This document shows, piece by piece, positions 1-64,000 of a stretch of 64,000 nucleotides of DNA. Origin of the DNA: an uncultured Planctomycetales bacterium (GTDB taxonomy: Bacteria > Omnitrophota > Gorgyraeia > Gygaellales > Profunditerraquicolaceae). Below the pieces are notes generated by a model. The model ran no database searches. It worked only from the letters and a program-made list of their open reading frames with translations, and was not told the origin of the DNA. The position numbers and the translations under genes are program-made. Within the stretch, counting starts at the first letter, position 1; each line of letters starts with the position of its first letter. The stretch spans positions 69,327 through 133,326 of the forward strand of contig CAZRVK010000001.1 in assembly GCA_964603585.1 (NCBI GenBank). Direction: 5' to 3'.

Positions 1-430
1 CAAGCAATACCGGAGATGCCTTTTTGATCAAGCCGATAATTTCTTTCTCATTATTACTGGAAACGATGTATTCCGCGGTTTTTGCATCCATTCCTTGGGG
101 AAAAGCCCCCTGATTTTCCTGTTTTGCGGCAGACAATTTGCTTTTTAGATCCGAGAATGATTTGATAAAATCCTTATCCATGGTTTTCACCGTTACTTCC
201 CACCCTTTTTTCTCAAACTCTTTCCGGAAAAAAGAAGCCAGGCATTCAAGACAAGTATCCGTTGACTGATACTGCAGGACTACTGAAGTACCTGAAGATT
301 TAGCAATAGAGGCCGGCAAAGAAAGATCCATCGCCCTTAAGATCTCCCGCTCCGTATCAGGGATCTCTGCATAAGCTAACCCAGAAATAAGGAAACTGAC
401 TAAAACCAGGCACAATAATCTTTTCTTCAT
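1..430 (-). CDS. hypothetical secreted protein (N-terminal part; gene continues beyond window start)
   Basis: ATG (minus) at 428-430 followed by MKKRLLCLVLVSFLISGLAYA signal-peptide-like N-terminus; reading frame open to window edge. Confidence 0.4.
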   Translation of the reverse strand, partial: MKKRLLCLVLVSFLISGLAYAEIPDTEREILRAMDLSLPASIAKSSGTSVVLQYQSTDTCLECLASFFRKEFEKKGWEVTVKTMDKDFIKSFSDLKSKLSAAKQENQGAFPQGMDAKTAEYIVSSNNEKEIIGLIKKASPVLL

Positions 431-448
431 TTTCGCTCCTTAAACTAA

Positions 449-1087
449 TTAGGTTGGATTGATACAACGAAACTTCATACGAATAGTTTCAGTACCCGTA
501 CAAATTACAAGGACTACCGGAAGTTGAATAGGTATTGCGATACATAAAGGCAAAACCCCGCTCTCACCTTGCACCGAATTCAAGAGGCCTGGCTGGGGGC
601 CTGCTGTCTCGCAATCGTGGCTTACTGGAAAAGGCGTCAGTAAAAGCGGCTTAAAAGCAGTCCAGGGCTGAACTTGCCAGGTCGGAACCCTCCATTTACC
701 GGCGGTTCCGGACTCATCAACGATACTCGCAGTAGTTATATCCTTGGCGCGCAGGACACGCATATAAGCCGTAGTATTCGAATTAAAATCCAGCCGGGGC
801 GTGGAAATATTTCCGTCGCTGCCAATACTGGTTTGCACACCGGCTCCCGGAACAGCCGGGACACTGGTTTGCGAGGAAGTAGTCTGTAATGATCCGGTCG
901 CCGATAAAACCATCGACTGATTTGCCGTCGTCTTGTTATAAACATCGATTTCGTTATAATTACCTAACGGCGAAGGATAATAAGTTGTCAGGGAAACCGA
1001 TTCAGGCGCGGCAGAAATCCCGCTTATTCCGGGAAAAATCCCGCTAAGGATAAGGCTCAAACATAAGCAGATTATTTTTCTTAACAT
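449..1087 (-). CDS. secreted protein, paralog 1 of a TYYPSP-motif family
   Basis: Sec-type signal peptide (…GISAA) then SVSLTTYYPSPLGNY; Thr/Ser/Gly-rich; shares the post-signal motif with the two downstream ORFs. Confidence 0.55.
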   Translation of the reverse strand: MLRKIICLCLSLILSGIFPGISGISAAPESVSLTTYYPSPLGNYNEIDVYNKTTANQSMVLSATGSLQTTSSQTSVPAVPGAGVQTSIGSDGNISTPRLDFNSNTTAYMRVLRAKDITTASIVDESGTAGKWRVPTWQVQPWTAFKPLLLTPFPVSHDCETAGPQPGLLNSVQGESGVLPLCIAIPIQLPVVLVICTGTETIRMKFRCINPT

Positions 1088-1089
1088 AT

Positions 1090-1899
1090 TTAGTCCTTTA
1101 TCTTATAACGAAAAGCCGCGTATTGATTAGTATAGCTTGAACCAAAGCCAACCAACACTGCTACACCCAGGCCGAAATGACTGCTGCCAAGCTGAACACC
1201 GACTCCGATCCCGGCGACGATTTCCGGATACTTTGTCGTCCTGTACAATGCCTTTGCCGCAGAACATTCTCCCGGCCCGCAAGCCCCGGATAAAGTACTC
1301 CTGAAAACCGTTAAAGGATTAAGAGCTGCCAAACAAGCATCCAGGCTGGCTGGCGGCCCTAAATAACAATTGGCGATGCTCTGCGACATCGCATGATAAT
1401 CATACCCGGAAGTAGCTCCCGGATTTGTATCGTTAAAAGGCGGAAAATATAAGTCCGGAACCTCTTTAAGAGGAACTCCGGCTATTTCTATATAAGCCGG
1501 ATTAGAAGGGTTCCCAAAATTAACCACACGAAGTTGATTACTGACATTTACGCCTCCGGTACATAAACCGGAATTACAACCATACACCGAGACCGTATCG
1601 ATATAAGCGTCTTTTTTTATCCTGATCCCAGCCGCCGGGCATAACGCAGTGCCGGAAGCCCGGTCGCAAATGGTCATGATCGTCGGGCCGCTTGCATCGC
1701 CCACACTAAAATCACCGTTTGATTTTACGGCAATATTACTGGTCGCATCTGTTCGTGTATTAATAAAGAAATCATAAACATGGACATTAGGAGAAGGATA
1801 ATATGAGGTAATAACAATTCCGCTATCCGCCGCAAATACAAGAGCGCAGGGATACGCCAGGAGAACTAAAACCAGGAATAAAACTGTTTTATGTTTCAT
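1090..1899 (-). CDS. secreted Cys/Gly-rich protein, paralog 2 of the TYYPSP-motif family
   Basis: ORF 1090-1938; likely start at internal Met (MKHKTVLFLVLVLLAYPCALVFAA signal peptide) then GIVITSYYPSPNVHVY; many Cys; Gly-rich C-terminus ending in FRYKIKD. Confidence 0.55.
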   Translation of the reverse strand: MKHKTVLFLVLVLLAYPCALVFAADSGIVITSYYPSPNVHVYDFFINTRTDATSNIAVKSNGDFSVGDASGPTIMTICDRASGTALCPAAGIRIKKDAYIDTVSVYGCNSGLCTGGVNVSNQLRVVNFGNPSNPAYIEIAGVPLKEVPDLYFPPFNDTNPGATSGYDYHAMSQSIANCYLGPPASLDACLAALNPLTVFRSTLSGACGPGECSAAKALYRTTKYPEIVAGIGVGVQLGSSHFGLGVAVLVGFGSSYTNQYAAFRYKIKD

Positions 1900-1907
1900 C
1901 CACATGT

Positions 1908-2942
1908 TTAACTCCCGCTCAAACACGCATTGTAACAAGTAGGATCACCGCTGCATATACAATTACATAACTGCTGTTTGGCCGTATTAACCGGCGGATA
2001 TAAAGGATCTCGTATTGCTTTTAAGTTCTGGTATTGGTTCCATAAAGGAGGACATTGTGCCAAAGTAGGATCATACCCGCATCCCACCGATTGGCCGTTA
2101 GTATCCGGGATCGCCTCTGTAATAATAGGCAGACTATTACAACATCCCGCGCTTCTCATCTGATCAAACTTGGCGACAATATTCAACTGCGCGTTCTTCC
2201 AGGCAGTGTTCTTTGCGTTATAGTTATCATATTGGGCCTGGCATGGTGAAGGAGTAGTACTCCCAGAAAGTGATGCATCCGTACCGGCAATTTTACAGCA
2301 ACGATAATTTACCACGGCCATCTTCACTCCCCCGCCTAATCCCAAAGCTCCACAGGCATAACCTCCGCCAACCCCTGCGCCCAGATAAAATCCGGGGGTT
2401 TCCCACACACCGGTCAAATAAGAGTTATCGGGACACGCCGCAGTATATGAAAACACAAAGAAACTTGAAAAATCAGTGCATTGGCCTGGGCCCGGCCAGG
2501 AATCGATTATATTGCCGCCAACATTCAAACTATTCAGGTCACGGATCGCATTCACGTTAAGATTATACGTATTAAAGCTCATAGTCGCAGCAGTCGAACC
2601 CGGAGGAGGAATAACCCTTATTGATTTATTCTGGTCGAATAAAGAAAAATACACCGGGGTGCTGATAAAATTCGTATATGTACTACCCGGAGGATAAGAA
2701 CCGGTAGGAGTCGCAGTATTGCCTACTCGTAACGGATAATTGCTGCCGGTAATCTCTTTTTTGAACTCACCGGTTACAATCGTAGATTGGGATAAAAGTT
2801 TATCGGTTGTCAGTTGGTCGTATTTTAGTACCGGGGCGGGGAAATATGTGCTTACCTGGACTTTCTCATCAGCCGCAGAACAGATACTCGTAAAAGCCGC
2901 GATCAGAAGAAATAACCCTATGATCTTGCATGTTTTTGCCAT
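1908..2942 (-). CDS. secreted Cys/Gly-rich protein, paralog 3 of the TYYPSP-motif family
   Basis: Signal peptide MAKTCKIIGLFLLIAAFTSICSAA then VQVSTYFPAPVLKY; Cys-rich C-terminus CNCICSGDPTCYNACLSGS; GxGxGGG stretch. Confidence 0.55.
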   Translation of the reverse strand: MAKTCKIIGLFLLIAAFTSICSAADEKVQVSTYFPAPVLKYDQLTTDKLLSQSTIVTGEFKKEITGSNYPLRVGNTATPTGSYPPGSTYTNFISTPVYFSLFDQNKSIRVIPPPGSTAATMSFNTYNLNVNAIRDLNSLNVGGNIIDSWPGPGQCTDFSSFFVFSYTAACPDNSYLTGVWETPGFYLGAGVGGGYACGALGLGGGVKMAVVNYRCCKIAGTDASLSGSTTPSPCQAQYDNYNAKNTAWKNAQLNIVAKFDQMRSAGCCNSLPIITEAIPDTNGQSVGCGYDPTLAQCPPLWNQYQNLKAIRDPLYPPVNTAKQQLCNCICSGDPTCYNACLSGS

Positions 2943-3121
2943 GTTCTGAAATTTAGGTATTACTTTCTTATTAAGCTCTTACTTATATATATGTACTTAA
3001 ATAATAACACGAAGCAAAAACAAGTCAAGCAAAATTAATATACAAAACGAAAACGGTTACAATCCCTTTACAAAAAAAGATTTTTTGCTATAATAAGCTG
3101 TATAGATAAACGAGGTATCCT

Positions 3122-3943
3122 ATGTATTGTAGTTTCTATGGCTTAAAAGAACGCCCGTTCAATGTCACAAGCGACCCCTCCTTCTTTTTCTCCAGTATAA
3201 AACACAAAGAAGCGTTCTCACACCTTTATTATGGCGTAACCCAAAGGAAAGGAATCATTGTCCTTACCGGAGAGATCGGAACCGGTAAAACCACTCTTTG
3301 CCGGTTCTTCATAAGCCAGCTGGCTAAAAATGTCAAAACCGCACTGATCCTAAACCCGCATTTTTCAGAGATACAGCTCTTGGAGGCGATCATCAAGGAT
3401 TTTGGCATAACCACAACGGATAAAACCCGCCTCTCGTTTATCTCCGAACTAAACCGTTTTTTGATCAACGAATCCAGCTCCGGCAATAATGTAGTTTTGA
3501 TCATTGATGAAGCCCAGAACTTAAAACCAAACCAGCTTGAACAGATCCGCCTGCTCTCAAATCTCGAAACTGAAAAGGAAAAATTGATCCAGGTTATTTT
3601 AGCCGGACAGCCCGAGTTGAACCGCAGGCTTAACCTTTATGACCTGCGCCAGCTGCAGCAAAGGATAATGGTCCGCTACCATATCACACCGTTAAACAAA
3701 GAAGAGGTAAAAGATTATATCTTCCACCGGCTCAATATTGCCGGCTCGTTAAATCGTATTATTTTTACTGATGAAGCCATTCAGTCGATCACGGATTTTT
3801 CCGGAGGGATCCCGCGCCTGATCAATATTACCTGTGACCGGGCGCTTCTGGCAGGGTTCGTTGCAGAAACCTATACTATCGATAGAGAGATCATAAAAAA
3901 ATGTATCGAAGAACTTGACAGTTACTTTGCGAGGCAGGTATAA
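3122..3943 (+). CDS. exeA: ExeA/GspA/MshM-family AAA ATPase (type II secretion / type IV pilus-associated)
   Basis: YGLKERPF N-terminus, Walker A LTGEIGTGKTTL, Walker B VVLIIDEAQNL, LLSNLETEKEKLIQVILAGQPEL; closely parallels the MshM/ExeA sequence pattern. Confidence 0.8.
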   Translation: MYCSFYGLKERPFNVTSDPSFFFSSIKHKEAFSHLYYGVTQRKGIIVLTGEIGTGKTTLCRFFISQLAKNVKTALILNPHFSEIQLLEAIIKDFGITTTDKTRLSFISELNRFLINESSSGNNVVLIIDEAQNLKPNQLEQIRLLSNLETEKEKLIQVILAGQPELNRRLNLYDLRQLQQRIMVRYHITPLNKEEVKDYIFHRLNIAGSLNRIIFTDEAIQSITDFSGGIPRLINITCDRALLAGFVAETYTIDREIIKKCIEELDSYFARQV

Positions 3944-3945
3944 AA

Positions 3946-4515
3946 ATGAGCATAATCTATGAAGCACTAAAAAAAGTAGAAAAATCGCAAAATCCGCCGC
4001 AGGCTCCACAAACAGAAACTCCCCCTGCACCCCCCAAAAAAAGCCTCGCCCAGCAGGTCAAAACCGGTTTAATCCTTATACTGGTGCTGGCTTCAGGGAT
4101 ATTCGTGGCCAATCTCCTCTTTAACTTATTGCACCAGCTTGCCCTAAGATCCCACGACACAAAAGTTACTGTCCAACCGCAAAAAACACCGCCGCCGGTC
4201 ATTCCTCATCCCGCAAAGACCGAGGAAGTAAAAAAACTTCCGGAAGAAATAACTTCTTCTGCTCCGGAACCCGCTCCTTTAGAAAATGTTCAAGGATCAA
4301 TACTCGCAACCAGGAAAAATGAGCAAAAAAGCGAATCCGCACCGAAATTAGTATTGAACGGGATATTCTCTTCTAACGGGCAGAGTTATGCCTTGATCAA
4401 CAACCATATTTTAAAGGAAGGCGACAGTATAAACGGAGCAATTATAAAAAGGATTTCCCCGGCTGGCGTCGATATCGAATCGGCGGACGGTAACAGGCAT
4501 CTCTCCCACAATTAG
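3946..4515 (+). CDS. membrane-anchored Pro-rich protein, putative ExeB/GspB-like partner of ExeA
   Basis: 3-nt gap from exeA; one TM helix (GLILILVLASGIFVANLLF), Pro-rich linker, C-terminal LVLNGIFSSNGQSYALINNHILKEGDSINGAIIKRI motif resembling the GspB C-terminal domain. Confidence 0.45.
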   Translation: MSIIYEALKKVEKSQNPPQAPQTETPPAPPKKSLAQQVKTGLILILVLASGIFVANLLFNLLHQLALRSHDTKVTVQPQKTPPPVIPHPAKTEEVKKLPEEITSSAPEPAPLENVQGSILATRKNEQKSESAPKLVLNGIFSSNGQSYALINNHILKEGDSINGAIIKRISPAGVDIESADGNRHLSHN

Positions 4516-4523
4516 GCCAGGTG

Positions 4524-5609
4524 TTAGAATTGTTCTCGGAGGACTTTGGTAACAAGATCAAGCGGAATGCCTTCTATTATTTTCGCAGCCCCTATCCCCT
4601 GCAGGATGACAAACCGGTTCTTCAACCCGGTGAACTTCTTATCGTGATAATGCGCTTTGATAATATCTTTAAGTAAGAGCCCTTTTATCATTACCGGTAA
4701 ACCGGCATTCCTGATCAAACCTTTTATTCTTATCGCGCAAGTTGTATCGATAAACCCTAACTGCCGGCTTAATGCGCTGGCAAAAACCATTCCAATCGCT
4801 ACTGCCTCTCCGTGGTTGTATTTTTTATATCCTCCTGCGGATTCAACCGCGTGTCCTATGGTATGCCCAAAGTTCAAGGCCGTGCGCACGCCATTAATTT
4901 CCCTTTCATCGCAAGAAACAATACCGGCTTTTATCGCACTACAGCGGGAAACCAGGTACTCCAATACCATAGGCTCGCAGGCAAAAACCTTTTGATAATT
5001 ATCTTCCAGGAACCCGAACATTTTCCGGTCGGATATCAAAGCGTATTTGATCACTTCCGCAAGCCCGCTTCTTAACTGACGCAAAGGCAGTGACCTTAAA
5101 AATGCGGTATCTGTCAGCACAAGCCTTGGCTGATAAAATGCCCCGACTAAATTCTTGCCTTCTGCCAGGTCCAGGCCGGTCTTTCCCCCGATACTGGAAT
5201 CCACCTGCGCTAAAAGAGTCGTCGGCACCTGGATATACGGCGTCCCGCGCTTGTAAATAGAAGCGGTAAACCCGGACAGGTCCCCGACCACTCCTCCGCC
5301 AAAAGCGATAATAAAAACCTTGCGGCGCGAACCATATTTTGCCAGGTCTCTTAGTACTTCATTCAAACAGGCAATGGATTTACTTGATTCTGAATCGGCA
5401 ATAACCTTAAACTTTGCACCTATGCCAGCTTTAGTTAATATCCCATGTAAAAGTGCGCCGTATTTACTCTTTACAAGAGAATTGGTAATAACATAAGCAT
5501 CCGAGCCCAGACCTAATGCAGAAACCAGTTTCCCCAGCCGGCCGATAATATGGCTGCCGATAACAATATTATAACTGCGCTCTTTTAAGCTGACTTTTAT
5601 GATCTTCAT
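4524..5609 (-). CDS. aroB: 3-dehydroquinate synthase
   Basis: GGGVVGDLSGFTASIYKRGTPYIQVPTTLLAQVDSSIGGKTG and HGEAVAIGM motifs typical of AroB. Confidence 0.85.
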   Translation of the reverse strand: MKIIKVSLKERSYNIVIGSHIIGRLGKLVSALGLGSDAYVITNSLVKSKYGALLHGILTKAGIGAKFKVIADSESSKSIACLNEVLRDLAKYGSRRKVFIIAFGGGVVGDLSGFTASIYKRGTPYIQVPTTLLAQVDSSIGGKTGLDLAEGKNLVGAFYQPRLVLTDTAFLRSLPLRQLRSGLAEVIKYALISDRKMFGFLEDNYQKVFACEPMVLEYLVSRCSAIKAGIVSCDEREINGVRTALNFGHTIGHAVESAGGYKKYNHGEAVAIGMVFASALSRQLGFIDTTCAIRIKGLIRNAGLPVMIKGLLLKDIIKAHYHDKKFTGLKNRFVILQGIGAAKIIEGIPLDLVTKVLREQF

Positions 5610-5612
5610 ATC

Positions 5613-6230
5613 TTAATATGTTATCCCCAAAAGCCCGGTTATAAATCTTACCATCGGCCAGACAAAAATATCGGTGATGCGTAAATAAATAAGCGCCATC
5701 AGGATGATAAAACCATAAGGCTCAATCCGGGAATATTTCTCGGACAACTCATAGGGCAATATGGCAGACAATATCCGTGACCCGTCCAAAGGAGGAATGG
5801 GTAGAAGATTAAAAACCCCCAAGATAATATTGATATAAATAAGATACCCCAGCATAAAATGCAAAATAGATGATGCGGGTAAAAACCTCCAAACCATGCT
5901 GACTATAAAAGCAAAGATAAAATTCGCCAAAGGCCCGCTTAATCCAATTAACCCCATATCCCGTTTCGGATTTTTTAAGCTCCAGTAATTTATCGGGACC
6001 GGCTTTGCATAACCAAAAACAAAACGCCCCCCGGTTGAAATAAAAAGAAGCAATGGCAAAACTACCGTTCCGATAGGGTCGATATGGTGAATCGGGTTCA
6101 AACTAAGGCGGCCGGAATATTTAGCGGTGGTATCCCCAAGTTTATATGCCACCCAGCCATGGGCGAATTCATGCACCGTCATCGCGATTATCAGTAACCC
6201 GAAGGAAATCAAAAGGCCTCCTAAATTCAT
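5613..6230 (-). CDS. site-2 protease family (peptidase M50) membrane metalloprotease
   Basis: HEFAHG zinc motif in first TM helix; multiple TM segments; LDGSRIL motif. Confidence 0.8.
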   Translation of the reverse strand: MNLGGLLISFGLLIIAMTVHEFAHGWVAYKLGDTTAKYSGRLSLNPIHHIDPIGTVVLPLLLFISTGGRFVFGYAKPVPINYWSLKNPKRDMGLIGLSGPLANFIFAFIVSMVWRFLPASSILHFMLGYLIYINIILGVFNLLPIPPLDGSRILSAILPYELSEKYSRIEPYGFIILMALIYLRITDIFVWPMVRFITGLLGITY

Positions 6231-7021
6231 TCCATGACCTCCATTTTACTTACTTCTATTACTGGATATTTTGAACCGGCAGCAGTTATAAATTTACCGC
6301 TGACCCTTGCTTTATGATATGTAAGCGAATTAAGATTTTCCCTATTCCCTTTCAAAAGAAAAACCTGGTTATCCAGGGATATGATCTTATGTGTCGCCTG
6401 ACGCTTGATTACCCTGCCGTAAGGATGGACATACCCTTCGACCTTGATTTCATCTACAGGAATAACAGTTACCGTCTCCGGCAAAGGTTGAATAACCGAA
6501 AGAGGTGTGGGAAGGGTCTTAACCGCGGCATCCAAAGATGGCTCACTTGCTACAGGGTCGCATTTTACAACAAACCGTTTGTGTATCCATCCAAAACTGT
6601 TATTTACCGGAACAATTCTTGCCCACTCTCCCTGCCGCAAGATGATATTCACCACTTCACCTTTGTTCACCTGACCGACTATAGGCGCGGATTTATCAGG
6701 GGCAAGACGGATATTTACCCGGTCATTCAAAACCTTAGCCGTACGCTCATCGATATTAGAAAGCAGGTCATTTTTTATGAATGATGGAGCATTATGCGGC
6801 AGGCGTATCTTGTACCAATCATATGACTGGGCAATGACCTCAATCTGGTCAGGCTTGCTCAAATTACAGATAAGCGCGGACAAAACCGTAGAATCACTAC
6901 GTACATTAATATTATCCTCTATTACTTTCCCTTGAAACGGCTCAAAACCAAAGGCGCAAGTGACAAACCTTGCGCCCAGGAAGAATACTAAAACCGTAAC
7001 AAAAAACAGCTTTCGGACCAT
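6227..7021 (-). CDS. SH3b-domain protein (secreted/membrane-anchored)
   Basis: N-terminal hydrophobic anchor; two SH3b-like repeats (NVRSDSTV…YDWYKI and NIRLAPDKSAPIVGQVNKGEVV…GEWARI). Confidence 0.5.
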   Translation of the reverse strand: MVRKLFFVTVLVFFLGARFVTCAFGFEPFQGKVIEDNINVRSDSTVLSALICNLSKPDQIEVIAQSYDWYKIRLPHNAPSFIKNDLLSNIDERTAKVLNDRVNIRLAPDKSAPIVGQVNKGEVVNIILRQGEWARIVPVNNSFGWIHKRFVVKCDPVASEPSLDAAVKTLPTPLSVIQPLPETVTVIPVDEIKVEGYVHPYGRVIKRQATHKIISLDNQVFLLKGNRENLNSLTYHKARVSGKFITAAGSKYPVIEVSKMEVME

Positions 7022-7026
7022 ACCGA

Positions 7027-7296
7027 TTATTTCTTCTCCGCAGTTTTGCCTGCAGGAGCCTTGGCAGCTTCTTTGCCGGCAGCGGGAGCCGCACCTTCAG
7101 CCGTAGCCTCTGCCTTCTCGGCTTTTTCTTTTTTGATCTTAATGCGTAAAGTCTTTATTTTGGGCAGGCCAAAAATATCCTCCCCTTCCTTCCAATCCCC
7201 CCGCTCAAGCATAGTCTTAAGGCGTTCCGGGCGTTTCAATACCGACCTCTGTTTTTTGGTTTTATCTGCGGCTCGTAAAGACGGATGTATCGACAT
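7027..7296 (-). CDS. small basic Lys/Ala-rich hypothetical protein
   Basis: 89-aa ORF; highly basic N-terminus; KAEKAEATAEGAAPAAGKEAAKAPAGKTAEKK tail. Confidence 0.4.
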   Translation of the reverse strand: MSIHPSLRAADKTKKQRSVLKRPERLKTMLERGDWKEGEDIFGLPKIKTLRIKIKKEKAEKAEATAEGAAPAAGKEAAKAPAGKTAEKK

Positions 7297-7300
7297 GTGT

Positions 7301-7897
7301 TTATAACCTCCTTATAATGCAACCTTTGTATTTTTTCTCTAATTTTCCCATCGCCATCTGCGCTTTTTCCCGATTAGCGAAATTCCCCGCATATAACACA
7401 CTATAATTGCCCTTGACTAAAAGCTTTACCTCTAAGCCAGATTTCCGCAAAACCTCTGCTTCCCTCTGGGCATTCTTACGGTCCTTATAAGCCGCAACTT
7501 GAATTGTATAACGGCCGATATCCTTTTCCTGCAGGCGATTCCCGGTTACCGGCAGTTTTACAACCACCTTTTCCGGTGTATTAATCGAGGAAGCTTTTTG
7601 CACCGGTAACGCCGGTTTAGTCTCAACCGCAGGCGCTGATACCGCCATATCCGCAGGAACCGGATTGGCCGAAGCAGTTTCCAGATTTAAATACCCGCTG
7701 GCCCGGGCGATACGTTTACCGCGTTCCACACCAAAAGAAAAAGAAACTACCGCACAAAGCAAAAAAGCGATACTGATGATAATTACTTTCTCATACCCAA
7801 AGAAAGACGAAAAGAACGAACGATTCTTTCTTACCGGGTTAACATCACCAGTCCCCGATGCCGGAAATAGATCTGCTTGTACATTAGGCCGTTCCAT
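7301..7897 (-). CDS. SPOR-domain cell-division/peptidoglycan-binding protein
   Basis: N-terminal TM helix, C-terminal SPOR-like domain (YTIQVAAYKDRKNAQREAEVLRKSGLEVKLLVKGNYSVLYAGNFANREKA). Confidence 0.6.
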   Translation of the reverse strand: MERPNVQADLFPASGTGDVNPVRKNRSFFSSFFGYEKVIIISIAFLLCAVVSFSFGVERGKRIARASGYLNLETASANPVPADMAVSAPAVETKPALPVQKASSINTPEKVVVKLPVTGNRLQEKDIGRYTIQVAAYKDRKNAQREAEVLRKSGLEVKLLVKGNYSVLYAGNFANREKAQMAMGKLEKKYKGCIIRRL

Positions 7898-7953
7898 AGA
7901 TTAAGCGCCTCCTTTGGCCTGCCCGGGTTTGAAGCCTTAGGGGAAAATTTTAA

Positions 7954-9027
7954 TTATACCGCTTTTTCAGTATGTTGCAAATAATTTTTTGTTTTTATCT
8001 TCTTCACAACCTTTAAGAACGCCTCTACCACCTTCGGATCAAACTGCTGACCGCTTTTTTTCTTGATCTCTTTTATTGCCGAAGGTATATCCATCCTCTC
8101 CCGGTAAGGCCTTCCATAAACCATCGCTTCAAAGGCGTCAGCCACTGCCATGATCCTCGCGCCTTGCGGTATCTGCATTTTCTTAAGTCTGGAGGGATAA
8201 CCCGTACCGTCATATTTTTCATGATGGTGCATGATCATCGGAATGACCGGACGCAGTATCTGCAAAGGCCGCAATATCTGTGCCCCCTTGACCGGATGCT
8301 TCTTTATGATACTATACTCCTCCGGGGTCAACTTAGTGGTCTTAGTCAATATTTCCATCGGGATATCCACTTTTCCCGTGTCATGCAAAAGGCTGGCGTA
8401 TTTCAAGCTTTCAACCTGCTTTTGGTCCAGATGCATTTGAGTGCCAATTGCAACAACCAGCCGGCTAAAATACGGGGAATGCGTATATGCCTGCGGTACA
8501 CGTATATCCAAAAGCGTCACCAGTGATTTTATACTGCCAATTACTATTTTCTGCTGTTCTTCAAAAAGCTGAAAGTTCTTTATCCCGATGATCGCCTGTT
8601 CGGCTAAAGTGACCAAAACCTCATAATCGAACCTTTCAAACGGCCGGTCGCTTTTATTACGGCGCACGATGATCAACCCCATAATATCATCGGACACAAG
8701 CGGCATTGCCAAAAGATGCGGTTTTCTTACCGAAGACAGCGTCTTAATGATATTCTTTTCAAGCCGCCCTTCGATCTTGCATTTTTTGTCAAAACTGTAC
8801 CGTTTGGAACCTTTAGTTTCACATTTAAAAAGAGAGTATTTTTTTGAAGGATCGAGTAAAATGATCTGGCTTTGCCGAGCACTGAAGATCTGATAAAGCA
8901 GACGGGTCAGACGCAAGATCAATTCGTTGAGTTCAAATGTCGAATTGATCAGGCGGTATACGCTGTGCAATGAAGAGGTCAGCGTCTTATACTTTTTCGT
9001 AGGGGTCAAATAATTTTTTGTATTCAT
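7954..9027 (-). CDS. HD-GYP c-di-GMP phosphodiesterase with N-terminal GAF-like domain
   Basis: HD motif (LLHDTGK) and HHHEKYDGTGYP (HD-GYP signature). Confidence 0.8.
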   Translation of the reverse strand: MNTKNYLTPTKKYKTLTSSLHSVYRLINSTFELNELILRLTRLLYQIFSARQSQIILLDPSKKYSLFKCETKGSKRYSFDKKCKIEGRLEKNIIKTLSSVRKPHLLAMPLVSDDIMGLIIVRRNKSDRPFERFDYEVLVTLAEQAIIGIKNFQLFEEQQKIVIGSIKSLVTLLDIRVPQAYTHSPYFSRLVVAIGTQMHLDQKQVESLKYASLLHDTGKVDIPMEILTKTTKLTPEEYSIIKKHPVKGAQILRPLQILRPVIPMIMHHHEKYDGTGYPSRLKKMQIPQGARIMAVADAFEAMVYGRPYRERMDIPSAIKEIKKKSGQQFDPKVVEAFLKVVKKIKTKNYLQHTEKAV

Positions 9028-10141
9028 CTAAAGCATACCTGTCAGTCATCCCGGCGATATAATCACAAACTACCTTGTATTTACCGTCTTTGAAGATCCT
9101 TGCCTGTATCGGCATAGGCAATGCATCCGGCCTGGCGATATAGAACAGAAACAGCTCTTTAATAAAACGTTTCGCCTTAATACTCATGCGTACCACCCGG
9201 TAATGGTGATAAAGCTTATCCATTAAAAGCTCTCTTAAAGGCCTCCGTAACTCCATCATCCTGCGGCTAAAGGTCACAACCCGAGAAGAACGCTTTTTCA
9301 CATCCAAATGGGTATGGATACGCAAGGATTTGATCTTGCTTTCTGTTTCCTGAATTAGGTCGGTAACCTGCATATCGATCAGGGCCCGGATGATCAGGAA
9401 TTTAGAGAGATTTATCCCCATTTTCGGGTACCTCGTCAGGACTTTTTGTGACAATTCCTGCCAAAGAGCTATTTTCTCCAGATCTTTTTGCGTCAGCAAT
9501 CCGGAGGTCAAACCATCGTCTAAATCATGATTATCATAAGCAATTTCATCTGCGATATCGGCTATCTGTGCCTCTAACGTCGGAGACTCTTTAGGGCAAA
9601 GTTCCGGGATCTTCCCTGCTTTATCAAAGGCCGTCGCATGTTTTACAATACCTTCCCGCACCTCCCAGCTTAAATTCAGCCCGGAAAAACCAGGATACCT
9701 TTCTTCAAGGATATCAACCACCCTTAACCCATGGATATTATGGTTAAACCCGCCGAGTTTAGAGGTAAGGTCATTTAAGGCCTCTTCTCCGGCATGGCCG
9801 AATGGGGTATGCCCGAGGTCATGAGCCAAAGCGATCGCCTCGGTCAGATCGACATTGAGCCTTAAAGCATTGGCGATAGTTCGGGCGATTTGGGCGACTT
9901 CCAGGGTATGCGTCAGGCGAGTTCGGTAATAATCACCTTCATGATTGACAAAGACCTGTGTTTTATATTCCAGACGGCGGAAAGCCGCACTATGCACTAT
10001 CCGGTCACGGTCCCTTTGATAATGGGAGCGATACGGATGCGATTCTTCCGTATAATGCCGGCCACGGCTATTATAGCTTTTCATGGCATACGGCGCAAGT
10101 ATTTTATCTTCGAAATCCTTTATCAACCTTTGATTGAGCAT
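8987..10141 (-). CDS. dgt: dGTP triphosphohydrolase-like HD-domain protein
   Basis: RTRLTHTLEVAQIARTIA…AHDLGHTPFGHAGE (dGTPase HD motif); overlaps upstream and downstream genes. Confidence 0.75.
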   Translation of the reverse strand: MLNQRLIKDFEDKILAPYAMKSYNSRGRHYTEESHPYRSHYQRDRDRIVHSAAFRRLEYKTQVFVNHEGDYYRTRLTHTLEVAQIARTIANALRLNVDLTEAIALAHDLGHTPFGHAGEEALNDLTSKLGGFNHNIHGLRVVDILEERYPGFSGLNLSWEVREGIVKHATAFDKAGKIPELCPKESPTLEAQIADIADEIAYDNHDLDDGLTSGLLTQKDLEKIALWQELSQKVLTRYPKMGINLSKFLIIRALIDMQVTDLIQETESKIKSLRIHTHLDVKKRSSRVVTFSRRMMELRRPLRELLMDKLYHHYRVVRMSIKAKRFIKELFLFYIARPDALPMPIQARIFKDGKYKVVCDYIAGMTDRYALDEYKKLFDPYEKV

Positions 10142-10601
10142 CTCTTAATTGTTTATATAACTCCTCAAGCGATTGCGAGATCACCTTTGTTTTATTTACA
10201 ACCGGCATGAAATTCGTATCCCCGTTCCATCGCGGAACAATATGCACATGCAAATGCCCGATAATCCCTGCCCCGGAAACCCGGCCGATATTTATGCCCA
10301 GATTGTATCCCTCGGGCTTAAGGGTACGGTCCAGGATGGCCTTGGCCTTGTTTACCGCCTTGCACAGATCCAGAGCTTCTTCGTCCTTAAGACAGGAAAG
10401 ATCTTTTGCATGCCTTAAAGGCGCAACCAGCAAATGCCCATTATTGTAGGGAAAAATATTCAGCATGCACAGGCAATACCGGGTCCGGAAAACCACCTGA
10501 TCCTGCTGGTTTTTCTTATCACAGAATATACATTTATGCTTACGCCTTGCCGAAACAACGTAATTCTTGCGCCAGGGGGCCCAAAGTCTGTCCATATTCA
10601 A
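10104..10601 (-). CDS. HIT-family nucleotide hydrolase/transferase
   Basis: GHLHVHIVPR histidine-triad motif; N-terminal CxxC. Confidence 0.75.
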   Translation of the reverse strand: MNMDRLWAPWRKNYVVSARRKHKCIFCDKKNQQDQVVFRTRYCLCMLNIFPYNNGHLLVAPLRHAKDLSCLKDEEALDLCKAVNKAKAILDRTLKPEGYNLGINIGRVSGAGIIGHLHVHIVPRWNGDTNFMPVVNKTKVISQSLEELYKQLRDAQSKVDKGFRR

Positions 10602-11089
10602 ACCTTTATTATTTTCGCCGATATATTGTAACTGACTTCGATTATCCCATAGGAATTATACGGAGAGAATATATCGTCCGTCGGGCTTCCGGGATTAAAA
10701 TATAATACGCCGGACCTTTTCTCGTTCAACGGCAGATGGGAATGCCCGAAAACAATTACATCTACATTATCACTCTTGAACTTCGCGGCAACAAATTCGA
10801 TCAACCTGCTGGGATGGCCAAACCCATGGGCTACCCCGATCTTGAATTTACCCACGTTAATGATCTCTTTGTCCGGCAACTTCTCTTTTAGTTCATCGGA
10901 ATCCATATTCCCGGATACCGCATGAACATCCGGACACACCGTACGCAGCTGTTCGATAACCCTTAAATCCACAAGATCGCCGGCATGAATCACCATATCC
11001 ACTTTCTTGAACTCATCAAGGATCTTCTTTGGTATCGCCCTTGCCCGGTCGGGAATATGCGTATCTGCGATCACTCCGATTTTTATCAT
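10598..11089 (-). CDS. YfcE/MJ0936-family metallophosphoesterase
   Basis: GVIADTHIP…HAGDL…GHSHLP motifs. Confidence 0.75.
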   Translation of the reverse strand: MIKIGVIADTHIPDRARAIPKKILDEFKKVDMVIHAGDLVDLRVIEQLRTVCPDVHAVSGNMDSDELKEKLPDKEIINVGKFKIGVAHGFGHPSRLIEFVAAKFKSDNVDVIVFGHSHLPLNEKRSGVLYFNPGSPTDDIFSPYNSYGIIEVSYNISAKIIKV

Positions 11090-11100
11090 CTTATCATTTC

Positions 11101-12687
11101 TTAAACAATGACCCTGGGCTTAGAAAACAGGTCAAACATCTGATTGACATTATTTATATCCCACATCCAGATCTTCTCTTCTAATGCGCGCAAACGGGTA
11201 TTACTATCAATATCATTTAAAGTCACAATTATCTTGCGCTGGGTCTTATGACGGTAACGTTTGCATTCCTTGGAAAATTCGGCAACATCATCCTCGGTCA
11301 AATGGTTGTCTTTGAATGCCATGATCCAAAGGCTCTCAACCGAACGGCCGATCAAACCATTCTTCAAATTACCGTTATTGAATTCCAGGGGTTTTATCTC
11401 GCGAAAATGGTCAAGCCGCAGGCGTTTACGCTCAAACTGGACAGTATCATCGGCAAAAAGACGTAGTAATTCCGCGACCCTTTCTACGATCGGCTTACCT
11501 GCACTAACCAAGAACTCTGCCACCAGTCCTTCGATATATTCCCGGAAAAGGGTTTTCTGGTTTTTTGCGTCAAATGTCAGGGAATTGAATTTCCCCTGGT
11601 AAACAAACCTAAGCCAGAAACCAAAAACCCGGTCATTTATGCTCAAGAAATCACCGCTGCGGCTGATCACATCCAGTTCAAACAAAATATTGATCTGTCC
11701 GCTTAGATCCTTAACGGGTTTACGCAAAACATGGGCAATATCCTTGAGCCGGTTACGCCCGCTGGCAATTTGATACAACACCGCCAGATTCTGATGGTTA
11801 TTCCCGGAATCCATGAACTGTTTTAAGGAACTGGAGAACTTCTGGTTTAATATCCCGGAAGATTCAAAGAGCAGTTCCTGGAGGATATCGACCAGGCTGG
11901 TTTTAGACCTGGCCAGCCCAGAGCTGATCAGCGACAAATAAAACGGGAATCCTCCGGTAAAATGCACGATAAAGTTCTTCAGCCCAGACTCTAAATCAAG
12001 GCCTCCGGCATACTCATGCAGATACTCTTCACTCGAACGTATATCGAAAGGCTCGATCTCCAGCACCTCAAAATTCCCGAACAGAAGGGATAAATTCTTA
12101 GCTAATATCGCTTTAGACTTGAATTTCATCGAACTGATGATGATATACATAGTATTCTTATCCGCCATCAGCGATTTTGACCATTCGGCATATAGGTCCT
12201 TAATCCCGATCCCCTCAAGATTATGGAACTCATCGAATATAACAACTACAGACTTGCCGGTTTCCGCATGGATTATTTCACTTAAATGCAGGAGTTCAAC
12301 AAAACAATTGCTCTTTTTTCTTTTTTCCAGGGTATTTAAGATCGATCGTATCCGGGCAATTGTCTGTGGGATATACCGCTCGGATCTTTCCATCAGGAAA
12401 TTTATATCTTCTTTAAGGTCAATACCGCTGTTGGAAAGAAAATTATACAATAAAACGCCAATAAACCTTCTGGCAAATGCAGGCAGGGTTTCGGGGCGGG
12501 CTTCTAAATAGGCCAGGACGATCCGGCTGTCGTTTAAGCTATTTATCAGTTTATATACCAAAGACGTCTTACCAACCAGTTCATAGCCCAAGATCGCGAC
12601 ATTCTGCCGGTAACCATGGGTTAGATCGCTAACCCGTTTCTTTAAAAGGTCTAAATACTGCTTTCGGCCAAAGAACTTCTCATCCAT
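11101..12687 (-). CDS. ATP-binding protein, Arch_ATPase (PF01637-like) with DUF234-like C-terminal region
   Basis: Walker A GYELVGKTS; Walker B VVVIFDEFHNL; 528 aa. Confidence 0.6.
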   Translation of the reverse strand: MDEKFFGRKQYLDLLKKRVSDLTHGYRQNVAILGYELVGKTSLVYKLINSLNDSRIVLAYLEARPETLPAFARRFIGVLLYNFLSNSGIDLKEDINFLMERSERYIPQTIARIRSILNTLEKRKKSNCFVELLHLSEIIHAETGKSVVVIFDEFHNLEGIGIKDLYAEWSKSLMADKNTMYIIISSMKFKSKAILAKNLSLLFGNFEVLEIEPFDIRSSEEYLHEYAGGLDLESGLKNFIVHFTGGFPFYLSLISSGLARSKTSLVDILQELLFESSGILNQKFSSSLKQFMDSGNNHQNLAVLYQIASGRNRLKDIAHVLRKPVKDLSGQINILFELDVISRSGDFLSINDRVFGFWLRFVYQGKFNSLTFDAKNQKTLFREYIEGLVAEFLVSAGKPIVERVAELLRLFADDTVQFERKRLRLDHFREIKPLEFNNGNLKNGLIGRSVESLWIMAFKDNHLTEDDVAEFSKECKRYRHKTQRKIIVTLNDIDSNTRLRALEEKIWMWDINNVNQMFDLFSKPRVIV

Positions 12688-12760
12688 CAGCTAATGTCCT
12701 TAATCAAAATACCAGGAAACAAACGCATGCACATTATACCATTACAGGTTCATACGTTCA

Positions 12761-13480
12761 TCAATTTAAATAAAAATTCGGGTTCTGCGGAGTATGCCCT
12801 TTTCGTATTTGAAAATGCAAATAACTGTCTCTATCCCTGCTTGTTCCGTCTAACTTAGCGATCGAAGCACCCTGATGAACATCATCACCCGGTTTAACAA
12901 GAACTTCCTTATTCCGCGCATAAACAGTATAAAAACCATCCCGATGATCTATGATCAGGGTCTTTCCGTAACCACGGAACTGCGGGCTGTAAAAAACCAC
13001 TTTCCCTTTGCGAGAAGCCACTACATCGCTGTTTGAGTATACGGCAATATTAAGGCCTTTATTGACCATATTATTTACCGTCTGGCCAAAACCATTGACC
13101 ACCCTGCCGCGTACCGGCCAAATAAAATCCTCAAAACTGGCTTTTACCGCCGGGATTGCCAAAAGCGGTGCTTTCGGCTTTGGCACGAAAATAAGCTGTC
13201 CGGTATCGATATTGGTCACATCGGATATATGATTCAGTGCGATCAATTCGTCAAGATCAACATTATAGATCTTGGATATCTTCCAAAGTGTCTGGCCCTT
13301 TTCCATCCGGTGATATTTACCTTCCACCCCTTTAGGCGGCACAGGTACAGAGGGAGGCGAAACAGCCGGCGGCACAGTCGCACATCCACAAACCGATACA
13401 AAACAAAGAACAACCAATAACAACCTAATGCGTTTTATAATAAAAATCCAGGTCCCCTTCGCAAGTTTATCTATCCGCAT
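12761..13480 (-). CDS. LysM-domain M23 peptidoglycan DD-metalloendopeptidase (NlpD-like)
   Basis: Signal/TM, LysM (YHRMEKGQTLWKISKIYNVDLDELIALNHI), M23 core (GLNIAVYSNSDVVASRKGKVVF…GKTLIIDH). Confidence 0.8.
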   Translation of the reverse strand: MRIDKLAKGTWIFIIKRIRLLLVVLCFVSVCGCATVPPAVSPPSVPVPPKGVEGKYHRMEKGQTLWKISKIYNVDLDELIALNHISDVTNIDTGQLIFVPKPKAPLLAIPAVKASFEDFIWPVRGRVVNGFGQTVNNMVNKGLNIAVYSNSDVVASRKGKVVFYSPQFRGYGKTLIIDHRDGFYTVYARNKEVLVKPGDDVHQGASIAKLDGTSRDRDSYLHFQIRKGHTPQNPNFYLN

Positions 13481-13547
13481 TATCCCCTATCTAATATCAT
13501 CCTCTCGTACCTGGTTCCCCTTTGGCACATTGCTATTAACTTATTAA

Positions 13548-13618
13548 AGCGGGTGAGCGGAATCGAACCGCCATATTCAGCTTGGGAAGCTGATGTTCTA
13601 CCACTGAACTACACCCGC
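13548..13618 (-). tRNA. tRNA-Gly (anticodon CCC)
   Basis: Minus-strand GCGGGTGTAGTTCAGTGGTAGAACATCAGCTTCCCAAGCTGAATATGGCGGTTCGATTCCGCTCACCCGCT; 7-bp acceptor stem, D-arm AGTGGTA, anticodon loop TTCCCAA, T-loop GGTTCGATTCC; CCA not encoded. Confidence 0.85.
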
Positions 13619-13694
13619 ATTATCTACCACTGCCCCGCCCACTTTATCTCATCACGGGGTCCCGCCACCAACTTAATGTTACCTGGGCGGGAAA

Positions 13695-14978
13695 CTACAC
13701 CCGTATACACTTATCTATCAGTTTCATGGGGCAATACTTGCCGCACATCGTACAAACATCCAAGGAATCAGGTTGAGAAGAGAGTCTAAGCTTACGCGCC
13801 TTATCCGGATCGATCGATAATCTTATCTGTTTTTTCCAATCGCGTTTCTTGCGCGCTTCTGACATCGATTTATCCCAAAGGACAGCGGTTTTAATCCCTT
13901 TAACAATATCGGCAGCGTGCCCGGCAATCCGGGAAGCAATAACCCCTTCACGCACATCCTCTACAGATGGATGACGCAAATGTTCAGAAGGTGTCAAATA
14001 ACAAAGAAAATCCGCGCCAAAACTTGCCGCCAGAGCACCACCAATAGCCCCGGTAATATGATCATATCCTGACCCAATATCCGTCACCAGCGGCCCTAAA
14101 ACATAAAAAGGCGCTCCATGGCAAATTTGTTTTTCTAAAAGCATATTCTTCCGGATTTGATCCAACGGGACATGCCCAGGCCCTTCGATCATTACCTGCA
14201 CATTCCTCTTCCGGGCGCGTTCGGCAAGCTTACCTAAGATCTTTAATTCTGTGATCTGCGCATTATCAGTTGCATCAAGGATAGACCCCGGCCTTAACCC
14301 ATCGCCTAAACTCAAAGTAATATCATATTTAGAGGCAATATCCAGGACCTGGTCAAAATACTGGTAAAACGGGTTCTCTTTATGGTAAGTCTCGATCCAG
14401 CTGGCAATGATTGCCCCTCCGCGGGAAACCACGCCTAAAGTCCTTTTTGATCTTTTTAAAGCATCCACGCTTTGTTTGGTAACACCTGCATGTATGGTAA
14501 AAAAATCTACTCCGTCATTAGCTTGGAGCTCCAAAGTCTCTAAGATATCATCAATGCTGAACTTCAAAAGATTGCCTCTTTTCATCTGCGCGCCAACCGC
14601 TACTTCGTATATCGGCACTGTTCCTACAGGCACAGATGACTCACGGATCACGGCCTTACGTATTGCCCGTAAATCCCCACCCACGCTTAGATCCATTACC
14701 GCATCCGCGCCATATTTGATCGCGGCCTTTAACTTCGCCAGCTCATCATTAAGCCGGGATTTATCGGTAGAAGTCCCGATATTTGCATTGACCTTGGTTT
14801 TCAAGCCTTCTCCGATTGCCGAAGGCTTACGCAAGTGTCTCTTGATATTGTTGAGGATAACCACCCGGCCGGATGCAACCTGTTGTAAAATAAACCTGGC
14901 CGAAACCCCCTCTAAAGCTGCTATCCGGCGCATTAACGGAGTAATGCTATTTTTCTTTGCAAATTCCAGTTGTGTCAT
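13695..14978 (-). CDS. thiC: phosphomethylpyrimidine synthase (short anaerobe-type ThiC)
   Basis: Conserved ThiC core; C-terminal CTMCGKYCPMK Fe-S cysteine motif. Confidence 0.85.
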   Translation of the reverse strand: MTQLEFAKKNSITPLMRRIAALEGVSARFILQQVASGRVVILNNIKRHLRKPSAIGEGLKTKVNANIGTSTDKSRLNDELAKLKAAIKYGADAVMDLSVGGDLRAIRKAVIRESSVPVGTVPIYEVAVGAQMKRGNLLKFSIDDILETLELQANDGVDFFTIHAGVTKQSVDALKRSKRTLGVVSRGGAIIASWIETYHKENPFYQYFDQVLDIASKYDITLSLGDGLRPGSILDATDNAQITELKILGKLAERARKRNVQVMIEGPGHVPLDQIRKNMLLEKQICHGAPFYVLGPLVTDIGSGYDHITGAIGGALAASFGADFLCYLTPSEHLRHPSVEDVREGVIASRIAGHAADIVKGIKTAVLWDKSMSEARKKRDWKKQIRLSIDPDKARKLRLSSQPDSLDVCTMCGKYCPMKLIDKCIRV

Positions 14979-15616
14979 GAATTTTCAATTATCCTTTTCA
15001 GTTCTCTCACCTTATGGGAAATATTCTCGGCATGGCAAATATCACGGCACACCGCCGCACCCCATACGCCATACTCCAAAACTTTATGCAGATTAATTTC
15101 GTTTATTCCGCCGATCGCAAAAACCGGGATTTCAATCCTGTATTTCATCTCTTCAAGCAGGTCTAACCCGAAAGCCTTGTCAATATCCTTGGTCCGGGTA
15201 TGGAATACCGGGCCTACTCCGATATAATCCGCGCCGCGGCTTTGCGCGTCCAGGGCTTCTTTTAAATTACTGCAGGAGATGCCGATAATCTTATCCCTGC
15301 CTAAGACTTTGCGCGCCGACTCAATTGTTGCATCAGACTGCCCAAGATGGACCCCGTCACTATCCGTTATCCGGGCGGCATCCACAGAATCATTGATAAT
15401 GAACAAATTCCCGGTATCTTTGAATATCGGCCTAAGCCTTTGCGCGTCAGAAAGAAAATCTGCCGGCAGGGAATGTTTATCCCGGAACTGCACGATTAAA
15501 TCAGAAAAAACCTTTAGCTCTTCGGCTACGCGTATAATCCCGCGTTCGGAACAAACCGCTTTATCGATTATGGCATAAAGACGGTAATTTTTTAGCAATT
15601 CTTTTCTCAAGGGCAT
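14975..15616 (-). CDS. thiE: thiamine-phosphate synthase
   Basis: 213 aa; LYAIID…HLGQSD…IGISCS…IGVGPVFHTRTK…IPVFAIGGI pattern of ThiE; 4-nt overlap with thiC. Confidence 0.8.
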   Translation of the reverse strand: MPLRKELLKNYRLYAIIDKAVCSERGIIRVAEELKVFSDLIVQFRDKHSLPADFLSDAQRLRPIFKDTGNLFIINDSVDAARITDSDGVHLGQSDATIESARKVLGRDKIIGISCSNLKEALDAQSRGADYIGVGPVFHTRTKDIDKAFGLDLLEEMKYRIEIPVFAIGGINEINLHKVLEYGVWGAAVCRDICHAENISHKVRELKRIIENS

Positions 15617-16004
15617 AGGCCTTATACCTTAGTTTCTTGAATTCCAAAGCTGCCCCAAGGTTTTTGAGTTTCGAGAATTCCTCAAGCACCCTTAATGACT
15701 CCTTGACCCTCTGGATATTAGCAAAGAAAATATCGCGAAAATCAGATCTTTGAAACTCCGACCTTAGACTAACCCTGGCGCCTACATCAGTTAAGCTGTT
15801 CCGATGGTTTAAAAGTGTGCCACGGTCCGGAAGCTGTTTTACTGCGATATCGATACTATGCCGGATTTTTTTAAATTCAAGGGTCAAAGCCCGGTTTTCC
15901 AATATAAAACGGCTAACCTCTTCAGAGACCCTCAAACCTTCCTTTAGGCGGTTTATATTAGCGTCGAGGATCCTTTCAATAGCATCAGCTTTTATAGGTT
16001 TCAA
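15561..16004 (-). CDS. hypothetical protein with internal ~45-aa tandem duplication, heading the thi gene pair
   Basis: Two repeats ANINRLKEGLRVSEEVSRF…LEFKKIRH and ANIQRVKESLRVLEEFSKL…LEFKKLRY. Confidence 0.45.
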   Translation of the reverse strand: MKPIKADAIERILDANINRLKEGLRVSEEVSRFILENRALTLEFKKIRHSIDIAVKQLPDRGTLLNHRNSLTDVGARVSLRSEFQRSDFRDIFFANIQRVKESLRVLEEFSKLKNLGAALEFKKLRYKAYALEKRIAKKLPSLCHNR

Positions 16005-16494
16005 TGATTTTCCTGATTAAATTTGTAGTAGAACGCCCTTCGGCAAGCTTTATAGTCAAGACTTTACCGCCATGGCTTTTTACGATATCCGCTCCAACGA
16101 TATCCTGTTTGGCCCAATCCGCGCCTTTGATCAGAATATGCGGCTTTAAGGAAGATATAAGATCGAACGGTGTATCTTCATTAAAAATTACCACATAATC
16201 CACACAGGCTAAGGCAGCGACCACTTTTACCCGGTCGGATTGATTTACCAGTGGCCGGCTGTCCCCTTTGATCCGCTTAACCGAGGCATCGCTGTTTACC
16301 CCGACTACCAGGATATCACCTTTTGCTTTCGCACGCTCCAGATACATCACATGGCCGTAATGCACCAGGTCGAAACAGCCGTTAGTAAAAACTATCTTTC
16401 TGCCCTTTTTCTTAAGCAAAGAAATGGTCTTCTTTAACGCCGAAAGGCTCTTTACTTTTGTTCCTGACAAAGTGTTTGTTCTACCAGCTCGCAT
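15985..16494 (-). CDS. rfaE2: D-glycero-beta-D-manno-heptose 1-phosphate adenylyltransferase (HldE domain II / RfaE2)
   Basis: VFTNGCFDLVHYGHVMYLERAK cytidylyltransferase motif. Confidence 0.75.
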   Translation of the reverse strand: MRAGRTNTLSGTKVKSLSALKKTISLLKKKGRKIVFTNGCFDLVHYGHVMYLERAKAKGDILVVGVNSDASVKRIKGDSRPLVNQSDRVKVVAALACVDYVVIFNEDTPFDLISSLKPHILIKGADWAKQDIVGADIVKSHGGKVLTIKLAEGRSTTNLIRKIIETYKS

Positions 16495-17030
16495 ATAATA
16501 TGGCCCACAATGATGTGCGCTTCCTGTATCCTTGCCGTAACCGATGAATTTACGATAAAAGAAACATCGGCAAGTTTGGCGATCTCTCCGCCGTCTCCGC
16601 CGGTAAAGGCGATGGTCTTTAATCCATTTTTCTTCGCCTGCTTTATCCCTAAAGCGACATTTTTGGCCTTACCGCTGGTAGAGATGCCTATTGCTATATC
16701 ATTCTTCTGCCCTAACGCCTCTACCTGCTTGGCAAATACCACATCGTATCCGTAATCATTGGCCAAAGAAGTTAAAACCGAGGTGTTGGTAGTAAGCGAT
16801 ATTGCCGCCAGCGCCGTACGGTCTTTTTTAAATCTGCCGATAAACTCCGCCGCGATATGCTGTGCATCCGCGGCCGAGCCTCCGTTACCGAAAAGGATTA
16901 CTTTACCGCCTTTTTTCAAAGCCTCGATCACCAGTTCAGAAAGGTCTTTTATTTGTCCGACGCTTGTCCTAAGCAATTCCTCCTTAACCTGAATACTCTC
17001 GAGCAATATATCCGTTATTCGCTCTCTCAT
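16452..17030 (-). CDS. gmhA: phosphoheptose isomerase (SIS domain)
   Basis: VILFGNGGSAADAQHIAAEFIGRF…GISTSGKAKNV. Confidence 0.8.
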   Translation of the reverse strand: MRERITDILLESIQVKEELLRTSVGQIKDLSELVIEALKKGGKVILFGNGGSAADAQHIAAEFIGRFKKDRTALAAISLTTNTSVLTSLANDYGYDVVFAKQVEALGQKNDIAIGISTSGKAKNVALGIKQAKKNGLKTIAFTGGDGGEIAKLADVSFIVNSSVTARIQEAHIIVGHIICELVEQTLCQEQK

Positions 17031-17052
17031 AGAAGCTCCTTATCTCTAATGA

Positions 17053-18084
17053 TTAACCAAAGAAAACTTTGGCAATATCATAAAGCTCCATATCAACGGT
17101 TTTAAGATCTTTTACTGCTTCAGATAACGGAACATCGATTATCTTCATTCCGGCCAGCGCAACCATCCGTCCAAACTTCTTATTCTTGATAAGCTCTACT
17201 GCCTTGACACCAAACCGCGTCCCCAGGACACGGTCAAAAGCCGTAGGCGATCCTCCGCGCTGAATATGGCCAAAAACGCTCACTCTTGTCTCAAAACCCG
17301 TTCTTTTTTCGATTTCTTCCGCCAGCAGCTCGCCGATCCCTCCAAGCCTGACATGGCCAAAAGAATCCAGTTTCTGTTCTTTAAGGACCATATCCTTTTT
17401 CCTGAACTGCGCGCCTTCGGCAACTACAACAATGCTGAAAGTCTTTCCCCGCGCATGCCTCTTACGGACGATACTACAAACCTCCTCGATATCAATCGGC
17501 ATTTCAGGAATGAGGATAACATCGGCTCCCCCGGCAATACCGGCCTCGATCGCGATCCATCCGGCATGCCTACCCATCACTTCGGCGACAATGATCCGGT
17601 GATGGCTTTCGGCAGTGGTATGCAGACGGTCAATACAATCAGTAGCAATATTTACCGCTGTATCGAACCCAAAAGTATAATCGGTAGCCGAAAGATCGTT
17701 ATCTATGGTCTTTGGCACACCGACAATGCTGGGGATACCGTTTTTCACCAGTTTCGCCGCGACCCCAAGTGTATCCTCGCCTCCGACCGCCACTAACGCG
17801 GTCAACCCAAAGCTCTTGAAATTCTCTTTGACCTTTTCCAGGTCGCCTTCTTTTTTATAAGGATTGGTCCGGCTTGTGCCTAAAATAGTGCCCCCTTTAG
17901 GCAATATCCCGGAAACCGTATCTATCGTCAAAGGCATTGCATTAGCCTCGATCATCCCTTTCCATCCATTTTTGATCCCGATCAACTCATATCCTTCAAG
18001 CAAACCTTTTCTTACTACTGCGCGGATGACCGGATTTAGCCCAGGGCAATCCCCGCCTCCAGTCAAAATACCGATTTTTTCCAT
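17053..18084 (-). CDS. pfkA: 6-phosphofructokinase
   Basis: ORF 17053-18144; likely start at internal MEKIGILTGGGDCPGLNPVIRAVV; GGEDTLG, MGRHAGWIA motifs. Confidence 0.85.
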   Translation of the reverse strand: MEKIGILTGGGDCPGLNPVIRAVVRKGLLEGYELIGIKNGWKGMIEANAMPLTIDTVSGILPKGGTILGTSRTNPYKKEGDLEKVKENFKSFGLTALVAVGGEDTLGVAAKLVKNGIPSIVGVPKTIDNDLSATDYTFGFDTAVNIATDCIDRLHTTAESHHRIIVAEVMGRHAGWIAIEAGIAGGADVILIPEMPIDIEEVCSIVRKRHARGKTFSIVVVAEGAQFRKKDMVLKEQKLDSFGHVRLGGIGELLAEEIEKRTGFETRVSVFGHIQRGGSPTAFDRVLGTRFGVKAVELIKNKKFGRMVALAGMKIIDVPLSEAVKDLKTVDMELYDIAKVFFG

Positions 18085-18121
18085 GAAACTCTCCTTTCGA
18101 AATGTTAAAAGTATATTTTCA

Positions 18122-18727
18122 TCAAACCCTGCCGTAACCACCAAAGGGGATTGTCGGCTCTATCCTGTCTACATCCCGTTTTTTCCTGTCTTTATCATCA
18201 AGCGGAACGATTTTAGCGATATGGATCTTGATCGTGATCTGATCTTCGATCCCCAAAACCTCCTGGATCTTTGCCTTAGTTACTTCCTGCAGGCGGCTGG
18301 TGAGCTCCGGGATATTTGCCTCTGATTTTAAAACCACCCGCAGATCCACCATGATCCCCTTTTTGCTGGCAATGACATCCGGGCGCAGTTCTCTTATCTC
18401 CGGGACTAAAACCACCAGCCTTTTAATAAGGTCCTCTACCGCATTTAACGCCACAGTAACTTCACCGGTAGGGGTATCAAAAGCAATGGTTTTCTCCCTC
18501 TGGAACCTGCCCAAAATAAGCTGTGCAAAGGAAAAACTCACTAAGATCAAAATAAGCCCGGAAAGCCCAACTACGATCCGGGAGTTAAGATGCTGCTGAA
18601 GATAAACCATGAAATTAGCTACATCCTGGGGAAGGATAATATTAAAAGATAAAACAATAAGCCCGGCTCCGATCAAAATAAGTATAAAAGCGTAAAATAA
18701 AATACCAAGAACATTAAAAATGCGCAT
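18122..18727 (-). CDS. amaP: alkaline shock response membrane anchor protein AmaP-like
   Basis: Two N-terminal TM helices then soluble domain; sits directly upstream of the Asp23-family gene. Confidence 0.5.
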   Translation of the reverse strand: MRIFNVLGILFYAFILILIGAGLIVLSFNIILPQDVANFMVYLQQHLNSRIVVGLSGLILILVSFSFAQLILGRFQREKTIAFDTPTGEVTVALNAVEDLIKRLVVLVPEIRELRPDVIASKKGIMVDLRVVLKSEANIPELTSRLQEVTKAKIQEVLGIEDQITIKIHIAKIVPLDDKDRKKRDVDRIEPTIPFGGYGRV

Positions 18728-18750
18728 AACTACCTCCTCTTAGGCTAAAA

Positions 18751-19101
18751 TCATTTCTCAATCCCCTGCACATTTATGGTAATATCCTTAATCGATAAAT
18801 TCGTCATTTTCTCTAACGCATTGCGGACATTCTCCTGGACCTTGGCGGACACATCCGGGACATTAAAATCATACTGAATAATTACCGGGATCTCTAAATG
18901 CACATCCTCATGTTTATCGAAATCGACCCTGATCGATGAGATCGTAGGTTTTCCGATCAACTGCAGGATCCCGCTTTTCAGACTGCCTTCAACACGCTTG
19001 ACACCGTTTATTTCAGACGCGGCTATCGCAGCGATAGAAGCAATGACATTCTTATGGACTTTGATCGCACCTAAATCTGTTTGGGATTCATCAGTATGCA
19101 T
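18751..19101 (-). CDS. Asp23/Gls24-family alkaline shock protein
   Basis: 116 aa, GAIKVHKNVIASIAAIAASEINGV typical of the Asp23 (DUF322) family. Confidence 0.65.
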   Translation of the reverse strand: MHTDESQTDLGAIKVHKNVIASIAAIAASEINGVKRVEGSLKSGILQLIGKPTISSIRVDFDKHEDVHLEIPVIIQYDFNVPDVSAKVQENVRNALEKMTNLSIKDITINVQGIEK

Positions 19102-20459
19102 TATTCCTCCGCTTTTTCTTCCTTTAACATCTCTTCTACGAAATGCGTGGAGATATCGCCCTTTAAGAACATCGCATTATTCAATAAACGCTGATGGAAG
19201 GCGACCGTAGTTTTTATCGGGGCAATAATAAATTCGTTTAAAGCGCGTTTCATGGTTTTGATCGCTTCACTTCGGTTCTTTCCGTGCACGATCAGTTTTG
19301 CTACAAGTGAATCATAGTGCGGTGAAATACGATACCCGGAATAGATATGCGTATCCACACGCACCCCAAGTCCTCCGGGCAAATTCAAGGTTTCGATATT
19401 CCCCGGGCATGGCATAAAATTATTCTCGTAATCTTCAGCATTGATACGGCACTCGATCGCCGCGCCGTTTATATGTATATCATCCTGCTGCAGGCGCAGT
19501 TTCTCTCCGGCAGCCATACGAATCTGCTCTTTGATCAAATCTATACCGGTCACCATTTCCGTAACCGGATGCTCCACCTGGATACGCGTATTCATCTCCA
19601 TAAAATAGAAATTATTGTGCCCGTCAAGCAAGAATTCCATAGTGCCGACATTAGAATAATTCACCGACTTTACCGCCTTTACCGCAAGCTCGCCTAAACG
19701 CTTGCGCAATTTACTGTCCACTGCCGAAGAAGGAGATTCTTCCAGAAGCTTTTGGTGCCGCCGCTGAATACTGCAATCCCTTTCACCTAAATAAAGGCAA
19801 TGCCCGAATTTATCCGCAATAAGCTGGATCTCTATATGCCGAGGCTTCTCTAAATATTTTTCGATATAAACCTTGGAATTCCCGAAATTAGCCTCTGCCT
19901 CCTGCTGTGCAGTCATTAAGCTGGAAACCAGGCGGATATCATTATGGCAAATACGCATCCCCTTGCCGCCTCCGCCGGCGGCAGCTTTTATAATAACCGG
20001 ATACCCGATTTTTTTAGCGACCTTAAGCGCATCCTCTTTATTTAAAACTGCAGACGGGCTTCCGGGAACGATCGGCAGGCCGGCTTTTTGCATCGTAGTC
20101 CGGGCTACCATTTTATCCCCCATCAACCTGATATTCTCCGGAGTAGGGCCGATAAAGGTTATCTGGCAGGATTCGCAAACTTCCGCAAAATGCGCATTCT
20201 CCGCCAAAAAGCCGTATCCCGGATGAATGGCGTCCACATCGGTAATTTCTGCAGCGCTGATTATGGCAGGTATGCTTAAATAACTCGTAGAACTTGTTGC
20301 AGGGCCGATACAAATAGCTTCATCGGCAAAACGGACGTGCAAAGAATCACGGTCAGGCTCGGAATAAACTGCTACAGTCCTTATTCCCAGTTCATGACAG
20401 GCACGGATAATCCTTAGAGCGATCTCGCCCCGATTAGCGATCAGAATTTTAGAGAACAT
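19101..20459 (-). CDS. accC: acetyl-CoA carboxylase biotin carboxylase subunit
   Basis: [26 protein letters not shown]… ATP-grasp; 452 aa. Confidence 0.9.
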
Positions 20460-20462
20460 CTT

Positions 20463-20921
20463 TTAGAGGGGTTCTATAAGAAATAATGTCTGCCCGAATT
20501 CAACCGGCTCGGCATTATCCACTATGATTTCCAATATCTTACCTTTGACCTCTGATTTTATCTCATTCATCAGTTTCATGGCTTCGATAATACAAATGAC
20601 CTGCCCAGCCTCGATGGTTTGGCCGACTTCTACATAAGGCGGAGCCTCCGGAGCTGGCGCGCGGTAAAATGTCCCGACCATCGGTGACTTTATCTCTAAC
20701 CCCGAAGAAACATCCTTCGGCGCGGCAGGCGCCGGGGCCTCTTTTACTTTCGGTTCTTCATGTATCTTGTGCCGCTCGATGACTACCGGCATCCCAGAAT
20801 GATCAGACAACGACACATTCTTTTTGAGGCGGATGCGCGTCCCGTCCTTTTCGACTTCCAGCTCTACCAGCCCATTATCGTTCATGAGCGCCAGCATTTC
20901 CTTTATTTCCTTAATATTCAC
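20463..20921 (-). CDS. accB: acetyl-CoA carboxylase biotin carboxyl carrier protein
   Basis: C-terminal biotinyl domain with EAMKLMNEI. Confidence 0.85.
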   Translation of the reverse strand: MNIKEIKEMLALMNDNGLVELEVEKDGTRIRLKKNVSLSDHSGMPVVIERHKIHEEPKVKEAPAPAAPKDVSSGLEIKSPMVGTFYRAPAPEAPPYVEVGQTIEAGQVICIIEAMKLMNEIKSEVKGKILEIIVDNAEPVEFGQTLFLIEPL

Positions 20922-20952
20922 TTAAGCACCCTCTCCTTTTTAATAACCGGCC

Positions 20953-21516
20953 TTAAACGACCCGTTCCACATACTGGCCAGTCCGCGTATCAACTTTGAT
21001 CCTGTCACCCTCATTAATAAAAAGAGGCACCTGAACTGCTGCACCCGTTTCAATCTCCGCTGGTTTCGTGCCGCTTTTGGCGGTATCGCCTTTTATTCCC
21101 GGCTCGGTATGCTTTATCTCAAACTCGACAAAATTTGGAAGATTAATATTTAAAAAATCATTTTTAAAGAAATACGCCTGCACTTCCAGGTTGTCTTTCA
21201 GGAATTTAGCTTTATCCCCCACATTCTCCGTGGAAATCGCCACCTCTTCATAATTTTCCTGGTCCATGAAATGGAACATATCTCCGGTGCTATACTGGTA
21301 TTGCAGTTTCCTTTCTTCAACAAAAGCCTCATCGATCTTTTCATCCCCGCGAAAGGTCTTTTCCTGGATGCTGGAATTCTTAAGGTTCCTAAGCTTTGCC
21401 CGCACGAAAGCCGCGCCTTTTCCTGGTTTAACATGTTGAGTTTCGACTACAAGCCAGACTATATTATCCACCAGTATAGTTAATCCTGCTTTAACTTCAT
21501 TTATTGAGAGAGCCAC
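20953..21516 (-). CDS. efp: elongation factor P
   Basis: 187 aa; N-terminal KAGLTILVDNIVWLVVE…KPGKGAAFVRAKLRNL. Confidence 0.85.
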   Translation of the reverse strand: MALSINEVKAGLTILVDNIVWLVVETQHVKPGKGAAFVRAKLRNLKNSSIQEKTFRGDEKIDEAFVEERKLQYQYSTGDMFHFMDQENYEEVAISTENVGDKAKFLKDNLEVQAYFFKNDFLNINLPNFVEFEIKHTEPGIKGDTAKSGTKPAEIETGAAVQVPLFINEGDRIKVDTRTGQYVERVV

Positions 21517-22549
21517 TTAGAACATCCACTCCTTTCTGCGTTACCAGACACATATCTTCAATCCTTACACCAAACCTGCCCGGCAGGTAAATTGCCGGCT
21601 CAACCGTAAAAACCATCCCTGGCCTAAATTTAGCTTCGGTATTAGCGGATATGCGGGGCGCTTCATGGACCTGCAGGCCTACCCCATGTCCCAGGGCATG
21701 CCCGAAAAACCTGCCGTAACCTTTCCTGCTTATATGCTCCCTGGCGGTTGTATCTACCTGCGAAATAGGAGCATTTACCGCGATTTTTCGTATTGCCTTC
21801 TGCTGCGCCTCTAAAACAATATTATATATTCTCTTAACCAAGATGTTTATTTTACCTAAAAAGAAAACCCTTGTCAAGTCGGATTTATACCCTGCATAAT
21901 CCACCCCCATATCAACCAGCACCGGCTCGTTATTCTTGAGCTTACGCTCTGAAGTCATGTGGTGCGGCAGGCTGGAATTAGGCCCGGAGGCAACAATAAT
22001 ATCAAAACTTGATGCCTGCGCTCCATTATAACGGATAAACCGCTCTAACTCTGCGGCAATTTCGATCTCTTTCTTGCCGGCAGTAATAAAATCCTTAATG
22101 AAACGAAATGCCTCTATAGCAATTGCAACCGCCTTACTTATCTTTTCCAGTTCCCGGCTGGTTTTTATCTGCCGCAGGTCTTCAACCATTCCCGAGACTG
22201 GAATAAGGCTCATGCCGCTTCCTAAAGCCTCCCGGATCTTCTGATATGAGGAATAAGTAAAATGCTGGGCTTCAAAACCTATACGTTTCAACCGTAACCG
22301 CTGGCAGGCCTTAAGAATAGCCGCGGGGGCCGATTGTTCGATCCTGGCGACCGAACAATCCCGGAGCTTGCTTTTTGCTTCTTCAAAATAGCGGGAATCG
22401 GTAATATAGATCCTGGAATCAGGGGAAAAAACGAGATAAGAATCCCGGCTGGGGAACCCGACCAGATAGGAAATATTCTCTGGTGATGAAAGCAAAAAGC
22501 CATCCAGCCCCTGCTTTGCCAAGGCTTGATCAATCTTTGAATGATTCAT
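21497..22549 (-). CDS. pepP: Xaa-Pro aminopeptidase (M24)
   Basis: M24 motifs DMGVDYAGYKSDLTR, HGLGHGVGLQVHE. Confidence 0.8.
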   Translation of the reverse strand: MNHSKIDQALAKQGLDGFLLSSPENISYLVGFPSRDSYLVFSPDSRIYITDSRYFEEAKSKLRDCSVARIEQSAPAAILKACQRLRLKRIGFEAQHFTYSSYQKIREALGSGMSLIPVSGMVEDLRQIKTSRELEKISKAVAIAIEAFRFIKDFITAGKKEIEIAAELERFIRYNGAQASSFDIIVASGPNSSLPHHMTSERKLKNNEPVLVDMGVDYAGYKSDLTRVFFLGKINILVKRIYNIVLEAQQKAIRKIAVNAPISQVDTTAREHISRKGYGRFFGHALGHGVGLQVHEAPRISANTEAKFRPGMVFTVEPAIYLPGRFGVRIEDMCLVTQKGVDVLSGSLNK

Positions 22550-22986
22550 TCTCGGTCTAAAAGGTCAATTAATGCCTCAAGCCCTAAATAATAGCTGGCA
22601 GGGCCGAAACCTAAGATTGTGCCGATACATACCGCAGTAATGAGCGATTTATGGCGGAAATCCTCCCGGGCATAAATATTCGATAAATGCACCTCGACAG
22701 CCGGGATACCTACTGCCGCGATCGCATCACGGATTGCGATACTTGTATGGGTATAAGCGGCGGGGTTGATCAGTAATCCGTCATAACCAGACTTGCTTTT
22801 ACCGATTTGGTCAACGATCATGCCTTCGTGGTTAGACTGAAAAAAAGTCAACTTGACCTTTTTGGCCCGGGCAATTTTATTCAAGGCATTATTGATCTGT
22901 TTAAGCGTAACCTTACCATACACCTTAGGCTCACGCCGGCCTAACAAATTAAGGTTGGGGCCATGGATCACCAGGATCTTTTTCAT
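22546..22986 (-). CDS. aroQ: 3-dehydroquinate dehydratase type II
   Basis: MKKILVIHGPNLNLLGRREP…HLSNIYARE. Confidence 0.85.
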   Translation of the reverse strand: MKKILVIHGPNLNLLGRREPKVYGKVTLKQINNALNKIARAKKVKLTFFQSNHEGMIVDQIGKSKSGYDGLLINPAAYTHTSIAIRDAIAAVGIPAVEVHLSNIYAREDFRHKSLITAVCIGTILGFGPASYYLGLEALIDLLDRE

Positions 22987-22989
22987 ATT

Positions 22990-23145
22990 TTATCCTTCTG
23001 CCTCATCGATAAGCATAACCGGAATCCCGTCTTTAACCGGATACCGCTTACCGCATTTTTTACAAACGATCTTTTCGTTTTTTTCTTCCACATCGCCTTT
23101 ACAAGCAGGGCAAGCTAAGATCTCTAAAAGGTCTTTATCTATCAT
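22990..23145 (-). CDS. Trm112-like small Zn-ribbon protein (UPF0434)
   Basis: 51-aa ORF not in track: MIDKDLLEILACPACKGDVEEKNEKIVCKKCGKRYPVKDGIPVMLIDEAEG. Confidence 0.6.
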   Translation of the reverse strand: MIDKDLLEILACPACKGDVEEKNEKIVCKKCGKRYPVKDGIPVMLIDEAEG

Positions 23146-23495
23146 TTAACCTCTCCTTTGCTCTTAGAGATATAATGCATTCTCAATTCATAAAGGACAT
23201 TCTCTAAAAGAGTCTCTTCTTCCTTAGTAAGGTTACCCGAAGTTTTTGTTTTCAGCATAGCAAGGGTATCAATGATAAACTTCGCCTGGGTAAGGTCTTC
23301 TTCTTTTTTGTTTGTTGCCGGGTTCTCTACTGCCCCCATGGAGATCGAGGCCTGCAGTGCCAGAGTGGTCAGAAAAAACTTGAAATCAGGTTCCGGCGGC
23401 TGGAATTTCCCCTCTTTTTTCAAGGCTTCCTTTTCTTTCTCTGCGGTTTCTTTCCAACTTTCATCGATATCTTTTCTAATCTCGTCCATATTCAT
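23142..23495 (-). CDS. acidic hypothetical protein (DUF1844-like)
   Basis: 117 aa, Glu/Lys-rich, FFLTTLALQASISMG core. Confidence 0.45.
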   Translation of the reverse strand: MNMDEIRKDIDESWKETAEKEKEALKKEGKFQPPEPDFKFFLTTLALQASISMGAVENPATNKKEEDLTQAKFIIDTLAMLKTKTSGNLTKEEETLLENVLYELRMHYISKSKGEVK

Positions 23496-23501
23496 CGCCT
23501 T

Positions 23502-24323
23502 TCACTTGACCAGTATCCCGGCATAACCTACTACGCTGTCATTGTCACCGGTTATATCTCCGGAAGTCTGGTATTTTACCAACTCCGCACTTTTTGCCCC
23601 CAAACTTTTGACGGCGCTAAGCATTGCCACTACCGGGGCATATCCGCACATAGTTATCTTTAATTCTCTGACAGTCTTAAAAAGCCTCTGTTCATCTAAA
23701 TCTAAAATTGCCTGGATAGCGGCATTATCCTTTTTCCCCGCACTCGCCTTTGGCTCGTAATGAGTCATATCGGAACTTGCCAGGATCAACGTTGACTTCT
23801 CCAGATGCAGATCCTTAAGCACCGAGGCAATTTCTTTGCCAACTGCGGCCAAAGCCTGATAATCGTCGGACATAAAACATACCGGAACGATCTGAAAATC
23901 TTTACGAAAATACTGCAGAATCGGCAACTCCACTTCCAGGGAATGCTCGAACTTATGCGCTAAATGATCATTCTGGAGATACTTTGACCCGGCAAGCAAA
24001 GCCCCGGCTAAATCCTGGTCTATTCTTACCGGAGCCATCGGCGTCTGCCAAACGCCTGAAGCCATGATACTGAAACCCGCCCCATATCCGGTATGGTTGG
24101 GCCCTAACAAAACCACTCTTTCCGGGATATTTATCCGGGATGCCACCGCAACAGCTACCGCACCGCTATAAACATATCCGGCATGCGGCATAAGGCAGGC
24201 GGAATAATCGGATCGTTTTACCGATTTATCAAGAAACCCCTCTATCTGTTCAGTGATCTCGGAAGCAGTAGCAGGATAAAACTGCCCGGCAACCGCCGGA
24301 TTCCTCAAATTAACATTTCCCAT
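23502..24323 (-). CDS. Memo-like protein (AmmeMemoRadiSam system protein B family)
   Basis: VAGQFYP N-terminal motif; …MPHAGYVYSG…; 273 aa. Confidence 0.7.
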   Translation of the reverse strand: MGNVNLRNPAVAGQFYPATASEITEQIEGFLDKSVKRSDYSACLMPHAGYVYSGAVAVAVASRINIPERVVLLGPNHTGYGAGFSIMASGVWQTPMAPVRIDQDLAGALLAGSKYLQNDHLAHKFEHSLEVELPILQYFRKDFQIVPVCFMSDDYQALAAVGKEIASVLKDLHLEKSTLILASSDMTHYEPKASAGKKDNAAIQAILDLDEQRLFKTVRELKITMCGYAPVVAMLSAVKSLGAKSAELVKYQTSGDITGDNDSVVGYAGILVK

Positions 24324-25233
24324 GGCATATCTCTTCTAAAAAAGCCTTGCTTTTCTTTAGATCCTCGCCATTCGCCGGATGATGCGCCTCGATAACTTTT
24401 ATAGTATCTTTTCTTAAGTAAGGAGTAACACGCTTAAAATCAAAATCGCCTAAAGACGGCGCCATATGGTCATTGCATCCGGATATATCATGTAAATGCA
24501 TACCCAGCATATTTTTCGCATATCGATCCAGAAAATCATTATGCCGGGCGAGTTCCAGATTCTCCATTACCTGGGCATGGCCGGTATCATGCCAATAAAA
24601 AATATTCGAACCTTGGAATTTGCTCAAAATAATGCTGATCTCGGCAAATGATGGAATTTCCCGGTAATAAAACCTATTCTCAATACCCAAGGATATACCC
24701 AGAGACGCCGCATATTGATTAAGCTGATCCAAACTCCAGAGTGTATTGTTCAAGAAACCAGGACTTGACTTTTCCCTCTGCAGGACCATTTCATCCTTAA
24801 GCTCATCAAATTCCCGGGTATTCTTTAACCCCTGGTTATAAAGCTGGATCAGCTGCCGGGTATGGTCCGGGATCTCAACCCTGCCACAGTGCAAAACCAC
24901 GGCTTTTGCGCCAACTCTGGCTGCAGAATCAATGCTTTTTTTTGCCTGACTGACTGCCAGCTTTTGTTCCTGGTCATCAAAAGAGGATAGAGAAAAATAG
25001 TCCGGCAAGGCAATTTCCCGCTTAAGGTTATCGGGGACAGGGCAGAAATTATGTACGCTGGATACTTTAACCCGGCCGGAACCAGCCAGCCCTTCTACCG
25101 TATCTACCATCAGGCTGGTCAGATTAAAACTCAACTCGATTTCTCCAAAACCCAGAGCAGTTATTTCAAAGACCATGGCTTTGGCATCATCATGCCGAAA
25201 AGCGTTCCATGAAGTGGACAGCGAAAAACTCAT
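24310..25233 (-). CDS. sugar phosphate isomerase/epimerase (xylose isomerase-like TIM barrel)
   Basis: 307 aa; TIM-barrel pattern with conserved E/H/D residues (IELSFN…VVLHCG…WHDTGHAQ). Confidence 0.55.
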   Translation of the reverse strand: MSFSLSTSWNAFRHDDAKAMVFEITALGFGEIELSFNLTSLMVDTVEGLAGSGRVKVSSVHNFCPVPDNLKREIALPDYFSLSSFDDQEQKLAVSQAKKSIDSAARVGAKAVVLHCGRVEIPDHTRQLIQLYNQGLKNTREFDELKDEMVLQREKSSPGFLNNTLWSLDQLNQYAASLGISLGIENRFYYREIPSFAEISIILSKFQGSNIFYWHDTGHAQVMENLELARHNDFLDRYAKNMLGMHLHDISGCNDHMAPSLGDFDFKRVTPYLRKDTIKVIEAHHPANGEDLKKSKAFLEEICHGKC

Positions 25234-25236
25234 TGC

Positions 25237-25401
25237 TTATTTTCTGCCTCTGCGGGCCTTTTTTCTTTTACGCTCGCTTGGTTTTTCATAATGCTTGCGG
25301 TCGCGTACTTCACGCAGGATGCCTTCCTGCTCGATCTGCCTTTTAAAACGGCGCAATGCCGCTTCAAATGATTCATCTTTTCTGATCTCAATCTGTGTCA
25401 A
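25237..25401 (-). CDS. rpsU: 30S ribosomal protein S21
   Basis: 54-aa ORF not in track (TTG start): (M)[53 protein letters not shown]. Confidence 0.75.
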
Positions 25402-25598
25402 TCTTATCAACTCCCTTCTCTATGATTTTGTGGTGCAATCCGCTTATTTATAAAGAATAAATATAACATCATTCCTTTGGCCTGTCAATTATAAAAACCG
25501 CCCTATTCTGAAGGGGCCGCAGACATCTTTAACTTTATATATCACAACGCCAATTAATGATTGACTATCACGGCTAAATATGCTATTTTTTAAACATT

Positions 25599-26771
25599 AT
25601 GGAAGAAATTACCCGGGTTAAATTAGAACTGGAACGCACCAAAAACGAGCTGGCGATACTCTATGAGGTCTCCAATGCCATGCGTACCACCTTAAAGCTG
25701 GATGAGATCCTCTACATTATCTTAACCGGAGTAACCGCCCATACCGGGCTTGGGTTTAACCGGGCGGTACTGTTTTTGGTTAATGAAACAGACGGCCTGA
25801 TCGAAGGCACCATGGGGATCGGCCCGGAAACTGGTGAGGACGCCAACCGGGTATGGAAACGCATCGAACAGGAACAAATGGACTTAGAAGACCTGATCAG
25901 CGCCTATAAATTCTCTAAAACCGCGGTTGATTCCAGTTTTAACCAGCAGATCCGCCGGCTAAAAATCCCGATCCACGAGCCAAGTGGCGGGATCCTGGCA
26001 ATAAGCGTATTAGACGGGATGCCAATACACTTAACCAGCGAAACCATACATAATTACTCTAATGACCCTATTGTGGCAATGCTAAAGGCCACGGAACTGG
26101 TTTTGGTCCCGCTTAAAGCAAAGGACAAGGTAAACGGCATAGTACTGACCGATAACTTCATTACCAAAAAACCGATCACTAAAGATGATATCCGGATGCT
26201 GATCATGTTGTGCAACCAGGCAGGTCTGGCAATAGAAAACTCCCAGCTTTACGAAAAAACCGAAATGCGCGCGCATTCGGATTATCTGACCGACCTATGG
26301 AACCACGGGTATTTTCAATACCTCCTGCAAACTGAATTTGAAAAAGCCAAAGCCACCCAATCACCCCTTAGCCTGATCATGCTGGATATCGATGATTTTA
26401 AGATCTATAATGACCGTCTTGGTCATCAGGCAGGAGACCAGATCTTAAAGGAGATCAGCAATCTGCTTAAGAACCAATCCCGGAAAATGGATTTTGTCTG
26501 CCGCTATGGCGGGGAAGAATTTACCATCATCATGCCAAAAACCAATAAGGATGAAGCATTTGCCATTGCAGAAAAATTAAGGCAGGACCTCTACAAGCAC
26601 AACTTCGCGCATGAAGAAATCCTGCCCAATAAGAAACTTACCGTAAGCTTAGGGCTTTCCACCTTTCCTTCCGACGGATCAACCCCTTCTGACCTGATCC
26701 TTTATTCCGATAAAATGCTGTATCAGGCCAAGCGTAAAGGCAAAAACACCACCTGTTACTGTAATCCTTAA
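25599..26771 (+). CDS. GGDEF diguanylate cyclase with N-terminal GAF-like sensor domain
   Basis: RYGGEEF active-site motif; only plus-strand gene in a long minus-strand run. Confidence 0.8.
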   Translation: MEEITRVKLELERTKNELAILYEVSNAMRTTLKLDEILYIILTGVTAHTGLGFNRAVLFLVNETDGLIEGTMGIGPETGEDANRVWKRIEQEQMDLEDLISAYKFSKTAVDSSFNQQIRRLKIPIHEPSGGILAISVLDGMPIHLTSETIHNYSNDPIVAMLKATELVLVPLKAKDKVNGIVLTDNFITKKPITKDDIRMLIMLCNQAGLAIENSQLYEKTEMRAHSDYLTDLWNHGYFQYLLQTEFEKAKATQSPLSLIMLDIDDFKIYNDRLGHQAGDQILKEISNLLKNQSRKMDFVCRYGGEEFTIIMPKTNKDEAFAIAEKLRQDLYKHNFAHEEILPNKKLTVSLGLSTFPSDGSTPSDLILYSDKMLYQAKRKGKNTTCYCNP

Positions 26772-29700
26772 ACCGAATCTTCTACAATCTCTGTATCCAG
26801 GTCTTTAGCCTCGGCACGGCCTAAACTGTCATTAACCTCTGGCTTCTTATCCTGGGAGAATTTTACCGAGACTATTTTTGAAACACCGGACTGCTCCATG
26901 GTAATACCGTACATCACACTGGCGTTAGCGATGGTCTTTTTATTGTGCGTGATCACGATAAACTGCGAACCTTTGGCAAATTCCTGCAGTATCTTGCCAA
27001 ACCGGTCAACATTGGCCTCATCAAGAGCGGCATCGATCTCATCTAAAATACAGAAAGGCGCAGGTTTAACCTTGAATATGGCAAATATCAAAGCTACCGC
27101 CGCCATGGACTTTTCGCCGCCCGAAAGTAAAAGCACGTTTTGCAACTTCTTGCCCGGAGGCCGGCAGATCACTTCAATACCAGACTCCAGGGGATCGCTT
27201 TCATCGGTCAGGAACACCTGGGCATCCCCGCCATTGAACAAGAGGCGGAAATAATTCTTAAATTCCACCTTTACCTTTTCAAAAGTCTCCAAAAACATCT
27301 GTTTGGTGGTACGGTTGATCTTTAAGATCGCCTGATGCAAAGATTCCTTGGCAGACACCAGATCCGTCTGCTGTTGAGTAAGAAAATCATACCTCTGTTT
27401 TAATTCATCATACTCCTCTATCGCGATCAGGTTTACATTGCCATAGGAGTCCAGTTTATCCTTTAGCCTTTGAATATCCTGGGTCAAGGCATTCACATCT
27501 ACCTGAACCACCTCCGCAACAGCGCCATTGGGATCCTGGGCGGGAACCAGCGTAGAATCAAGATCGGTCTTGTATGCCTGAAGCAGGCGTTCTTTTATAT
27601 TCAAATATTTAAAATCCACATCCTTAATGCTCATCTGCAGTTCATACATTTGAGTTTTCATCTCATCCATGGCCTTACGGTCAGCCTCGGTCTTTTCCAC
27701 GATACCGCTTGACTCATCGGCCAGCATTTTATATTGAGACTGCGCCTGACCCAATATCCCGGACTTTTCCTGTATAGTTTGCTTTGCCTGGTTAACCCTC
27801 GTATCCAGGTCACTGATCTCTGCGGCAAGAGACTGTCCGCGCAAAAGGCTATCCTTTATCTGGGCATCAAGGGCAACCAGATTCGCCTGATCCTGTGCAT
27901 ACGCCTCATCCATCATCTTTAAATTTGCCGCATCGGTATTGATCCGGCGATTAAGATCATCAAGCTCCGTCTTTATCTGTGTGATCGCAATTAAGGAATC
28001 TTCTTTTAATTTATTACTGATCGAGATACTGTTTTCTTCGTTTATAACAGCATCCCGGGCACTTCCGTCTGCTTTTTCTAACTCCGCCAGCTCAAGCTGA
28101 TAACGGCTGACATCACCGTCAAACCCGGCCAGTTCATTATCCACATCAGTGAGTTCAAGCGTAATCAACTCTTCTTCGGCCCTTATCTTCTCGAACTGCT
28201 CAAGGATCGTATGCTGATACGCCTTTTTATTGGCTAAGGCCAGCTCTTGAGCGCGCAAAAGCTCCTGCGAGGTCAAAAGGTCCTTATCCAGGGTATCCTT
28301 ATGGCTCTCCTTGACCCGTTTAACTACTTTTAAGGAATCGATCTTCATCTGGATCTGATCAATCCTTTCACTGATCTTTTGTGTATCCAGATCGATCGGT
28401 TTGGCTTCGCCGGCAAGTTTAAACCCTCCGGATTGAGAGTGGTCAGGGTCCTCGGTATTACCGGCTTCAGGATAGGCATTTACTTTAATCACCAAACCAC
28501 TCATCTTTTCTTGAGGCAGTTTATCCAGATAAATCACCGCATTCATCGACTCCCCAATACCGTCATACTCCGTCTTAAGCTTGCCTAAAAATTCTTTTTG
28601 CGATAAAAGGCTTAAATTCTGGCGTTCCAGGTCTTCAATATCAGAATCGATATTCTTGATCGATAAATTCTCGGTTTCCAGTTCTTTTTTGATCTCGGAA
28701 AGCTTAAGGCTTAGCTGGGCAAAATCCCGTTCAAGATCCGCCACTTCCTGGTTTATGTTATTTAAGTTGCCCTCAACGGTATTCTTTTCTTCGTTGACCT
28801 TGGCCCGCTCAATATCCAGTCTTTTTTTGCGCGCCAGCATTACCTGCTGTTTGGAAAGCAGGGTATTTATAGTATTATGCGCATTAGATATCTTTGCCGC
28901 CAGATCCAGGATATTCTTTTTGGCATCAGCGATATTCTCAAGCGACAGGCGTATCGCCGCTGTAATTTTCGCAAGTTCAGCCTCATGCTCCTTTAAAACC
29001 GCGGTTTTGTCCGCGATATTCTTATCAAGAGCGTTATACTCCTGTCGTAATTTATCCAGTTTTTCCTGGCTCTGCAGGAGGCGTGAATTTATCTGCTCGA
29101 CCTGGGTCGCCAGATACGCCTTGCTTGACTCCAGCTCAATGATCCTCTCTTTATTAAATGCGATATGCTGGCTGTCGCGGCTCAACATATTCTCCAGATT
29201 GGAGATCTCAAGCTTTATCTTGCTGATATTATCCTCGGCGGATTTTAATTCATCATGATGGGATAAAACCCTGGATTCCTGTTCCTTTATTGCCGCGGAT
29301 AACTCTGTTTCTTTAACCTCCAGTTCCTTTAAGGTGTTAAAGAGCTCGTCCTTTTGCTTTTGCAAAGCGTCTTTCTGGATTAATGCCAGCTTTATCTCTT
29401 TGGCCTTCAACTCTTCAAAAACCTCTTTATACCTGCGAGCCTTGTTTGCCTGACGTTCAAGAGAACCGATCTGGCGTTTAACTTCCAGAATAATATCATT
29501 GACGCGCAAAAGATTCTGCTCGGTTTCCTCCAGCTTGCGCAACGCCTCTCTTTTTTGCGCCTTGTATTTGGTGATCCCGGAGGCTTCATCAAAAACCAGG
29601 CGCCGGTCTTCCGGGCGGGAACTCAAAACTAGATCAATCTTTCCCTGCTGGACAAGGGAATAACTTTCCGCGCCAATACCTGTGCCCATCAAGAGATCCA

Positions 29701-30073
29701 GGATATCCTTTAAGCGCACCTGGGTTTTATTCAAAAGATATTCACTCTCGCCGTTACGGAATATCCTCCGGGTGATCGCCACCTCGTCATGGTCGACCGC
29801 AAAGAATTTATTTGTGTTATCGAAAGCAAGCGTCACTTCCGCCAAACTCAAAGGCTCACGCTTGTCCGTACCGTTAAAAATAACGTCCTGCATATCCGCC
29901 CCGCGCAGAGCTTTAACTGACTGCTCACCCAAAACCCAGCGCACCGAATCAAAAACATTGGACTTACCGCACCCATTAGGCCCAACGACCGCGGTCACCC
30001 CCGGCTCGAAATTAAGGACCGTCTTATCCGCAAATGATTTAAAACCTATCAGTTCCAGCCTTTTAAAATACAT
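26768..30073 (-). CDS. smc: chromosome segregation protein SMC
   Basis: ORF 26768-30121; likely start at internal MYFKRLELIGFKSF (ATG 30071-30073); Walker A GPNGCGKSN, long coiled coils, C-terminal LSGGEKSMAAVALIFAI…ILDEIDAALD. Confidence 0.9.
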   Translation of the reverse strand: MYFKRLELIGFKSFADKTVLNFEPGVTAVVGPNGCGKSNVFDSVRWVLGEQSVKALRGADMQDVIFNGTDKREPLSLAEVTLAFDNTNKFFAVDHDEVAITRRIFRNGESEYLLNKTQVRLKDILDLLMGTGIGAESYSLVQQGKIDLVLSSRPEDRRLVFDEASGITKYKAQKREALRKLEETEQNLLRVNDIILEVKRQIGSLERQANKARRYKEVFEELKAKEIKLALIQKDALQKQKDELFNTLKELEVKETELSAAIKEQESRVLSHHDELKSAEDNISKIKLEISNLENMLSRDSQHIAFNKERIIELESSKAYLATQVEQINSRLLQSQEKLDKLRQEYNALDKNIADKTAVLKEHEAELAKITAAIRLSLENIADAKKNILDLAAKISNAHNTINTLLSKQQVMLARKKRLDIERAKVNEEKNTVEGNLNNINQEVADLERDFAQLSLKLSEIKKELETENLSIKNIDSDIEDLERQNLSLLSQKEFLGKLKTEYDGIGESMNAVIYLDKLPQEKMSGLVIKVNAYPEAGNTEDPDHSQSGGFKLAGEAKPIDLDTQKISERIDQIQMKIDSLKVVKRVKESHKDTLDKDLLTSQELLRAQELALANKKAYQHTILEQFEKIRAEEELITLELTDVDNELAGFDGDVSRYQLELAELEKADGSARDAVINEENSISISNKLKEDSLIAITQIKTELDDLNRRINTDAANLKMMDEAYAQDQANLVALDAQIKDSLLRGQSLAAEISDLDTRVNQAKQTIQEKSGILGQAQSQYKMLADESSGIVEKTEADRKAMDEMKTQMYELQMSIKDVDFKYLNIKERLLQAYKTDLDSTLVPAQDPNGAVAEVVQVDVNALTQDIQRLKDKLDSYGNVNLIAIEEYDELKQRYDFLTQQQTDLVSAKESLHQAILKINRTTKQMFLETFEKVKVEFKNYFRLLFNGGDAQVFLTDESDPLESGIEVICRPPGKKLQNVLLLSGGEKSMAAVALIFAIFKVKPAPFCILDEIDAALDEANVDRFGKILQEFAKGSQFIVITHNKKTIANASVMYGITMEQSGVSKIVSVKFSQDKKPEVNDSLGRAEAKDLDTEIVEDSV

Positions 30074-30273
30074 TATCTTCTCCTCGGCACAGCCTTTGAG
30101 GAAACCGCGCCTTCCAGCCATGCATCGATTTTGTCGCGCTTAAAGCGCCATTGCCCGACTAATTTTAAAGCAGGGATCTTATTAGTTTTTAGCCATTCAT
30201 AAATGGTGCGCCGGCTGACCTTTAGATATCCTGCCAGGTCATCGATCGTCATTAATACATTATTATTTACCAT
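30073..30273 (-). CDS. HTH_17 (excisionase-family helix-turn-helix) DNA-binding protein, translationally coupled to smc
   Basis: …MTIDDLAGYLKVSRRTIYEWLKTNKIPALKLVGQWRFKRDKIDAWL; stop overlaps smc start (TAATG); the TTG start of track ORF 30073-30309 coincides with the -35 box, so start is ATG 30271-30273 or 30250-30252. Confidence 0.7.
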   Translation of the reverse strand: MVNNNVLMTIDDLAGYLKVSRRTIYEWLKTNKIPALKLVGQWRFKRDKIDAWLEGAVSSKAVPRRR

Positions 30274-30280
30274 AGATTTT

Positions 30281-30309
30281 ATTATATGTAAAGAAATAAA
30301 ATTTGTCAA
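30281..30309 (-). promoter_or_regulatory. sigma70-type promoter TTGACA-17-TATAAT for the HTH-smc operon
   Basis: minus strand: TTGACA (30304-30309) aattttatttctttaca TATAAT (30281-30286), then AAAATCT ATG. Confidence 0.6.
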
Positions 30310-30390
30310 GGAAATTCATCACATCCACTGTCATAAATATGCAGACATTAACATAATGATGAAATTACATGCTTATAAATGCTGAAATGA

Positions 30391-30430
30391 GAAGAAAAAA
30401 AATGGCGGTTCCAAAAAATCAGAACCGCCA
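30391..30430 (-). terminator. rho-independent terminator after the PilZ gene pair
   Basis: minus strand: GGCGGTTC-tgatttttt-GGAACCGCC hairpin then ATTTTTTTTCTTC. Confidence 0.65.
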
Positions 30431-30450
30431 CTTAAATTATCCCGTATTTT

Positions 30451-30801
30451 CTAAAGGTGCTGCATAAGGTATTGCTCGATATTCTTGCGGTCATCCTTAT
30501 GGATCGACGTAAACTCTATTCCGGCATCATAAGCCTGGCTGGTCCCGATATTACCAACCGCAAATTCATCGATCCATGCCACCCGTCCCTGGGCAGTAAC
30601 GCCTTTTTCATCCCCAGGCAGGGAAAATTTAAGGCTTAAGGTATCACCGATATTGAGCTTTTCCAAAGCAACGATACAAATCCCGCCGCCGCTAAGATTC
30701 TTGCTTTTTCCAACTTTTAAAAAGTCCGGTGACGAATTCAAAAGTTTATACTCTACTTCTACACTAAAATTCAGCCTGGGGAACCGCCTGCGTTCATCCA
30801 T
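30451..30801 (-). CDS. PilZ-domain c-di-GMP-binding protein
   Basis: RRRFPRLN (RxxxR) and NLSGGGICIV (D/NxSxxG) PilZ motifs. Confidence 0.75.
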   Translation of the reverse strand: MDERRRFPRLNFSVEVEYKLLNSSPDFLKVGKSKNLSGGGICIVALEKLNIGDTLSLKFSLPGDEKGVTAQGRVAWIDEFAVGNIGTSQAYDAGIEFTSIHKDDRKNIEQYLMQHL

Positions 30802-30808
30802 GATATTT

Positions 30809-31144
30809 TTAGATCTCCTCTCGTTCTACCTCTGAAACCTCCGAAGGATCGAAGAAATACACCGTTGCGTTAGCCTTGCCTTTATCGGGAGTAACCACAA
30901 GGTAATTGTTGGCTTCAAAGATCGCGCAAACCTGTTCATGAGGGAGATTGGAAAGATTAAGATCCAGCTCATCCCCCACATTGATCTGGGAAAATACCGG
31001 CCTTTTGATTCGGCTGCTAAAGGCATGAACATTGATCTTTTTGATATGCGTGTCTTTTACCGGAGCACCTGTTGCCTGTTCGGCAAACCTCTTAAACCGC
31101 TCTCTCACCTCAGGTGGAATGGGGAATTGCTTGTTCTCATTCAT
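30809..31144 (-). CDS. hypothetical protein, possible degenerate PilZ-like domain
   Basis: 111 aa; PEVRERFKRF arginine motif; strong SD AAGGAGGTG 7 nt upstream of ATG; 7-nt gap to the PilZ gene. Confidence 0.45.
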   Translation of the reverse strand: MNENKQFPIPPEVRERFKRFAEQATGAPVKDTHIKKINVHAFSSRIKRPVFSQINVGDELDLNLSNLPHEQVCAIFEANNYLVVTPDKGKANATVYFFDPSEVSEVEREEI

Positions 31145-31160
31145 AATTACACCTCCTTAT

Positions 31161-31322
31161 CCAGAAAGGATAACACCGGCGCATTACCGATTAGCGCCGG
31201 GTGTTCCAGAAAGGATAACACCGGCGCATTACCGATTAGCGCCGGGTGTTCCAGAAAGGATAACACCGGCGCATTATACCCAGTCCAGGTACACTGGCGC
31301 AATGCCGATTAGCGCCAGGTGC
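31161..31322 (-). repeat. tandem array of a 45-nt hairpin module (two identical copies, one partial, one diverged) in the leader of the PilZ gene pair
   Basis: unit CCAGAAAGGATAACACCGGCGCATTACCGATTAGCGCCGGGTGTT at 31161-31205 and 31206-31250; each has CACCGGCGC/GCGCCGG(G)TG stem; diverged copy 31292-31321 has CACTGGCGC/GCGCCAGGTG (compensatory C>T / G>A). Confidence 0.8.
31273..31302 (-). promoter_or_regulatory. candidate promoter (TTGCGC-18-TATAAT) embedded in the hairpin-repeat array
   Basis: minus strand: TTGCGC (31297-31302), 18 nt, TATAAT (31273-31278); -35 lies in the loop/stem of the diverged hairpin copy. Confidence 0.4.
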
Positions 31323-31324
31323 CG

Positions 31325-31362
31325 AAAATAAAAAAAAGCAACCCTCATTTCCCGAGAGTTGC
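31325..31362 (-). terminator. rho-independent terminator downstream of the histidine kinase gene
   Basis: minus strand: GCAACTCTC-gggaaat-GAGGGTTGC hairpin then TTTTTTTTATTTT. Confidence 0.65.
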
Positions 31363-31501
31363 CTTTACGAAAATTCTACCGGTATTTTCATTTCACGCCT
31401 CCTCTGCTGCCACTCAAAGGACTCGTCTTTTGCTGTTACCTTATTATACTACTTTTTGATCTTTTGCAAGCTTTTTTTATAATTCTGGATCCAAAGGTTT
31501 A

Positions 31502-33664
31502 TTACTTGGCTAAGGGGAGCTCAATAGTAAAGGTAGTGCCTTGCTGGTATTGGGATTCAAAAGAGATCTTGCCTTTATGCGCTTCGGTAATGATCTTTTT
31601 GATCACATAAAGGCCCAGACCAGTGCCTTTACGATTAGTGGTTTTTGTGGTAAAAAACGGGGTAAAGATCTTGTTTAAATTGCTTTCCTTCATCCCCATA
31701 CCATTATCGATAATTGTAATCTCAAGATTTGCCCCTACGGGCTTGGCATGAAAGATGATCTTTCCGCGGTAACCTTCTTCTTTTAACATAATCCTGCGTT
31801 CAACTATGGAATCATAGGCGTTATCAATAAAATTAAAGAATACCTCCTGCAGTTGCACCAGGTTACCATTTATTTTCGGTGTATCTTGAGGGTAATCGCG
31901 CACAAGATCAATATCAGGAAGCTTGATCTTATATTGCACCATAGCGATCGTACCGTCAATCACCTGATCCAAGGCCAAGGGTTCAAAATGCTCTTCTCCG
32001 GCTTTTGTGTACTTAAGTATCCCTTTAACCACCTCTCCGCCCTGTATGACATTTACCTGTATCCGGTCAAGGGCATGCGCCACATCAGAGATCATCTTCT
32101 GGATCTCCGGCGTGCATTTAGAAACATCAATATCCTTGATCGTATCGATACTATCTCCGGCAATAAGCGACAAGGCATAAAAACGGTTATTGATCTGATG
32201 AGAAAGGCCATAAGCCATAGTCCCGACAGTCGCCATCTTTTCGGTCTCGGCAACTTGCTCGGTCATTACTTTCGCATCTTCATAGAACTGGGCATTCTCA
32301 ATTGCAAGCGCCGCCTGGCTGGCCAAAACCTGAAAGACATCCAGATCGTCCAAAGTATAAATCTGCCCGGAAAGTTTATCCCCTAAAATAACAAACCCCA
32401 AGAACTTATTTTCAAGGAATATCGGAATAACCACCGAAGCATCCAACAGGCGCATATTATCTTCTAAATACTTATAAGTCGGGTTTGTGCTATCCTCCAT
32501 CTGGTGTTTTACTTCTTCATAAAGTAACGGCTCGCGTTTCACCATAATCCAGGATACTAAGGGATTTGCCGCCGGCAACCTAAAAACCGCATTTGTGCCA
32601 TGATGGCGATACACCTGCATTACATATTCATCTTTTTCCGGGTCATACAGGTAAATTGCCGCATGAGAGATATGCACAGTTTTAGTCACAATACGCACGA
32701 TTAAATCCAAAAGCCTTTTTAGGTCACGGACTCTGGTCATACCGATGGAAGCCTGTTTGAGGGTTCTTTGATACTGCTTTTGCTCCTTCAGCAGACGGTC
32801 TTCGGCTTTACGCTGGACAAAGATATAAATAAACGGCCCGACAGTAGCTAAAACTGCCATTAGCCCTAAAGGAACACCCCACCAGTTAGCGCCGAAGAGC
32901 TCAATCAACCTATCCTTAAACCATGCAACAGCCGCAAAAGGAAGACCGAGGACTAAGGTGTAAACTAAAACAAAAACACCCGCGCGAGTAATAGCAACAT
33001 TTACGTCTAAAAGCCTATATCTTAAAATAGCATAAGTTCCTATTATTCCATAAAGAGCAACTCCAAAATTACCAATAGGATAAATATCAATTCCTATGGC
33101 TGGCAGTAAAGTTGAACCTCCTCCAATAAATCCTACGGCAAATCCACCTAAAAGATATAATCCTTGAATATGCTTAAAACCACTACTTTTTCTAATAAAT
33201 CTCACTAATTCATAATGCCCCAACAAAGAAACAAAAACCCAACTACAAGACATTAAAAGATATAATATGGTTGGACTATTATAAAAAAAGTTATAAACGA
33301 GATGCCAATGAGCAAACATTACACCTTCCGGTGTAAAAATAGTTAATAACCAAAAGGTTACTCCTTGCGCATAAATCAAAGCTAAAATCTTTTTCTTATC
33401 TATCCCGCAAAAAACATATATAGTATGATAAAACAAAACCGCCAAATACAATCCTCCAGTAGTAGCTACTTTCCAACTCAACCAAGCTTCACTTGTTGTT
33501 ATGGAACGACTAAGGAGGAAAGTTCCTATTCCCCAAATCAAAACAGATAGATTAAATAGCAACCAAATCTTATGTAATCTTGATTTACCAAATATTAATA
33601 AAATTACAATCAAGATAGAGCTCACAACTGAAATCAATATCCCGGAAATTGCGAACAAATTCAT
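31502..33664 (-). CDS. sensor histidine kinase with N-terminal 7TM-receptor domain and GAF domain
   Basis: ~280-aa polytopic N-terminus (7TM-HK type), GAF region, H-box (LSHQINNRF), HATPase_c (GTGLGLYVIKKII…GTTFTIELP); start overlaps stop of the upstream oxidoreductase gene; no response regulator adjacent. Confidence 0.75.
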   Translation of the reverse strand: MNLFAISGILISVVSSILIVILLIFGKSRLHKIWLLFNLSVLIWGIGTFLLSRSITTSEAWLSWKVATTGGLYLAVLFYHTIYVFCGIDKKKILALIYAQGVTFWLLTIFTPEGVMFAHWHLVYNFFYNSPTILYLLMSCSWVFVSLLGHYELVRFIRKSSGFKHIQGLYLLGGFAVGFIGGGSTLLPAIGIDIYPIGNFGVALYGIIGTYAILRYRLLDVNVAITRAGVFVLVYTLVLGLPFAAVAWFKDRLIELFGANWWGVPLGLMAVLATVGPFIYIFVQRKAEDRLLKEQKQYQRTLKQASIGMTRVRDLKRLLDLIVRIVTKTVHISHAAIYLYDPEKDEYVMQVYRHHGTNAVFRLPAANPLVSWIMVKREPLLYEEVKHQMEDSTNPTYKYLEDNMRLLDASVVIPIFLENKFLGFVILGDKLSGQIYTLDDLDVFQVLASQAALAIENAQFYEDAKVMTEQVAETEKMATVGTMAYGLSHQINNRFYALSLIAGDSIDTIKDIDVSKCTPEIQKMISDVAHALDRIQVNVIQGGEVVKGILKYTKAGEEHFEPLALDQVIDGTIAMVQYKIKLPDIDLVRDYPQDTPKINGNLVQLQEVFFNFIDNAYDSIVERRIMLKEEGYRGKIIFHAKPVGANLEITIIDNGMGMKESNLNKIFTPFFTTKTTNRKGTGLGLYVIKKIITEAHKGKISFESQYQQGTTFTIELPLAK

Positions 33665-35094
33665 ATTTTTTTACTCTCTTTATGCAAAATTAAATCCGCA
33701 GTATCATAACCGCAACTAGCGACAAATGGAATACCACTGCTCAAATTAGTCCAATGTCCAGTTAAATATAAATTCTCAATTTGAGTGTTTTGAGATATAC
33801 TTGGATTCATAAACTGTTCAACCGTACTAGCCCATCCATAAGCTGCGCCACATGAATTTGCAGTCCAATTTCTTAAAGTCACTGGGGAAGCCGAAATCTT
33901 AGTAGAAATACAATTCGACAAATTTGGGATAACCATCTCCGCTTGTTTTATTAATAATTTCATCAATTCATCTCTTTTATGTTGGCTCCAAAACGAATCG
34001 GAATTATATAAAGCATTCGTAGTTAAACAAATCGAAGTTTTATGCGTTTCATAATCGCTCTTAGAAGTTGGGCTAGAAATAACAAAATGGCTGTTTCTTG
34101 AATTAAGAAAATTTGAATAAATTTCCTCTAAATTCATCCCATTAATAACATAAAGATTGGCGGTTAATTCACTTTGATTAAGCGAACATTTATCTTTTAA
34201 TCCTAGATACACCATAAAGCCTGAAAAAGATGAAAGAAAGGAATCAATCTCATGAAAAACCGAAATAGGAATTACCTCCTTATCAATAAGATTAGAATAA
34301 GTCTGAACTAAATCACAAGCAGAAATTACATATTTAGAAACAACTGTTTTGTTTCCTTCAATACAAATCCCTTCAACCTTTTGACGATCATTTACAAGAA
34401 TCTTTTTCACTTGTTTAGATAAAACAATACTGCCGTTTAGGTCTTTAAAACAATCAACTAAAACATTCGAAAAAGTCTGCATCCCCCCGGAGGGATAATA
34501 TCCACCATCAAATATAAACTCCCTCCAAAGTAAACAACCGACAATACCTGATATTTTAAATGAATCCACTCCGGACAGAAGAAATGTAACGACTAACACT
34601 ATAGTTATAAGCCTATGATCACTAAAATATGAACGGACAATTTGTTCAAATGTTTTCGATCGTAAAACAAGTAAATCTTTGGTTTGACTAAGCTCGATAA
34701 ACTTAAAAAAACACTCAATTTGCTTATTCTGTTCAGGAAAACATTTCTGAAAATTATCAATATTCCGTTCGATCTCACTACCTAATGATATTCTGTATTC
34801 AGGAGTAATTACCATATCCGATGGGTTATGCTTAATAAATCTTATTTTATCGGATAATTTAAAATCATTTAATATTTTCGTTAACCGCCCAGTCTTTCTC
34901 AAACTTGAAATACCATGCGCACATGCATCAAACAAATAACCATTTCTCTTAAACGATGTACAATACCCCCCTGCCTGGGCATTTTTTTCTACAATTAACG
35001 TACGCAATCCTGCCTTCGCCAGATAACAGCCACAAACCAAACCGCTGATTCCAGCTCCGATTATAACAGCATCGTAGTCGTAATTTTCTTTCAT
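33661..35094 (-). CDS. FAD-dependent oxidoreductase, phytoene desaturase/amine oxidase (CrtI) family
   Basis: N-terminal DAVIIGAGISGLVCGCYLAKAGLRTLIVEKNAQAGGY dinucleotide-binding motif; 477 aa. Confidence 0.7.
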   Translation of the reverse strand: MKENYDYDAVIIGAGISGLVCGCYLAKAGLRTLIVEKNAQAGGYCTSFKRNGYLFDACAHGISSLRKTGRLTKILNDFKLSDKIRFIKHNPSDMVITPEYRISLGSEIERNIDNFQKCFPEQNKQIECFFKFIELSQTKDLLVLRSKTFEQIVRSYFSDHRLITIVLVVTFLLSGVDSFKISGIVGCLLWREFIFDGGYYPSGGMQTFSNVLVDCFKDLNGSIVLSKQVKKILVNDRQKVEGICIEGNKTVVSKYVISACDLVQTYSNLIDKEVIPISVFHEIDSFLSSFSGFMVYLGLKDKCSLNQSELTANLYVINGMNLEEIYSNFLNSRNSHFVISSPTSKSDYETHKTSICLTTNALYNSDSFWSQHKRDELMKLLIKQAEMVIPNLSNCISTKISASPVTLRNWTANSCGAAYGWASTVEQFMNPSISQNTQIENLYLTGHWTNLSSGIPFVASCGYDTADLILHKESKKI

Positions 35095-35096
35095 AG

Positions 35097-36398
35097 TTAG
35101 TTTGCCTTTTTAAAGATTGCAGCGGCATTAAATCCGGCAAAAGCGCTGCAGACTTTTGCTGCTGTGGTTAGATTGATCTCTTTCGTGCGGGTTATTATAT
35201 CAAGATTGAACTTAGAGTCAAGATTATTACAATTTAAAGTGGCAGGGATAATATTATTCTTTAACGCTAACAAGAGTATTGCAGTCTCAATCAAAGCACT
35301 GGCTCCTAAATTATGGCCGATATAAGGCTTGAATGCGCTGATCAAAGGCGTCTTCGGATGTTTGCCAAAAATCGCGGTGATTGCCAGTGATTCATAATAA
35401 TCGATCACCTGATACCCCACTCCATGAGGACAAATCAGATCAATATCTTCTTTAGTTACACCCGCCTGAACAAAGGCTTTTGTGATCGCTTTTTGATACG
35501 AATCACTCCCTAATTGCGGCACTGTGATCTTCCATCCCTCTAAATCAAACCCTCCGCCCAAATACTCGGCATAGATCTGGGCATTACGGTCTCTGGCATG
35601 TTCATAATCTTCCATGACAAGCCCGACTCCGCCATCGCCAAAGACAAGCCCGGTACTGTCCTTACAAAAAGGCCTGATTATTCCGTCTTTCGAATATATT
35701 CCCAGCCCCTTAAACCACACATATTTATATATATCGGGATAATCAGACGCGGCAACCACACAAACCTTTGCCTGGCGGTTCTTTAAGATCTGTGCTGCTG
35801 ACTCCAAAGCATATAAACCCGAGGCACAGGCATTATTAATAAAAAGCGAGTATTCGGATATATTGAATACCCTGGCAACATGAAAAAGATCGGCAAAGGT
35901 TTGAATATCATAACCGCTTTTTAGAAATGACCGGTAAAATTTATCGATAAAATCCTTTTTGGAGATATCGCTTCTTTTCTTGCCGATGAGCATATCATAA
36001 GCCAAATTGCTTACTTTATAGCCGAACGGCATCAATCCCAGGTTTTCATGCGCAAGGACAAGGCTAATCCCGTTATTTTCAACTTTATAATCTATCTTAC
36101 TATCATCCAAAGCCAGCTTTACAGCCGCAATGAGATAATTAAGGTCGATGATCTCCTCGCCTTCTTTCCAGGCTTTAATATCATCTAATCTGCCTTTATC
36201 TAACCCGAACTTCGAAAGGTCAAAACCTTCTACTTTATGGAAATAAAATTCATCCCAGAGTTCCTCATCAATAAAAACCTTTTCCCGGGACAAATTAACT
36301 TTTTGATCGAGTACCCCTTGCCAAAAATTTTCTTTGCCTATACCCACAGAGCTGATCGGGCCAATACCGGTTATCACAACCCTCTTTTCTTTATTCAT
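35097..36398 (-). CDS. beta-ketoacyl-ACP synthase, FabF/FabB family (Cys-His-His) with N-terminal insertion
   Basis: active-site NNACASG Cys, PHGVGY and IGHNLGASA His motifs; 433 aa. Confidence 0.75.
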   Translation of the reverse strand: MNKEKRVVITGIGPISSVGIGKENFWQGVLDQKVNLSREKVFIDEELWDEFYFHKVEGFDLSKFGLDKGRLDDIKAWKEGEEIIDLNYLIAAVKLALDDSKIDYKVENNGISLVLAHENLGLMPFGYKVSNLAYDMLIGKKRSDISKKDFIDKFYRSFLKSGYDIQTFADLFHVARVFNISEYSLFINNACASGLYALESAAQILKNRQAKVCVVAASDYPDIYKYVWFKGLGIYSKDGIIRPFCKDSTGLVFGDGGVGLVMEDYEHARDRNAQIYAEYLGGGFDLEGWKITVPQLGSDSYQKAITKAFVQAGVTKEDIDLICPHGVGYQVIDYYESLAITAIFGKHPKTPLISAFKPYIGHNLGASALIETAILLLALKNNIIPATLNCNNLDSKFNLDIITRTKEINLTTAAKVCSAFAGFNAAAIFKKAN

Positions 36399-36657
36399 TG
36401 GACCCTTTTTCTAAAGCCTGGCGCACAATCTCCACCGCATGCCTAATCGTAGATATCTTGGGGATTTGTTCATCTTTGATGCGCACCTTATACCGTTTTT
36501 CGATCGCTACCGTCATTTCGATCGCCTTGATCGAGTCTATCCCCAGATCTTGCCAGAAGTTGGCGTCAAGTTTCAACTCCTCAATATTCCTGCCGGTAAC
36601 ATCTGAAACCACCTGTGTTATCTCAACCTCTAAATTATCATTTTTATCCTTTGCCAT
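36391..36657 (-). CDS. acyl carrier protein (dedicated)
   Basis: ORF 36391-36783; likely start at internal MAKDKND (ATG 36655-36657) giving 88 aa; DLGIDSIKAIEM phosphopantetheine-attachment motif. Confidence 0.7.
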   Translation of the reverse strand: MAKDKNDNLEVEITQVVSDVTGRNIEELKLDANFWQDLGIDSIKAIEMTVAIEKRYKVRIKDEQIPKISTIRHAVEIVRQALEKGSNE

Positions 36658-36661
36658 AGAT

Positions 36662-37885
36662 CTACTCCTTTTGAAGGTTAAATTTGCCAAGCAGTAAACA
36701 CGCGTTGTTGCCTCCAAAGGCAAAACTATTGTTGAGCACAATTGCTGTGCTCTGTTTACGGGATTGGTTCGGGACACAATCAATATCGCACTCCGGATCG
36801 GGAGTCTCGTAATTTATTGTTGGAGGGATAATATCATTTTTGACACTAAGGCAGCAGGCAACCGCTTCGATCGCCGATGCCGCCCCCATGGTATGCCCCA
36901 GCATTGATTTTATAGAGCTTACCGGAACTTTGCGATGACTGAAAACCTTGTTGATCGCAGCAGACTCTGCCTTATCGTTGTTCCTGGTGCCGGTGCCGTG
37001 CGCGCTGATATAATCGACTTCATCCGGGGATACGCCAGAACGCAGGAGTGCATTCGACATACACTCGGCAATACCGTCAATATGCGGGCTGGTCATATGA
37101 AAAGCGTCGCAGCTCAAGCCATAACCGAGGATCTCCGCATAAATCGGTGCGTTTCTTTTTACGGCAGAATCCAGGGTTTCAATGATAAGGACCCCGGAAC
37201 CTTCCCCCTGAAGCATCCCTTTCCGGTTTTTGTCAAAAGGCTGGCATTTCTCCGGCGCCATCGCCCGCAGCTGGCCAAACCCGGTAAACGATAAATACGA
37301 AAAAGCATCCGCACCTCCAGCAATAATCAAATCCGCTTTATTCCTCTGCAGAAGATCATAACCATAACCGATCGCATAATTACCCGCAGCGCAGGCAGTA
37401 GTAAATATCCGATTAGGGCCTTTAGTCTTGAATTCAACCGAAACATTCGAGGAGATATTATGTACCGGATACTGGATTATTGACCAGTGGCTGATATTCT
37501 CTTTTCCATGCCTGACCCAGACCGCATCCATTTCCTCTATCTTTTGCGCCTCTCCACTGGTCGTGCCAAAGATAACCGCAGTCTTTTCGGCATTCATCTT
37601 CTTATGGCTTAATTTCGAGTCATGCAGGGCAAGACGGGTAGCCGCAATAGCAAGATGCGATGCCCTGGCCATAAGTTTTATCTTTCGCGGGCTTAGGTAT
37701 TCTTCGGGCTTAAAATCCTTTATTTCTCCGGCATTATGCACAAAGTGGTCTTTAGTATCGAAGAACTCGACTTTAGAGATCCCGGATTTTCCTTTGATCA
37801 GGTTATTCCAGAAAATATCCTTGCCTGATCCGATAGAACTGACCACCCCTAATCCGGTAATCACAACACGCTTCTTTTCCGTCAT
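36662..37885 (-). CDS. beta-ketoacyl-ACP synthase II-like (FabF family, Cys-His-His intact)
   Basis: ORF 36662-37951; likely start at internal MTEKKRVVITGLGVV; TTACAAGNYAIG (Cys), ISAHGTGT (His), SMLGHTMGAAS (His). Confidence 0.8.
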   Translation of the reverse strand: MTEKKRVVITGLGVVSSIGSGKDIFWNNLIKGKSGISKVEFFDTKDHFVHNAGEIKDFKPEEYLSPRKIKLMARASHLAIAATRLALHDSKLSHKKMNAEKTAVIFGTTSGEAQKIEEMDAVWVRHGKENISHWSIIQYPVHNISSNVSVEFKTKGPNRIFTTACAAGNYAIGYGYDLLQRNKADLIIAGGADAFSYLSFTGFGQLRAMAPEKCQPFDKNRKGMLQGEGSGVLIIETLDSAVKRNAPIYAEILGYGLSCDAFHMTSPHIDGIAECMSNALLRSGVSPDEVDYISAHGTGTRNNDKAESAAINKVFSHRKVPVSSIKSMLGHTMGAASAIEAVACCLSVKNDIIPPTINYETPDPECDIDCVPNQSRKQSTAIVLNNSFAFGGNNACLLLGKFNLQKE

Positions 37886-37889
37886 AAGC

Positions 37890-39155
37890 TTAAATCCTGG
37901 TTGCCTTGCCGATAATAAAAGAGATATTGCCTCCGGACGGGCTAAAGGCATTGATCATGATCCGCGATAACTTCTTCTTCTCGGGTTTATTAACCACATA
38001 ATTCAGGTCGCAATCCGGGTCTTTTTCTTTATAATTGGATATCCTGGGAACCAACTGGTTCTCCAAAGCGCCTAACGCCGCAACCGTAGAAAATCCCCCC
38101 GAAACGCTATAACCTTCTCCGACAATCGATTTAACTGCGGTCACGGGGATTTTTTTTGCGTATTTTCCAAAAACAGATTTGATCGCATGCGTTTCGATCA
38201 AATCCGCATCAGGCGTTGAATTGGCATTGGCAAAAATACAGTCAATATCTTCGGGCAAAAGGCCTGCATCCTGCAAAGCCATCTGCATCGCATGCCGCAT
38301 CCCTTCTCCTTTCGGGCTATAGTTATAAAACCGTGCCGGATCAAAACAAGAACCAATCCCTAATATTTCGGCGTAGATTTTTGCTTTTGTATTTAATGCC
38401 ATATTTTTATCCTGAACAACCAAGGCTGTCGCGCCTTCGGAGAAAATGATCCCATTCCTTCTTTTATCAAAAGGGCAGCTCATTATTGGTGTATCATTTT
38501 TAGATCCGGAAAGATAATTAAGCCGGTAAAATCCCAAGAATGTCTGTAAACTTAGATCCTCAACCGCGCCGCAAAGGACAGTATCCGCCCGGTCAAGCAG
38601 TAATGAATCCCGGGCATAATCAATAGCGTCTATTGCCGAACACATACCGGTAGAAAGCGTAGAATTGAACCCTTTAACCTTAAAACGGATGGCCACCCGG
38701 CTGGCAGGAGAATTACCTACTGTACTGGGGAATATCGAAGGATTTACATACGCCGGACCTTCGGTAAGGGATTCCCGGTCAAATTTAGAAATACTATGTA
38801 AACTGCCAAAAGTAGTCCCGACTGAAATCCCGGTGCGTTTTGTGTTAGATTCATCAATGTTTATCTTTGCGTCATCAATACCGAGTTTAGCCGCGCATAA
38901 AATCAATAATGTCGCCCGGTCTAAATCCGTTAAACCCGCAGGCCCTAAGATCGATTTCGGATCGAAACCGCTGATTTCTCCGGCAATATGCACCTTAAGA
39001 TCGGTTGTCTCAAATAAGGTAATCGGATTAAATCCTGTGACAGATCCAAACAAACCCTGCCAAAATTGATCTTTGCCGATTCCGATGGAAGATACTACCC
39101 CGATCCCCGTAACCACCATCCTGCGCGTTTTAAAAGATGTCTTTATCATAATCAA
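37890..39155 (-). CDS. ketosynthase-like protein retaining the active-site Cys but lacking both catalytic His (CLF-like/non-decarboxylating partner)
   Basis: STGMCSAID (Cys present); FabF AHGTSTP replaced by ANANSTP; FabF GHLLGAAG replaced by GEGYSVSG; 4-nt overlap with AAR gene. Confidence 0.7.
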   Translation of the reverse strand: MIMIKTSFKTRRMVVTGIGVVSSIGIGKDQFWQGLFGSVTGFNPITLFETTDLKVHIAGEISGFDPKSILGPAGLTDLDRATLLILCAAKLGIDDAKINIDESNTKRTGISVGTTFGSLHSISKFDRESLTEGPAYVNPSIFPSTVGNSPASRVAIRFKVKGFNSTLSTGMCSAIDAIDYARDSLLLDRADTVLCGAVEDLSLQTFLGFYRLNYLSGSKNDTPIMSCPFDKRRNGIIFSEGATALVVQDKNMALNTKAKIYAEILGIGSCFDPARFYNYSPKGEGMRHAMQMALQDAGLLPEDIDCIFANANSTPDADLIETHAIKSVFGKYAKKIPVTAVKSIVGEGYSVSGGFSTVAALGALENQLVPRISNYKEKDPDCDLNYVVNKPEKKKLSRIMINAFSPSGGNISFIIGKATRI

Positions 39156-40171
39156 AGTATCGGCGCTTCGGGGAGCCAGACTTCAAAACCGTAACGCGCC
39201 GCAATGTCAGCGATCTGGTCCATTTTATCCAGATTAATATTGTCACCTGCGGAATAACTGCAAATCTTTCCTTCCGCCGCTAAAAGAATAGTCTCTGCCA
39301 GGCCCGCTGGAATGATCCCTTTAGGCAATCCCAGATCCATGGGAAAAGGCAATAAAGATGGTGTCTTAATCAACCCGCATTTAACAAGCGTTATATCCGA
39401 GCGGCCTTGCAGGCGGGCGGAAACAGTTTTGTCAACCGTAGCATCAAAAACGATTGCCTGCGCTTTTAATTTTCCTAAATCAAGGCCAAGAGGATCAAAG
39501 GCATCGTCATCGGCAAAAATAACCATATCCGCATCCTGAATTGCCTTTTGCGGAACAGGTTCGATCTTTATATTTATGGGATTAAGTTGTAAAATGATTT
39601 CTTTGAGTTTTTCGAGTTTAACACTGTCGCTTGAAGTAATTGTAAGGCCGGAAAGATACCCGGACAATTTCCGGGAACATAATGAACCAACGGCGGTAGA
39701 AGCCCCGATAATAAGAACCTTCGACTCTTTTAAAGCCAGTCTTTTTGCCCGGGCAATGCGGTATACCGCTTCAAACGCCGACCAGGCAATATAAGTACTG
39801 CCGCTGGTTACCGGAAGGCGAAAACTGCGAAAGGCAGTGTAACCCTGGTCATATAAGATTGAAGTATATCCTCCCATTCCCAAAATCGCCGCACCGAGAT
39901 CATTGGCAAGGCGAGTAGCAGAAATGATCTTTTCCATTGCTAAAATCTTGTTCTCTTTAAGGCAGGCAGTAGTATCAGATAATGAGACAAAAAAGCCGGC
40001 AAGCTGATTATCGTTAGCGCAATAAAAAGGAGCCATTTTATAAGACCTGATACCGTAATTGTTCTTTGATGATATTCTTTGAAACCAGGAGGGAATTAAA
40101 CGGCTTAACCCTAAAGGGCATTTCATACCAGCCGCGTTTGTAGGATGTGTTAAGTATACGAATTTTCTCAT
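39152..40171 (-). CDS. acyl-ACP reductase (AAR)-like NAD(P)-dependent enzyme (COG5322-type)
   Basis: Colinear with cyanobacterial AAR as recalled from memory: GMGGYTSIL vs ALGGFTSII, VTSGSTYIAWSAFEAV vs FTTGNTHTAYVICRQV, KVLIIGASTAVGSLCSRKL Rossmann vs ATVAVVGATGDIGSAVCRWL, conserved Cys in TLVKCGLI, C-terminal AARYGFEVWLPE. Confidence 0.6.
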   Translation of the reverse strand: MRKFVYLTHPTNAAGMKCPLGLSRLIPSWFQRISSKNNYGIRSYKMAPFYCANDNQLAGFFVSLSDTTACLKENKILAMEKIISATRLANDLGAAILGMGGYTSILYDQGYTAFRSFRLPVTSGSTYIAWSAFEAVYRIARAKRLALKESKVLIIGASTAVGSLCSRKLSGYLSGLTITSSDSVKLEKLKEIILQLNPINIKIEPVPQKAIQDADMVIFADDDAFDPLGLDLGKLKAQAIVFDATVDKTVSARLQGRSDITLVKCGLIKTPSLLPFPMDLGLPKGIIPAGLAETILLAAEGKICSYSAGDNINLDKMDQIADIAARYGFEVWLPEAPIL

Positions 40172-40201
40172 TTATTGGGTTTACAGAAGCACAAGCTTAG
40201 T

Positions 40202-40432
40202 CTATTCGGTTTTCAGTATAGATCTGCTGTTTTCCTGGCCCTCTATATTGTATTCGTGTTTTTCCTTAATCCATTTTTCAATGTATTTTTTATGAAATCT
40301 CCAATCAGTCCCGATCTTAAAAGCCGGGATCTTGCCTTGACGGGCATATTTGTGCACAGTAAGAAGATGCAAATTAAGGTACTCTGCTACTTCTTTTGCT
40401 GTTAGTATGTCTTTACTTTTGTTTTCAGTCAT
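40202..40432 (-). CDS. HTH_17 (excisionase-family helix-turn-helix) DNA-binding protein, first gene of the KS/AAR operon
   Basis: LTAKEVAEYLNLHLLTVHKYARQGKIPAFKIGTDWRFHKKYIEKWI; paralog of the HTH upstream of smc. Confidence 0.7.
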   Translation of the reverse strand: MTENKSKDILTAKEVAEYLNLHLLTVHKYARQGKIPAFKIGTDWRFHKKYIEKWIKEKHEYNIEGQENSRSILKTE

Positions 40433-40479
40433 CGCCTAAACAAGTTTAAGCATGTTTTAGCTAATCACAAGTAATTTAA

Positions 40480-40508
40480 AATATACATTGCAAAGTATGT
40501 ATTGTCAA
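40480..40508 (-). promoter_or_regulatory. sigma70-type promoter TTGACA-17-TATATT for the HTH/AAR/KS operon
   Basis: minus strand: TTGACA (40503-40508) atacatactttgcaatg TATATT (40480-40485), ~48 nt upstream of the HTH ATG. Confidence 0.6.
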
Positions 40509-40513
40509 GGGTA

Positions 40514-40550
40514 TTTTAAAAAAGAAGGGGGACGGTCTCGACCGCCCCCC
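40514..40550 (-). terminator. rho-independent terminator after the lipoyl-domain gene (mdh-lpdA operon)
   Basis: minus strand: GGGGGCGGTCGAGACCGTCCCCC hairpin followed by TTCTTTTTTAAAAT. Confidence 0.65.
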
Positions 40551-40628
40551 TACAATTATGATCTTCTATTCCAGGCTATTCCTGGGATACGATTATGATC
40601 TCGGCATAACAAGCTACCGGAAAGATTC

Positions 40629-40862
40629 TTATTCGAGTACTCCCAGCGTCTGGCCTACCATCACCGTATCCCCTTCACTGAAGAAAACTTTAGTCAGCGT
40701 ACCAGAACATGGCGCAGGAAGATTAAAGGTGGATTTATCCGTGGCTAATTCGACTAAATCGTCTTTTTCATTAACCTTATCTCCGGCCTTGAAATACCAG
40801 TAAGAAACCGTAGCTTTCTCTATACGCTCTCCTAATTCAGGCAATATAACATTAGCCATCAT
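40629..40862 (-). CDS. stand-alone lipoyl-attachment domain protein (E2-type lipoyl domain)
   Basis: 77 aa; PELGE…ATVSYWYFKAGDKV…LVELATDKSTFNLPAP…G lipoyl-lysine motif (TDKS), not biotin AMKM. Confidence 0.65.
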   Translation of the reverse strand: MMANVILPELGERIEKATVSYWYFKAGDKVNEKDDLVELATDKSTFNLPAPCSGTLTKVFFSEGDTVMVGQTLGVLE

Positions 40863-40887
40863 AAACCTCCTTTTTTAGGGATTTCCC

Positions 40888-42180
40888 CTATTTTAACGCA
40901 TCGCGGATAGATTCTGATAAGGTCGGATGAGCAAATATCGTATCCTTAACTTGAGAAACTTTCAGCCCACAGGTAACGGCTAAAGTCAAAACTGCGATTA
41001 GTTCCGTAGCACGCGGCCCGATTATCGAAGCACCCAGTATCGTATCGGTCCCATTATCAGAAACGATTTTTATAAAACCTTCGGTTTCCCCGGAAATACG
41101 CGCCATCCCGGAACCAAGAAAATCGAATTTATTGACCTTTACCGCTATACCCGCAGATTGAGCTGCTTCTTCTTTTATCCCAATACTTGCGATTTCCGGG
41201 TCAGCAAAAATACAACTGGGGACATTAGTGTTATCCGCCTTCTTTAATCCGCCAGGATTCGCTATATTCTCTGCCGCGATCTGCCCCTGATATGCGGCAT
41301 AATGCGCCAGCATTATTTTAGCAGTGCAATCTCCTGCGGCATAAATATTCGGAATAGACGTGCGCAGATATTCATCCACTGCGATCCTGCCTCCGGTAAT
41401 CTTTATTCCGGATTCCTCAAGGCCTAAACCTTCGGTCATCGGTATACGCCCTGCACAAACCAGTGTCCGTTCAAACATGTCCACCGCACATGCCGAAGCA
41501 TCGGCATTAACAATAACCTTTATCCCTTTTTTCCGGAAAACCCCCTCAAGTTTACGGGATATGTCCGGATCCTCTCCCGGCAAAAGCCGGCTGAATTTCT
41601 CGGCAATCGTAACCTGACTGCCAAGATTAGAAAAAAGGCAGGCGAATTCACAGCCGATCACTCCCCCGCCAATAATTAAAAGAGAATCCGGGATCTGTTT
41701 TAAATCAAGGATATCATCACTGGATAGAATCTTCTTGCCATCGAACTTAAAACCCGGCAGTTGAAATACCTTTGAGCCGGTGGCAATAAGTATAGAATCA
41801 GCGGTAAGCACTTCTGTATTTACCCGGATCTCATTTGCTGATATAAGGCGTGCCGCAGCCGGAATAAGATCGATACCTTTAAGGGAAAAATTCAGGCCCT
41901 GTAAAAGCTGGCTGACAATCTTATCCTTTCGCGAGCACACTTCATTGAAATCTATTTTTATAGAATCACTACGCACACCAAAATCATTGGCTTTTTTCGC
42001 TAAGGAGAATGTTTTTGCGGATTGGATAAACGCTTTGGTAGGAATACAACCACGGTTAAGGCAGGTGCCTCCGGTTTTTTCCTGTTCGATCAATGCCACC
42101 TTTAATCCTAACTCCCGCGCGCGGTGCGCGGCATTGATCCCTGCCCAACCTGCGCCAATTATCGCCAGATCATAACGCAT
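40888..42180 (-). CDS. lpdA: dihydrolipoyl dehydrogenase
   Basis: YDLAIIGAGWAGINAA FAD motif, GGTCLNRGCIPTK redox disulfide, C-terminal HAHPTLSE. Confidence 0.85.
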   Translation of the reverse strand: MRYDLAIIGAGWAGINAAHRARELGLKVALIEQEKTGGTCLNRGCIPTKAFIQSAKTFSLAKKANDFGVRSDSIKIDFNEVCSRKDKIVSQLLQGLNFSLKGIDLIPAAARLISANEIRVNTEVLTADSILIATGSKVFQLPGFKFDGKKILSSDDILDLKQIPDSLLIIGGGVIGCEFACLFSNLGSQVTIAEKFSRLLPGEDPDISRKLEGVFRKKGIKVIVNADASACAVDMFERTLVCAGRIPMTEGLGLEESGIKITGGRIAVDEYLRTSIPNIYAAGDCTAKIMLAHYAAYQGQIAAENIANPGGLKKADNTNVPSCIFADPEIASIGIKEEAAQSAGIAVKVNKFDFLGSGMARISGETEGFIKIVSDNGTDTILGASIIGPRATELIAVLTLAVTCGLKVSQVKDTIFAHPTLSESIRDALK

Positions 42181-42182
42181 GG

Positions 42183-43103
42183 CTATAAACTTATGTTTTG
42201 ATACTGCTTTTTAAGGTCGTCTGCGACTTTTAATAACTGTTCTTTTTCCTGTTCAAGCAAACTCAATTCGATGATCTCTTCAATGCCATTCTTCCCTAAA
42301 CGGCAAGGCAGGCCAAGGCAAACGCCGCTGATACCGTATTGCCCATTCAAATATGCCGATACCGCAACCGTACGTTTTTCGTCTTTGGCGATAACCTTGA
42401 CCAGGCTTGCGATCGCCGCCGAAGGGGCAAAATAAGCACTGCCACTGCCTAAAAGAGAAACAATCTCTGCCCCCCGGGCTACGGTTTTTTTGGTCAACTC
42501 AATAACCTTCTGGGGATTTAAAAACTCATCTAAAGCAACCCCTTTAATACTGGTAAAACGCGCCATCGGAAGCATCCCCTCGCCATGCACCCCGATAACA
42601 CAGGCATCCACATCTGTCGGAGAAACCTTTAGTTCTTTCGCGATCAGATTGGCAAACCGCGAGGCATCCAGCGTAACCCCCATGCCAAAGACTTTTTGGG
42701 GAGAAAATCCGGTTTTCTTAAGTATAAAACAAGTCATCAGGTCTAAAGGATTTGTCACGACAATCACTACCGCATTTGGCGCAAGCTGTTTTATATTCCC
42801 GGCTATCCCGCTTAAGATAGCGGCATTCTTGTTAACCAGGTCTTCCCTCGTCATTCCGGGTTTACGCGCCAGGCCTGCGGTAATTACTATAATATCAGAA
42901 TCTTGAACGTCATTAATTTGGCTGGAGCCTGTAACATTATAATTGTATTTTAAGATCGCGCGGGCATCCTCAAGATCAAATGCCTTGCCTTGGGCCAAGC
43001 CTGCGGCAATATCGATAAGGTAAATATCGCCTGCGCCTTCCTGCGCCAGGCGCATCGCCGCCAGCCCACCGACATTTCCACCGCCAATAATTGTAATTTT
43101 CAT
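42183..43103 (-). CDS. mdh: malate dehydrogenase (LDH-like MDH family)
   Basis: MKITIIGGGNVGGLAA…ITAGLARKPGMTREDL…VIVVTNPLD. Confidence 0.8.
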   Translation of the reverse strand: MKITIIGGGNVGGLAAMRLAQEGAGDIYLIDIAAGLAQGKAFDLEDARAILKYNYNVTGSSQINDVQDSDIIVITAGLARKPGMTREDLVNKNAAILSGIAGNIKQLAPNAVVIVVTNPLDLMTCFILKKTGFSPQKVFGMGVTLDASRFANLIAKELKVSPTDVDACVIGVHGEGMLPMARFTSIKGVALDEFLNPQKVIELTKKTVARGAEIVSLLGSGSAYFAPSAAIASLVKVIAKDEKRTVAVSAYLNGQYGISGVCLGLPCRLGKNGIEEIIELSLLEQEKEQLLKVADDLKKQYQNISL

Positions 43104-43131
43104 AATTTTCGGTTATAAGGTCATCTTGTTA

Positions 43132-43152
43132 GGGGCGGTCACGACCGCCCCC
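43132..43152. repeat. GC-rich palindromic element GGGGCGGTC-ac-GACCGCCCC(C)TACA, second copy of the hairpin used in the 40527-40550 terminator
   Basis: near-identical to 40527-40554 (GGGGGACGGTC-tc-GACCGCCCCCCTACA); lies between IMDH stop and mdh start with no T-tract. Confidence 0.55.
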
Positions 43153-43165
43153 TACATTTCTTACC

Positions 43166-44251
43166 CTACTCTTTTAGCCTCTTTATAATCGCATCCGCCA
43201 TTTCTTTTGTCCCGGCACTTGTCGGATCATCGCGATTAGGCTTGAGGTCATAAGTAACATTCTTGCCTTCAGCCAAAACATACTGTAATGCCTCCTCCAG
43301 ACGCACAGCCGCCTTATCCTCTTTAAGGTATCGCAGCATCAGCATCCCCGAAAGGATCATCGCTGTAGGATTCACTTTATTTAAACCGGCGTATTTCGGA
43401 GCAGAACCGTGAACAGCTTCAAAAACCGCCAGGTCCATGCCAATATTGGCGCCCGGGGCAATCCCTAATCCCCCGATCAGACCGGCACAAAGATCCGATA
43501 AAATATCGCCATAAAGGTTCGGCAAAACAAGAAGATCATAAAAATGCGGACGCTGAACAAGCTGCATCGACATATTGTCCACCAGCGCCTCTTCAAAAAG
43601 CACCTTACCCTCATACTCCTTGGCCACTTCCCGCGCAACCTTTAAGAAAAGTCCGTCCGTAAATTTCATAATATTTGCTTTCTGTACAGCCGTGACTTTC
43701 TTACGGTTGAATTTTAAAGCGTATTCGAAGGCATACCGGACAATACGTTCCGAGGCAAACTTAGAGATAGGCTTAATGGAGATCCCGGAATCCGGGCGGA
43801 TAGTTTTTTTAGTGAACTTCTCGATATCTTCGATCAAAGTCTTGGTTTGTGACTTGCCTTCTTCGAATTCAATCCCGGCATAAAGATCCTCGCTGTTCTC
43901 TCTGATAATTACCAGGTCGATATTCTTATACAGGCTTTTTACCCCGATATAGGACTTTGCCGGGCGCACGCAGGCATACAGATCCAAGGCATGACGGATC
44001 GCCACATTTACTGAACGAAACCCTCCACCGATAGGAGTGCTGATAGGGCCTTTTAAGGCAACTTTGTTGCGGCGGACAGAATCTAAAACAGCCGAAGGCA
44101 GAAGCTCACCGTATTTATCAAGCGCCGCCTGGCCGGCTAAAACCTCGTCCCACTCGATCTTAACCCCTGTAGCTTCAATACAACGCCTTGCCGCCTCTGC
44201 CACTTCCGGGCCGATACCATCGCCTGGAATAAGGGTAACTTTATGCATCAT
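43166..44251 (-). CDS. isocitrate/3-isopropylmalate/homoisocitrate dehydrogenase family enzyme
   Basis: [13 protein letters not shown]…IRENSEDLY…[14 protein letters not shown] beta-decarboxylating dehydrogenase motifs; 361 aa. Confidence 0.75.
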
Positions 44252-44754
44252 CTTACCTCTGGCAATTTGGCGTATTTCTTATAAAAATTGATCACTCCGC
44301 CTTCCTGCAATAATTTCTGCATGAAATCAGGAAGCGGAGAAACCTTAAAATCGATATTCTTGGTCAAATCACGGACTACGCCATGATCCAGATCAACAGA
44401 TAAAATATCCGTTTCCGCGACCTGGTCCGTATCCATCTCGATCAAAGGCAGGCCGATATTAAAGGCGTTGCGGTAAAAGATCCGGGCAAAGGATTTTGCC
44501 ACAACCGCCAATATCCCGGACTCCTTTATCACAAGCGGCGCCTGCTCACGCGATGAACCCATGCCAAAATTCTTCCCGGCAACGATCATGCAGGAACCTG
44601 GTGAGATCTTGGAAGGGAATTCCGGGTCGATATCCTCCATGATATGTTTTGCCAGTTCCTTTATATCGGTAATAGAGAATTTATACCGTCCGGAAATAAT
44701 AAAATCGGTATTTATATTATCACCTAACTTTATTGCTTTTCCTTCGAGCTTCAT
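44248..44754 (-). CDS. leuD: 3-isopropylmalate/homoaconitate dehydratase small subunit (archaeal-type LeuD)
   Basis: 168 aa; [14 protein letters not shown]…[14 protein letters not shown]. Confidence 0.75.
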
Positions 44755-44817
44755 TTATCGATACTCCTTAAATTAAGCACTATTATGGATCTTGCTAACT
44801 TTCATTGCAGATACTAA

Positions 44818-45870
44818 TTACAGCTGTTTAAACTCGTCGAGGTTTTTAACCTTAGACATGGCCATATCCAGAGTGATCAGCCCCTGCTGGAAGAATTCCT
44901 TAAGGCATTTATCCATAGTCTTCATGCCATACTGACTGCCGGTTTGCAGTAACGTCGGGATCTGCTCAACTTCCTGTTCGCGGATAAGGTTCCGGATACC
45001 GGGAGTAGCGATCATTACTTCGGTGGCAAGGATCCTGCCTTTACCGGAAGCACGCGGAAGCAATAACTGGGAAACTACACCTTGTAAACAGTCTGCCAGC
45101 TGTAACTTTACCTGCTGCTGCTGATGCGGAGGGAACACATCGATGATCCTTTGAATAGTCTGCGGCGCATCAGGCGTATGTAAAGTGGCTAAAACCAAAT
45201 GCCCAGTTTCTGCCGCAGTCAGGGTCGTTGAAATAGTTTCCAAGTCGCGCATTTCTCCTACAACGATGACGTTGGGATCCTGCCGCAAAGTATGCTTTAA
45301 TGCCTCGGCAAAAGAATGCGTATCGGCATAAACTTCCCGCTGTTTAATAATACTTTTCTTATTGGTATGGATAAATTCTATCGGGTCCTCGATGCACATG
45401 ATCAGAGACTCACGCTCGTTGTTGATAAGGTCGACGATCGCAGCCAATGTCGTAGTCTTGCCGACTCCGGTAGGCCCGGTAACCAGCAATAATCCGTTCG
45501 GGCGGCGGGCTAAATCCAGTACAATCGGAGGCAAACCCAGATCCTGGATCCCAGGGATGGTCAAAGGTATACGGCGGAATGCCGCCTCTACCGTGCCTTT
45601 TTGCATATGCACATTGACCCTGAACCGGTCAAGGCTCGGAAGCGCAAGGGAAAAATCCAATTCCAGGTTCTGCTCGAACATCTCTTTCTGCGAATTGGTC
45701 AAAACGCCATAGATCATTCTTTTTAGTTCATCGGCCTTCATGGGAGGGGCACTGGTACGGTTCAACTTTCCGTCTACGCGTAAGATGGGAGGTTCATTTT
45801 CCGTGAGATGCAGATCCGAAGCCTTTTTCTCGACACAGGCTAGCAGTAATTCGCGTATTTCCATAGTCAT
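44818..45870 (-). CDS. pilT: type IV pilus retraction ATPase PilT family
   Basis: LLVTGPTGVGKTTTLAAIV (Walker A), IEDPIEF…VIVVGEMRDLETIS, 350 aa. Confidence 0.85.
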   Translation of the reverse strand: MTMEIRELLLACVEKKASDLHLTENEPPILRVDGKLNRTSAPPMKADELKRMIYGVLTNSQKEMFEQNLELDFSLALPSLDRFRVNVHMQKGTVEAAFRRIPLTIPGIQDLGLPPIVLDLARRPNGLLLVTGPTGVGKTTTLAAIVDLINNERESLIMCIEDPIEFIHTNKKSIIKQREVYADTHSFAEALKHTLRQDPNVIVVGEMRDLETISTTLTAAETGHLVLATLHTPDAPQTIQRIIDVFPPHQQQQVKLQLADCLQGVVSQLLLPRASGKGRILATEVMIATPGIRNLIREQEVEQIPTLLQTGSQYGMKTMDKCLKEFFQQGLITLDMAMSKVKNLDEFKQL

Positions 45871-45879
45871 CTCCCTTTC

Positions 45880-47133
45880 TTATAAATATTTCTCTGGGCT
45901 GGTAATCCGGCCGGCAATCGCCGAAGCCGCCACAGTCGCCGGTGAAGCTAAATAAATAAAAGCGTTGGGGTTACCCATCCTGCCTTTAAAATTCCGGTTT
46001 GCCGTAGAGATCACGTTTTCGCCATCCGCCGGAATGCCATTATGCGTACCGACACACGGCCCGCACCCGCAAGCAACAATGACCGCGCCGGCCTTAATAA
46101 AGATATCTACTAACCCAAGCTGTATTGCCTGCTGGAATATTATACGCGAACTTGGTGCAATAATCAAGCGTACACCTTTAGAAACTTTCCTGGACTTTAA
46201 AACCTTTGCGGCAATCTTTAGATCCTGAAGCCTTCCGTTAGTGCAAGTACCGATAAAAGCCTCATTGATCATAACCTTATTCAGTTTGGCCACGGCGACA
46301 GCATTATCTACACTGTGCGGAGAAGAAACCTGCGGTTTTAATTTTGAAATATCATACTCTATGACCCGCTCATACTTTGCGTCTAAATCGGCCGCGACCG
46401 GTTTGATCTTTCTTTTATTCTTAACACGGGATTTGAGCCAATCCAAAGTAGTTTTATCCTGCGGCATGAACCCGGCTTTTGCTCCCATTTCCACAACCAT
46501 ATTCGAGAATGTAAACCTTCCGTCCATATCCATCTTATCGATTACCGGGCCGGCGAATTCTATGGCTTTATAGGTAGCGCCAGCGGATCCGATATCAGTA
46601 ATAATATGCAGGATCATGTCTTTGGGGAATACCCCTTTAGGCACTTTACCTTTTACGATGATCTTAAATGTCTCCGGGACCTTAAGCCAGTTTTTCCCTG
46701 TAGCTAAGGCGATCGCCAGGTCCGTCGAGCCAACCCCTGTCGAGAACGCTCCTAAGGCGCCGTAGGTGCAGGTATGGCTATCGGCGCCAAAAACCAGGTC
46801 CCCCGGCAAGACCTCTCCGGATTCTGGGATAACTTGATGGCAAACCCCGCAGCCGATATCGTAAAGGCGGGATTTATAATCCTGGGCAAATATGCGCATT
46901 TTTTTATGTACCCGGGAAACCCCTTCGGTAGGAGAAGGAGCGCTATGGTCGATCACCATGCAAAAGCGCGTTTTTAATTCTTTTGTCCCCATCTCCCGGA
47001 TCCGGTCAATAATAATCGAGGATGTCCCATCCTGGCCAAAAGTAAAATCAATATCGCAAATCGCAAAATCCCCTGCCTTAAGGCTACGGCCGGAATGATT
47101 GCTAAGTATTTTTTCTGCAATAGTTTTTCCCAT
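45880..47133 (-). CDS. leuC: 3-isopropylmalate/homoaconitate dehydratase large subunit (archaeal-type LeuC, aconitase family)
   Basis: 417 aa; GVCHQV, GADSHTCTYGALGAF, ACGCGPCVG Fe-S cluster cysteines. Confidence 0.8.
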   Translation of the reverse strand: MGKTIAEKILSNHSGRSLKAGDFAICDIDFTFGQDGTSSIIIDRIREMGTKELKTRFCMVIDHSAPSPTEGVSRVHKKMRIFAQDYKSRLYDIGCGVCHQVIPESGEVLPGDLVFGADSHTCTYGALGAFSTGVGSTDLAIALATGKNWLKVPETFKIIVKGKVPKGVFPKDMILHIITDIGSAGATYKAIEFAGPVIDKMDMDGRFTFSNMVVEMGAKAGFMPQDKTTLDWLKSRVKNKRKIKPVAADLDAKYERVIEYDISKLKPQVSSPHSVDNAVAVAKLNKVMINEAFIGTCTNGRLQDLKIAAKVLKSRKVSKGVRLIIAPSSRIIFQQAIQLGLVDIFIKAGAVIVACGCGPCVGTHNGIPADGENVISTANRNFKGRMGNPNAFIYLASPATVAASAIAGRITSPEKYL

Positions 47134-47197
47134 ACTTCATATTATCCTTTCACCCATGCCACTTCATTCCTGCCTGTCAAACAGGCAGGGTTAACAT

Positions 47198-48379
47198 TTA
47201 CTTTGTTTGCCTTGCCACCCAGGATTCAAGGCGGTCCATAGCAATCTTTAATTGTTCAACACTCGTCGCAAAACTAATGCGGGCACAACTGTCACTGCCA
47301 AAGCTGTCTCCCGGAATTACCGCAACGCGCTCCTCGTCAAGCAGGCGGTTCGCAAAAGTAACAGAATCCATTTTAAGTTTTGAAATATCAAAAAAGACGT
47401 AAAATGCGCCTTCCGGCCGGACAGCGGATACCTTTTTTATCACAGAAAACCTCTGCATCACATAATCCCTGCGGGCTTGAAACTCACGGCAGATCGTTTT
47501 TGAGAATGTATCCGGGGCATTCAAAGCTTCAACCGCAGACTTTTGGCTGATAGACACAGGATTAGAGGTTGAATGGTCCTGAAACTTCGAAACCGCATCG
47601 ATCACATCCTGCGGCCCGGCCATATACCCTATCCTCCATCCAGTCATAGAATGGCTTTTAGATAGCCCATTCACGGTGATCGTAAGATCGAATATCTCCG
47701 GGTTTAAAGAAGCGATCGATACATGCTTAAGCCCGTCAAAGATTATCTTTTCATAGATCTCATCAGAGATCACAAATACTTTCTTGGCAACACATACCCG
47801 CGCGATCTCTTCTAACTCGGCCTGGTTATATACACAGCCGGTAGGATTAGACGGTGAATTCAGGATCAACACCTTGGTCTTTGCGGTAATCGATTTTTCC
47901 AGTTCATCCACGGTAATCTTATAATTATTTTCGGCTTTTGTCGGGATAAAACGCGGGACCCCTTCACATAAACGCACCATCTCGGGATAACTTACCCAGT
48001 AAGGGGAAGGAATAAGCGCCTCTTCTGACTTGTTAAGCAGGACAAAAAGCGCATTGAAAATACTGTGCTTTGCGCCATTTGAGACGACGACCTGGCTGGT
48101 ATTATAATTTAACGCGTTGTCTTTTTTGAATTTAGTGACGATGGCATCCTTCAATTCGATAATGCCGGTGGTAGGAGTATATTTGGTAAAACCAGACTTT
48201 ATCGCCTGGACTGCAGCATCCTTGATAAAATCCGGGGTATCGAAATCTGGCTCGCCTGCGGCAAGGCTTACAACATCCAATCCCTCCGCCTTCAATTTCT
48301 TCGCCTTTGAGGTGATCGCCAGTGTCGAAGAAGGCTTTATCTTCTTTAGACGTTCCGCCAACCGGGTATCTATGCGCAT
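47198..48379 (-). CDS. aspC: class I/II (aspartate) aminotransferase
   Basis: PLP-lysine motif NGLSKSHSMTGWRIGY; SPSNPTG. Confidence 0.8.
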   Translation of the reverse strand: MRIDTRLAERLKKIKPSSTLAITSKAKKLKAEGLDVVSLAAGEPDFDTPDFIKDAAVQAIKSGFTKYTPTTGIIELKDAIVTKFKKDNALNYNTSQVVVSNGAKHSIFNALFVLLNKSEEALIPSPYWVSYPEMVRLCEGVPRFIPTKAENNYKITVDELEKSITAKTKVLILNSPSNPTGCVYNQAELEEIARVCVAKKVFVISDEIYEKIIFDGLKHVSIASLNPEIFDLTITVNGLSKSHSMTGWRIGYMAGPQDVIDAVSKFQDHSTSNPVSISQKSAVEALNAPDTFSKTICREFQARRDYVMQRFSVIKKVSAVRPEGAFYVFFDISKLKMDSVTFANRLLDEERVAVIPGDSFGSDSCARISFATSVEQLKIAMDRLESWVARQTK

Positions 48380-48487
48380 ATCCGATTAATCCTGGTAAGA
48401 AACCATTTTACCAACAGCCGAATGCCAGCGGCCATTGATAAAATGGTTTATTTTTATCTATGATCCTTGCAAAAGAATTGGTGGTCT

Positions 48488-49063
48488 TTAAAGCGAATCG
48501 CGTTCTTTCTTGAATATCTTTCTTATTCCGCCGAGGAATTTCTTGGGTTCCTTGCTGGATCCCGGATGAGTATCTTCTTTCACTGCGTCTGAAGTCTTAT
48601 GTTCGCTTGCGGCATCCGGTTTTGCTTCCTCAACAGTCGTATCTGCGTGCTTATGCGGCTTAGACTCAACAGCGGCGGCCTTCTTTACTGCCTTGGGTTC
48701 TTTTTTCTTGATCTCTGTAAGCTCTAAGATAACTACATCCGCATTATCACCACGCCTTTTGCCGAGGTTAATCAAACGGGTATACCCGCCTGATCTTTTG
48801 GCAAACCGCGGGGCGATCTCATTAAAAAGCAGGCTGACCAGGTTATGATCGCATAACACCTCGAATGCAGATCGTTTAGCGGCAAGGGTGTTCTTCTTGC
48901 CTAAACTGATCAACTTCTCAACCTCGGGCCTAACTACCTTGGCCTTTATGCGCGTGGTCTTTATACTTTGATAGATCAGCACACTGCGAATAATGCTTTT
49001 AACCGTAGATTTACGCCAGCTGGAAAACCGGTTTAATTGCCCCCTCTTTTTACTATGTCTCAT
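48488..49063 (-). CDS. rplQ: 50S ribosomal protein L17 with ~70-aa Lys/Ala/Glu-rich C-terminal extension
   Basis: MRHSKKRGQLNRFSSWRKS… L17 core; position after rpoA. Confidence 0.9.
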   Translation of the reverse strand: MRHSKKRGQLNRFSSWRKSTVKSIIRSVLIYQSIKTTRIKAKVVRPEVEKLISLGKKNTLAAKRSAFEVLCDHNLVSLLFNEIAPRFAKRSGGYTRLINLGKRRGDNADVVILELTEIKKKEPKAVKKAAAVESKPHKHADTTVEEAKPDAASEHKTSDAVKEDTHPGSSKEPKKFLGGIRKIFKKERDSL

Positions 49064-49097
49064 TTTTAAATATCCTTTGAATTATTTGACCCGCTTA

Positions 49098-50090
49098 TTA
49101 AGATTTCTTGAGTTTCTTCAGATCGATCTGCATTCCAAGCGTAAGCCCCATTCCTGCTAAGAGCTCTTTTATCTCGGTTAAGGATTTCTTTCCGAAATTC
49201 TTAAAACCGAGCATCTCATCCTCACCCCGTTTAACCAGGTCAGCGATCAACTTTATATTGGCTTCCCTTAAACAATTAGAACTGCGTACCGAAAGCTCAA
49301 GCTCGGATATCGGCAGGCGCAATTTTTCATAAAGGGCGATCTCTTCCTTAGTCATCTCCATCTCCGGCTCCTCATCCTCTTCAGGAAGCTGGCCGAAGTT
49401 CACAAAGATATCCAGATGGCGCTGAAGGATATTGGAAGCATACAAAAGAGCATCTTTGGGAGTGATCGCGCCGTTTGTAAAGATCTCCAGAGTAAGCTTG
49501 TCATAATCCGTCTTTTGACCGACACGCGTATTTTCCGTAAAAAAATTCACCTTTTTAACCGGGCTGAAAATCGAGTCGATCGGGATCACCCCGACAGCCT
49601 GATCTTCTTTTTTGTTAGCCTCGGCAGGAACATATCCTCTGCCTTTTGCCACTTCCAGCTCGGCAACAAATTTCATATCCTTGGTCAAAGTTGCGATATG
49701 CAGGTCTGAATTAATTATCTCGACTGTTTCATCAGAAGCAATATCACTGGCTTTTACTTCTCCCTTGGAATCTTTTTTAATATAGATAGTCTTGGGTATC
49801 TTAGAATGGGAGTTCAATACCAGATTCTTAATATTCAAGATTATCTCCGTTGAATCCTCAAGCACACCGGGGATGGTAGAAAACTCATGCGGTGCACCCT
49901 GGATCTTTACGGAAGTGACAGCGCTTCCTTCGATCGAAGAAAGTAATACCCTGCGCAAAGCATTTCCTAAAGTCACCCCATAACCTTTTTCGAAAGGGGC
50001 GGCATGAAATCTACCATAGGTATTGGTATAGGTCGCCTCGTCACATTCAAGCCTGTTTGGTAACTGAAAATCTCTCCATTTTATACCCAT
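49098..50090 (-). CDS. rpoA: DNA-directed RNA polymerase alpha subunit
   Basis: 330 aa; N-terminal assembly domain and C-terminal domain (ELSVRSSNCLREANIKLIADLV). Confidence 0.92.
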   Translation of the reverse strand: MGIKWRDFQLPNRLECDEATYTNTYGRFHAAPFEKGYGVTLGNALRRVLLSSIEGSAVTSVKIQGAPHEFSTIPGVLEDSTEIILNIKNLVLNSHSKIPKTIYIKKDSKGEVKASDIASDETVEIINSDLHIATLTKDMKFVAELEVAKGRGYVPAEANKKEDQAVGVIPIDSIFSPVKKVNFFTENTRVGQKTDYDKLTLEIFTNGAITPKDALLYASNILQRHLDIFVNFGQLPEEDEEPEMEMTKEEIALYEKLRLPISELELSVRSSNCLREANIKLIADLVKRGEDEMLGFKNFGKKSLTEIKELLAGMGLTLGMQIDLKKLKKS

Positions 50091-50123
50091 ATCTTTTTAC
50101 TCCTTCTTAAATGTGCAGATGAA

Positions 50124-50753
50124 TTATTTGGAATATAATTCGACGATCAACTGTTCCTGGATGGTACTTGCGATATCTGCCTTTTCCGGCAATCTTACTA
50201 CTTTTGCCTTAAAAGCCTTTGCATCAAAATCAAGCCATGAAGGAACTGTCCGGTCCTTGCTAAGCTCCATATTATCTTTGATCTTAGCCAAAGCCTTGTC
50301 TTTTGCCCGCACTTCGATCAAGTCGTCAGCGGAAACCAAAAATGACGGGATATTCACGCGGCGATTATTAACATAGATAAAATTATGCCTGACAATCTGC
50401 CGGCCTTGAGCCCGGGAGATCGCGCATCCCATACGGAAAACGACATTATCCAGCCGTCTTTCCAGGAGCTGTAACAGGACCTTTCCGGTAACTCCCTTGG
50501 ATTTAGATGCGGTCTTGAAATAAAGGCGGAACTGCTTTTCCATAACGCCATACATCCATTTGACCTTTTGCTTCTCCCTTAACTGGATCCCGTAATTGGA
50601 AAGCTTCTGCCTTCTGCCTTCGCCATGCTGGCCGGGAGCAAATGCACGCTTGGTCATCGCGCATTTATCGGTATAACATTTTGTCCCTTTTAAAAATAAT
50701 TTCTCCAGATTACGCCGGCACAATCTGCACACAGCGTCAGTGTATCGAGCCAT
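50124..50753 (-). CDS. rpsD: 30S ribosomal protein S4
   Basis: MARYTDAVCRLCRR…; Zn-ribbon S4. Confidence 0.92.
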   Translation of the reverse strand: MARYTDAVCRLCRRNLEKLFLKGTKCYTDKCAMTKRAFAPGQHGEGRRQKLSNYGIQLREKQKVKWMYGVMEKQFRLYFKTASKSKGVTGKVLLQLLERRLDNVVFRMGCAISRAQGRQIVRHNFIYVNNRRVNIPSFLVSADDLIEVRAKDKALAKIKDNMELSKDRTVPSWLDFDAKAFKAKVVRLPEKADIASTIQEQLIVELYSK

Positions 50754-50756
50754 AAA

Positions 50757-51146
50757 CTAAACTCTCCTTTTCTTTTTAGGACGGCAGCCATTGTGAGGGA
50801 TCGGAGTTACATCCTTTATTGACGTTATCACAAGTCCTGCTGCCTGCAAAGCCCTGATTGCTGATTCACGGCCAAACCCTGGCCCCTTAACCCGGACCTC
50901 TATCTCTTTTAAACCAATTTCCTTTGCCTTGCGCGCCGCATCTGTTGCCGCCACCTGCGCCGCAAATGGGGTCGATTTCTTCGATCCGCCGTAACCGACA
51001 ATCCCGGGAGCAGACCAGACAAGCGCGTTTCCCTGTTTATCAGTTATAGTGATGATGGTATTATTAAAACTTGCCTGAATATGCGCTATACCTGTAGTTA
51101 TCCCTTTAGCGATCTTTTTTTTCTTCTGTTTTTCTTTTGTAGCCAT
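50757..51146 (-). CDS. rpsK: 30S ribosomal protein S11
   Basis: [18 protein letters not shown]…. Confidence 0.92.
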
Positions 51147-51177
51147 TAAGCTTTTTCCTCCTAAACTTTATGGTGCT

Positions 51178-51600
51178 TTATTTGCCAGCTGGCTTTGCCG
51201 GTGCTGCTTTTTTCCCACCCGCATCAGGTTTCTTCACCACAGCCAGGCCTCCTCTTTTCGGGCCTTTTCTTGTGCGGGAATTTGTCCTGGTACGCTGGCC
51301 TCTTGCAGGAAGCCCTTTTTTATGGCGCATCCCACGCCATGCACCGATATCCATCAAGCGTTTGATATTCTGTGAAATATCCCGGCGAAGATCGCCTTCA
51401 ACCTTATAAGTCCCTTTTTGCAGGATATTAGTGATCTGGGCGATCTCCGTATCCGTCAGGTCTTTTGCGCGTTTTTCAGGCGCAATCCCTGCTTCTTTAA
51501 GTATCAGACCGGATAAATGCCTTCCGACACCATATAAATAGGTAATCGCAATATCAATCCTTTTTTCTTTTGGAATATCTACACCCAAAATCCTTGGCAT
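51178..51600 (-). CDS. rpsM: 30S ribosomal protein S13 with Lys/Ala-rich C-terminal tail
   Basis: [26 protein letters not shown]…; SD GAAGGAGA upstream. Confidence 0.92.
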
Positions 51601-51652
51601 TTAAAATCTCCTTCTACAGCTGTTAACTGTTAACTGTGATCTGTTAACTAAT

Positions 51653-51766
51653 TTACCCCTGTCTCTGTTTATGTTTTGAATTAGAACAAATAACCCTGAT
51701 AACCCCTCTTCTTTTGATTATCTTGCACTTATCACAAATCTTTCGAATTGACGATTTCACTTTCAT
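51653..51766 (-). CDS. rpmJ: 50S ribosomal protein L36
   Basis: 37-aa ORF not in track: [37 protein letters not shown]. Confidence 0.9.
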
Positions 51767-51792
51767 TTTATTTATCCTTTATAGCTGTAATC

Positions 51793-52014
51793 CTACCCTT
51801 TACCTCTAAATGTTATTCTTCCTCTGGATAGATCATACGGAGTAAGCTCAAGCTTAACCTTATCCCCGGGAAGGATCCTGATAAAGTTCATGCGCATCTT
51901 ACCGGACACATGAGCTAAAACCACATGCCCATTCTCCAACTGAACCCTGAACATAGCATTCGGCAATGCCTCTAAAACCACGCCTTCCGTTTCAATCAGA
52001 TCTTCTTTAGCCAT
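51793..52014 (-). CDS. infA: translation initiation factor IF-1
   Basis: [41 protein letters not shown]. Confidence 0.92.
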
Positions 52015-52015
52015 A

Positions 52016-52759
52016 TTATTGGGTTATTACCTCTGCAGCGCCGTCAGTAATTATCACTGTATGCTCAAAATGAGCAGAAGCCAATCCATCCATAGTTACC
52101 GCTGTCCAGCCATTATCAAGGATCTTCGATTCCCAGGTCCCTAAATTTATCATCGGCTCAATTGCCAGGACCATTCCGCTTTCCAGGCGTTCACCGCAAT
52201 TAGGCATGCCGTAATTGGGGATCTCTGGCTCCTCATGCAGGTTTTTACCAATACCATGCCCGACAAACTGCCGCACAACTGAAAAACCATGGCCTTCGGC
52301 ATAACTTTGGACCGCATGCGATATATCCGACAGCCGGTTCCCGGAACGTGCCCGTTTGATCCCTTCGGTCAAAGCGGTGCGGGTTACATCAATAAGCTTT
52401 TTATAGCGTTTATCGACCCGGCCGGCGCCTACGGTAAATGCCGTATCGCTAAAATACCCCTGATACTTCACGCCGCAATCAATGCTTACCAGGTCACCGT
52501 CAAGTATCAAGCGCGGGCCCGGAATACCATGCACAATTTCTTCATTTATCGATATGCATATCGTAGCCGGATACCCTTTATATCCTTTAAAAGCCGGCTC
52601 GGCATTTTCTTTTCTTATCAGCGTTTCTGCCAAATTGTCAATTGCCTCGGTTGTCACACCGACAGCTACGGCGGATTTCAATGCCTGCATAACACCTGCA
52701 AGTATCTTTCCGGATTTACGCAATAAAACCAGTTCGGCTTCAGACTTTTTTTGGATCAT
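52016..52759 (-). CDS. map: methionine aminopeptidase type I
   Basis: ORF 52016-52780; probable start at internal MIQKKSEAE; D/D/H/E/E metal ligands. Confidence 0.88.
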
Positions 52760-53405
52760 CCTGTTGTTTAACAAGCCCAACGATAGCGTCTAAAACATCT
52801 TTTGCATTTCCATCCGCAGTAATACGCGCCAATTTATTCTTATCCTCGTAAAATTTGATTACGGGAGACGATTCCTTTTTATATACCGCCAGGCGGTTCT
52901 TAATGGTCTCTTCATTATCATCGCTTCGCTGATAAAGCTGGCCTCCGCAATGATCGCAAACACCGGCATTCTTAGGCGGCATATTGGTCTTATGGAAATT
53001 AGAACCGCATTTACGGCAAACCAGACGCCCAGAAAGCCTTTGGATCACGACCGCATCGCTGGTATCCAGGTAAACCGCCAGGTCAATATAAAGACTGCGG
53101 CGATTTAGGATTTCCTCTAAGTCCGCGGCCTGATTCCTGGTTCTCGGATACCCGTCCAGAATAAAGCCTTTTTTTACATCGTCTTCATCAAAACGCGCCG
53201 TTAGCATTTTGGTAACCAATTCATCGGGAACCAAGGCACCTTTATTCATATAGTCCTTGGCCTCTTTGCCTAAAGCCGTATTATTAGAAACATTCTGCCG
53301 CAAAAGATCCCCGGTAGAAATATGCGCAATCTGCAGTTCCGCGGCCATTACTTTTGCCTGCGTACCTTTTCCTGCTCCAGGAGGCCCAAACAATATGATC
53401 TTCAT
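52740..53405 (-). CDS. adk: adenylate kinase (Zn-finger lid type)
   Basis: ILFGPPGAGKGTQA P-loop; CRKCGSNFH…CDHCGGQL. Confidence 0.92.
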   Translation of the reverse strand: MKIILFGPPGAGKGTQAKVMAAELQIAHISTGDLLRQNVSNNTALGKEAKDYMNKGALVPDELVTKMLTARFDEDDVKKGFILDGYPRTRNQAADLEEILNRRSLYIDLAVYLDTSDAVVIQRLSGRLVCRKCGSNFHKTNMPPKNAGVCDHCGGQLYQRSDDNEETIKNRLAVYKKESSPVIKFYEDKNKLARITADGNAKDVLDAIVGLVKQQDDPKKV

Positions 53406-53408
53406 GGA

Positions 53409-54779
53409 TTATCTTCTTCCTTTGATCCTGCTGCCTTTAATAAACCCTTCATAATGATGGGTTAAAAGATGCGATTCGATCTGTTTGACGGTATCTAACA
53501 TTACCCCGACGATGATCAGGATCCCGGTCCCGCCAAAAAACGATGCGACGAGGTACGGAACCTTAAGCCAAGCCATGATCGCATCCGGAAATATGGCAAT
53601 AAAACAAATAAACAACGCCCCGGCCAAAGTAATACGCGTCATGACAAAATCCAAAAATTCTTCAGTTGCCGCTCCCGGCCTGACCCCGGGGATAAAACCG
53701 CCGTATTTCTTCATGTTCTCGGCTAAATCGTGCGGGTTAAAAACTATCGCCGTATAAAAATAACAGAAAAATACAATCAATAACGCATATACCGCTGTAT
53801 AAAGCCAATGCCCTCTAACCATCGCCTGCGCCAGATTCTGAAACGCGGGATTCGGGATAAAAGACGCTAAGGTTGCCGGGAACAAAATGATCGACTGGGC
53901 AAAGATAATCGCAATAACCCCGGAAGTATCAACCTTAAGCGGGATATACGTGCTTTGCCCCCCAAAGATCTTACGGCCAACAATCCTTCGGGCATACTGG
54001 ACTGGGATCTTACGCTGGCCCTGGGTGATCATAATGACCGAGAATACCACAGCAACCAAAAAGACTGCCATAAGGATCAATGTAAAGGGCTGGATCTGGC
54101 GATTTGCCGCATTCATCGGAGAAACCAGCACGAATAATTGATGCAGTGCCGAAGGGATCCTGGAAACTATACCTGCCGTGATCACCAGTGATATGCCGTT
54201 ACCGATCCCTCTTTCCTGAATTTGCTCGCCTAACCACATAATGAAGATCGTCCCTGTAGTCAAGGTGAGCACAGTCAAAATACGAAAACCCCATCCCGGG
54301 AATAGAACTATCTTTAATCCCTCGAAACGTGCGGGATCTTCAAGCCATAACGCGATGAAAAATGATTGCACCAGAGAAAGAACAACCGTTCCGTAACGGG
54401 TATATTGATTTATCTTTTGATAACCGGCCTTGCCCTCCTTGGCGATTTTCTCCAAGGCCGGCACAACAGCGGTTAAAAGCTGCATAATGATCGAAGACGA
54501 TATATACGGCATGATCCCCAGGGCAAAAATGGTAAGCCGCTCCATCGCGCCTCCGGAGAACATATTGATTATGCCAAATAACGCACCACCCTGTGTTTTA
54601 GCGATGCGCGCAATGAATTCAGCGAGTGCCGCGCCATCGATCCCTGGGGTCGGGACATAACATCCGATCCGGTAGATCGTAATAAGCGCCGCAGTGATCA
54701 AGAGGCGCTTTTTTAAATCCGGGATCTTAAAGCAATTAATTAGAGGTGTAAGGCTAAACGCGCTACTTACTGAGTTCAT
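53409..54779 (-). CDS. secY: preprotein translocase subunit SecY
   Basis: 456 aa, 10 TM; canonical position between rplO and adk. Confidence 0.92.
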   Translation of the reverse strand: MNSVSSAFSLTPLINCFKIPDLKKRLLITAALITIYRIGCYVPTPGIDGAALAEFIARIAKTQGGALFGIINMFSGGAMERLTIFALGIMPYISSSIIMQLLTAVVPALEKIAKEGKAGYQKINQYTRYGTVVLSLVQSFFIALWLEDPARFEGLKIVLFPGWGFRILTVLTLTTGTIFIMWLGEQIQERGIGNGISLVITAGIVSRIPSALHQLFVLVSPMNAANRQIQPFTLILMAVFLVAVVFSVIMITQGQRKIPVQYARRIVGRKIFGGQSTYIPLKVDTSGVIAIIFAQSIILFPATLASFIPNPAFQNLAQAMVRGHWLYTAVYALLIVFFCYFYTAIVFNPHDLAENMKKYGGFIPGVRPGAATEEFLDFVMTRITLAGALFICFIAIFPDAIMAWLKVPYLVASFFGGTGILIIVGVMLDTVKQIESHLLTHHYEGFIKGSRIKGRR

Positions 54780-55353
54780 TTATAATCTCATGCTTGCCGC
54801 CGGCAGACTGTATTTTCTCAACAGCGGACTTGGAAAATGCGTTAGCTTGTATAGTCACCGGATTCTTGAGATCACCGCCGCCCAAAATCTTCACCGGCTT
54901 TAATTTATCCTTGATCAGGCCTTTTTGTTCCAAGAGTGCCGGAGTGATCAAAACATCTTTTAGCTTCATCAAGGCACCAAGATTTACGATCTGCCCGTCT
55001 TGCGGTGCACGGCTGGTAAAACCGCGTTTAGGCATCCTGCGGATAATCGATGTCTGCCCTCCTTCAAAACCAGCATAAAAATCACGGCCCGCACGCGAAG
55101 TCTGCCCCTTGCTGCCGCGGGTAGAAGTCTTGCCATGTCCTGAACCAGCGCCTCGCCCTAAATATTTACGCTTTTTATGCGCACCATGAGGGGCTTTTAA
55201 GTTATTTAAACCAAATCTTGCAGCAACCTGCTTAGTCTGTGTGCTTTTTACCAAGCCTGCCACTGCCTTAGCTTTGGCCTTTGCCCGCGCCGGTTTAACT
55301 GCTTTACTCTTTACTGCCGCAACATTCTTCTTTAAGATTGGTTTCTTTTCCAT
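54763..55353 (-). CDS. rplO: 50S ribosomal protein L15 with ~45-aa Lys/Ala-rich N-terminal extension
   Basis: core begins LNNLKAPHGAHKKRKYLGRGAGSGHGKTSTRG; directly follows rpsE with no rpmD. Confidence 0.88.
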   Translation of the reverse strand: MEKKPILKKNVAAVKSKAVKPARAKAKAKAVAGLVKSTQTKQVAARFGLNNLKAPHGAHKKRKYLGRGAGSGHGKTSTRGSKGQTSRAGRDFYAGFEGGQTSIIRRMPKRGFTSRAPQDGQIVNLGALMKLKDVLITPALLEQKGLIKDKLKPVKILGGGDLKNPVTIQANAFSKSAVEKIQSAGGKHEIINELSK

Positions 55354-55356
55354 TGA

Positions 55357-55857
55357 TTATTCCGCTTTAGGTTTTTCCTGAACATCTTCAGGGACAACAG
55401 TCTCTAATACCTTGAGGCTCTTTAACCCCTGGACCGTCGCCTTAATTACATTTATGGGATTTTTTGACCTTAACGATTTAGTTAGAATATTCTTTATACC
55501 GGCAGCCTCGCAGATTGCGCGCACCGGACCAGAGGCAATAACCCCGGTTCCTTCTGAAGCCGGCTTTAAAAGCACCTTTGCCGCGCCATATTCACCAAGC
55601 ACCTCATGCGGGATAGTGCCGTCTTCGACTGCGACTTTAAAAATCTCCTTTTTAGCCTTGGTCAGGCTTTTACGGATAGCATCCGCAACTTCATTGGCTT
55701 TATCCAAAGCAAAACCTACCCGCCCTTTTGTATCACCAACTACCACCAAAGCGCTGAAATGAAGCTTCTTACCGCCCTTGGTTACTTTAGTGACACGGTT
55801 GATGCTGATAACCTTCTCTATAAACTCTGTTTGCTGATCGATCTTCAATTCTCGCAT
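55357..55857 (-). CDS. rpsE: 30S ribosomal protein S5
   Basis: VISINRVTKVTKGGKKLHFSALVVVGD. Confidence 0.92.
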   Translation of the reverse strand: MRELKIDQQTEFIEKVISINRVTKVTKGGKKLHFSALVVVGDTKGRVGFALDKANEVADAIRKSLTKAKKEIFKVAVEDGTIPHEVLGEYGAAKVLLKPASEGTGVIASGPVRAICEAAGIKNILTKSLRSKNPINVIKATVQGLKSLKVLETVVPEDVQEKPKAE

Positions 55858-55859
55858 TT

Positions 55860-56222
55860 TTAAAACTCCAATCCGCCTTTTCTTAAACCCTCTGCAAATG
55901 CCTTTACCCTGCCGTGGTATAAATAACCTGCACGATCAAAAGCAATCCTGGCTATACCTTTATCCTTCAACCGTTTCGAAAAAACCTCTCCTAATACAGA
56001 CGCCGCCTTGATATTCCCGCCACTCGGGCATTTTTGTTTCACCTCTTTATCCAGTGTAGAAATAGAAAATAAAGTCTTATCCTGCATATCATCGACTACC
56101 TGTGCTGAAAGGTTCAACAAACTGCGCTTTATGACCAGACGGGGCCTTTCGGAAGTGCCATGCATCTTAACCCGTATACGGCGATGCCGTTTCATTCTTA
56201 AGACTTCTTTTTTATTATCCAT
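55860..56222 (-). CDS. rplR: 50S ribosomal protein L18
   Basis: RHRRIRVKMHGTSERPRLVIKRSLLNLSAQVVDD. Confidence 0.9.
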   Translation of the reverse strand: MDNKKEVLRMKRHRRIRVKMHGTSERPRLVIKRSLLNLSAQVVDDMQDKTLFSISTLDKEVKQKCPSGGNIKAASVLGEVFSKRLKDKGIARIAFDRAGYLYHGRVKAFAEGLRKGGLEF

Positions 56223-56225
56223 AGT

Positions 56226-56771
56226 TTATTTCCCTGTAGCCTGCGCCTTGCCGACTTTCTTTTTCACGATCTCACCCAGAAACCGCACCCCTTTGCCTTT
56301 ATAAGGCTCGGGAGGGTATATCCTCCGGATCTCCGTGGCAAATTGCCCGACCTTTTCCTTATCGATACCTCTAATGATCACCTGTGTATTCTTAGGAGCT
56401 TCAACCTTTATCCCTTGCGGGATAGGTACGTTTACCGGATGGGAAAAACCCAGAGCCATATTCAATTTGTCCCCAGCGACCGCAGCCTTAAAACCGACAC
56501 CAATGATTTCCAGCTCCTTGACATACCCCTCGGTGACACCTTTGATCATTCCCAGGATCAATGACCGGTAAAGCCCATGCAGAGACTTATCGGTCTTTAT
56601 CTCTGAAAACCTGGTAAGCAGAAGACGTCCATCCTTTAACTCCGCCTTGATACGGGGGGAAATCGAACGGACCAGTTTCCCTTTCGGCCCTTCCACGCTT
56701 ATCGAACAGCCATTAATCTCGACTTTTACTTCCTTTGGTATAACTACCGGTTTTTTCCCAATCCTTGACAT
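56226..56771 (-). CDS. rplF: 50S ribosomal protein L6
   Basis: MSRIGKKPVVIPKEVKVEINGCSISVEGPKGKL. Confidence 0.92.
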   Translation of the reverse strand: MSRIGKKPVVIPKEVKVEINGCSISVEGPKGKLVRSISPRIKAELKDGRLLLTRFSEIKTDKSLHGLYRSLILGMIKGVTEGYVKELEIIGVGFKAAVAGDKLNMALGFSHPVNVPIPQGIKVEAPKNTQVIIRGIDKEKVGQFATEIRRIYPPEPYKGKGVRFLGEIVKKKVGKAQATGK

Positions 56772-56782
56772 TTTATAATCCT

Positions 56783-57178
56783 TTACCAGATATAGGCAAT
56801 AACTTCACCGCCGACACCAAGCTCTCTTGCCTGCTTGTCCGTAACTACGCCTTTAGAAGTAGAAATTACCGCAAGCCCCCTGCCTCTTAATACTGAAGGC
56901 ACTTTACCGGCCTTGGCATACACTCTAAGGCTTGATTTAGAAACACGCTTAATGTTGCGGATAGCGGATTTACCATAAACATATTTCAAATACACCCTGA
57001 ATATACCCTGTTTCTTGTCCTCGATCAATTTAAAAGCCTCGATATACTGCTCCTTCTGCATAATCTCTAAAACCGCTTTTATCACCCCAGAAGCAGGAAC
57101 ATCTACATTTTCTTTCTTTGCCATTACAGCATTGCGTATCATTGTAAATGTATCCGCGATCAGATCTGTCCTTGACAT
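56783..57178 (-). CDS. rpsH: 30S ribosomal protein S8
   Basis: DLIADTFTMIRNAVMAKKENVDVP. Confidence 0.92.
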   Translation of the reverse strand: MSRTDLIADTFTMIRNAVMAKKENVDVPASGVIKAVLEIMQKEQYIEAFKLIEDKKQGIFRVYLKYVYGKSAIRNIKRVSKSSLRVYAKAGKVPSVLRGRGLAVISTSKGVVTDKQARELGVGGEVIAYIW

Positions 57179-57224
57179 CTTTTATATTCTCCGTAATTAA
57201 AATTACTTAAAACCGCTTGCTAAT

Positions 57225-57410
57225 TTACCAGCTCGCCTTTTTAACACCCGGGATCAACCCCTGCCAGGCAAGTTCCCTGAAACAAATACGGCATAATTTA
57301 AACCGCCTTAAATATCCACCTGACCGGCCGCAGAGTGTACAGCGATTATATTTGCGTGAAGCAAACTTTGCCGGCCTTTTCCATCTTTGGACCTGTGATG
57401 TTTTAGCCAT
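57225..57410 (-). CDS. rpsZ: 30S ribosomal protein S14 type Z (zinc-binding, 61 aa)
   Basis: [29 protein letters not shown]. Confidence 0.9.
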
Positions 57411-57411
57411 A

Positions 57412-57966
57412 TTACTCCTTCGACTCCTTAAAAGGCATCCCGAATAATTTCAACAGTTCACGTGCCTGTTCAGTAGATTTTGCATTTTTGATCACAAAAG
57501 TTATATCCATACCCTGCGAGCGGGTAATCCTGTCATAATCAATTTCCGGAAAGATATTCTGTTCAGTAAGCCCTAAAGTATAGTTGCCGGCCGCATCAAA
57601 GGAATCATAAGAAACACCGCGAAAATCACGTATACGCGGCATAGCGGCGTTGATCAGGCGGTCCATGAACTCATACATCATCGCCTTGCGTAAAGTTACT
57701 TTACAACCTACCGGCAGGCCCTGCCGGATCTTAAAATTCGCAATGGCTTTCTTTGCCCGCCGCATCACCGGCTTCTGCCCGGTGATCAAGGCAAGTTCTT
57801 CCATCGCCCGGTCTAATATCTTTATATCGGTGATCGCTTCCCCCACGCCCATATTGACAACGATCTTATCGATCCTGGGCACGGCAAACCTGTTCTTAAT
57901 GGAGAATGTCTTCATCATCTCCGGGATAATCTCTAACCTGTATTTTTCTAATAACCTTGGGACCAT
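57412..57966 (-). CDS. rplE: 50S ribosomal protein L5
   Basis: 184 aa; L5 family sequence, position between rplX and rpsZ. Confidence 0.92.
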
Positions 57967-57998
57967 TGTATATCACTCCGAATTTTTATGCTCTTTAA

Positions 57999-58313
57999 TT
58001 AAACTACTTCCTTACATACCTTACAAACCCTGGATTTTGTCTTGCCATCTTTTAGGATAATAAACCCAACCCTTACCGGCTTATCACAATGCTTGCATAC
58101 CAGCATAAGATTGGCAATACTCATCGGTCTTTCAACCGAGATGATCCCGCCCTGCTGATCAGCCTGGGTTTTGCGCTTATGCTTTTTGACCTGATTCAAT
58201 CCTTCGACTAAAGCACGCCTTGAACCGGCCATAACGCTCAAGATCTTGCCTTTTTTGCCTTTATCTTTTCCCTTTATCGCTTGAACTATGTCACCACGCC
58301 TTATTTTAAGCAT
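57999..58313 (-). CDS. rplX: 50S ribosomal protein L24
   Basis: MLKIRRGDIVQAIKGKDKGKKGKI (KOW). Confidence 0.9.
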   Translation of the reverse strand: MLKIRRGDIVQAIKGKDKGKKGKILSVMAGSRRALVEGLNQVKKHKRKTQADQQGGIISVERPMSIANLMLVCKHCDKPVRVGFIILKDGKTKSRVCKVCKEVV

Positions 58314-58369
58314 TATTACTCTTCCTTATTAGACTGGTTAACCAATCCCTATCCAAAAATCAAAAGTTG

Positions 58370-58738
58370 TTAAATAACCTCTGGAGCTAAAGATATAATC
58401 TTAGTAAAATTCTTCTCCCTTAATTCTCTTGCTACCGGGCCAAAAACACGCGTACCCTTAGGATTTAACTGCGGGTCAATAAATACTATCGCATTGCGGT
58501 CAAACCTTAAAGACGAACCATCCGCTCTTCTAATCGCCATTTTGGTACGTACAATCACTGCCTGTCCGACTTCGCCTTTTTTAACCGAAGCCCCTGGAGA
58601 TGACTCCTTAACATTAACCTTTATGATATCGCCTATTTTGGCATGTAAACAATTTTTCTTGCCCAAAACACCGATGAAACTGGCTTTTTTAGCCCCCGTA
58701 TTATCAGCCACATCAAATATCGTTCTTATCTGTATCAT
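58370..58738 (-). CDS. rplN: 50S ribosomal protein L14
   Basis: [26 protein letters not shown]. Confidence 0.92.
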
Positions 58739-58739
58739 T

Positions 58740-59021
58740 TTATATTGCCTCTTCCTTAATCTCTACCTGATGAACCGGAGCGGCTTTTACTACTTTAACA
58801 AGGCGAAAATGCTTATCCTTGGAAAGCGGCCGGGTTTCTTCGATACTAACCAAATCCCCTGGTTTTGCAATACCTTTTTCATCATGTACCTTGAACTTAT
58901 TATACACTTTAACAACCTTGCCGTATTTAGAGTGCTTAGCTAAATGCGTGACTTTAATGATAAAAGTCTTCTGCATCTTGGCGCTCACGACTGTGCCGAT
59001 AAAAGTTTTTCTTCTACCCAT
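58740..59021 (-). CDS. rpsQ: 30S ribosomal protein S17
   Basis: ORF 58740-59042; probable start [22 protein letters not shown] by comparison to S17 N-termini. Confidence 0.88.
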
Positions 59022-59214
59022 TTGCATTCTCTTTCTTTTCATTTAATAATGTCTTGACCCTGGCAATATCTTTCTTGATCAGGGAAAACATATGCGGTTT
59101 ATCTACACGCCCGCTAAACCTCTGCGCATTAAGCTTAAATAATTCCTCATGCAAAGCCTTTGCCTTGTCTTTTAATTCATCAGCCGATAAATTACGTAAA
59201 TCCTTGATCTTCAT
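59014..59214 (-). CDS. rpmC: 50S ribosomal protein L29
   Basis: [31 protein letters not shown]. Confidence 0.9.
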
Positions 59215-59627
59215 TTATGGACCCTCGTCACAAATTTTGCCCTAAGCGGTAATTTATACGCTGCCAACCTGAAACAATGCCTGGCATATTCCTCCGGGAC
59301 ACCACCTAACTCAAATAAGATCCTGCCTCTTTTTACTACCGCAACCCAGTGGTCAAGATCACCTTTACCTTTACCCATACGCACTTCAGCCGGTTTCTTG
59401 GTGATAGACTTATCGGGAAATATCCTTATCCACAACTTCCCGCCCTTATGCAACTGCCGGGCCAAAATAACACGTATTGCTTCGATCTGGGTATTCTTGA
59501 TCCATCCATTTTCCAAAACTTTGATCCCATACTCGCCAAACGCCAGCTCTGCGCCGGATGTCGCGATCCCTCTACGGGTACCTTTTTGGAGTTTACGATA
59601 TTTAACTCTTTTTGGCATCAAAACCAT
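59211..59627 (-). CDS. rplP: 50S ribosomal protein L16
   Basis: [22 protein letters not shown]. Confidence 0.92.
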
Positions 59628-59645
59628 AATATAACCTCTAAATCC

Positions 59646-60344
59646 TTATGCAACGGGTTTATCTTCTTCCTGTTGTTCCTCTATATTGGCAATCCCTACC
59701 TTTGCCGGGATTTTATCCACCAGAATATCACCTTTATAAATCCATACCTTAACCCCGATCAAACCGTAAGTAGTAAGGCTTTCGTAAAAACCATAATCTA
59801 TATCTGCGCGCAAAGTATGCAAAGGTATCTTTCCCTGACGGTATGTTTCGGTACGCGACATTTCCGCGCCATTTAACCTGCCGGAACAACTTACCTTTAT
59901 CCCTTTGGCACCGGCATTTGTTGACTGTTCCATCGCACGTTTTACCGCACGGCGAAAAGCAACACGCTTTTCCATCTGCATCGCCACATTTTGGGCAACC
60001 AGGTTAGCATCCAGCCCGGGATTTTTGATTTCCTCAATATCAACTGAAACCTCGGATTTTACAAGCGCCGTCAGGTCAGCACGCAATTGCTCGATATCAG
60101 AACCGTGACGGCCGATAATAATACCCGGACGTGCACTGCAAATCCTGATTTTCACCCGGTCCGCCAGTCTTTCAATAACAATATTTGAAACCGCGGCATG
60201 CTTGAATTTGGCACGGATATGCTTGCGGATACCAAAATCCTGCGCGATAAACTTGGCAAAATCTTTTGTATTGGCAAACCAGCGACTGTGCCATGTCCTG
60301 ATATACCCTATTCTCATTGCAAACGGATTAACCTTATGTCCCAT
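59646..60344 (-). CDS. rpsC: 30S ribosomal protein S3
   Basis: MGHKVNPFAMRIGYIRTWHSRWFA. Confidence 0.92.
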   Translation of the reverse strand: MGHKVNPFAMRIGYIRTWHSRWFANTKDFAKFIAQDFGIRKHIRAKFKHAAVSNIVIERLADRVKIRICSARPGIIIGRHGSDIEQLRADLTALVKSEVSVDIEEIKNPGLDANLVAQNVAMQMEKRVAFRRAVKRAMEQSTNAGAKGIKVSCSGRLNGAEMSRTETYRQGKIPLHTLRADIDYGFYESLTTYGLIGVKVWIYKGDILVDKIPAKVGIANIEEQQEEDKPVA

Positions 60345-60377
60345 CGTATTCCTTCTTTTTAAACAACGGTTTTTCGT

Positions 60378-60713
60378 TTATCTATTCTTTACGTCTAACT
60401 CGATTTTAATATGCGAAGTCCGCTTCTTAATCGAAGTCGCCCTTCCAAAAGCCGCGGCCTTGAACCTCTTCCAAGTCGGGCCAACGTCACAAATTATTTT
60501 CGATACATATAACTGGTCCAGGTTAATGCCCTTGACCTTGGCGTTAGCGACCGCAGAATTAAGGATCTTGATCAGCGGTTCTTTTGGCCTCTTATTCAAG
60601 GCCGCCAGGATCGCTTGAGCCTCGGTAGCATCCTTGCCGCGGATCAAATCCATGACCTGACGCACCTTTGTGGGTGAATACCTTAAGAATTTTCCTTCAG
60701 CCTTTACTATCAT
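60378..60713 (-). CDS. rplV: 50S ribosomal protein L22
   Basis: KFLRYSPTKVRQVMDLIRGKDATEAQAIL. Confidence 0.9.
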   Translation of the reverse strand: MIVKAEGKFLRYSPTKVRQVMDLIRGKDATEAQAILAALNKRPKEPLIKILNSAVANAKVKGINLDQLYVSKIICDVGPTWKRFKAAAFGRATSIKKRTSHIKIELDVKNR

Positions 60714-60762
60714 TTTTTATCCCAACCTTAGTTCTTATATTTCAGCTATGGATTCTGCTTTA

Positions 60763-61050
60763 TTATGTTTTCTCTGCTGCCTTCTTAGCCTTAACACCGC
60801 CGTGTTTACGGAATATCCGCGAAGGGGCGAACTCGCCTAATTTATGACCAACCATATTCTCGGTAACGAATACCGGAATATGCTTATGCCCGTCATGCAC
60901 TGCAAAAGTAAACCCTACAAACTCCGGGATGATCGTCGAGCGCCGTGACCAGGTTTTGATTGCCTGGCGCAATCCACCCCGCCTTGCCCTATCTACCTTT
61001 TTAATCAGTTTTTCTTCTACAAACGGACCTTTTTTTAATGAACGCGGCAT
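60763..61050 (-). CDS. rpsS: 30S ribosomal protein S19
   Basis: [19 protein letters not shown]. Confidence 0.92.
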
Positions 61051-61079
61051 TTACAACCTCACTTTATTTCAGCGCAATC

Positions 61080-61916
61080 TTATGGTTTTCTTCTCTTTAC
61101 AATGAATTTATTTGAATATTTCTTGGGGTTTCTCGTACGATACCCCTTAGTCGGCATACCCCATTTGCTCACCGGATGAGGATTACCCTGCCCGGATTTT
61201 CCTTCACCGCCTCCGTGAGGATGATCTACCGGGTTCATGGCCAAACCTCGTACTGTCGGGCGTATCCCTAACCAACGGGAACGGCCAGCCTTACCGATCG
61301 AGATTGCTTCATGATCCACATTTCCTACCTGCCCGATAGTCGCATGGCAATCAAGATTGATCAGCCGAACTTCTCCGGAAGGAAGCTTAATATGTCCAAA
61401 ATCCCCTTCTTTAGCCATGATCTGCGCGCTGGAACCTGCGCCGCGCACAATCTGCCCGCCGCGCCCTTTAGCCAGTTCAATATTATGTATCAGCGTGCCC
61501 GAGGGTATATATCTTAAAAGCGTGCAATTACCAGCCTTGATCTCTACATCCTTTTGATCAGAAGCAATAACTTCTTCCCCGACCTTGATCCCCTGCGGTG
61601 CCAGGATATAACGTTTTCTTTTATCCGGGTATTCTAAAAGCGCGATTCTTGCGGAACGATTAGGATCATATTCTATGGCAATGATCTTTGCTGGCATATC
61701 CATTAACTCTCGTTTAAAATCTATAAGCCTAAGCATCTTTTTATGGCCGCCGCCCTGATGCCTGGTAGTAACACGGCCGTAAGAATTCCGTCCGCCTGTC
61801 CTTTTAAGATGCACGATCAAGGACTTTTCCGGTTCGGATTTTGTGATCTCTAAAAAATCCGGGCCGCTCATCCAGCGTCTTGAAGGTGTTGTCGGTTTGA
61901 ATTTTTTTATCCCCAT
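61080..61916 (-). CDS. rplB: 50S ribosomal protein L2
   Basis: 278 aa; [19 protein letters not shown]. Confidence 0.93.
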
Positions 61917-61978
61917 TTTCTTCTCTCTTATCTATTAACTTCTTATTAGTTCTTAGATCTTAGCTCTTAATTCTGCCC

Positions 61979-62260
61979 TTATACCGATGTATCTATTTTC
62001 TGCCCGGCTTTTAAGGTCACCACGGCCTTTTTAAAATCCGGGGTTTTCCCTACCTGCGACCTGACCCTTTTGGCTTTACCAGGTGAGATCACGGTATTAA
62101 CATTATCTACTTTTACTTTATAAGCCGCTTCTACTGCCTGTTTGATCTGGATCTTATTCGCAGTCTTATCTACTAAAAAAAGATACTTCCCAACAGGCTC
62201 ACCAAAGGTAGATGATTTTTCAGTTCTAAGCAGTGTCTTGATTATAGTGGTCGCGTTCAT
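61979..62260 (-). CDS. rplW: 50S ribosomal protein L23
   Basis: IIKTLLRTEKSSTFGEPVGKYLFLVDKTANKIQIKQAVE. Confidence 0.9.
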   Translation of the reverse strand: MNATTIIKTLLRTEKSSTFGEPVGKYLFLVDKTANKIQIKQAVEAAYKVKVDNVNTVISPGKAKRVRSQVGKTPDFKKAVVTLKAGQKIDTSV

Positions 62261-62907
62261 TTCTTTAAGCGCTTGACCAATTGAGCCAAGCTATCCTTTG
62301 TAATAATTAGTTTATCAGAAGATAAAACATCATATGCATGTGCTTCATTTGCGAGGTTAAAAACCAGCCGGCTGATGTTACGCAGTGCCAATTTCTGATT
62401 TTGCCTGACAGCATCTAAAAGCAGTAATAATTTAGGCTGTTTGCCTTTTCCGGAAATCAATTTCAGATTTGAAAATGCTTTTATCGAATCTTTGGTCTTT
62501 GCCGAATCTATCGCAAATGTATCCAGAATAACCAGATTATTAGATCTTACTTTATCATTTAATGCGGATTTCAAAGCCAGATTCCTGATTTTAGGCGAGA
62601 GGTTATAAGAAAAATCCCTGGGGTGAGGTCCGAATGTAACACCGCCATGGCGCCACAAAGGAGAACGGCTCGAGCCATGCCGCGCGCGGCCGGTGCCTTT
62701 TTGTTTCCAAGGCTTTTTCCCGCCGCCAGAAACTTCACCGCGGGTTTTAGTTGAAGCCAGGCCTGTGCGCTGATTGGCGCGATAAGCATTGACTACCTGA
62801 TACAAAACAGCCTCATTAACCGTACCGTCAAAGACATGCGCATCAAGCGCCACATCGCCGACTTCCTTACCCTCTATATTGAATATTGATAATTTAATAG
62901 CGTCCAT
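62257..62907 (-). CDS. rplD: 50S ribosomal protein L4
   Basis: 216 aa; L4 family; position between rplC and rplW. Confidence 0.9.
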   Translation of the reverse strand: MDAIKLSIFNIEGKEVGDVALDAHVFDGTVNEAVLYQVVNAYRANQRTGLASTKTRGEVSGGGKKPWKQKGTGRARHGSSRSPLWRHGGVTFGPHPRDFSYNLSPKIRNLALKSALNDKVRSNNLVILDTFAIDSAKTKDSIKAFSNLKLISGKGKQPKLLLLLDAVRQNQKLALRNISRLVFNLANEAHAYDVLSSDKLIITKDSLAQLVKRLKK

Positions 62908-62908
62908 T

Positions 62909-63520
62909 TTATTTTTTCTTGATAGCCTTTTTTATGACTAAATACCCGTTGTCGTGGCCGGGAACCCCCCCGCCGATCAATAAAAGATTCTTTTCTAAAT
63001 CCACTTTCTCAACTCGTAAATTCTGCACCGTAACCTGTTCGGCTCCCATATGCCCGGGCATATGATGCCCCTTCCAGACACGCCCAGGAGTGGTAGTAGA
63101 ACCTATCGAGCCTACGCGGCGATGGGATGTATGCCCATGGGTTGACGGGCCGCCTGCCCAATGCCATCTTTTCATCCCTCCCTGGAACCCTTTTCCAAGG
63201 GAGATCCCGGTAACATCCACAAAATCTCCTACTTTAAAAAGATCGGCCTTCAATTCTTCGCCGATTTTATATTCTCTGGATGCATCTTTGGGGATCTCCT
63301 TAACGAACTTACGGGGAGTGATGTTTATTTTCTTAAATATCCCAAGTGCGGGTTTTTTCATCCGCTTTTCCACAGCCAGATCAAAACCCAGCTTAACGTT
63401 CTTTGCGTTTACCGCTAAAACCGCACAGGGCCCGGCTTCAATGGCGGTAACCCCGACTAACTTGCCATCGTCGCGAAAAACCTGTGTCATCCCGATCTTC
63501 TTGCCTAATATACCTGTCAT
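62909..63520 (-). CDS. rplC: 50S ribosomal protein L3
   Basis: GILGKKIGMTQVF…GKGFQGGMKRW. Confidence 0.92.
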   Translation of the reverse strand: MTGILGKKIGMTQVFRDDGKLVGVTAIEAGPCAVLAVNAKNVKLGFDLAVEKRMKKPALGIFKKINITPRKFVKEIPKDASREYKIGEELKADLFKVGDFVDVTGISLGKGFQGGMKRWHWAGGPSTHGHTSHRRVGSIGSTTTPGRVWKGHHMPGHMGAEQVTVQNLRVEKVDLEKNLLLIGGGVPGHDNGYLVIKKAIKKK

Positions 63521-63605
63521 TTTTCTTTGTCTCGTTATCTGGCATCCAGGTATTTATCCCTCATGCAGGCTTTACCTGCCAGGCACCTGAATACCGCAAA
63601 TACCG

Positions 63606-63905
63606 TTATTTGATTTCGACATCCACCCCAGCCGGCAAATTAAGCTTTCTAAGCGAATCGATGGTCTTCGATGTCGGCTCATAAATATCGATCAGCCTTT
63701 TGTGGGTAGATAGATCAAACTGTTCCCGTGACTTCTTGTCAATAACTGGAGAGCGTAACACTGTATAGATCTCGCGTTTTGTCGGAAGAGGTACCGGCCC
63801 GGAAATCACAGCGCCTGTCCGTCTTACGGTATCCACGATCTCGCCTACCGCCTGATCTAACAGCCGGTGGTCGTATGCTCTTAGTTTTATTCTTATCTTT
63901 TGCAT
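63606..63905 (-). CDS. rpsJ: 30S ribosomal protein S10
   Basis: [32 protein letters not shown]. Confidence 0.93.
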
Positions 63906-63926
63906 GTTTCTCTTTTCGTTTACGAT

Positions 63927-64000
63927 TTAAGCAATGATCTCGGTTACAACCCCTGCGCCGACGGTATGTCCCCCTTCACGGATAGCAAAACGGGATTCTT
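63927..64000 (-). CDS. tuf: elongation factor Tu (C-terminal end; gene continues beyond window)
   Basis: minus-strand frame ends …RFAIREGGHTVGAGVVTEIIA* (stop 63927-63929), canonical EF-Tu C-terminus upstream of rpsJ. Confidence 0.8.
   Translation of the reverse strand, partial: ESRFAIREGGHTVGAGVVTEIIA

Follow-up and report, generated by a model that had tools for sequence, protein, structure and literature searches.

A small HTH_17 protein gene paired with smc across Omnitrophota: a candidate autoregulated operon with a phased upstream element

The founding member of the BldC family of stand-alone MerR-like proteins is BldC from Streptomyces (6AMA/6AMK), a winged helix of ~68 aa without a dimerisation or effector domain. 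BldC was reported to form head-to-tail multimers cooperatively on direct repeats of 9-10 bp that lie at a distance of one helical turn; the multimers cover -60 to -10 of a promoter, and the targets of BldC include its own gene and chromosome-segregation genes (PMC5859096). With its many targets BldC is pleiotropic. A second group with a related fold is formed by the excisionases (Pukovnik Xis gp37, 4J2N; RdfS, 8DGL; Tn916 Xis), whose oligomers assemble on direct repeats in phase and bend the DNA. MerR-like winged helices furthermore serve chromosome and plasmid segregation in RacA from B. subtilis (5I41/5I44) and pSK1 Par (8CSH), both of which carry long coiled-coil or C-terminal domains for anchoring or oligomerisation; the repeats bound by pSK1 Par upstream of its own gene act as centromere and promoter at once. 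A dedicated site-specific DNA-binding protein that is functionally tied to SMC is known from ParB-parS, which governs Smc-ScpAB loading, and the mRNA transcribed from PRM for lambda cI is an example of a leaderless regulator message.

The locus described here, located within a 64-kb stretch of Omnitrophota DNA (the window), may be compared with these systems. Its 66-aa HTH_17 protein resembles BldC in being a bare winged helix, and conserved 10-bp-phased repeats which it is predicted to bind abut its promoter. Sequence similarity between the two is marginal (profile E 0.24), the repeats differ (ATGTnAAAGA / TTTGCA as compared to AATTxxxxC for BldC) and the many BldC targets contrast with the single type of site found here, which belongs to the promoter of the HTH gene itself. 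With the excisionases it has the HTH_17/TIGR01764 domain and the fold in common, but the locus is devoid of an integrase, an att site and a mobile element and forms a conserved operon head beside smc. Unlike RacA and pSK1 Par, the protein consists of a bare 50-aa domain with a short variable tail, and, in contrast to ParB, no ParB/Srx CTPase domain is present and the link to SMC is given by gene order alone. The coordinates of the features are compiled in Table 1.

Table 1. Features of the HTH-smc locus (positions within the window)
Feature	Position	Strand	Remarks
GAF-GGDEF diguanylate cyclase gene	25599..26771	+	tail-to-tail with smc, 4-nt overlap
smc	26768..30073	-	1101 aa; start ATG 30073-30071; head domains canonical
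AGGAG Shine-Dalgarno for smc	30080..30084	-	inside the HTH 3' end, 6 nt before the smc ATG
HTH_17 gene	30073..30273	-	66 aa from ATG1; alternative ATG2 at 30252 gives 59 aa
Core promoter, sigma-70-type	30281..30309	-	TTGACA 30309-30304, 17-nt spacer, TATAAT 30286-30281
Conserved upstream region, ~77 bp	30310..30386	-	abuts the -35 hexamer; blocks phased every 10 bp
Intrinsic terminator of the upstream PilZ gene	30400..30433	-	15-bp stem and T-run; 5' boundary of the HTH-smc unit

An earlier note on this DNA had described the order TTGACA-17 nt-TATAAT-AAAATCT-ATG on the minus strand, and every statement it made at the level of the sequence was verified, the ATG in question being located at 30273-30271 (MVNNNVLMTIDD...). 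Its further remark that the TTG of the listed reading frame is in fact the -35 hexamer likewise holds, as the 78-aa TTG ORF (30073..30309) begins with the TTG of TTGACA. Within the whole 64-kb window, one copy of TTGACA-N16-18-TATAAT matching at 12 of 12 positions exists as compared to 0.05 +/- 0.22 expected from shuffled sequences, hence a chance origin of this perfect promoter is unlikely; it was also ranked top in a promoter scan of the window, and the same promoter is found in nearly all orthologous loci. Since the strong terminator is positioned directly upstream, the promoter opens a new transcription unit. The gene which precedes the terminator encodes a PilZ protein (30451-30801) that was found upstream in just 9 of 154 loci and therefore lies outside the HTH-smc unit, synteny upstream of the HTH gene not being conserved among related loci. 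An Rfam search returned sub-threshold chance matches at the terminator hairpin and nothing else.

The ATG follows the -10 hexamer after 7 nt, leaving no room for a Shine-Dalgarno sequence. In ~30% of the orthologous loci an ATG in frame lies 6-10 nt downstream of the -10 hexamer; the remaining ones possess leaders of 21 nt or more, most of which contain a Shine-Dalgarno sequence, and leaders of 11-20 nt do not occur. This bimodal spacing lends comparative support to the earlier suggestion that the gene is possibly leaderless, and in the window the first nucleotide of the mRNA is probably the A of the ATG or a base no more than 1-2 nt away. The arrangement recalls lambda cI, as the -10 hexamer is placed such that the message would begin with the AUG of a small DNA-binding protein, here a candidate autoregulator, yet differs from it in being confined to a part of the family. 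Concerning the two possible start codons, ATG1 is the better one: in the orthologues, an invariant Leu-Met-Thr-Ile is preceded by a short extension of the form M-x(4-6).

The assignment of the product to the excisionase-family HTH proteins, as proposed earlier, was substantiated by matches above the curated thresholds of both PF12728 (HTH_17; 63 bits, cutoff 27) and TIGR01764 ('excise'; 56.4 bits, cutoff 28.8). The HTH-type domain was the sole one detected within the 66 residues, neither a coiled coil nor an effector domain accompanying the winged helix. In the AF2 model (pLDDT 74; E7-9, H10-17, H21-31, E36-38, E41-45, H46-59) the protein adopts a MerR-like winged-helix fold of the order beta-alpha-alpha-beta-beta-alpha. 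When the model was compared with the PDB using Foldseek, the best matches were the RacA DNA-binding domain (top), BldC-DNA complexes, Pukovnik Xis, RdfS and pSK1 Par, and MerR N-terminal domains were matched too, all of these matches being weak (E 5e-3, TM about 0.6-0.7); hints of such kinship were also obtained from the sequence. Conservation is confined to residues 7-55, i.e., the DNA-binding domain of ~50 aa with its recognition helix SRRTIY[ED]W, which is invariant among orthologues; the C-terminal tail is variable, and its PRRR in the window is encoded by the purine-rich Shine-Dalgarno region of smc. The HTH core is conserved to 78-86%, as compared to 52-61% for SMC overall and 67-76% for the GGDEF neighbour. 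For a purely local regulator, a core more conserved than SMC is unusual and counts against autoregulation.

A second HTH_17 gene, which heads the KS/AAR operon (40202-40432, minus strand), had been called a close paralog; it shares merely 28% identity and belongs to a separate conserved HTH_17 orthogroup that heads its own conserved operon in Omnitrophota. The presence of this second orthogroup at an operon head suggests that operon-head regulators are a local theme in this phylum.

Orthologues of the HTH gene are located directly upstream of smc in about 175 of 185 loci (~95%) from Omnitrophota genomes and metagenomes, and the HTH_17-smc adjacency on which the earlier note had remarked is kept in 74 of 78 evaluable species genomes; judged by this gene order, the pairing is not a local accident. 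In the literature library searched, no paper was found that connects Omnitrophota, SMC and a small HTH protein. The stop codon TAA (30075-30073) of the HTH gene shares one base with the ATG of smc, so that the reported TAATG is real in the window. The translational coupling that had been read from this overlap turned out not to be a conserved feature, given that the genes overlap in 8 of 174 loci and that smc has its own Shine-Dalgarno sequence; a gap of 0-20 nt separates the genes in 83 loci and one of up to ~360 nt in the remainder, and a Shine-Dalgarno sequence precedes smc in every spacer inspected by eye (gaps of 60-400 nt). As the HTH-smc spacers are short and contain neither a consensus promoter nor, by eye, an obvious terminator, we infer that both genes are co-transcribed as a two-gene operon conserved across Omnitrophota.

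The smc product itself matches the housekeeping model TIGR02168 (SMC_prok_B) with 872 bits (cutoff 567), aligned as two stretches, and SMC_N over residues 3-1065. No match to SMC_hinge (PF06470) was obtained for residues 392-691 even at E<=1, and the first stretch aligned to TIGR02168 stops at model position 514, which is where the hinge would start. The place of the canonical hinge is taken by a mini-module of about 60-70 aa, which is conserved and encoded at about 28349-28561; the canonical hinge is likewise missing from the SMC proteins of three further loci (L001, L002 and L005). When the central SMC region was used as the query, a word-indexed search gave a single match. In 99 of 106 loci a convergent GAF-GGDEF gene lies no more than 400 nt from the end of smc, and by this synteny it is part of the conserved HTH-smc neighbourhood.

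The proximal 27 nt (30310-30336) of the conserved upstream region constitute a family element, tATGTyAAAGAATGTaAAGATTyTCC, in which two repeats (ATGTnAAAGA, twice) adjoin the -35 hexamer. Across 78-79 loci the information content amounts to ~0.1 bit at positions beyond -80 and increases to reach 1.2-2.0 bits over -27..-1. Among 62 species the element shows 83% pairwise identity, the corresponding values being 56% for third codon positions, 31% for the stretch directly behind the -10 hexamer and 27% for distant upstream sequence. The copy in the window is degenerate (TTATGACAGTGGATGTGATGAATTTCC, 17/27 matches), its phased TG/GCA blocks being still in register, and 14/27 matches were counted in the clade of locus L047. 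No covariation of protein and site is seen, since an invariant recognition helix is combined with an element that differs between lineages, markedly so in some of them; this observation may count against an autoregulator.

When metagenomes were scanned with a pattern that excluded the -35 hexamer, 80 of 80 element matches were followed by TTGACA, and the HTH gene came after all 77 untruncated copies. A second copy of the element was found by a PWM scan neither in the window nor in ~0.6 Mb of related loci (80 loci), and the double repeat was absent from the window even when up to 3 mismatches were allowed. In all sequence searched the element occurs nowhere but at the HTH promoter, the consensus-like promoter of the paralog lacking it, and HTH protein and element were never seen apart. 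Half-sites of the type ATGTNAAAGA were considered as additional sites, since 37 of them were counted as compared to 21.8 expected, a nominal enrichment, but were rejected: 31 of the 37 lie on the coding strand, which identifies the excess as a codon-composition effect rather than a set of sites. A hidden ORF in the upstream region is disfavoured, the periodicity being 10 nt and not 3 nt.

Two roles had been proposed for the HTH protein earlier, that of an autoregulator and that of a loading or targeting factor. The reading we favour, to which we assign a probability of roughly one half, is that of a BldC/Xis-like protein controlling its own operon, HTH-smc, through binding to the phased repeats. 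It is supported by the family and fold of the protein, by the precedent of BldC, by the conservation and exclusivity of the element as a candidate operator, and by the probable co-transcription with smc. Binding to the upstream element is suggested by its proximity to the gene and by the precedent of the family. Several copies of the protein would bind in a cooperative manner to the phased sites, all on one face of the helix, like BldC, Xis and RdfS, and the bound multimers would modulate access of RNA polymerase to the -35/UP region. Negative autoregulation is favoured, whereby a promoter of maximal strength would be clamped by its own product, which would keep the dose of co-transcribed SMC steady and low in noise. 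Translation of smc would use the gene's own AGGAG and begin right at the HTH stop. As activators, UP elements and nucleoid proteins act over the same span (-37 to about -110 relative to the start site), the sign of regulation is not fixed by position.

A rather unlikely alternative assumes that the HTH protein is a partner of SMC in chromosome organisation, acting either as a site-specific loader or anchor that has its high-affinity site in the element beside smc or as an abundant BldC-like nucleoid protein produced together with SMC, in analogy to ParB-parS, RacA-ram and the pSK1 Par-centromere, whereby autoregulation may be secondary, as it is for ParB and Par. Such a role would fit the adjacency to smc kept in ~95% across at least 170 loci, the conservation of the HTH protein above that of SMC itself, the RacA and pSK1 Par centromere-binding domains among the top structural matches, a maximal-consensus promoter as suits an abundant protein, and an SMC deprived of its canonical hinge, which is a DNA-binding and dimerisation module. 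It is opposed by the fact that conservation stops at the 50-aa DNA-binding domain, the tail in the window being dictated by the smc Shine-Dalgarno sequence, that no HTH-SMC fusions were seen in the related loci examined, and that no locus or contig examined has more than one copy of the element, which invariably lies at the promoter of the HTH gene itself, so that a parS-type set of sites was not found. Moreover, a few genomes keep the HTH gene and its promoter with other genes following; at three loci (L072, L084 and L121) HTH gene and upstream element stay together with genes other than smc next to them, which favours the autoregulatory reading. A more specific and somewhat speculative version, likewise doubtful, sees a lineage-specific HTH_17 cofactor that would target or clamp DNA for the hinge-reduced SMC: nucleating on the element or coating DNA as a BldC-like filament, it would hand DNA over to SMC and thereby replace or supplement both ParB-parS and DNA binding by the hinge, and the tightly linked convergent GAF-GGDEF gene may tie in c-di-GMP signalling.

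Slightly less probable than partnership with SMC, and unlikely by our estimate, is a function of the HTH protein unrelated to smc, e.g., as a general regulator, with smc simply sharing its strong promoter and the element being bound by alpha-CTD (as an UP element) or by a Fis/IHF-like bender, or acting via intrinsic curvature. The element is indeed AT-rich, with T-tracts and TG/CA steps at a 10-bp phase exactly in the UP-element/activator zone; the lack of covariation between protein and element variants would be in line with this explanation, and MAD1-type HTH_17 proteins were described as widespread regulators at the head of unrelated operons. However, the conserved G/C positions (ATGT, GA, TCC) together with the identity of 83% exceed the needs of an UP element, no other promoter in the material searched carries the element, and its constant association with the protein is a further objection.

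A mobile-element or defence module, i.e., an excisionase (recombination directionality factor) or mad1/mad3 of MADS, as the family name 'excisionase', the NCBIfam MADS1 score of 70 bits (under its cutoff of 80) and the PADLOC matches of mad1 to the HTH protein (40 bits) and mad3 to the SMC C-terminus (233 bits) might imply, is effectively refuted, as integrase, methyltransferase and MAD6-8 occur in no neighbourhood, the neighbours being PilZ, SMC and GGDEF, the gene is a stable chromosomal orthologue whose synteny with smc and GGDEF is conserved across species, SMC passes the housekeeping equivalog model TIGR02168, and a real SMC head is expected to match mad3, given that HHpred alignments to PDB homologues underlie the MADS profiles.

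The loading and dosage control of SMC in bacteria is understood mainly via ParB-parS and from few model organisms. The HTH-smc locus offers a phylum-wide alternative for study, in which smc is paired in a fixed manner with a tiny conserved HTH protein and a single cis-element, in a lineage whose SMC lacks the canonical hinge. The 27-nt element serves as a marker of the locus in metagenomes, and the HTH gene, predicted to be leaderless in some species and to possess a leader in others, would constitute a natural experiment on translation initiation. Even as an ordinary autoregulated operon, the locus would provide a clean candidate operator-regulator pair for an uncultured phylum; if the HTH protein should work with SMC on DNA, it would represent a new type of SMC accessory factor.

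The promoter of the HTH_17 gene ranks first in a scan of the window and represents the only perfect TTGACA-N16-18-TATAAT arrangement within its 64 kb, where 0.05 are expected. The TTG opening the mechanical ORF (30073..30309) was confirmed to be the first base triplet of the -35 hexamer, as claimed in the earlier note. The product was assigned to HTH_17 (63 bits against a cutoff of 27; TIGR01764, 56 against 28.8) and the downstream gene to SMC, based on an SMC_N match and TIGR02168 (872 bits against 567). The long ORFs of the whole 64-kb window lie nearly all on the minus strand.

Features of the HTH-smc locus and of further genes in the window
Feature	Position	Strand	Remark
-35 hexamer TTGACA	30309-30304	-	sequence reading
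promoter spacer, 17 nt	between TTGACA and TATAAT	-	sequence reading
-10 hexamer TATAAT	30286-30281	-	sequence reading
HTH start ATG (ATG1)	30273	-	3' of AAAATCT after -10; opens MVNNNVLMTIDDLAGYLKVSRRTIYEWLKTNKIPALKLVGQWRFKRDKIDAWLEGAVSSKAVPRRR
HTH stop TAA	30075-30073	-	one base common with smc ATG (TAATG)
AGGAG	6 nt 5' of smc ATG	-	sequence reading
terminator, 15-bp stem	30433-30400	-	closes upstream PilZ gene, just 5' of promoter
SMC mini-module	~28349-28561	-	SMC residues ~505-575
GAF-GGDEF gene	25599-26771	+	converges on smc; gene ends overlap 4 nt
second HTH_17 gene	40202-40432	-	76 aa
second HTH_17 promoter	~40488-40516		TTGACA; leader ~50 nt

The nearest HTH proteins are 70-91% identical and, where named, originate from Candidatus Omnitrophica/Omnitrophota. 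Orthologues share M-x(4-6)-LMTI(D/E)DL, whereby the Leu before the internal Met is invariant, which favours ATG1 as start. In a one-genome-per-species scan with the HTH alignment relatives were found in 201 genomes, the best 80 of which were analysed, 78 of them not truncated at a contig end; as the HTH gene and the conserved element described below served as anchors of the survey, its counts give the share of HTH loci having smc and not the converse. The HTH_17-smc adjacency, which the earlier note had proposed to check in relatives, is kept: smc lies at most 360 nt downstream in 74 of the 78 species genomes (five of these with an intein-split smc), in one it follows 1.8 kb downstream behind an inserted response regulator and a PilZ-methyltransferase gene, and in three it was not found in 1.2-4 kb of downstream sequence. 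With genomes and metagenomes pooled, which may overlap so that loci and not independent lineages are counted, a recognisable smc start follows 174 of 185 complete HTH genes; two further smc were recovered by tblastn, and another is located on the same strand at a distance of 7 kb downstream. On three long contigs with differing upstream genes (L001, L002, L005) the order HTH_17, SMC, convergent GAF-GGDEF recurs in each.

The TAATG overlap is real in the window but was identified as a local detail, as HTH-smc overlap occurs in only 8 loci, the spacer measuring 0-20 nt in 83, 21-50 nt in 34, 51-150 nt in 41, 151-400 nt in 7 and >400 nt in one. Each printed spacer (60-400 nt) carries, judged by eye, a Shine-Dalgarno motif at its 3' end, many contain GC-rich hairpin repeats, and neither a consensus promoter nor, by eye, an obvious terminator was found in them, from which co-transcription of HTH and smc is predicted to be the general pattern. 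REP/MITE-like GC-rich hairpin repeats (e.g., cacccggcgctaa...gcgccggtg; L020, L021, L033, L053, L163, L029), absent from the window, occur as recurrent insertions in the leader, downstream of the -10 hexamer, and in the HTH-smc spacer, and explain most length variation of both. Rare insertions between HTH and smc are same-strand signalling genes (L013, L070, L047, L121) encoding a small PilZ protein, a receiver-domain response regulator and a PilZ-methyltransferase; the spacer is ~355 nt in L013 and L070, the L047 insertion spans 4189-5928, and L121 holds a 7-kb insertion of KS/ACP/acyltransferase, histidine kinase and response regulator genes.

A recognisable promoter is present in 180 loci. 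In 57 of them an in-frame ATG lies 5-10 nt 3' of the -10 hexamer (49 of 162 once duplicate promoters are removed); in 110 the same start is preceded by a Shine-Dalgarno-like motif in a leader of 21 nt or more, 13 have a leader without a clear motif of this kind, and leaders of 11-20 nt occur in none. Distances within the leaderless type are 6 nt (n=15), 7 nt (n=19, the modal value and that of the window), 8 nt (n=1), 9 nt (n=12) and 10 nt (n=2). Such an either/or pattern would be expected if two workable modes of initiation were under selection, and it supports the leaderless start suggested earlier, as far as can be judged from sequence.

Aligned on the -35 hexamer, nearly all loci read tATGTyAAAGAATGTaAAGATTyTCC, then TTGACA, 16-17 nt and TATAAT. 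Information content is ~0-0.2 bit further than -80 from the hexamer, 0.4-0.9 bit in 10-nt-spaced blocks (TTT.CA / TTTGCA at -76, -66, -56, -36) and 1.2-2.0 bits over the final 27 nt, where two ATGTnAAAGA repeats lie 10 nt apart. Across 62 species genomes mean pairwise identity amounts to 83% in this 27-nt element (median 89%), as compared to 56% at third codon positions of the HTH gene, 50% in the promoter spacer, 31% just after the -10 hexamer and 27% far upstream; selection on the element is therefore about as strong as on first codon positions. A PWM scan found no second copy in the window or in 80 loci. With a 26-nt pattern lacking TTGACA at least 120 metagenome stretches were matched; in the 80 examined TTGACA follows directly (80/80), and the HTH gene follows in 77 of 77 uncut by a contig end. 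Hence, in the sequence searched, the element is exclusive to the HTH-smc promoter. The window copy is degenerate (17/27 matches; PWM score <8 against a median of 42) and, compared by hand with the consensus, retains the 10-bp phasing of its TG/GCA blocks.

The AF2 model (pLDDT 74) is a beta-alpha-alpha-beta-beta-alpha winged helix; its best PDB matches (E from 5e-3, TM ~0.6-0.7) comprise the RacA DNA-binding domain, BldC-DNA complexes, Pukovnik Xis, pSK1 Par in complex with centromere DNA, RdfS and N-terminal domains of MerR proteins, and a profile-to-PDB sequence search gave weak matches to the same proteins. The protein is a member of the known stand-alone MerR-like/BldC-type regulators. BldC (68 aa) assembles into cooperative head-to-tail multimers on 9-10-bp direct repeats that are spaced by one helical turn; it occupies the smeA-sffA promoter from -60 to -10, and its own gene is among its targets (PMC5859096). 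The HTH locus has an analogous anatomy, combining a bare winged helix with conserved, 10-bp-phased repeats next to the promoter of its gene. No publication that connects Omnitrophota with SMC and a small HTH was found in the literature searched, and the phylum-wide smc coupling together with the operator-like element appears undescribed so far.

The canonical hinge (PF06470) was not detected in the window SMC; the TIGR02168 match is split, its first stretch stopping at model position 514, the expected beginning of the hinge, and the remainder forming a separate stretch. Between the coiled-coil arms resides a conserved mini-module of ~60-70 aa (IGESMNAxIYLDKxP...GLVIKV...FKLxGEAKPIDL), and the SMCs of L001, L002 and L005 (1080-1128 aa) give the same picture. 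A LAGLIDADG intein of ~540 aa (Intein_splicing 98 bits, LAGLIDADG_3 56 bits), not present in the window SMC, lies inside the Walker A motif (GPNGCGK/C...VVHN/S) in 5 of the best 80 species genomes (L034:4197-6050; also L035, L074, L077, L082). In 99 of the 106 loci that cover the smc 3' end, smc and the GAF-GGDEF diguanylate cyclase gene stand tail-to-tail as in the window, which, with 67-78% identity of the cyclase, points to a link between c-di-GMP synthesis and smc.

We suggest, with a probability of about one half, that the HTH protein binds the phased repeats upstream of its own promoter and thereby autoregulates the HTH-smc operon. A role as SMC partner or nucleoid protein is doubtful, as the conserved surface is confined to the DNA-binding domain, HTH-SMC fusions were not seen, the single site is at the HTH gene's own promoter and HTH plus element persist where genes other than smc follow, even though the fixed smc linkage, the RacA/Par-like fold, the high conservation of the protein, the maximal promoter and the SMC without canonical hinge would suit it. 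The reading in which the HTH function has nothing to do with smc, and the element acts as an UP element or as the site of a bending protein, is judged unlikely. An excisionase or MADS defence module is highly improbable and was rejected, since integrase, methyltransferase and MAD6-8 are absent from the gene neighbourhoods, the NCBIfam MADS1 score is under its cutoff and a PADLOC mad3 match on SMC is expected from profiles built from PDB homologues.

Against autoregulation counts that the recognition helix shows no variation, whereas the element differs in the window and the L047 clade, and that conservation of the HTH core (78-86% identity, against 52-61% for SMC overall and 67-76% for the GGDEF neighbour) exceeds what is usual for a local regulator. 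The second HTH_17 gene, described earlier as a close paralog 10 kb away, turned out not to be close (28% identical). It possesses its own promoter, its orthogroup is likewise conserved across Omnitrophota (70-80% identity), and its operon continues with a Pfam-less protein of ~340 aa, then ketoacyl synthases and ACP, replaced in relatives by polyketide-cyclase and acyltransferase genes. HTH_17 regulators heading operons hence form a theme of Omnitrophota, which mildly favours the regulatory reading of the smc-linked protein. Should autoregulation apply, repression would be the favoured sign, since the core promoter is at its maximum already; negative feedback on a strong promoter keeps the dosage stable, here of a protein that is harmful in excess.

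Follow-up and report, generated by a model that had tools for sequence, protein, structure and literature searches.

A two-hairpin intergenic module of Omnitrophota genomes, tandemly arrayed before a PilZ-domain operon

Repeated hairpins between genes are known from several systems. REP/BIME elements and REPIN-RAYT systems are built from short, imperfect GC-rich palindromes that are extragenic, often intercistronic and co-transcribed, occur in clusters and are probably copied through recognition of the hairpin (PMC3116915, PMC3337134), and hundreds of REPINs have been reported in a single Pseudomonas genome (PMC3337134). The module described here resembles REP elements in its first hairpin, H1, an imperfect palindrome of 30-34 nt with one bulged base, and in the intergenic position of its copies. 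It differs from them in its second hairpin of free sequence (H2), its precise placement against the next Shine-Dalgarno (SD) sequence and a sequence common to many species of a phylum, and it differs from REPINs in forming direct or nested arrays instead of inverted doublets, with few copies per genome seen. The pneumococcal BOX element (boxA-boxB(n)-boxC), whose internal module can be absent or tandemly repeated, gives stable transcribed stem-loops thought to affect co-transcribed genes, and such parasitic repeats are over-represented between convergent genes (PMC3049150). Our module comes from a different taxon, has no boxA/boxC-type flanks or terminal inverted repeats, and is almost absent from convergent spacers.

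In phage T7, related hairpins that are RNase III sites are repeated between cistrons of polycistronic mRNAs, directly upstream of the next ribosome-binding site (RBS), and other processing or stabilising hairpins occur between cistrons too. The module hairpins are likewise intercistronic and directly before the next RBS, but H1 (~11 bp, bulged) is short for RNase III, and the copies are chromosomal and phylum-wide. Tandem structured RNA repeats of 35-45 nt beside a small gene are also found in ToxI arrays and CsrB/RsmZ sponges, and in ToxIN-type loci a terminator follows the repeats. At our locus the terminator precedes the array, orthologues of the adjacent 111-aa gene lack the repeats and the module occurs at housekeeping genes, unlike a type III toxin-antitoxin (TA) system; unlike a CsrB/RsmZ-type sponge, the module has no conserved GGA loops and the array continues into an SD and an ORF. 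It also differs from riboswitches, including c-di-GMP-I/II, in having no match to a curated covariance model and no single-pathway association, and from CRISPR in having no unique spacers.

The array and the operon behind it

The window, by which we mean the whole 64,000-nt stretch analysed, carries a 45-nt tandem array on the minus (gene-sense) strand at 31160-31276, with 2.6 copies, 100% matches and a score of 234 (TRF). This agrees with the two perfect and one partial copies described in an earlier note on this DNA, and the head-to-tail arrangement, with a period equal to the unit length, supports its statement that the array is not a CRISPR. A 30-nt core occurs twice as an exact match in the window and in none of 100 shuffles of it. 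Each unit comprises two hairpins, H1 and then H2: H1 has a GC stem in which one C is bulged and a loop of 11 nt, UAAUCGGNAUU (the H1 loop in the window is UAAUCGGUAAU), and H2 is short and variable. Folding recovers the previously proposed hairpin with an 11-nt loop in each unit (-19.8 kcal/mol, z = -3.8), but the unit had been quoted in antisense.

Next to the operon lies the proximal full unit (31161-31205, minus strand; TRF; 49.8 bits with our covariance model, CM), which folds, and whose H2 (UUAUCC-UUUCU-GGAUAA, 31173-31157) extends into native sequence and adjoins the SD. It is preceded by the distal full unit (31206-31250, minus strand; 100% identity by TRF; CM 44.9 bits), with H1 and a weak 3-bp H2, and by a partial unit (31251-31276, minus strand; TRF and sequence) made of the last 4 loop nt (UAAU), the H1 3' arm and an H2 segment. 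A diverged fourth copy of the same family was found by a repeat search of the window (31278-31322, 64% match) and by the CM (31277-31321, minus strand; 53.1 bits, E = 6e-12; fold -18.3 kcal/mol). Its H1' (31321-31292) has the arms and loop CACCUGGCGC/UAAUCGGCAUU/GCGCCAGUG and is followed by H2' (31291-31277), both on the minus strand. The compensatory stem substitution reported for this copy is there: a paired C>T/G>A change (CACCUGGCGC...GCGCCAGUG) keeps the stem pairing, and this pair also covaries in the family as a whole (CG 39, UA 5, UG 1). Where the diverged module adjoins the next copy, at the last 4 loop nt of the latter, the junction is the one found in nested copies at other loci. 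Around the array we found no flanking modules or terminal inverted repeats; its bounds are a terminator and the SD. The number of full copies is that of one assembly, a second, independent assembly of the same organism (L135) stopping inside the array. The array also gives spurious plus-strand ORFs of 124 and 99 aa in the window, and module arrays call for caution in annotation on both counts, spurious ORFs and broken short-read assemblies.

All genes at the locus are on the minus strand. The array leads into the strong SD noted earlier (GGAGG, 31156-31152) and the ATG (31144-31142) of a 111-aa ORF (SD and start together 31142-31156; ORF 30809-31144), and this is followed by a 116-aa PilZ-domain ORF (30451-30801; PF07238, E = 1.2e-15). 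Both had been called PilZ genes, which is correct for the 116-aa protein but not for the 111-aa protein, a conserved Omnitrophota protein with 12 homologues (59-100% identity) and no known fold matched. Pfam gave no match of any kind for the 12 homologues at E <= 10, a PDB profile search and a Foldseek search with an AF2 model (pLDDT 78.7) gave no match, and the RxxxR and D/NxSxxG PilZ motifs are missing from the homologue alignment; its similarity to the neighbouring PilZ protein is weak and extends over 19 residues (E = 0.01). The gene order 111aa-PilZ-HTH_17-SMC is conserved, and a terminator-like hairpin found by terminator scan (30400-30433, minus strand) would end the two-gene operon.

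Upstream of the array, the terminator scan placed an intrinsic-terminator-like hairpin (14 pairs) with a T-run at 31324-31366 (minus strand); its GC-rich stem (31366-31334) is followed by TTTTTTTT, which fits the definition of an intrinsic terminator. The array had been placed between the terminator of an HK operon and the gene pair. The placement stands, but the hairpin is also kept in genomes whose upstream gene does not encode a kinase: GCAAC...GTTGC and the T-run recur in six orthologous 111-aa/PilZ leaders, whatever the upstream gene. The hairpin is a conserved leader element of the 111-aa/PilZ operon. A putative 8-codon uORF (MKIPVEFS*, 31365-31391, minus strand) with its own GGAGG has a stop codon that overlaps the foot of this terminator; in the orthologous locus L125 a similar small ORF (MKIPEKIC*) adjoins the terminator, and it is less clear in other orthologous loci. 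A candidate leader promoter (31443-31469, minus strand) would consist of TTGCAA (31469-31464), a 15-nt spacer and TATAAT (31448-31443). It is missing from the promoter scan list because of its 15-nt spacer, and promoter-like hexamers stand at the matching place in L120, L124, L125 and L131. The promoter that had been proposed within the array, TTGCGC-18-TATAAT (31273-31302, minus strand), is present as sequence where the diverged and partial copies meet, with its -10 at 31278-31273, but its -35 (31302-31297) matches at only 3/6 positions and a consensus scan did not list it. Since the array lies downstream of the leader terminator, a read-through transcript would have, ahead of its SD, three H1 hairpins and the 3' half of a fourth unit.

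A dispersed family with covarying helices

The module belongs to a family that is dispersed through Omnitrophota genomes and absent from Rfam. A first search with the pattern GGCGC-N4-CCGATTAGCGCC gave at least ~50 Omnitrophota-type loci among the 119 matches listed, several per metagenome-assembled genome (MAG), with up to 8 exact-pattern copies per MAG among those matches. In 372 kb of MAG DNA from Omnitrophota (8-kb fragments), our covariance model R1 found 56 copies at E < 1e-4, 10 of them not found by the exact pattern; a broader model, R2, gave no further clear copies and still missed the variant in L120. Family-wide, H1 is 30-34 nt in all, with a GC-rich stem of 9-11 bp whose 5' arm has a single bulged C and a loop of 11 nt, and H2, which begins directly after H1, has 4-6 bp of variable sequence and a pyrimidine-rich loop. 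In the source genome there is one module locus in ~78 kb, which include the S10 ribosomal-protein operon and the adjacent rpoC-to-tuf cluster, and no further copy was seen in the ~14 kb beyond the window ends. A metagenome scan with the window's own loop variant and a viral contig scan for the module each gave one match, in a coding region and by chance. Rfam gave no family match for the module over the whole window at gathering thresholds, and searches of 30700-31600 at E <= 10 and of five orthologous loci at E <= 0.1 returned only terminator-driven noise and one tRNA. No paper linking Omnitrophota to such a motif was found in a literature search.

Both helices of the module are kept by compensatory change. 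In an alignment of 46 distinct copies fitted to the model, 95.7% of cells across both helices are paired, and 9/14 pairs show changes on both sides (5/5 in H2, 4/9 in H1); 0/500 shuffles reached the observed covariation values, and slid controls stayed at or below 58%. The search pattern behind most loci leaves no freedom in the upper H1 stem and in part of the loop, so conservation at those positions is no evidence. The hairpin directly after H1 has a mean dG of -6.1 kcal/mol, against -1.7 kcal/mol for upstream flanks (single-sequence folds, p = 4e-6). Wobble cells comprise 9 G-U and 13 A-C, or 7 and 2 without helix-terminal pairs, which is weak and not decisive evidence as to strand. The earlier note had argued that the hairpins are selected for pairing, and the covariation of both helices supports this. 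The module is also dispersed at dozens of unrelated intergenic sites, as that note would have expected of a REP-like element, but with the stem covariation that it did not expect of one.

Judged from gene calls and flanking sequence, the copies appear to lie mostly in sense within transcription units, typically filling the gap between a stop codon and the next SD. By crude gene calls, both neighbours are co-oriented with the module at ~39 copies, both are opposed at 7, and 1 copy is in a convergent spacer. In the 13 cases checked, H1 follows the upstream stop at a distance of 0-22 nt; many copies are inside operons 0-9 nt past a stop codon, and an SD and start codon follow 10-13 nt past H2 in 23/56 copies. 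The stop codons just before H1 are those of GroES, S18, PurD, an ABC ATPase, a GHMP kinase and others, and the genes that follow the module encode GroEL, S16, L9, L20, SpoVG, PurE, CysK, PAPS reductase, bactofilin and others, with groES-groEL, rpsR-rplI and purD-purE as example junctions; the downstream genes are unrelated housekeeping genes of no single pathway. Because of this placement in sense, copies are predicted to be part of mRNAs. A loop-specific RNA role cannot be obligatory, because seven copies and that in L120 are antisense to their neighbours. The sense bias could stem from a replication-strand bias of ssDNA transposition. One copy adjoins a tRNA gene.

Copies differ between related genomes by presence, absence and inversion. 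The orthologous PilZ-operon leaders L124, L125, L128 and L131 have no module and L120 has one, inverted; a ~105-nt insertion in L122 relative to L124 was considered as an H1 module and rejected on its fold. The same gene carries the module in three related species (L004, L016, L042), and one H2 variant (UGUGU-CUGU-ACACA) stands before different genes in different genomes. At the four loci with nested copies (L007, L033, L082, L116) the join falls exactly ahead of the last 4 loop nt, and the window junction is identical; direct pairs are seen at L012 and L027. Clustered copies are direct or nested in the same orientation, never inverted doublets. We found no target-site duplication and no conserved insertion flank beyond an A at -1 and +1 and the SD. 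Around the copy group in CAZPNW01 and JBAZKL01 stand heptamer repeats, AACCGAT, that have the loop core, ATCGG, in common with the module.

Mobile element, RNA signal or both

The window array is not a PilZ-specific regulator, because the module occurs across Omnitrophota, mostly between a stop codon and the next RBS. The proposed link to PilZ and c-di-GMP is not supported, as the module stands before dozens of unrelated genes and is absent or inverted at orthologous PilZ operons. Nor is a GGA-linker titration site supported, the linker GGA being paired in H2 and the base that follows CGG in the loop of H1 being variable, and U in the window. A stand-alone sRNA gene is not supported either; the module is found within operons, straight after the upstream stop codon. 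Tandem structured repeats directly upstream of a small ORF and then a PilZ gene, with a perfect TATAAT within the array, did invite a c-di-GMP riboregulator, a CsrA-like sponge, a locus-specific sRNA or a type III TA array. With no Rfam riboswitch, c-di-GMP or other, GGA not conserved in the loops, and an array that leads straight into an SD and ORF instead of a terminator, these options are largely refuted and together extremely improbable. Very unlikely, too, is a DNA operator, in which a dimeric transcription factor or nucleoid protein would bind the inverted repeat CACCCGGCGC-N11-GCGCCGGTG: the repeat has a conserved centre, and joint changes of both half-sites would mimic covariation, but the conserved one-base asymmetry of the bulged C and the adjacent free-sequence hairpin do not suit a symmetric operator, and many copies are inside operons, 0-9 nt past a stop, where no promoter is expected. 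On inspection we also dropped a sigma-54 promoter (wrong -24/-12 spacing), an integron attC site (no R''/R' core, and flanking genes that are core genes), RfaH ops, K-turn, CRISPR, ToxI-type array and CsrA sponge.

The two remaining alternatives differ in whether the module moves. It could be a miniature mobile DNA, wholly selfish and with no host function, of the REP/RAYT or IS200/IS605-derived type, a possible account that we hold to be somewhat doubtful. An HUH-type enzyme would recognise the bulged H1 on ssDNA and nick in or near the loop, pairing would be kept for transposition, and SD adjacency would reflect target preference or insertion tolerance. Identical modules before unrelated genes in many genomes, the exact nested junction at four loci and in the window, the presence, absence and inversion at an orthologous locus, and the copy adjoining a tRNA gene all fit such an element, and the AACCGAT heptamers resemble iterons around a nick-site hairpin. 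Copy number fits less well, with at most 8 exact-pattern copies per MAG among the matches listed against hundreds of REPINs in one Pseudomonas genome, as do the direct or nested arrays without REPIN-defining inverted doublets, the single copy in a convergent spacer, the usual place of selfish repeats (PMC3049150), and the fact that no target-site duplication or conserved flank was seen. H2, moreover, varies in sequence but keeps its pairing and SD position, for which a transposase has no obvious need. That geometry, stop-H1-H2-SD-start, would be natural for a vertically inherited, immobile cis-regulatory RNA motif through which a conserved trans-acting protein or RNA co-regulates a wide range of housekeeping genes, for instance through processing between cistrons or through re-initiation. 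The conserved loop and bulge beside covarying stems, and the presence of the module at the same gene in L004, L016 and L042, are consistent with this, and the H1 apex GCGCUAAUCGGAAUUGC matches E. coli 16S rRNA GCGUUAAUCGGAAUUAC at 15/17 positions, which could mean an rRNA-binding factor, but the likeness is to E. coli and may not hold for Omnitrophota. The UGUGU-CUGU-ACACA variant before different genes and genomes is hard to explain without copying, however, and the nested, inverted and absent states and target genes without common function add to the difficulty, so strict vertical inheritance is quite unlikely.

The best reading, to which we give an even chance, is a structured intergenic element that spreads by copy-and-paste and is predicted to be co-transcribed with mRNAs, its function being inferred. 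In this reading the array itself is a local tandem amplification of the 45-nt module with its two hairpins, the diverged copy being attached in the manner of nested copies. A hairpin-recognising ssDNA enzyme would be the obvious candidate for copying, and copies may persist wherever their hairpins, once transcribed, bring a benefit or do no harm. In the transcript, the module would most likely be a general-purpose structural cassette immediately 5' of the SD, which could insulate the SD from upstream sequence and provide a stable 5'-proximal or processing hairpin for the downstream cistron, the H1 loop and bulge perhaps offering a handle for a conserved factor.

A wider proposal, which we make tentatively and regard as on balance unlikely, is that H1-H2 is a new kind of phylum-wide expression signal, a cassette between cistrons or in 5' leaders whose bulged H1 recruits a conserved Omnitrophota factor. 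By processing the mRNA, or by loading ribosomes at the SD next to the cassette, such a factor might determine how much is made from second cistrons (groEL, rplI and purE, for example); it may be ribosome-associated, because the H1 apex resembles the 16S rRNA segment GCGUUAAUCGGAAUUAC. Self-targeted insertion would spread the cassette, and changes in copy number, of which the window array would be one, would tune individual operons.

Removing the tempting link between the hairpins and c-di-GMP at this locus leaves an element of wider reach. Omnitrophota are uncultivated, and we are aware of nothing that is known about how they control expression after transcription start. A strongly covarying element held at single-nucleotide register to the RBSs of core genes in many species gives a testable handle on this: the covariance model is ready for annotation, and the element can be mapped in existing metatranscriptomes.

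The hairpin module and its structure

The 45-nt module upstream of the 111-aa ORF belongs to a dispersed family and is not a locus-specific leader. The members are two-hairpin structured elements that lie mostly in sense orientation within transcription units, in register with the Shine-Dalgarno sequence (SD); they bear evidence of copying and are tandemly amplified in the window. Each joins H1, with a GC stem, a bulged C and an 11-nt loop, to the short, variable H2. The 17-base pattern GGCGC-N4-CCGATTAGCGCC, scanned against a collection of one genome per species, matches at least 119 stretches, where we estimate ~70 by chance for a collection that size. Matches in GC-rich genomes lack module context around the pattern. 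At least ~50 come from Candidatus Omnitrophota MAGs or MAGs with similar-looking neighbouring genes, with up to 8 in one MAG among the matches listed. At the Omnitrophota-type loci H2 directly follows H1, and its sequence varies by locus (UGUGU-CUGU-ACACA, GCCGC-UUUCU-GCGGC, UGCCC-UUGU-GGGCA; UAUCC-UUUCU-GGAUA in the window). From ten seed copies, a covariance model recovered 56 at E < 1e-4 in the 372 kb of pattern-found loci; in the window it recovered the three known copies and no others, and a second, broader model gave no further clear copies. The Rfam scan proposed in the earlier note matched no family to the module, and we found no description of it in the literature.

The structure of the module is under selection. 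Over 46 distinct sequences, in an alignment fitted to the covariance model, standard pairs fill 95.7% of cells, and 9 of 14 pairs change on both sides (5/5 in H2, 4/9 in H1). None of 500 shuffles reached the observed pairing and covariation values, and pairing falls to 20-58% with slid partners as a control. In other H1 variants GGCGC/GCGCC is replaced by AACGC/GCGUU, CGCGC/GCGCG or UGCGC/GCGCA, and at L120, a locus orthologous to the 111-aa/PilZ operon, the upper stem is swapped to AAACC/GGUUU. Because the alignment was model-fitted, the 20 nt after H1 were also folded sequence by sequence; of the 40 distinct sequences, most fold into a hairpin that begins at the first base or its neighbour, with a mean dG of -6.1 kcal/mol, versus -1.7 before H1 (Wilcoxon p = 4e-6). 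The pattern search fixes the upper stem of H1 and some of its loop positions, so invariance there is not evidence; copies found only by the model have looser loops (UAAUUUG, UUAUAGG, UGAUUGG, AGAUCGG). The earlier note had set its reading against a dispersed element lacking stem covariation: the dispersal is real, with dozens of intergenic sites that have nothing in common, and the covariation is present.

The commonest H1 apex, GCGCTAATCGGAATTGC (for example L092 4363-4380 and window 31199-31177), agrees with the confirmed E. coli 16S rRNA sequence GCGTTAATCGGAATTAC at 15/17 positions, an exact 11-mer included. Either coincidence or rRNA mimicry may account for the agreement; the reference is E. 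coli, from which Omnitrophota 16S may differ.

Placement within transcription units

In 23 of the 56 copies an SD and start codon follow on the same strand, 10-13 nt past H2, and additional copies are set back upstream from such a site by one module. Downstream lie housekeeping genes unrelated to one another: GroEL, ribosomal proteins S16, L20 and L9, SpoVG, PurE, a cysteine-synthase-type enzyme, a PAPS-reductase-family protein, bactofilin, a glutamate-synthase-domain protein, SMC and others. An upstream stop codon on the same strand ends 0-22 nt before H1 in 13 checked cases, whose upstream genes include GroES, S18, PurD, an ABC ATPase and a GHMP kinase. Where the gap is 0-9 nt, neither a promoter nor a terminator would fit, and the module must therefore be transcribed inside polycistronic mRNAs. 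By a crude gene caller, both neighbours are co-oriented with the module in ~39 copies, both opposed in 7 and convergent in 1.

This distribution does not fit the roles that had been suggested for the array, namely a c-di-GMP riboregulator, a titration site (sponge) for an RNA-binding protein or a small RNA gene. CRISPR was rightly set aside, as the array fails its architecture; a type III toxin-antitoxin array was likewise rejected on architecture.

A nested double module at L033 (2290-2460) runs exactly up to the 5' terminus of a tRNA-Gly(CCC) gene, the outer H2 3' arm being the first 5 nt of the acceptor stem. In the MAGs CAZPNW01 and JBAZKL01 (L060, L066, L077, L103, L113) the modules are not SD-adjacent and sit within AACCGAT / ATCGGTT heptamer runs, whose core ATCGG is shared with the H1 loop, a layout resembling iterons around a hairpin.

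The 111-aa/PilZ operon and its array

All genes around the array lie on the minus strand. A 7TM-GAF histidine kinase gene (720 aa, 33664-31502) and a 357-nt spacer precede the 111-aa ORF (31144-30809), which is followed by the 116-aa ORF (30801-30451), a terminator-like hairpin (30433-30400), an HTH_17 gene and SMC; the order 111aa-PilZ-HTH_17-SMC is kept at orthologous loci. The two small genes had been described as tandem PilZ genes, which is correct for the 116-aa protein (PF07238, 1.2e-15) and not for the 111-aa protein, a member of a small conserved Omnitrophota family. Pfam matched PilZ in 0 of 12 family members, a profile search of PDB sequences with the 111-aa protein gave no PilZ match, Foldseek with its AlphaFold model (pLDDT 78.7) gave no significant match, and the RxxxR and D/NxSxxG motifs are absent from the family alignment. 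About 2-3 kb past the window's left end, the same genome has another pair of small PilZ-domain genes (L133 8352-9313), and the hairpin module was not found there.

The operon has a conserved leader (window 31324-31469, minus strand; L120 2780-2945; L124 1250-1410; L125 2850-2975; L128 1300-1435; L131 1350-1490), in which promoter-like hexamers, then ~80-120 nt of poorly conserved sequence, precede a GCAAC...GTTGC terminator hairpin. This hairpin (GCAAC...GUUGC as RNA) and its T-run stand directly upstream of the 111-aa gene at all orthologous loci, whatever the upstream gene, so the supposed terminator of the histidine kinase operon is a conserved part of the 111-aa/PilZ leader, most simply read as an attenuator needing read-through. 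Upstream of it, the window has the promoter-like sequence TTGCAA-15-TATAAT (31469-31443, minus), and the stop of an 8-codon ORF, MKIPVEFS* (31391-31365, minus), overlaps its foot; a similar ORF at L125, MKIPEKIC*, ends at the same place, and such an ORF is less clear at other loci. These stops at the terminator foot suggest, at the level of sequence, translation-dependent attenuation. Rfam gave no match in the leader in the window or at five orthologous loci.

In L124, L125 and L131 the terminator ends 5-15 nt from the SD, with no insert; in the window the module array is inserted at this point. Tandem Repeats Finder counts the 45-nt unit 2.6 times with 100% identity (31160-31276, score 234); a diverged copy adjoins it (31277-31321), and the 30-nt core occurs in none of 100 window shuffles. 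On the gene-sense strand the unit reads AACACCCGGCGC-UAAUCGGUAAU-GCGCCGGUGUU-AUCCUUUCUGG and folds at -19.8 kcal/mol (z = -3.8). The arms of the diverged copy, CACCUGGCGC...GCGCCAGUG, carry a paired change, confirming the compensatory substitution of the earlier note; across the family this pair is CG in 39, UA in 5 and UG in 1. The diverged and partial copies recur in an assembly of this organism made independently from short reads (L135), so the repeat is real; the full copy number rests on one assembly, because L135 breaks off within the first full unit. As for a promoter embedded in the array, the sequence TTGCGC-18-TATAAT is there (31302-31273); its -35 matches 3/6 consensus positions and a consensus promoter scan did not list it.

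At 31139-31206 (minus) the sequence directly after the SD, GGAGGUGU, duplicates the last part of the 3' arm of H1, CCGGUGUU. When the last unit is folded to minimum energy, the H1 foot ACACC pairs instead with GGUGU at the SD. This modelled alternative, seen at the window locus only, would hide part of the SD. On the plus strand (30938-31331) the array gives rise to spurious ORFs of 124 and 99 aa with repeated peptide segments (SRKDNTGALPISAGC), which are likely mis-annotation traps.

Copying and possible function

One H2 variant reappears before different genes in different genomes. In L007, L033, L082 and L116 a complete module lies within another H1's loop, always joined directly before the last four loop nucleotides, and L012 and L027 hold direct module pairs. 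The window junction matches the nested type: the diverged hairpins H1'-H2' are followed by UAAU-GCGCCGGUG, the unit's 3' half. Orthologous leaders L124, L125, L128/L130 and L131 lack the module, and that of L120 has one, inverted and with a different upper stem, which retains the AACAC-C...GGUGUU base and UCCUUUCUGG tail. Around the copies, neither a target-site duplication nor a conserved flank was seen.

The stretch directly upstream of the 111-aa-family SD seems to be an insertion/duplication hotspot. L122 (2875-2990) differs from L124 (1395-1420) by a ~105-nt insertion between terminator and SD, with AGGAGGT at both ends and an identical encoded 113-aa protein; the insertion lacks the fold of an H1 module. 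A related additional stretch, AAGGAGGTGATGATT...GGATAGGAGG, is present in L128 (1430-1500) and L130. At L125 (2962-2990) an H2-like hairpin, UCCC-UACAA-GGGA, adjoins the SD without H1 and may be a module remnant or an independent hairpin.

The closest known kinds are REP/REPIN (PMC3116915, PMC3337134) and pneumococcal BOX (PMC3049150). The module lacks the inverted doublet that defines REPINs and the terminal modules of BOX, and differs from both in its two-hairpin design, fixed SD-relative placement, few copies per genome among the matches listed, and phylum-wide spread. A strong rival to a function in RNA is a purely selfish element transposed via ssDNA, for which replication-strand bias and a target preference beside SD-like sequence could yield much of the positional pattern. 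Two observations count somewhat against it, neither decisively: H2 stays paired although its sequence is free, and convergent spacers are avoided. The reverse holds for pneumococcal BOX, RUP and SPRITE repeats, whose enrichment between convergent genes has been interpreted as parasitism (PMC3049150).

We infer both a mechanism that copies the module and a role at the RNA level, in which it would form a structural cassette on the 5' side of the SD. The intercistronic processing hairpins of phage T7 offer a functional analogy. Such a cassette may insulate, may provide 5'-proximal stabilisation or processing, or may be recognised by a factor.

Follow-up and report, generated by a model that had tools for sequence, protein, structure and literature searches.

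A candidate FAS-II-like operon of Omnitrophota related to anammox Cluster I and encoded together with a membrane sensor kinase

An operon in the window, as we call the whole 64-kb stretch of DNA analyzed here, raises the question of what three ketosynthases (KS) encoded together with a membrane sensor kinase might produce. The first-pass annotation had described eight co-directional genes between a promoter and a terminator, and this is borne out by the coordinates and by a scan for promoters and hairpins: all eight genes lie tightly packed on the minus strand, to which all features given below belong, and Pfam and NCBIfam agree with the families stated for them. The sigma-70-like promoter (TTGACA-17-TATATT; 40480..40508), an 11/12 match that is joint-best in the region, runs from 40508 to 40480 directly after the strong terminator of an upstream lipoyl-domain gene (40551..40526), and the operon ends at an intrinsic-terminator-like hairpin with a T-run (31334..31366; 14-pair stem), which starts 135 nt past the kinase stop. 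Because the totals of promoter-like and terminator-like matches in the region are not above shuffled expectation, the weight of both elements comes from their position and not from their count. A gap of 30 nt separates the first gene, for an HTH_17 regulator, from that of a protein resembling acyl-ACP reductase (AAR-like); the junctions that follow, through KS_A, KS_B, an acyl carrier protein (ACP), KS_C, a flavoprotein and the kinase, are a 4-nt overlap, two 4-nt gaps, an 8-nt overlap, a 2-nt gap and a 4-nt overlap, the last between flavoprotein stop and kinase start.

What the operon makes is best approached through KS_A and KS_B. First, KS_A (37890..39155) is a dead, chain-length-factor-like FabF homolog. 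The earlier observation that both catalytic His residues are replaced, by Asn and Glu, is correct for this protein, and the catalytic Cys is gone as well: its position holds Met, and the neighboring Cys at +1 is not conserved across the family. The triad is missing in 120 of 120 homologs, all of which keep the F/V tunnel residues equivalent to Phe135/Val139 of anammox amxFabFmut. Second, KS_B (36662..37885) is an active-type FabF homolog with intact Cys-His-His, as judged from motifs, TIGR03150 and its match to 9s5h_B; its open reading frame reaches 37951, and the Met at 37885 agrees with homolog N-termini. Third, KS_A matches amxFabFmut (9s5h_C) with 350.9 bits and 45% identity, compared with only 232 bits for the best FabF, and KS_B matches amxFabF2 (9s5h_B) with 495.7 bits and 55% identity, followed by Iga11, its second-best solved relative (344.5 bits), and FabF (330.5 bits). 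The dead KS gene lies just 5' of the active one. Anammox bacteria show the same arrangement, and their amxFabF2 and amxFabFmut form an experimentally shown heterodimer (PDB 9s5h/9s5i); only this complex decarboxylates malonyl-ACP, and it prefers C8 probes, with which it reacts fastest (Granatino et al., bioRxiv 10.64898/2026.05.19.726425). This specific homology supports the proposal, already made in the first-pass annotation, that KS_B and KS_A act like a KS/chain-length-factor heterodimer, and with it a dedicated elongation module.

The dedicated ACP (36391..36657; 88 aa; PF00550, 51 bits), in which the DS motif is present, has its best solved relative in anammox amxACP (7qv0_D, 52.2 bits), with ordinary ACPs at 41-46 bits. 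The FAD flavoprotein (33661..35094), of the amine-oxidase/CrtI superfamily (PF01593, 73.5 bits), stays under the TIGR02734 cut-off (118.8 against 238.1 bits) and is Kuste3607-like: identity is 32% to Kuste3607 (162 bits) and 28% to Kuste3336 (143 bits), anammox proteins that do not complement crtI, and 23% to Pantoea CrtI (75 bits), in agreement with the suggested tie to anammox ladderane clusters. Its gene is optional in the family (18 of 27 loci), and may be a recent addition to the operon given its aberrant GC here (0.333, with a GC3 of 0.264), far below that of its neighbors. KS_C (35097..36398), a divergent third ketosynthase with Cys-His-His intact (Pfam/NCBIfam and motifs), is modeled with a FabF/Iga11-like fold (TM about 0.8), and has homologs in more than 120 clusters at 58-74% identity, all those with an organism name being from Omnitrophota. 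These homologies relate the cassette, in reduced form and without the FabZ and B12 radical-SAM genes, to the putative ladderane 'Cluster I'. Ladderane (cyclobutane) lipid synthesis itself, as proposed for anammox Cluster I, would fit the presence here of four of that cluster's six gene types, namely, KS, dead KS, ACP and PDH-like flavoprotein. We nevertheless consider it extremely improbable: the window contains neither a B12 radical-SAM gene nor FabZ, reports of ladderanes are confined to anammox bacteria, and the ladderane role of Cluster I is itself putative.

We surveyed 84 KS_C loci, 21 of them with enough upstream sequence and 27 with enough sequence for the kinase. With some variation, these loci repeat the core order KS_A-KS_B-ACP-KS_C-(flavoprotein)-7TM kinase, KS_B being present in 20, KS_A in 19 and the ACP in 19 of the 21, and all named homologs of the cassette are from Omnitrophota. 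In loci of the same architecture, KS score ratios (0.57-0.74) are on a par with those of Icd, Mdh and Lpd (0.58-0.78). Such housekeeping-level conservation, over at least 84 loci assigned to Omnitrophota wherever named, is what one would expect if KS_A/KS_B/KS_C-ACP were the main fatty acid elongation machinery of small-genome cells, in an unusual heterodimeric architecture. The adjoining core metabolism genes, a heterodimer type able to self-prime, the score of KS_B above the cut-off of the NF005589 FabF subfamily (427.6 against 387), and the finding that the 64-kb window holds no KS genes besides the three of the operon, all agree with this. However, KS_B is under the FabF equivalog cut-off of TIGR03150 (440 against 493.75 bits), many Omnitrophota have KS-free cassettes at the same locus (L006, L007, L008, L012), some genomes have two tandem KS/dead-KS sets (L037, L109), and the operon has a dedicated regulator and sensor. 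Moreover, FabG and FabZ are missing from the operon, so that a second fab locus would have to exist. A housekeeping synthase is, on balance, unlikely.

The first-pass annotation was also right that FabG, FabZ, FabI, thioesterase and aldehyde-deformylating oxygenase (ADO) are absent from the operon, which encodes no ketoreductase (KR), dehydratase (DH), enoyl reductase (ER), malonyl transferase, or release/transfer enzyme. Among loci with both KS_A and KS_B, FabZ, with no special affinity to amxFabZ, is found in 31 of 33 and FabG in most, whereas the window has neither. An enoyl reductase is not encoded by the relatives, which do have KR and ApeI/ApeP-like dehydratases. A 'polyene' product, as had been suggested, finds no support here, since the KR and DH that it needs, encoded in 31 of the 33 related loci, are missing.

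The same annotation had a long or polyunsaturated acyl-ACP being reductively released as an aldehyde by the AAR-like protein (39152..40171; 339 aa), and then oxidized or desaturated by the flavoprotein. The colinearity with AAR that inspired this model stands as far as the fold is concerned: an AlphaFold model (pLDDT 83.9) matches AAR 6jzq/6jzy with TM of 0.77-0.80 (Foldseek). The catalytic features do not. AAR Cys294 is aligned to Gly290; the Cys probably taken for the nucleophile is Cys304, which is not conserved and lies opposite a Thr of AAR; and the nucleotide-binding motif GATGDIG of AAR has become GASTAVG, with loss of the middle Gly. The protein has no Pfam match, although a Cys-bearing paralog has one for NAD binding, and scores only 65.8 bits against TIGR04058 (cut-off 449.7) and 93.5 against the PigE N-terminal model (cut-off 850). 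Both the catalytic Cys and GxxGxxG are missing in 50 of the 67 members of its clade, which is not uniformly dead, as seven to ten members retain one or both, and both are kept in 45 of 49 paralogs and distant homologs. Given this joint loss, here and across most of the clade, we take the protein to be a probable pseudoenzyme, unlikely to release an aldehyde, although its sequence might conceivably still permit direct hydride transfer with no covalent intermediate. The gene occurs in 5 of 21 KS_C loci, and roughly three quarters of related KS loci lack it. Homology to both AAR and the PigE thioester-reductase domain, co-transcription with ACP and KS genes, the Cys retained by a minority of the clade, and extra reductase or oxidase genes in some relatives (NAD_binding_4 SDR, GMC) would favor the aldehyde model; with KR, DH and ADO also missing, we find it quite improbable, and the core of the operon is not an AAR/aldehyde pathway.

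As previously described, the operon includes an HTH regulator of its own and, in the same transcript, a 7TM kinase. The former (40202..40432; 76 aa; PF12728, 59 bits; TIGR01764, 50.9 bits) is a small excisionase/MerR-like HTH_17 DNA-binding protein, conserved like core enzymes (score ratio 0.68); its gene precedes that of the AAR-like protein in 23 related loci and in 10 of 21 KS_C loci. The latter (31502..33664; 720 aa) is a HisKA_7TM-GAF-HATPase sensor histidine kinase (PF16927, GAF, PF02518) with the H-box GLSHQINN, and no response regulator is detected between positions 28000 and 46000 of the window. Its gene follows KS_C in 26 of 27 loci, a genetic coupling of the 7TM-GAF kinase to KS_C that extends through the phylum.

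This coupling raises a further possibility, namely, that KS_C, the KS/chain-length-factor module and the flavoprotein make a medium-chain fatty-acid-derived signal for which the kinase is the membrane receptor, feeding c-di-GMP signaling. RpfF/RpfC/RpfG (DSF) and CqsA/CqsS follow the same logic of signal synthase plus receptor. HTH_17, KS_C and kinase are all that minimal loci contain (L095, L096); the enzyme cassette between conserved ends differs among species; in relatives the kinase is followed by receiver-HD-GYP or stand-alone receivers, not by DNA-binding regulators; one locus (L010) has a 7TM-GAF-HD fusion adjoining a Cys-bearing AAR homolog; a PilZ gene lies just downstream of the operon; and medium-chain 2-enoyl products would be expected from a KR and DH cycle without ER under a chain-length factor. 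Against it, KS conservation matches that of core enzymes, an uncommon trait in diversifying signal systems, the window contains no thioesterase for release, no receiver or HD-GYP partner adjoins the kinase, and lipid binding by this kinase family has no experimental precedent. We regard a signal synthase as possible but doubtful.

A preference for C8 would also suit lipoylation. Mitochondrial FAS supplies octanoyl-ACP for this purpose, and a C8-limited module could serve the neighboring genes for a lipoyl carrier, octanoyl/lipoyl transferase and dihydrolipoyl dehydrogenase: in 19 loci the cassette directly follows Lpd-(LplA/B-type transferase)-lipoyl-domain protein, and the anammox homolog is fastest with C8 probes. 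Yet the strong terminator and separate promoter divide the two gene sets, the adjacency is independent of cassette type, KS-free ones included, many KS modules are situated elsewhere (L037, L042, L071), and both enoyl reductase and, in the window, the transferase gene are missing. We rate lipoylation supply as very improbable.

Most likely, then, the operon is a regulated, sensor-coupled FAS-II-like module for a chain-length-limited, possibly desaturated acyl-ACP, destined for a specialized lipid or lipid signal. That it is, specifically, a reduced Omnitrophota version of the anammox FAS-II-like Cluster I module, situated at a conserved lipid locus in one transcript with a membrane sensor kinase, has in our estimate an even chance. 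By analogy with the characterized homolog, KS_B and KS_A would form the heterodimer and self-prime by malonyl-ACP decarboxylation on the operon's ACP, the KS_A tunnel residues presumably limiting chain length, about C8 being favored by the anammox complex. Because the operon, unlike 31 of 33 relatives, has lost its own copies, keto-reduction and dehydration would fall to FabG/FabZ encoded elsewhere. KS_C may perform a further or handover condensation, and the flavoprotein would modify the chain, most plausibly by oxygen-independent desaturation, toward a specialized acyl chain for a membrane lipid and not an aldehyde. The AAR-like protein, which sequence and fold mark as a probably non-catalytic acyl-ACP reductase descendant, may partner the HTH_17 regulator by binding acyl groups or ACP. 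The 7TM-GAF kinase could sense the lipid product or membrane state; that of relatives would signal via stand-alone receiver or receiver-HD-GYP proteins.

Comparison with known systems bears on the earlier statement that this is not a described pathway, which is half right: anammox Cluster I is related to the cassette, and from phyla outside the anammox bacteria, Omnitrophota among them, antiSMASH 'ladderane' clusters have been reported that are expressed but of unknown function (Geller-McGrath et al. 2023, PMC9902471). The operon is probably the same kind of locus, for which those reports give no gene-level analysis. With cyanobacterial AAR (6jzq/6jzu; TIGR04058) and the PigE domain, the AAR-like protein shares the fold, colinear over ~330 residues, and the conserved 'AE..LL' helix after the nucleophile position; it differs by its ~20% identity, Gly for Cys294, GxxTxxG for GxxGxxG, a clade in which both hallmarks have mostly decayed, and the lack of an ADO or an aminotransferase as partner. 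Aryl-polyene and highly reducing type II PKS systems (ApeO-ApeC plus ApeR; Iga11-Iga12) likewise combine a KS/CLF heterodimer, an extra intact KS and a discrete ACP, but here the proteins are FabF-derived and far below NCBIfam APE-type cut-offs, and genes for KR/DH, aryl starter enzymes, thioesterase, acyltransferases and export are all missing from the window.

In des-desK-desR, rpfF-rpfC-rpfG and cqsA-cqsS, the gene for a lipid-modifying enzyme or lipid-signal maker adjoins that for a multi-pass membrane histidine kinase. The operon resembles them in gene pairing, by analogy only, and its relatives in receiver-HD-GYP outputs; it differs in the HisKA_7TM plus GAF input and in having no receiver in the window. 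Compared with anammox Cluster I (KustE3603-3608), the window has no FabZ or radical-SAM gene, adds KS_C, the HTH_17 regulator, the AAR-fold pseudoenzyme and the co-transcribed 7TM-GAF kinase, and belongs to Omnitrophota and not to an anammox planctomycete. Shared with it are the active FabF homolog with a dead one 5' of it (His to Asn/Glu), at 55% and 45% identity and with tunnel residues kept, the ACP nearest to amxACP and the Kuste3607-like flavoprotein; related Omnitrophota loci further share FabZ and, in some cases, a Kuste3608/2803-like B12 radical-SAM enzyme (32-39% identity).

The operon at 31502-40508, encoded on the minus strand, is most likely a regulated, FAS-II-like module, a homolog of Cluster I of anammox bacteria (the putative ladderane gene set KustE3603-3608). 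Its eight co-directional genes belong to the families named in the first-pass annotation, on which Pfam and NCBIfam agree. They encode an HTH_17 regulator (40432..40202, 76 aa); a 339-aa protein resembling cyanobacterial acyl-ACP reductase (AAR), hereafter AAR-like (40171..39152); a triad-less FabF homolog, KS_A (39155..37890, 421 aa); an active-type FabF homolog, KS_B (37885..36662, 407 aa from the Met at 37885, within an ORF that is open to 37951 and from there encodes 429 aa); an ACP (36657..36391, 88 aa); a divergent third ketosynthase, KS_C (36398..35097, 433 aa); an amine-oxidase/CrtI-family flavoprotein (35094..33661, 477 aa); and a HisKA_7TM-GAF-HATPase kinase (33664..31502, 720 aa). 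Junctions are overlaps of 4 to 8 nt or gaps of 2 to 4 nt, with the exception of 30 nt 3' of the HTH gene. The promoter anticipated for this operon, TTGACA-17-TATATT (40508..40480, minus strand), was located directly after the strong terminator that ends the lipoyl-domain gene upstream, and the terminating hairpin with its T-run lies at the other end (31366..31334, minus strand). Since matches to these consensuses across the region are no more numerous than in shuffles, it is their placement that carries weight.

In the remainder of the window there are ribosomal-protein operons, rpoA, accB/accC and genes of central metabolism, and no further fab genes were seen in the ORF translations read. 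An Rfam scan of the window returned one tRNA only, with no match within or beside the operon. Identical copies of the proteins are known from an NCBI contig of 512,583 bp and from two Logan assemblies, and the close homologs that carry names all come from Candidatus Omnitrophota MAGs. Between the kinase stop and the terminator stem, a GGAGG ribosome-binding site precedes a very short ORF, MKIPVEFS (31365-31391, minus strand), which may be due to chance. A repeat array (31160-31330, minus strand; no Rfam match), with 2.6 copies of a 45-nt unit that are 100% identical and a further, degenerate copy, the hairpin CCGGCGC-N11-GCGCCGG being contained in each unit, separates the terminator from a 111-aa ORF without Pfam match (31144..30809). 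Elsewhere in the window (449-2942, minus strand), three neighboring secreted proteins of 212, 282 and 344 aa have in common an N-terminal 'T/S-YYPSP'-type motif past the signal peptide.

The ketosynthases link the operon to anammox bacteria. The replacement of both catalytic His residues in one FabF-family member had been noticed from the sequence and holds for KS_A, where they are Asn and Glu, respectively; the catalytic Cys is also gone, being replaced by Met, with a non-conserved Cys at +1. This dead triad is common to 120 of the 120 closest homologs, and Cys-His-His is intact in KS_B and KS_C. When compared with solved structures, KS_B best matched chain B of PDB 9s5h (495.7 bits), followed by Iga11 (344.5) and cyanobacterial FabF (330.5), and KS_A best matched chain C of the same entry (350.9 bits), followed by FabF (231.9). 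Identities to these partners are 55% for KS_B and 45% for KS_A, versus 37% and 29% to E. coli FabF, which serves as a ruler only. Entry 9s5h is the complex of amxFabF2 (chain B) and amxFabFmut (chain C) from Brocadia fulgida (Granatino et al., bioRxiv May 2026, 10.64898/2026.05.19.726425). These two proteins are active only as a pair, which decarboxylates malonyl-ACP and reacts fastest with a C8 probe, and Phe135 and Val139 of the dead subunit shape the chain-length preference (10.64898/2026.05.19.726425). The equivalent positions are Phe and Val in KS_A and in 120 of 120 homologs, and the KS_A gene lies immediately upstream of that of KS_B. Thus, this specific homology supports the earlier suggestion that KS_B and KS_A would act as a KS/chain-length factor (CLF) pair, a physical heterodimer with malonyl-ACP decarboxylase activity having been demonstrated only for the Brocadia proteins (10.64898/2026.05.19.726425).

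A role in housekeeping fatty acid synthesis is less likely. KS_B scores 440 on TIGR03150, under the cut-off of 493.75, but passes the FabF subfamily model NF005589 (427.6, for a cut-off of 387); KS_A (318) and KS_C (186) also fail the TIGR03150 cut-off. KS_C constitutes a separate, strongly conserved family, with identities of 58-74% across more than 120 clusters, and has an ordinary KS II fold; comparison of its model with the PDB returned the generic FabF/Iga11 fold and no telling neighbor. On the other side, two loci (L037, 4431-9884, and L109) carry a second tandem set of dead KS, FabG, ACP, FabZ and KS upstream of the KS_C module, and given these, KS/CLF pairs may have a part in the general fatty acid synthesis of the phylum as well.

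The best solved relative of the ACP is amxACP (7qv0_D), a weak preference at 52.2 bits versus 41-46 for ordinary ACPs. The flavoprotein had been tied to the CrtI-like enzymes of anammox ladderane clusters, and it is indeed nearer to Kuste3607 than to CrtI: identity is 32% to Kuste3607 (162 bits) and 28% to Kuste3336 (143 bits), modest relationships measured against references shortened to approximately 400 aa in the supplement of Javidpour et al. (2016), and 23% to Pantoea CrtI (75 bits). It also differs from CrtI phytoene desaturases in scoring 118.8 on TIGR02734, under the subfamily cut-off of 238.1. Neither Kuste3607 nor Kuste3336 replaced crtI in E. coli. With a GC content of 0.333 and GC3 of 0.264, compared with 0.40-0.48 in its neighbors, the flavoprotein gene is aberrant, which suggests a recent replacement. 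A promoter-like TTGACT-16-TATAAT with TG (35194-35221) lies inside KS_C, 100 nt upstream of the flavoprotein start, from which flavoprotein and kinase are perhaps transcribed separately.

A different picture emerged for the AAR-like protein, which had been read as colinear with AAR, active-site Cys and Rossmann motif included. Its AlphaFold model, built with 30 homologs (pLDDT 83.9), matched AAR chains in all of the top seven Foldseek hits (E ~1e-19, TM 0.76-0.80), and so the three-domain fold of AAR is retained. However, it is not itself an AAR: the protein scores 65.8 bits on TIGR04058, against an equivalog cut-off of 449.7, and 93.5 on the PigE model, against a cut-off of 850; a Pfam search returned no family at E<0.01, Shikimate_DH being matched by the Cys-bearing paralog and not by this protein. 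In phmmer and MAFFT alignments, Gly290 stands opposite the acyl-enzyme nucleophile of AAR, Cys294 ('IIPAGLAETILL' versus 'QMFACFAEAMLL'), and Cys304 of the window protein, which is not conserved, aligns with a Thr of AAR. The Rossmann motif reads GASTAVG, versus GATGDIG in AAR, the middle Gly of GxxGxxG having been lost. No gene for the AAR partner ADO is found among the eight operon genes, and none was recognised in the window ORF translations read. Aldehyde release by an AAR, as first proposed, is thus a less likely reading, despite the common fold.

These losses extend over a clade. Among homologs adjacent to HTH_17, the nucleophile column is Ser in 43, Cys in 10, Ala in 5, Pro in 3, Gly in 2, Tyr in 2, Asp in 1 and Glu in 1; the full GxxGxxG motif is missing in 53 of 67 members, both features are missing in 50 and both are retained in seven. 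In contrast, Cys is found in 37/37 distant homologs and 12/12 SRPBCC-fused paralogs, 45 of these 49 retaining both Cys and motif (the 67- and 49-member counts pool protein matches with locus ORFs, with some redundancy). Nucleophile and cofactor motif have decayed jointly where sister groups strictly keep them, which is the signature of a pseudoenzyme, and recognition of this AAR-derived clade appears to be new. Some of its database members are labelled 'fatty aldehyde-generating acyl-ACP reductase', although most of the clade has lost both features. Residues F4, P10 and P27 are near-invariant across homologs, supporting the 339-aa ORF, so that the public start at Met46 (294 aa), because of which an exact look-up of the longer ORF gave no match, is, judging from this conservation, probably too short. 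The tambjamine enzyme TabE, considered as a 'novel acyl-ACP reductase' model, is of aldehyde-dehydrogenase type and unrelated, and the context of a 474-aa proteobacterial-type homolog (L009), without lipid genes, was uninformative.

The AAR-like gene consistently accompanies the regulator, and the KS module can do without it. Most simply, its product would be a non-catalytic acyl- or ACP-binding protein acting with HTH_17. FapR, whose effector domain has a thioesterase fold, is a precedent. HTH_17, which is of the excisionase family, was set aside as a mobile-element marker, being in synteny and well preserved across 23 loci; no integrase-like proteins were recognised among the neighboring ORF translations read.

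To place the operon among its relatives, we compared homologous loci (designated L) seeded from AAR-like (26 species loci plus contig look-ups) and KS_C (80 metagenome loci), annotated by phmmer with the window proteins and their neighbors, unknown ORFs being checked in Pfam. In 19 loci, Icd, Mdh, Lpd, an LplA/B-type transferase (in some) and a lipoyl-domain protein precede HTH_17 and AAR-like, and where downstream sequence sufficed the 7TM kinase often terminates the locus. Between these conserved ends the lipid locus is a variable hot spot, occupied by the KS module; by ACP, NAD_binding_4 SDR, GMC oxidoreductase, nitroreductase and flavoprotein; by a PlsC acyltransferase with the SRPBCC-fused Cys-bearing AAR paralog (with or without GMC); or by a B12 radical-SAM enzyme. 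Insertions of toxin-antitoxin genes are frequent as well; these or mobile genes (AbiEii/AbiEi, HEPN/nucleotidyltransferase, Fic, Y1 transposase) sit within L003, L007, L008, L012, L013, L016 and L037, all from other Omnitrophota. In the window, a stand-alone 77-aa lipoyl/biotinyl-domain protein lies directly 3' of dihydrolipoyl dehydrogenase (40629-42180), the transferase gene present between them in relatives being absent. With such neighbors, and with a C8-preferring homolog, an octanoyl supply for lipoylation may be considered; it is a weak and less likely rival, and the KS module also occurs outside the conserved locus (L037).

The KS_C loci, 84 in total, show how the module is composed. 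First, among 21 with enough upstream sequence, KS_B is present in 20, KS_A in 19, ACP in 19, FabZ in 17-19, FabG in 15-17, HTH_17 in 10 and AAR-like in five. Second, a FabA/FabZ-type dehydratase accompanies KS_A and KS_B in 31 of 33 loci, the window and L050 being the exceptions; the window is therefore a rare reduced variant, without space between its genes for FabZ, which must borrow FabG and FabZ. The FabZ of relatives showed no specific affinity to amxFabZ (115.6 bits versus 120 for ordinary FabZ). Third, in same-architecture loci KS_A, KS_B and KS_C have score ratios (0.57-0.74) similar to those of Icd, Mdh and Lpd (0.58-0.78), and AAR-like and the flavoprotein evolve fast (medians 0.23 and 0.27).

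The 7TM kinase comes next after KS_C in 26 of the 27 loci with enough downstream sequence, with one or two flavoprotein genes in between in 18. This near-obligate linkage supports the main rival reading, namely, that the linked kinase senses a fatty-acid-derived signal which the module produces, as do minimal HTH_17-KS_C-kinase loci and the HD-GYP outputs of relatives. In the window no receiver adjoins the kinase, as had been pointed out; in relatives it is followed by stand-alone receivers or by receiver-HD-GYP proteins (the latter in L050, L067, L068 and L077), DNA-binding regulators being absent there. L010 has a 7TM-GAF-HD fusion adjoining a Cys-bearing AAR homolog, a B12 radical-SAM enzyme and an AMP-ligase. 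The window also encodes an HD-GYP-like protein (7954-9027), a GAF-GGDEF cyclase (25599-26771) and, after the 111-aa ORF and 700 nt downstream of the kinase, a PilZ protein (30801..30451). Together with the kinase neighbors in relatives and the L010 fusion, these HD-GYP, GGDEF and PilZ proteins suggest a c-di-GMP connection. A PilZ domain fused to a 4HBT-type thioesterase in the variable cassette of L017 (11506-12276) could be a c-di-GMP-controlled acyl thioesterase. It is tempting to speculate further, albeit as an improbable scenario, that in many Omnitrophota KS_C module and 7TM-GAF kinase form a synthase-receptor pair, with a DSF-like KS/CLF synthase, c-di-GMP output and the AAR-derived pseudoenzyme as acyl-ACP-sensing partner of HTH_17. 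The linkage itself points to an unexplored way in which host-associated nanobacteria may connect signalling with the synthesis of lipids.

We favor a module whose product is probably a specialised acyl chain destined for a lipid. Established here are the homologies, residue states, fold and gene linkage; heterodimerisation, chain length, flavoprotein reaction and product are inferred. On the dedicated ACP, the KS/CLF heterodimer would prime itself and then assemble a chain whose length is limited, which KS_C would extend or take over; enzymes from other loci would supply the reduction and dehydration, and the Kuste3607-like flavoprotein would modify the chain, most plausibly by oxygen-independent desaturation, as proposed for anammox and Desulfotalea clusters (Rattray et al.).

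Regarding known systems, aryl-polyene and highly reducing type II PKS clusters differ in having KR, DH, starter-unit activation, thioesterase and export genes, none of which occurs in the window, and the models PRK07103, PRK09185 and PRK06147 scored far under their cut-offs. The closest system is Cluster I, with six gene types: ACP, FabZ, FabF2, FabFmut, a phytoene-dehydrogenase homolog and a B12 radical-SAM enzyme. By the homologies of its KS pair, ACP and flavoprotein the window carries four of these, including a specifically related amxFabF2-type KS with, just upstream as in anammox, a dead partner whose His residues are Asn and Glu. FabZ and the B12-dependent radical-SAM enzyme of the Kuste3608 type are absent from the operon, homologs of the latter (32-39% identity) being confined to cassettes of other Omnitrophota (L010, L012, L014 and L033); true ladderane synthesis is thereby less likely, for all the likeness of the remaining genes. 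FAS clusters of 'ladderane type' that include a dead FabF have been known since 2009, non-anammox bacteria among their hosts (Rattray et al.), and antiSMASH has called 'ladderane' clusters in Omnitrophota, which were listed but not analysed (PMC9902471); the Omnitrophota survey paper does not treat lipid synthesis. The only characterised relatives of the pair are those of the heterodimer solved in 2026, in a study that states Cluster I-type genes to be unique to ladderane producers (Granatino et al., 10.64898/2026.05.19.726425). The module in Omnitrophota contradicts this uniqueness. Its wide distribution in the phylum, its fixed coupling to KS_C and the 7TM-GAF kinase, and the reduced form in the window appear to be new. 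As the pair with ACP, flavoprotein and usually FabZ/FabG is widespread in another phylum, an uncultivated one, these genes are not ladderane-specific, which narrows ladderane-specific chemistry to others, such as the radical-SAM enzymes, and offers many natural variants to compare.
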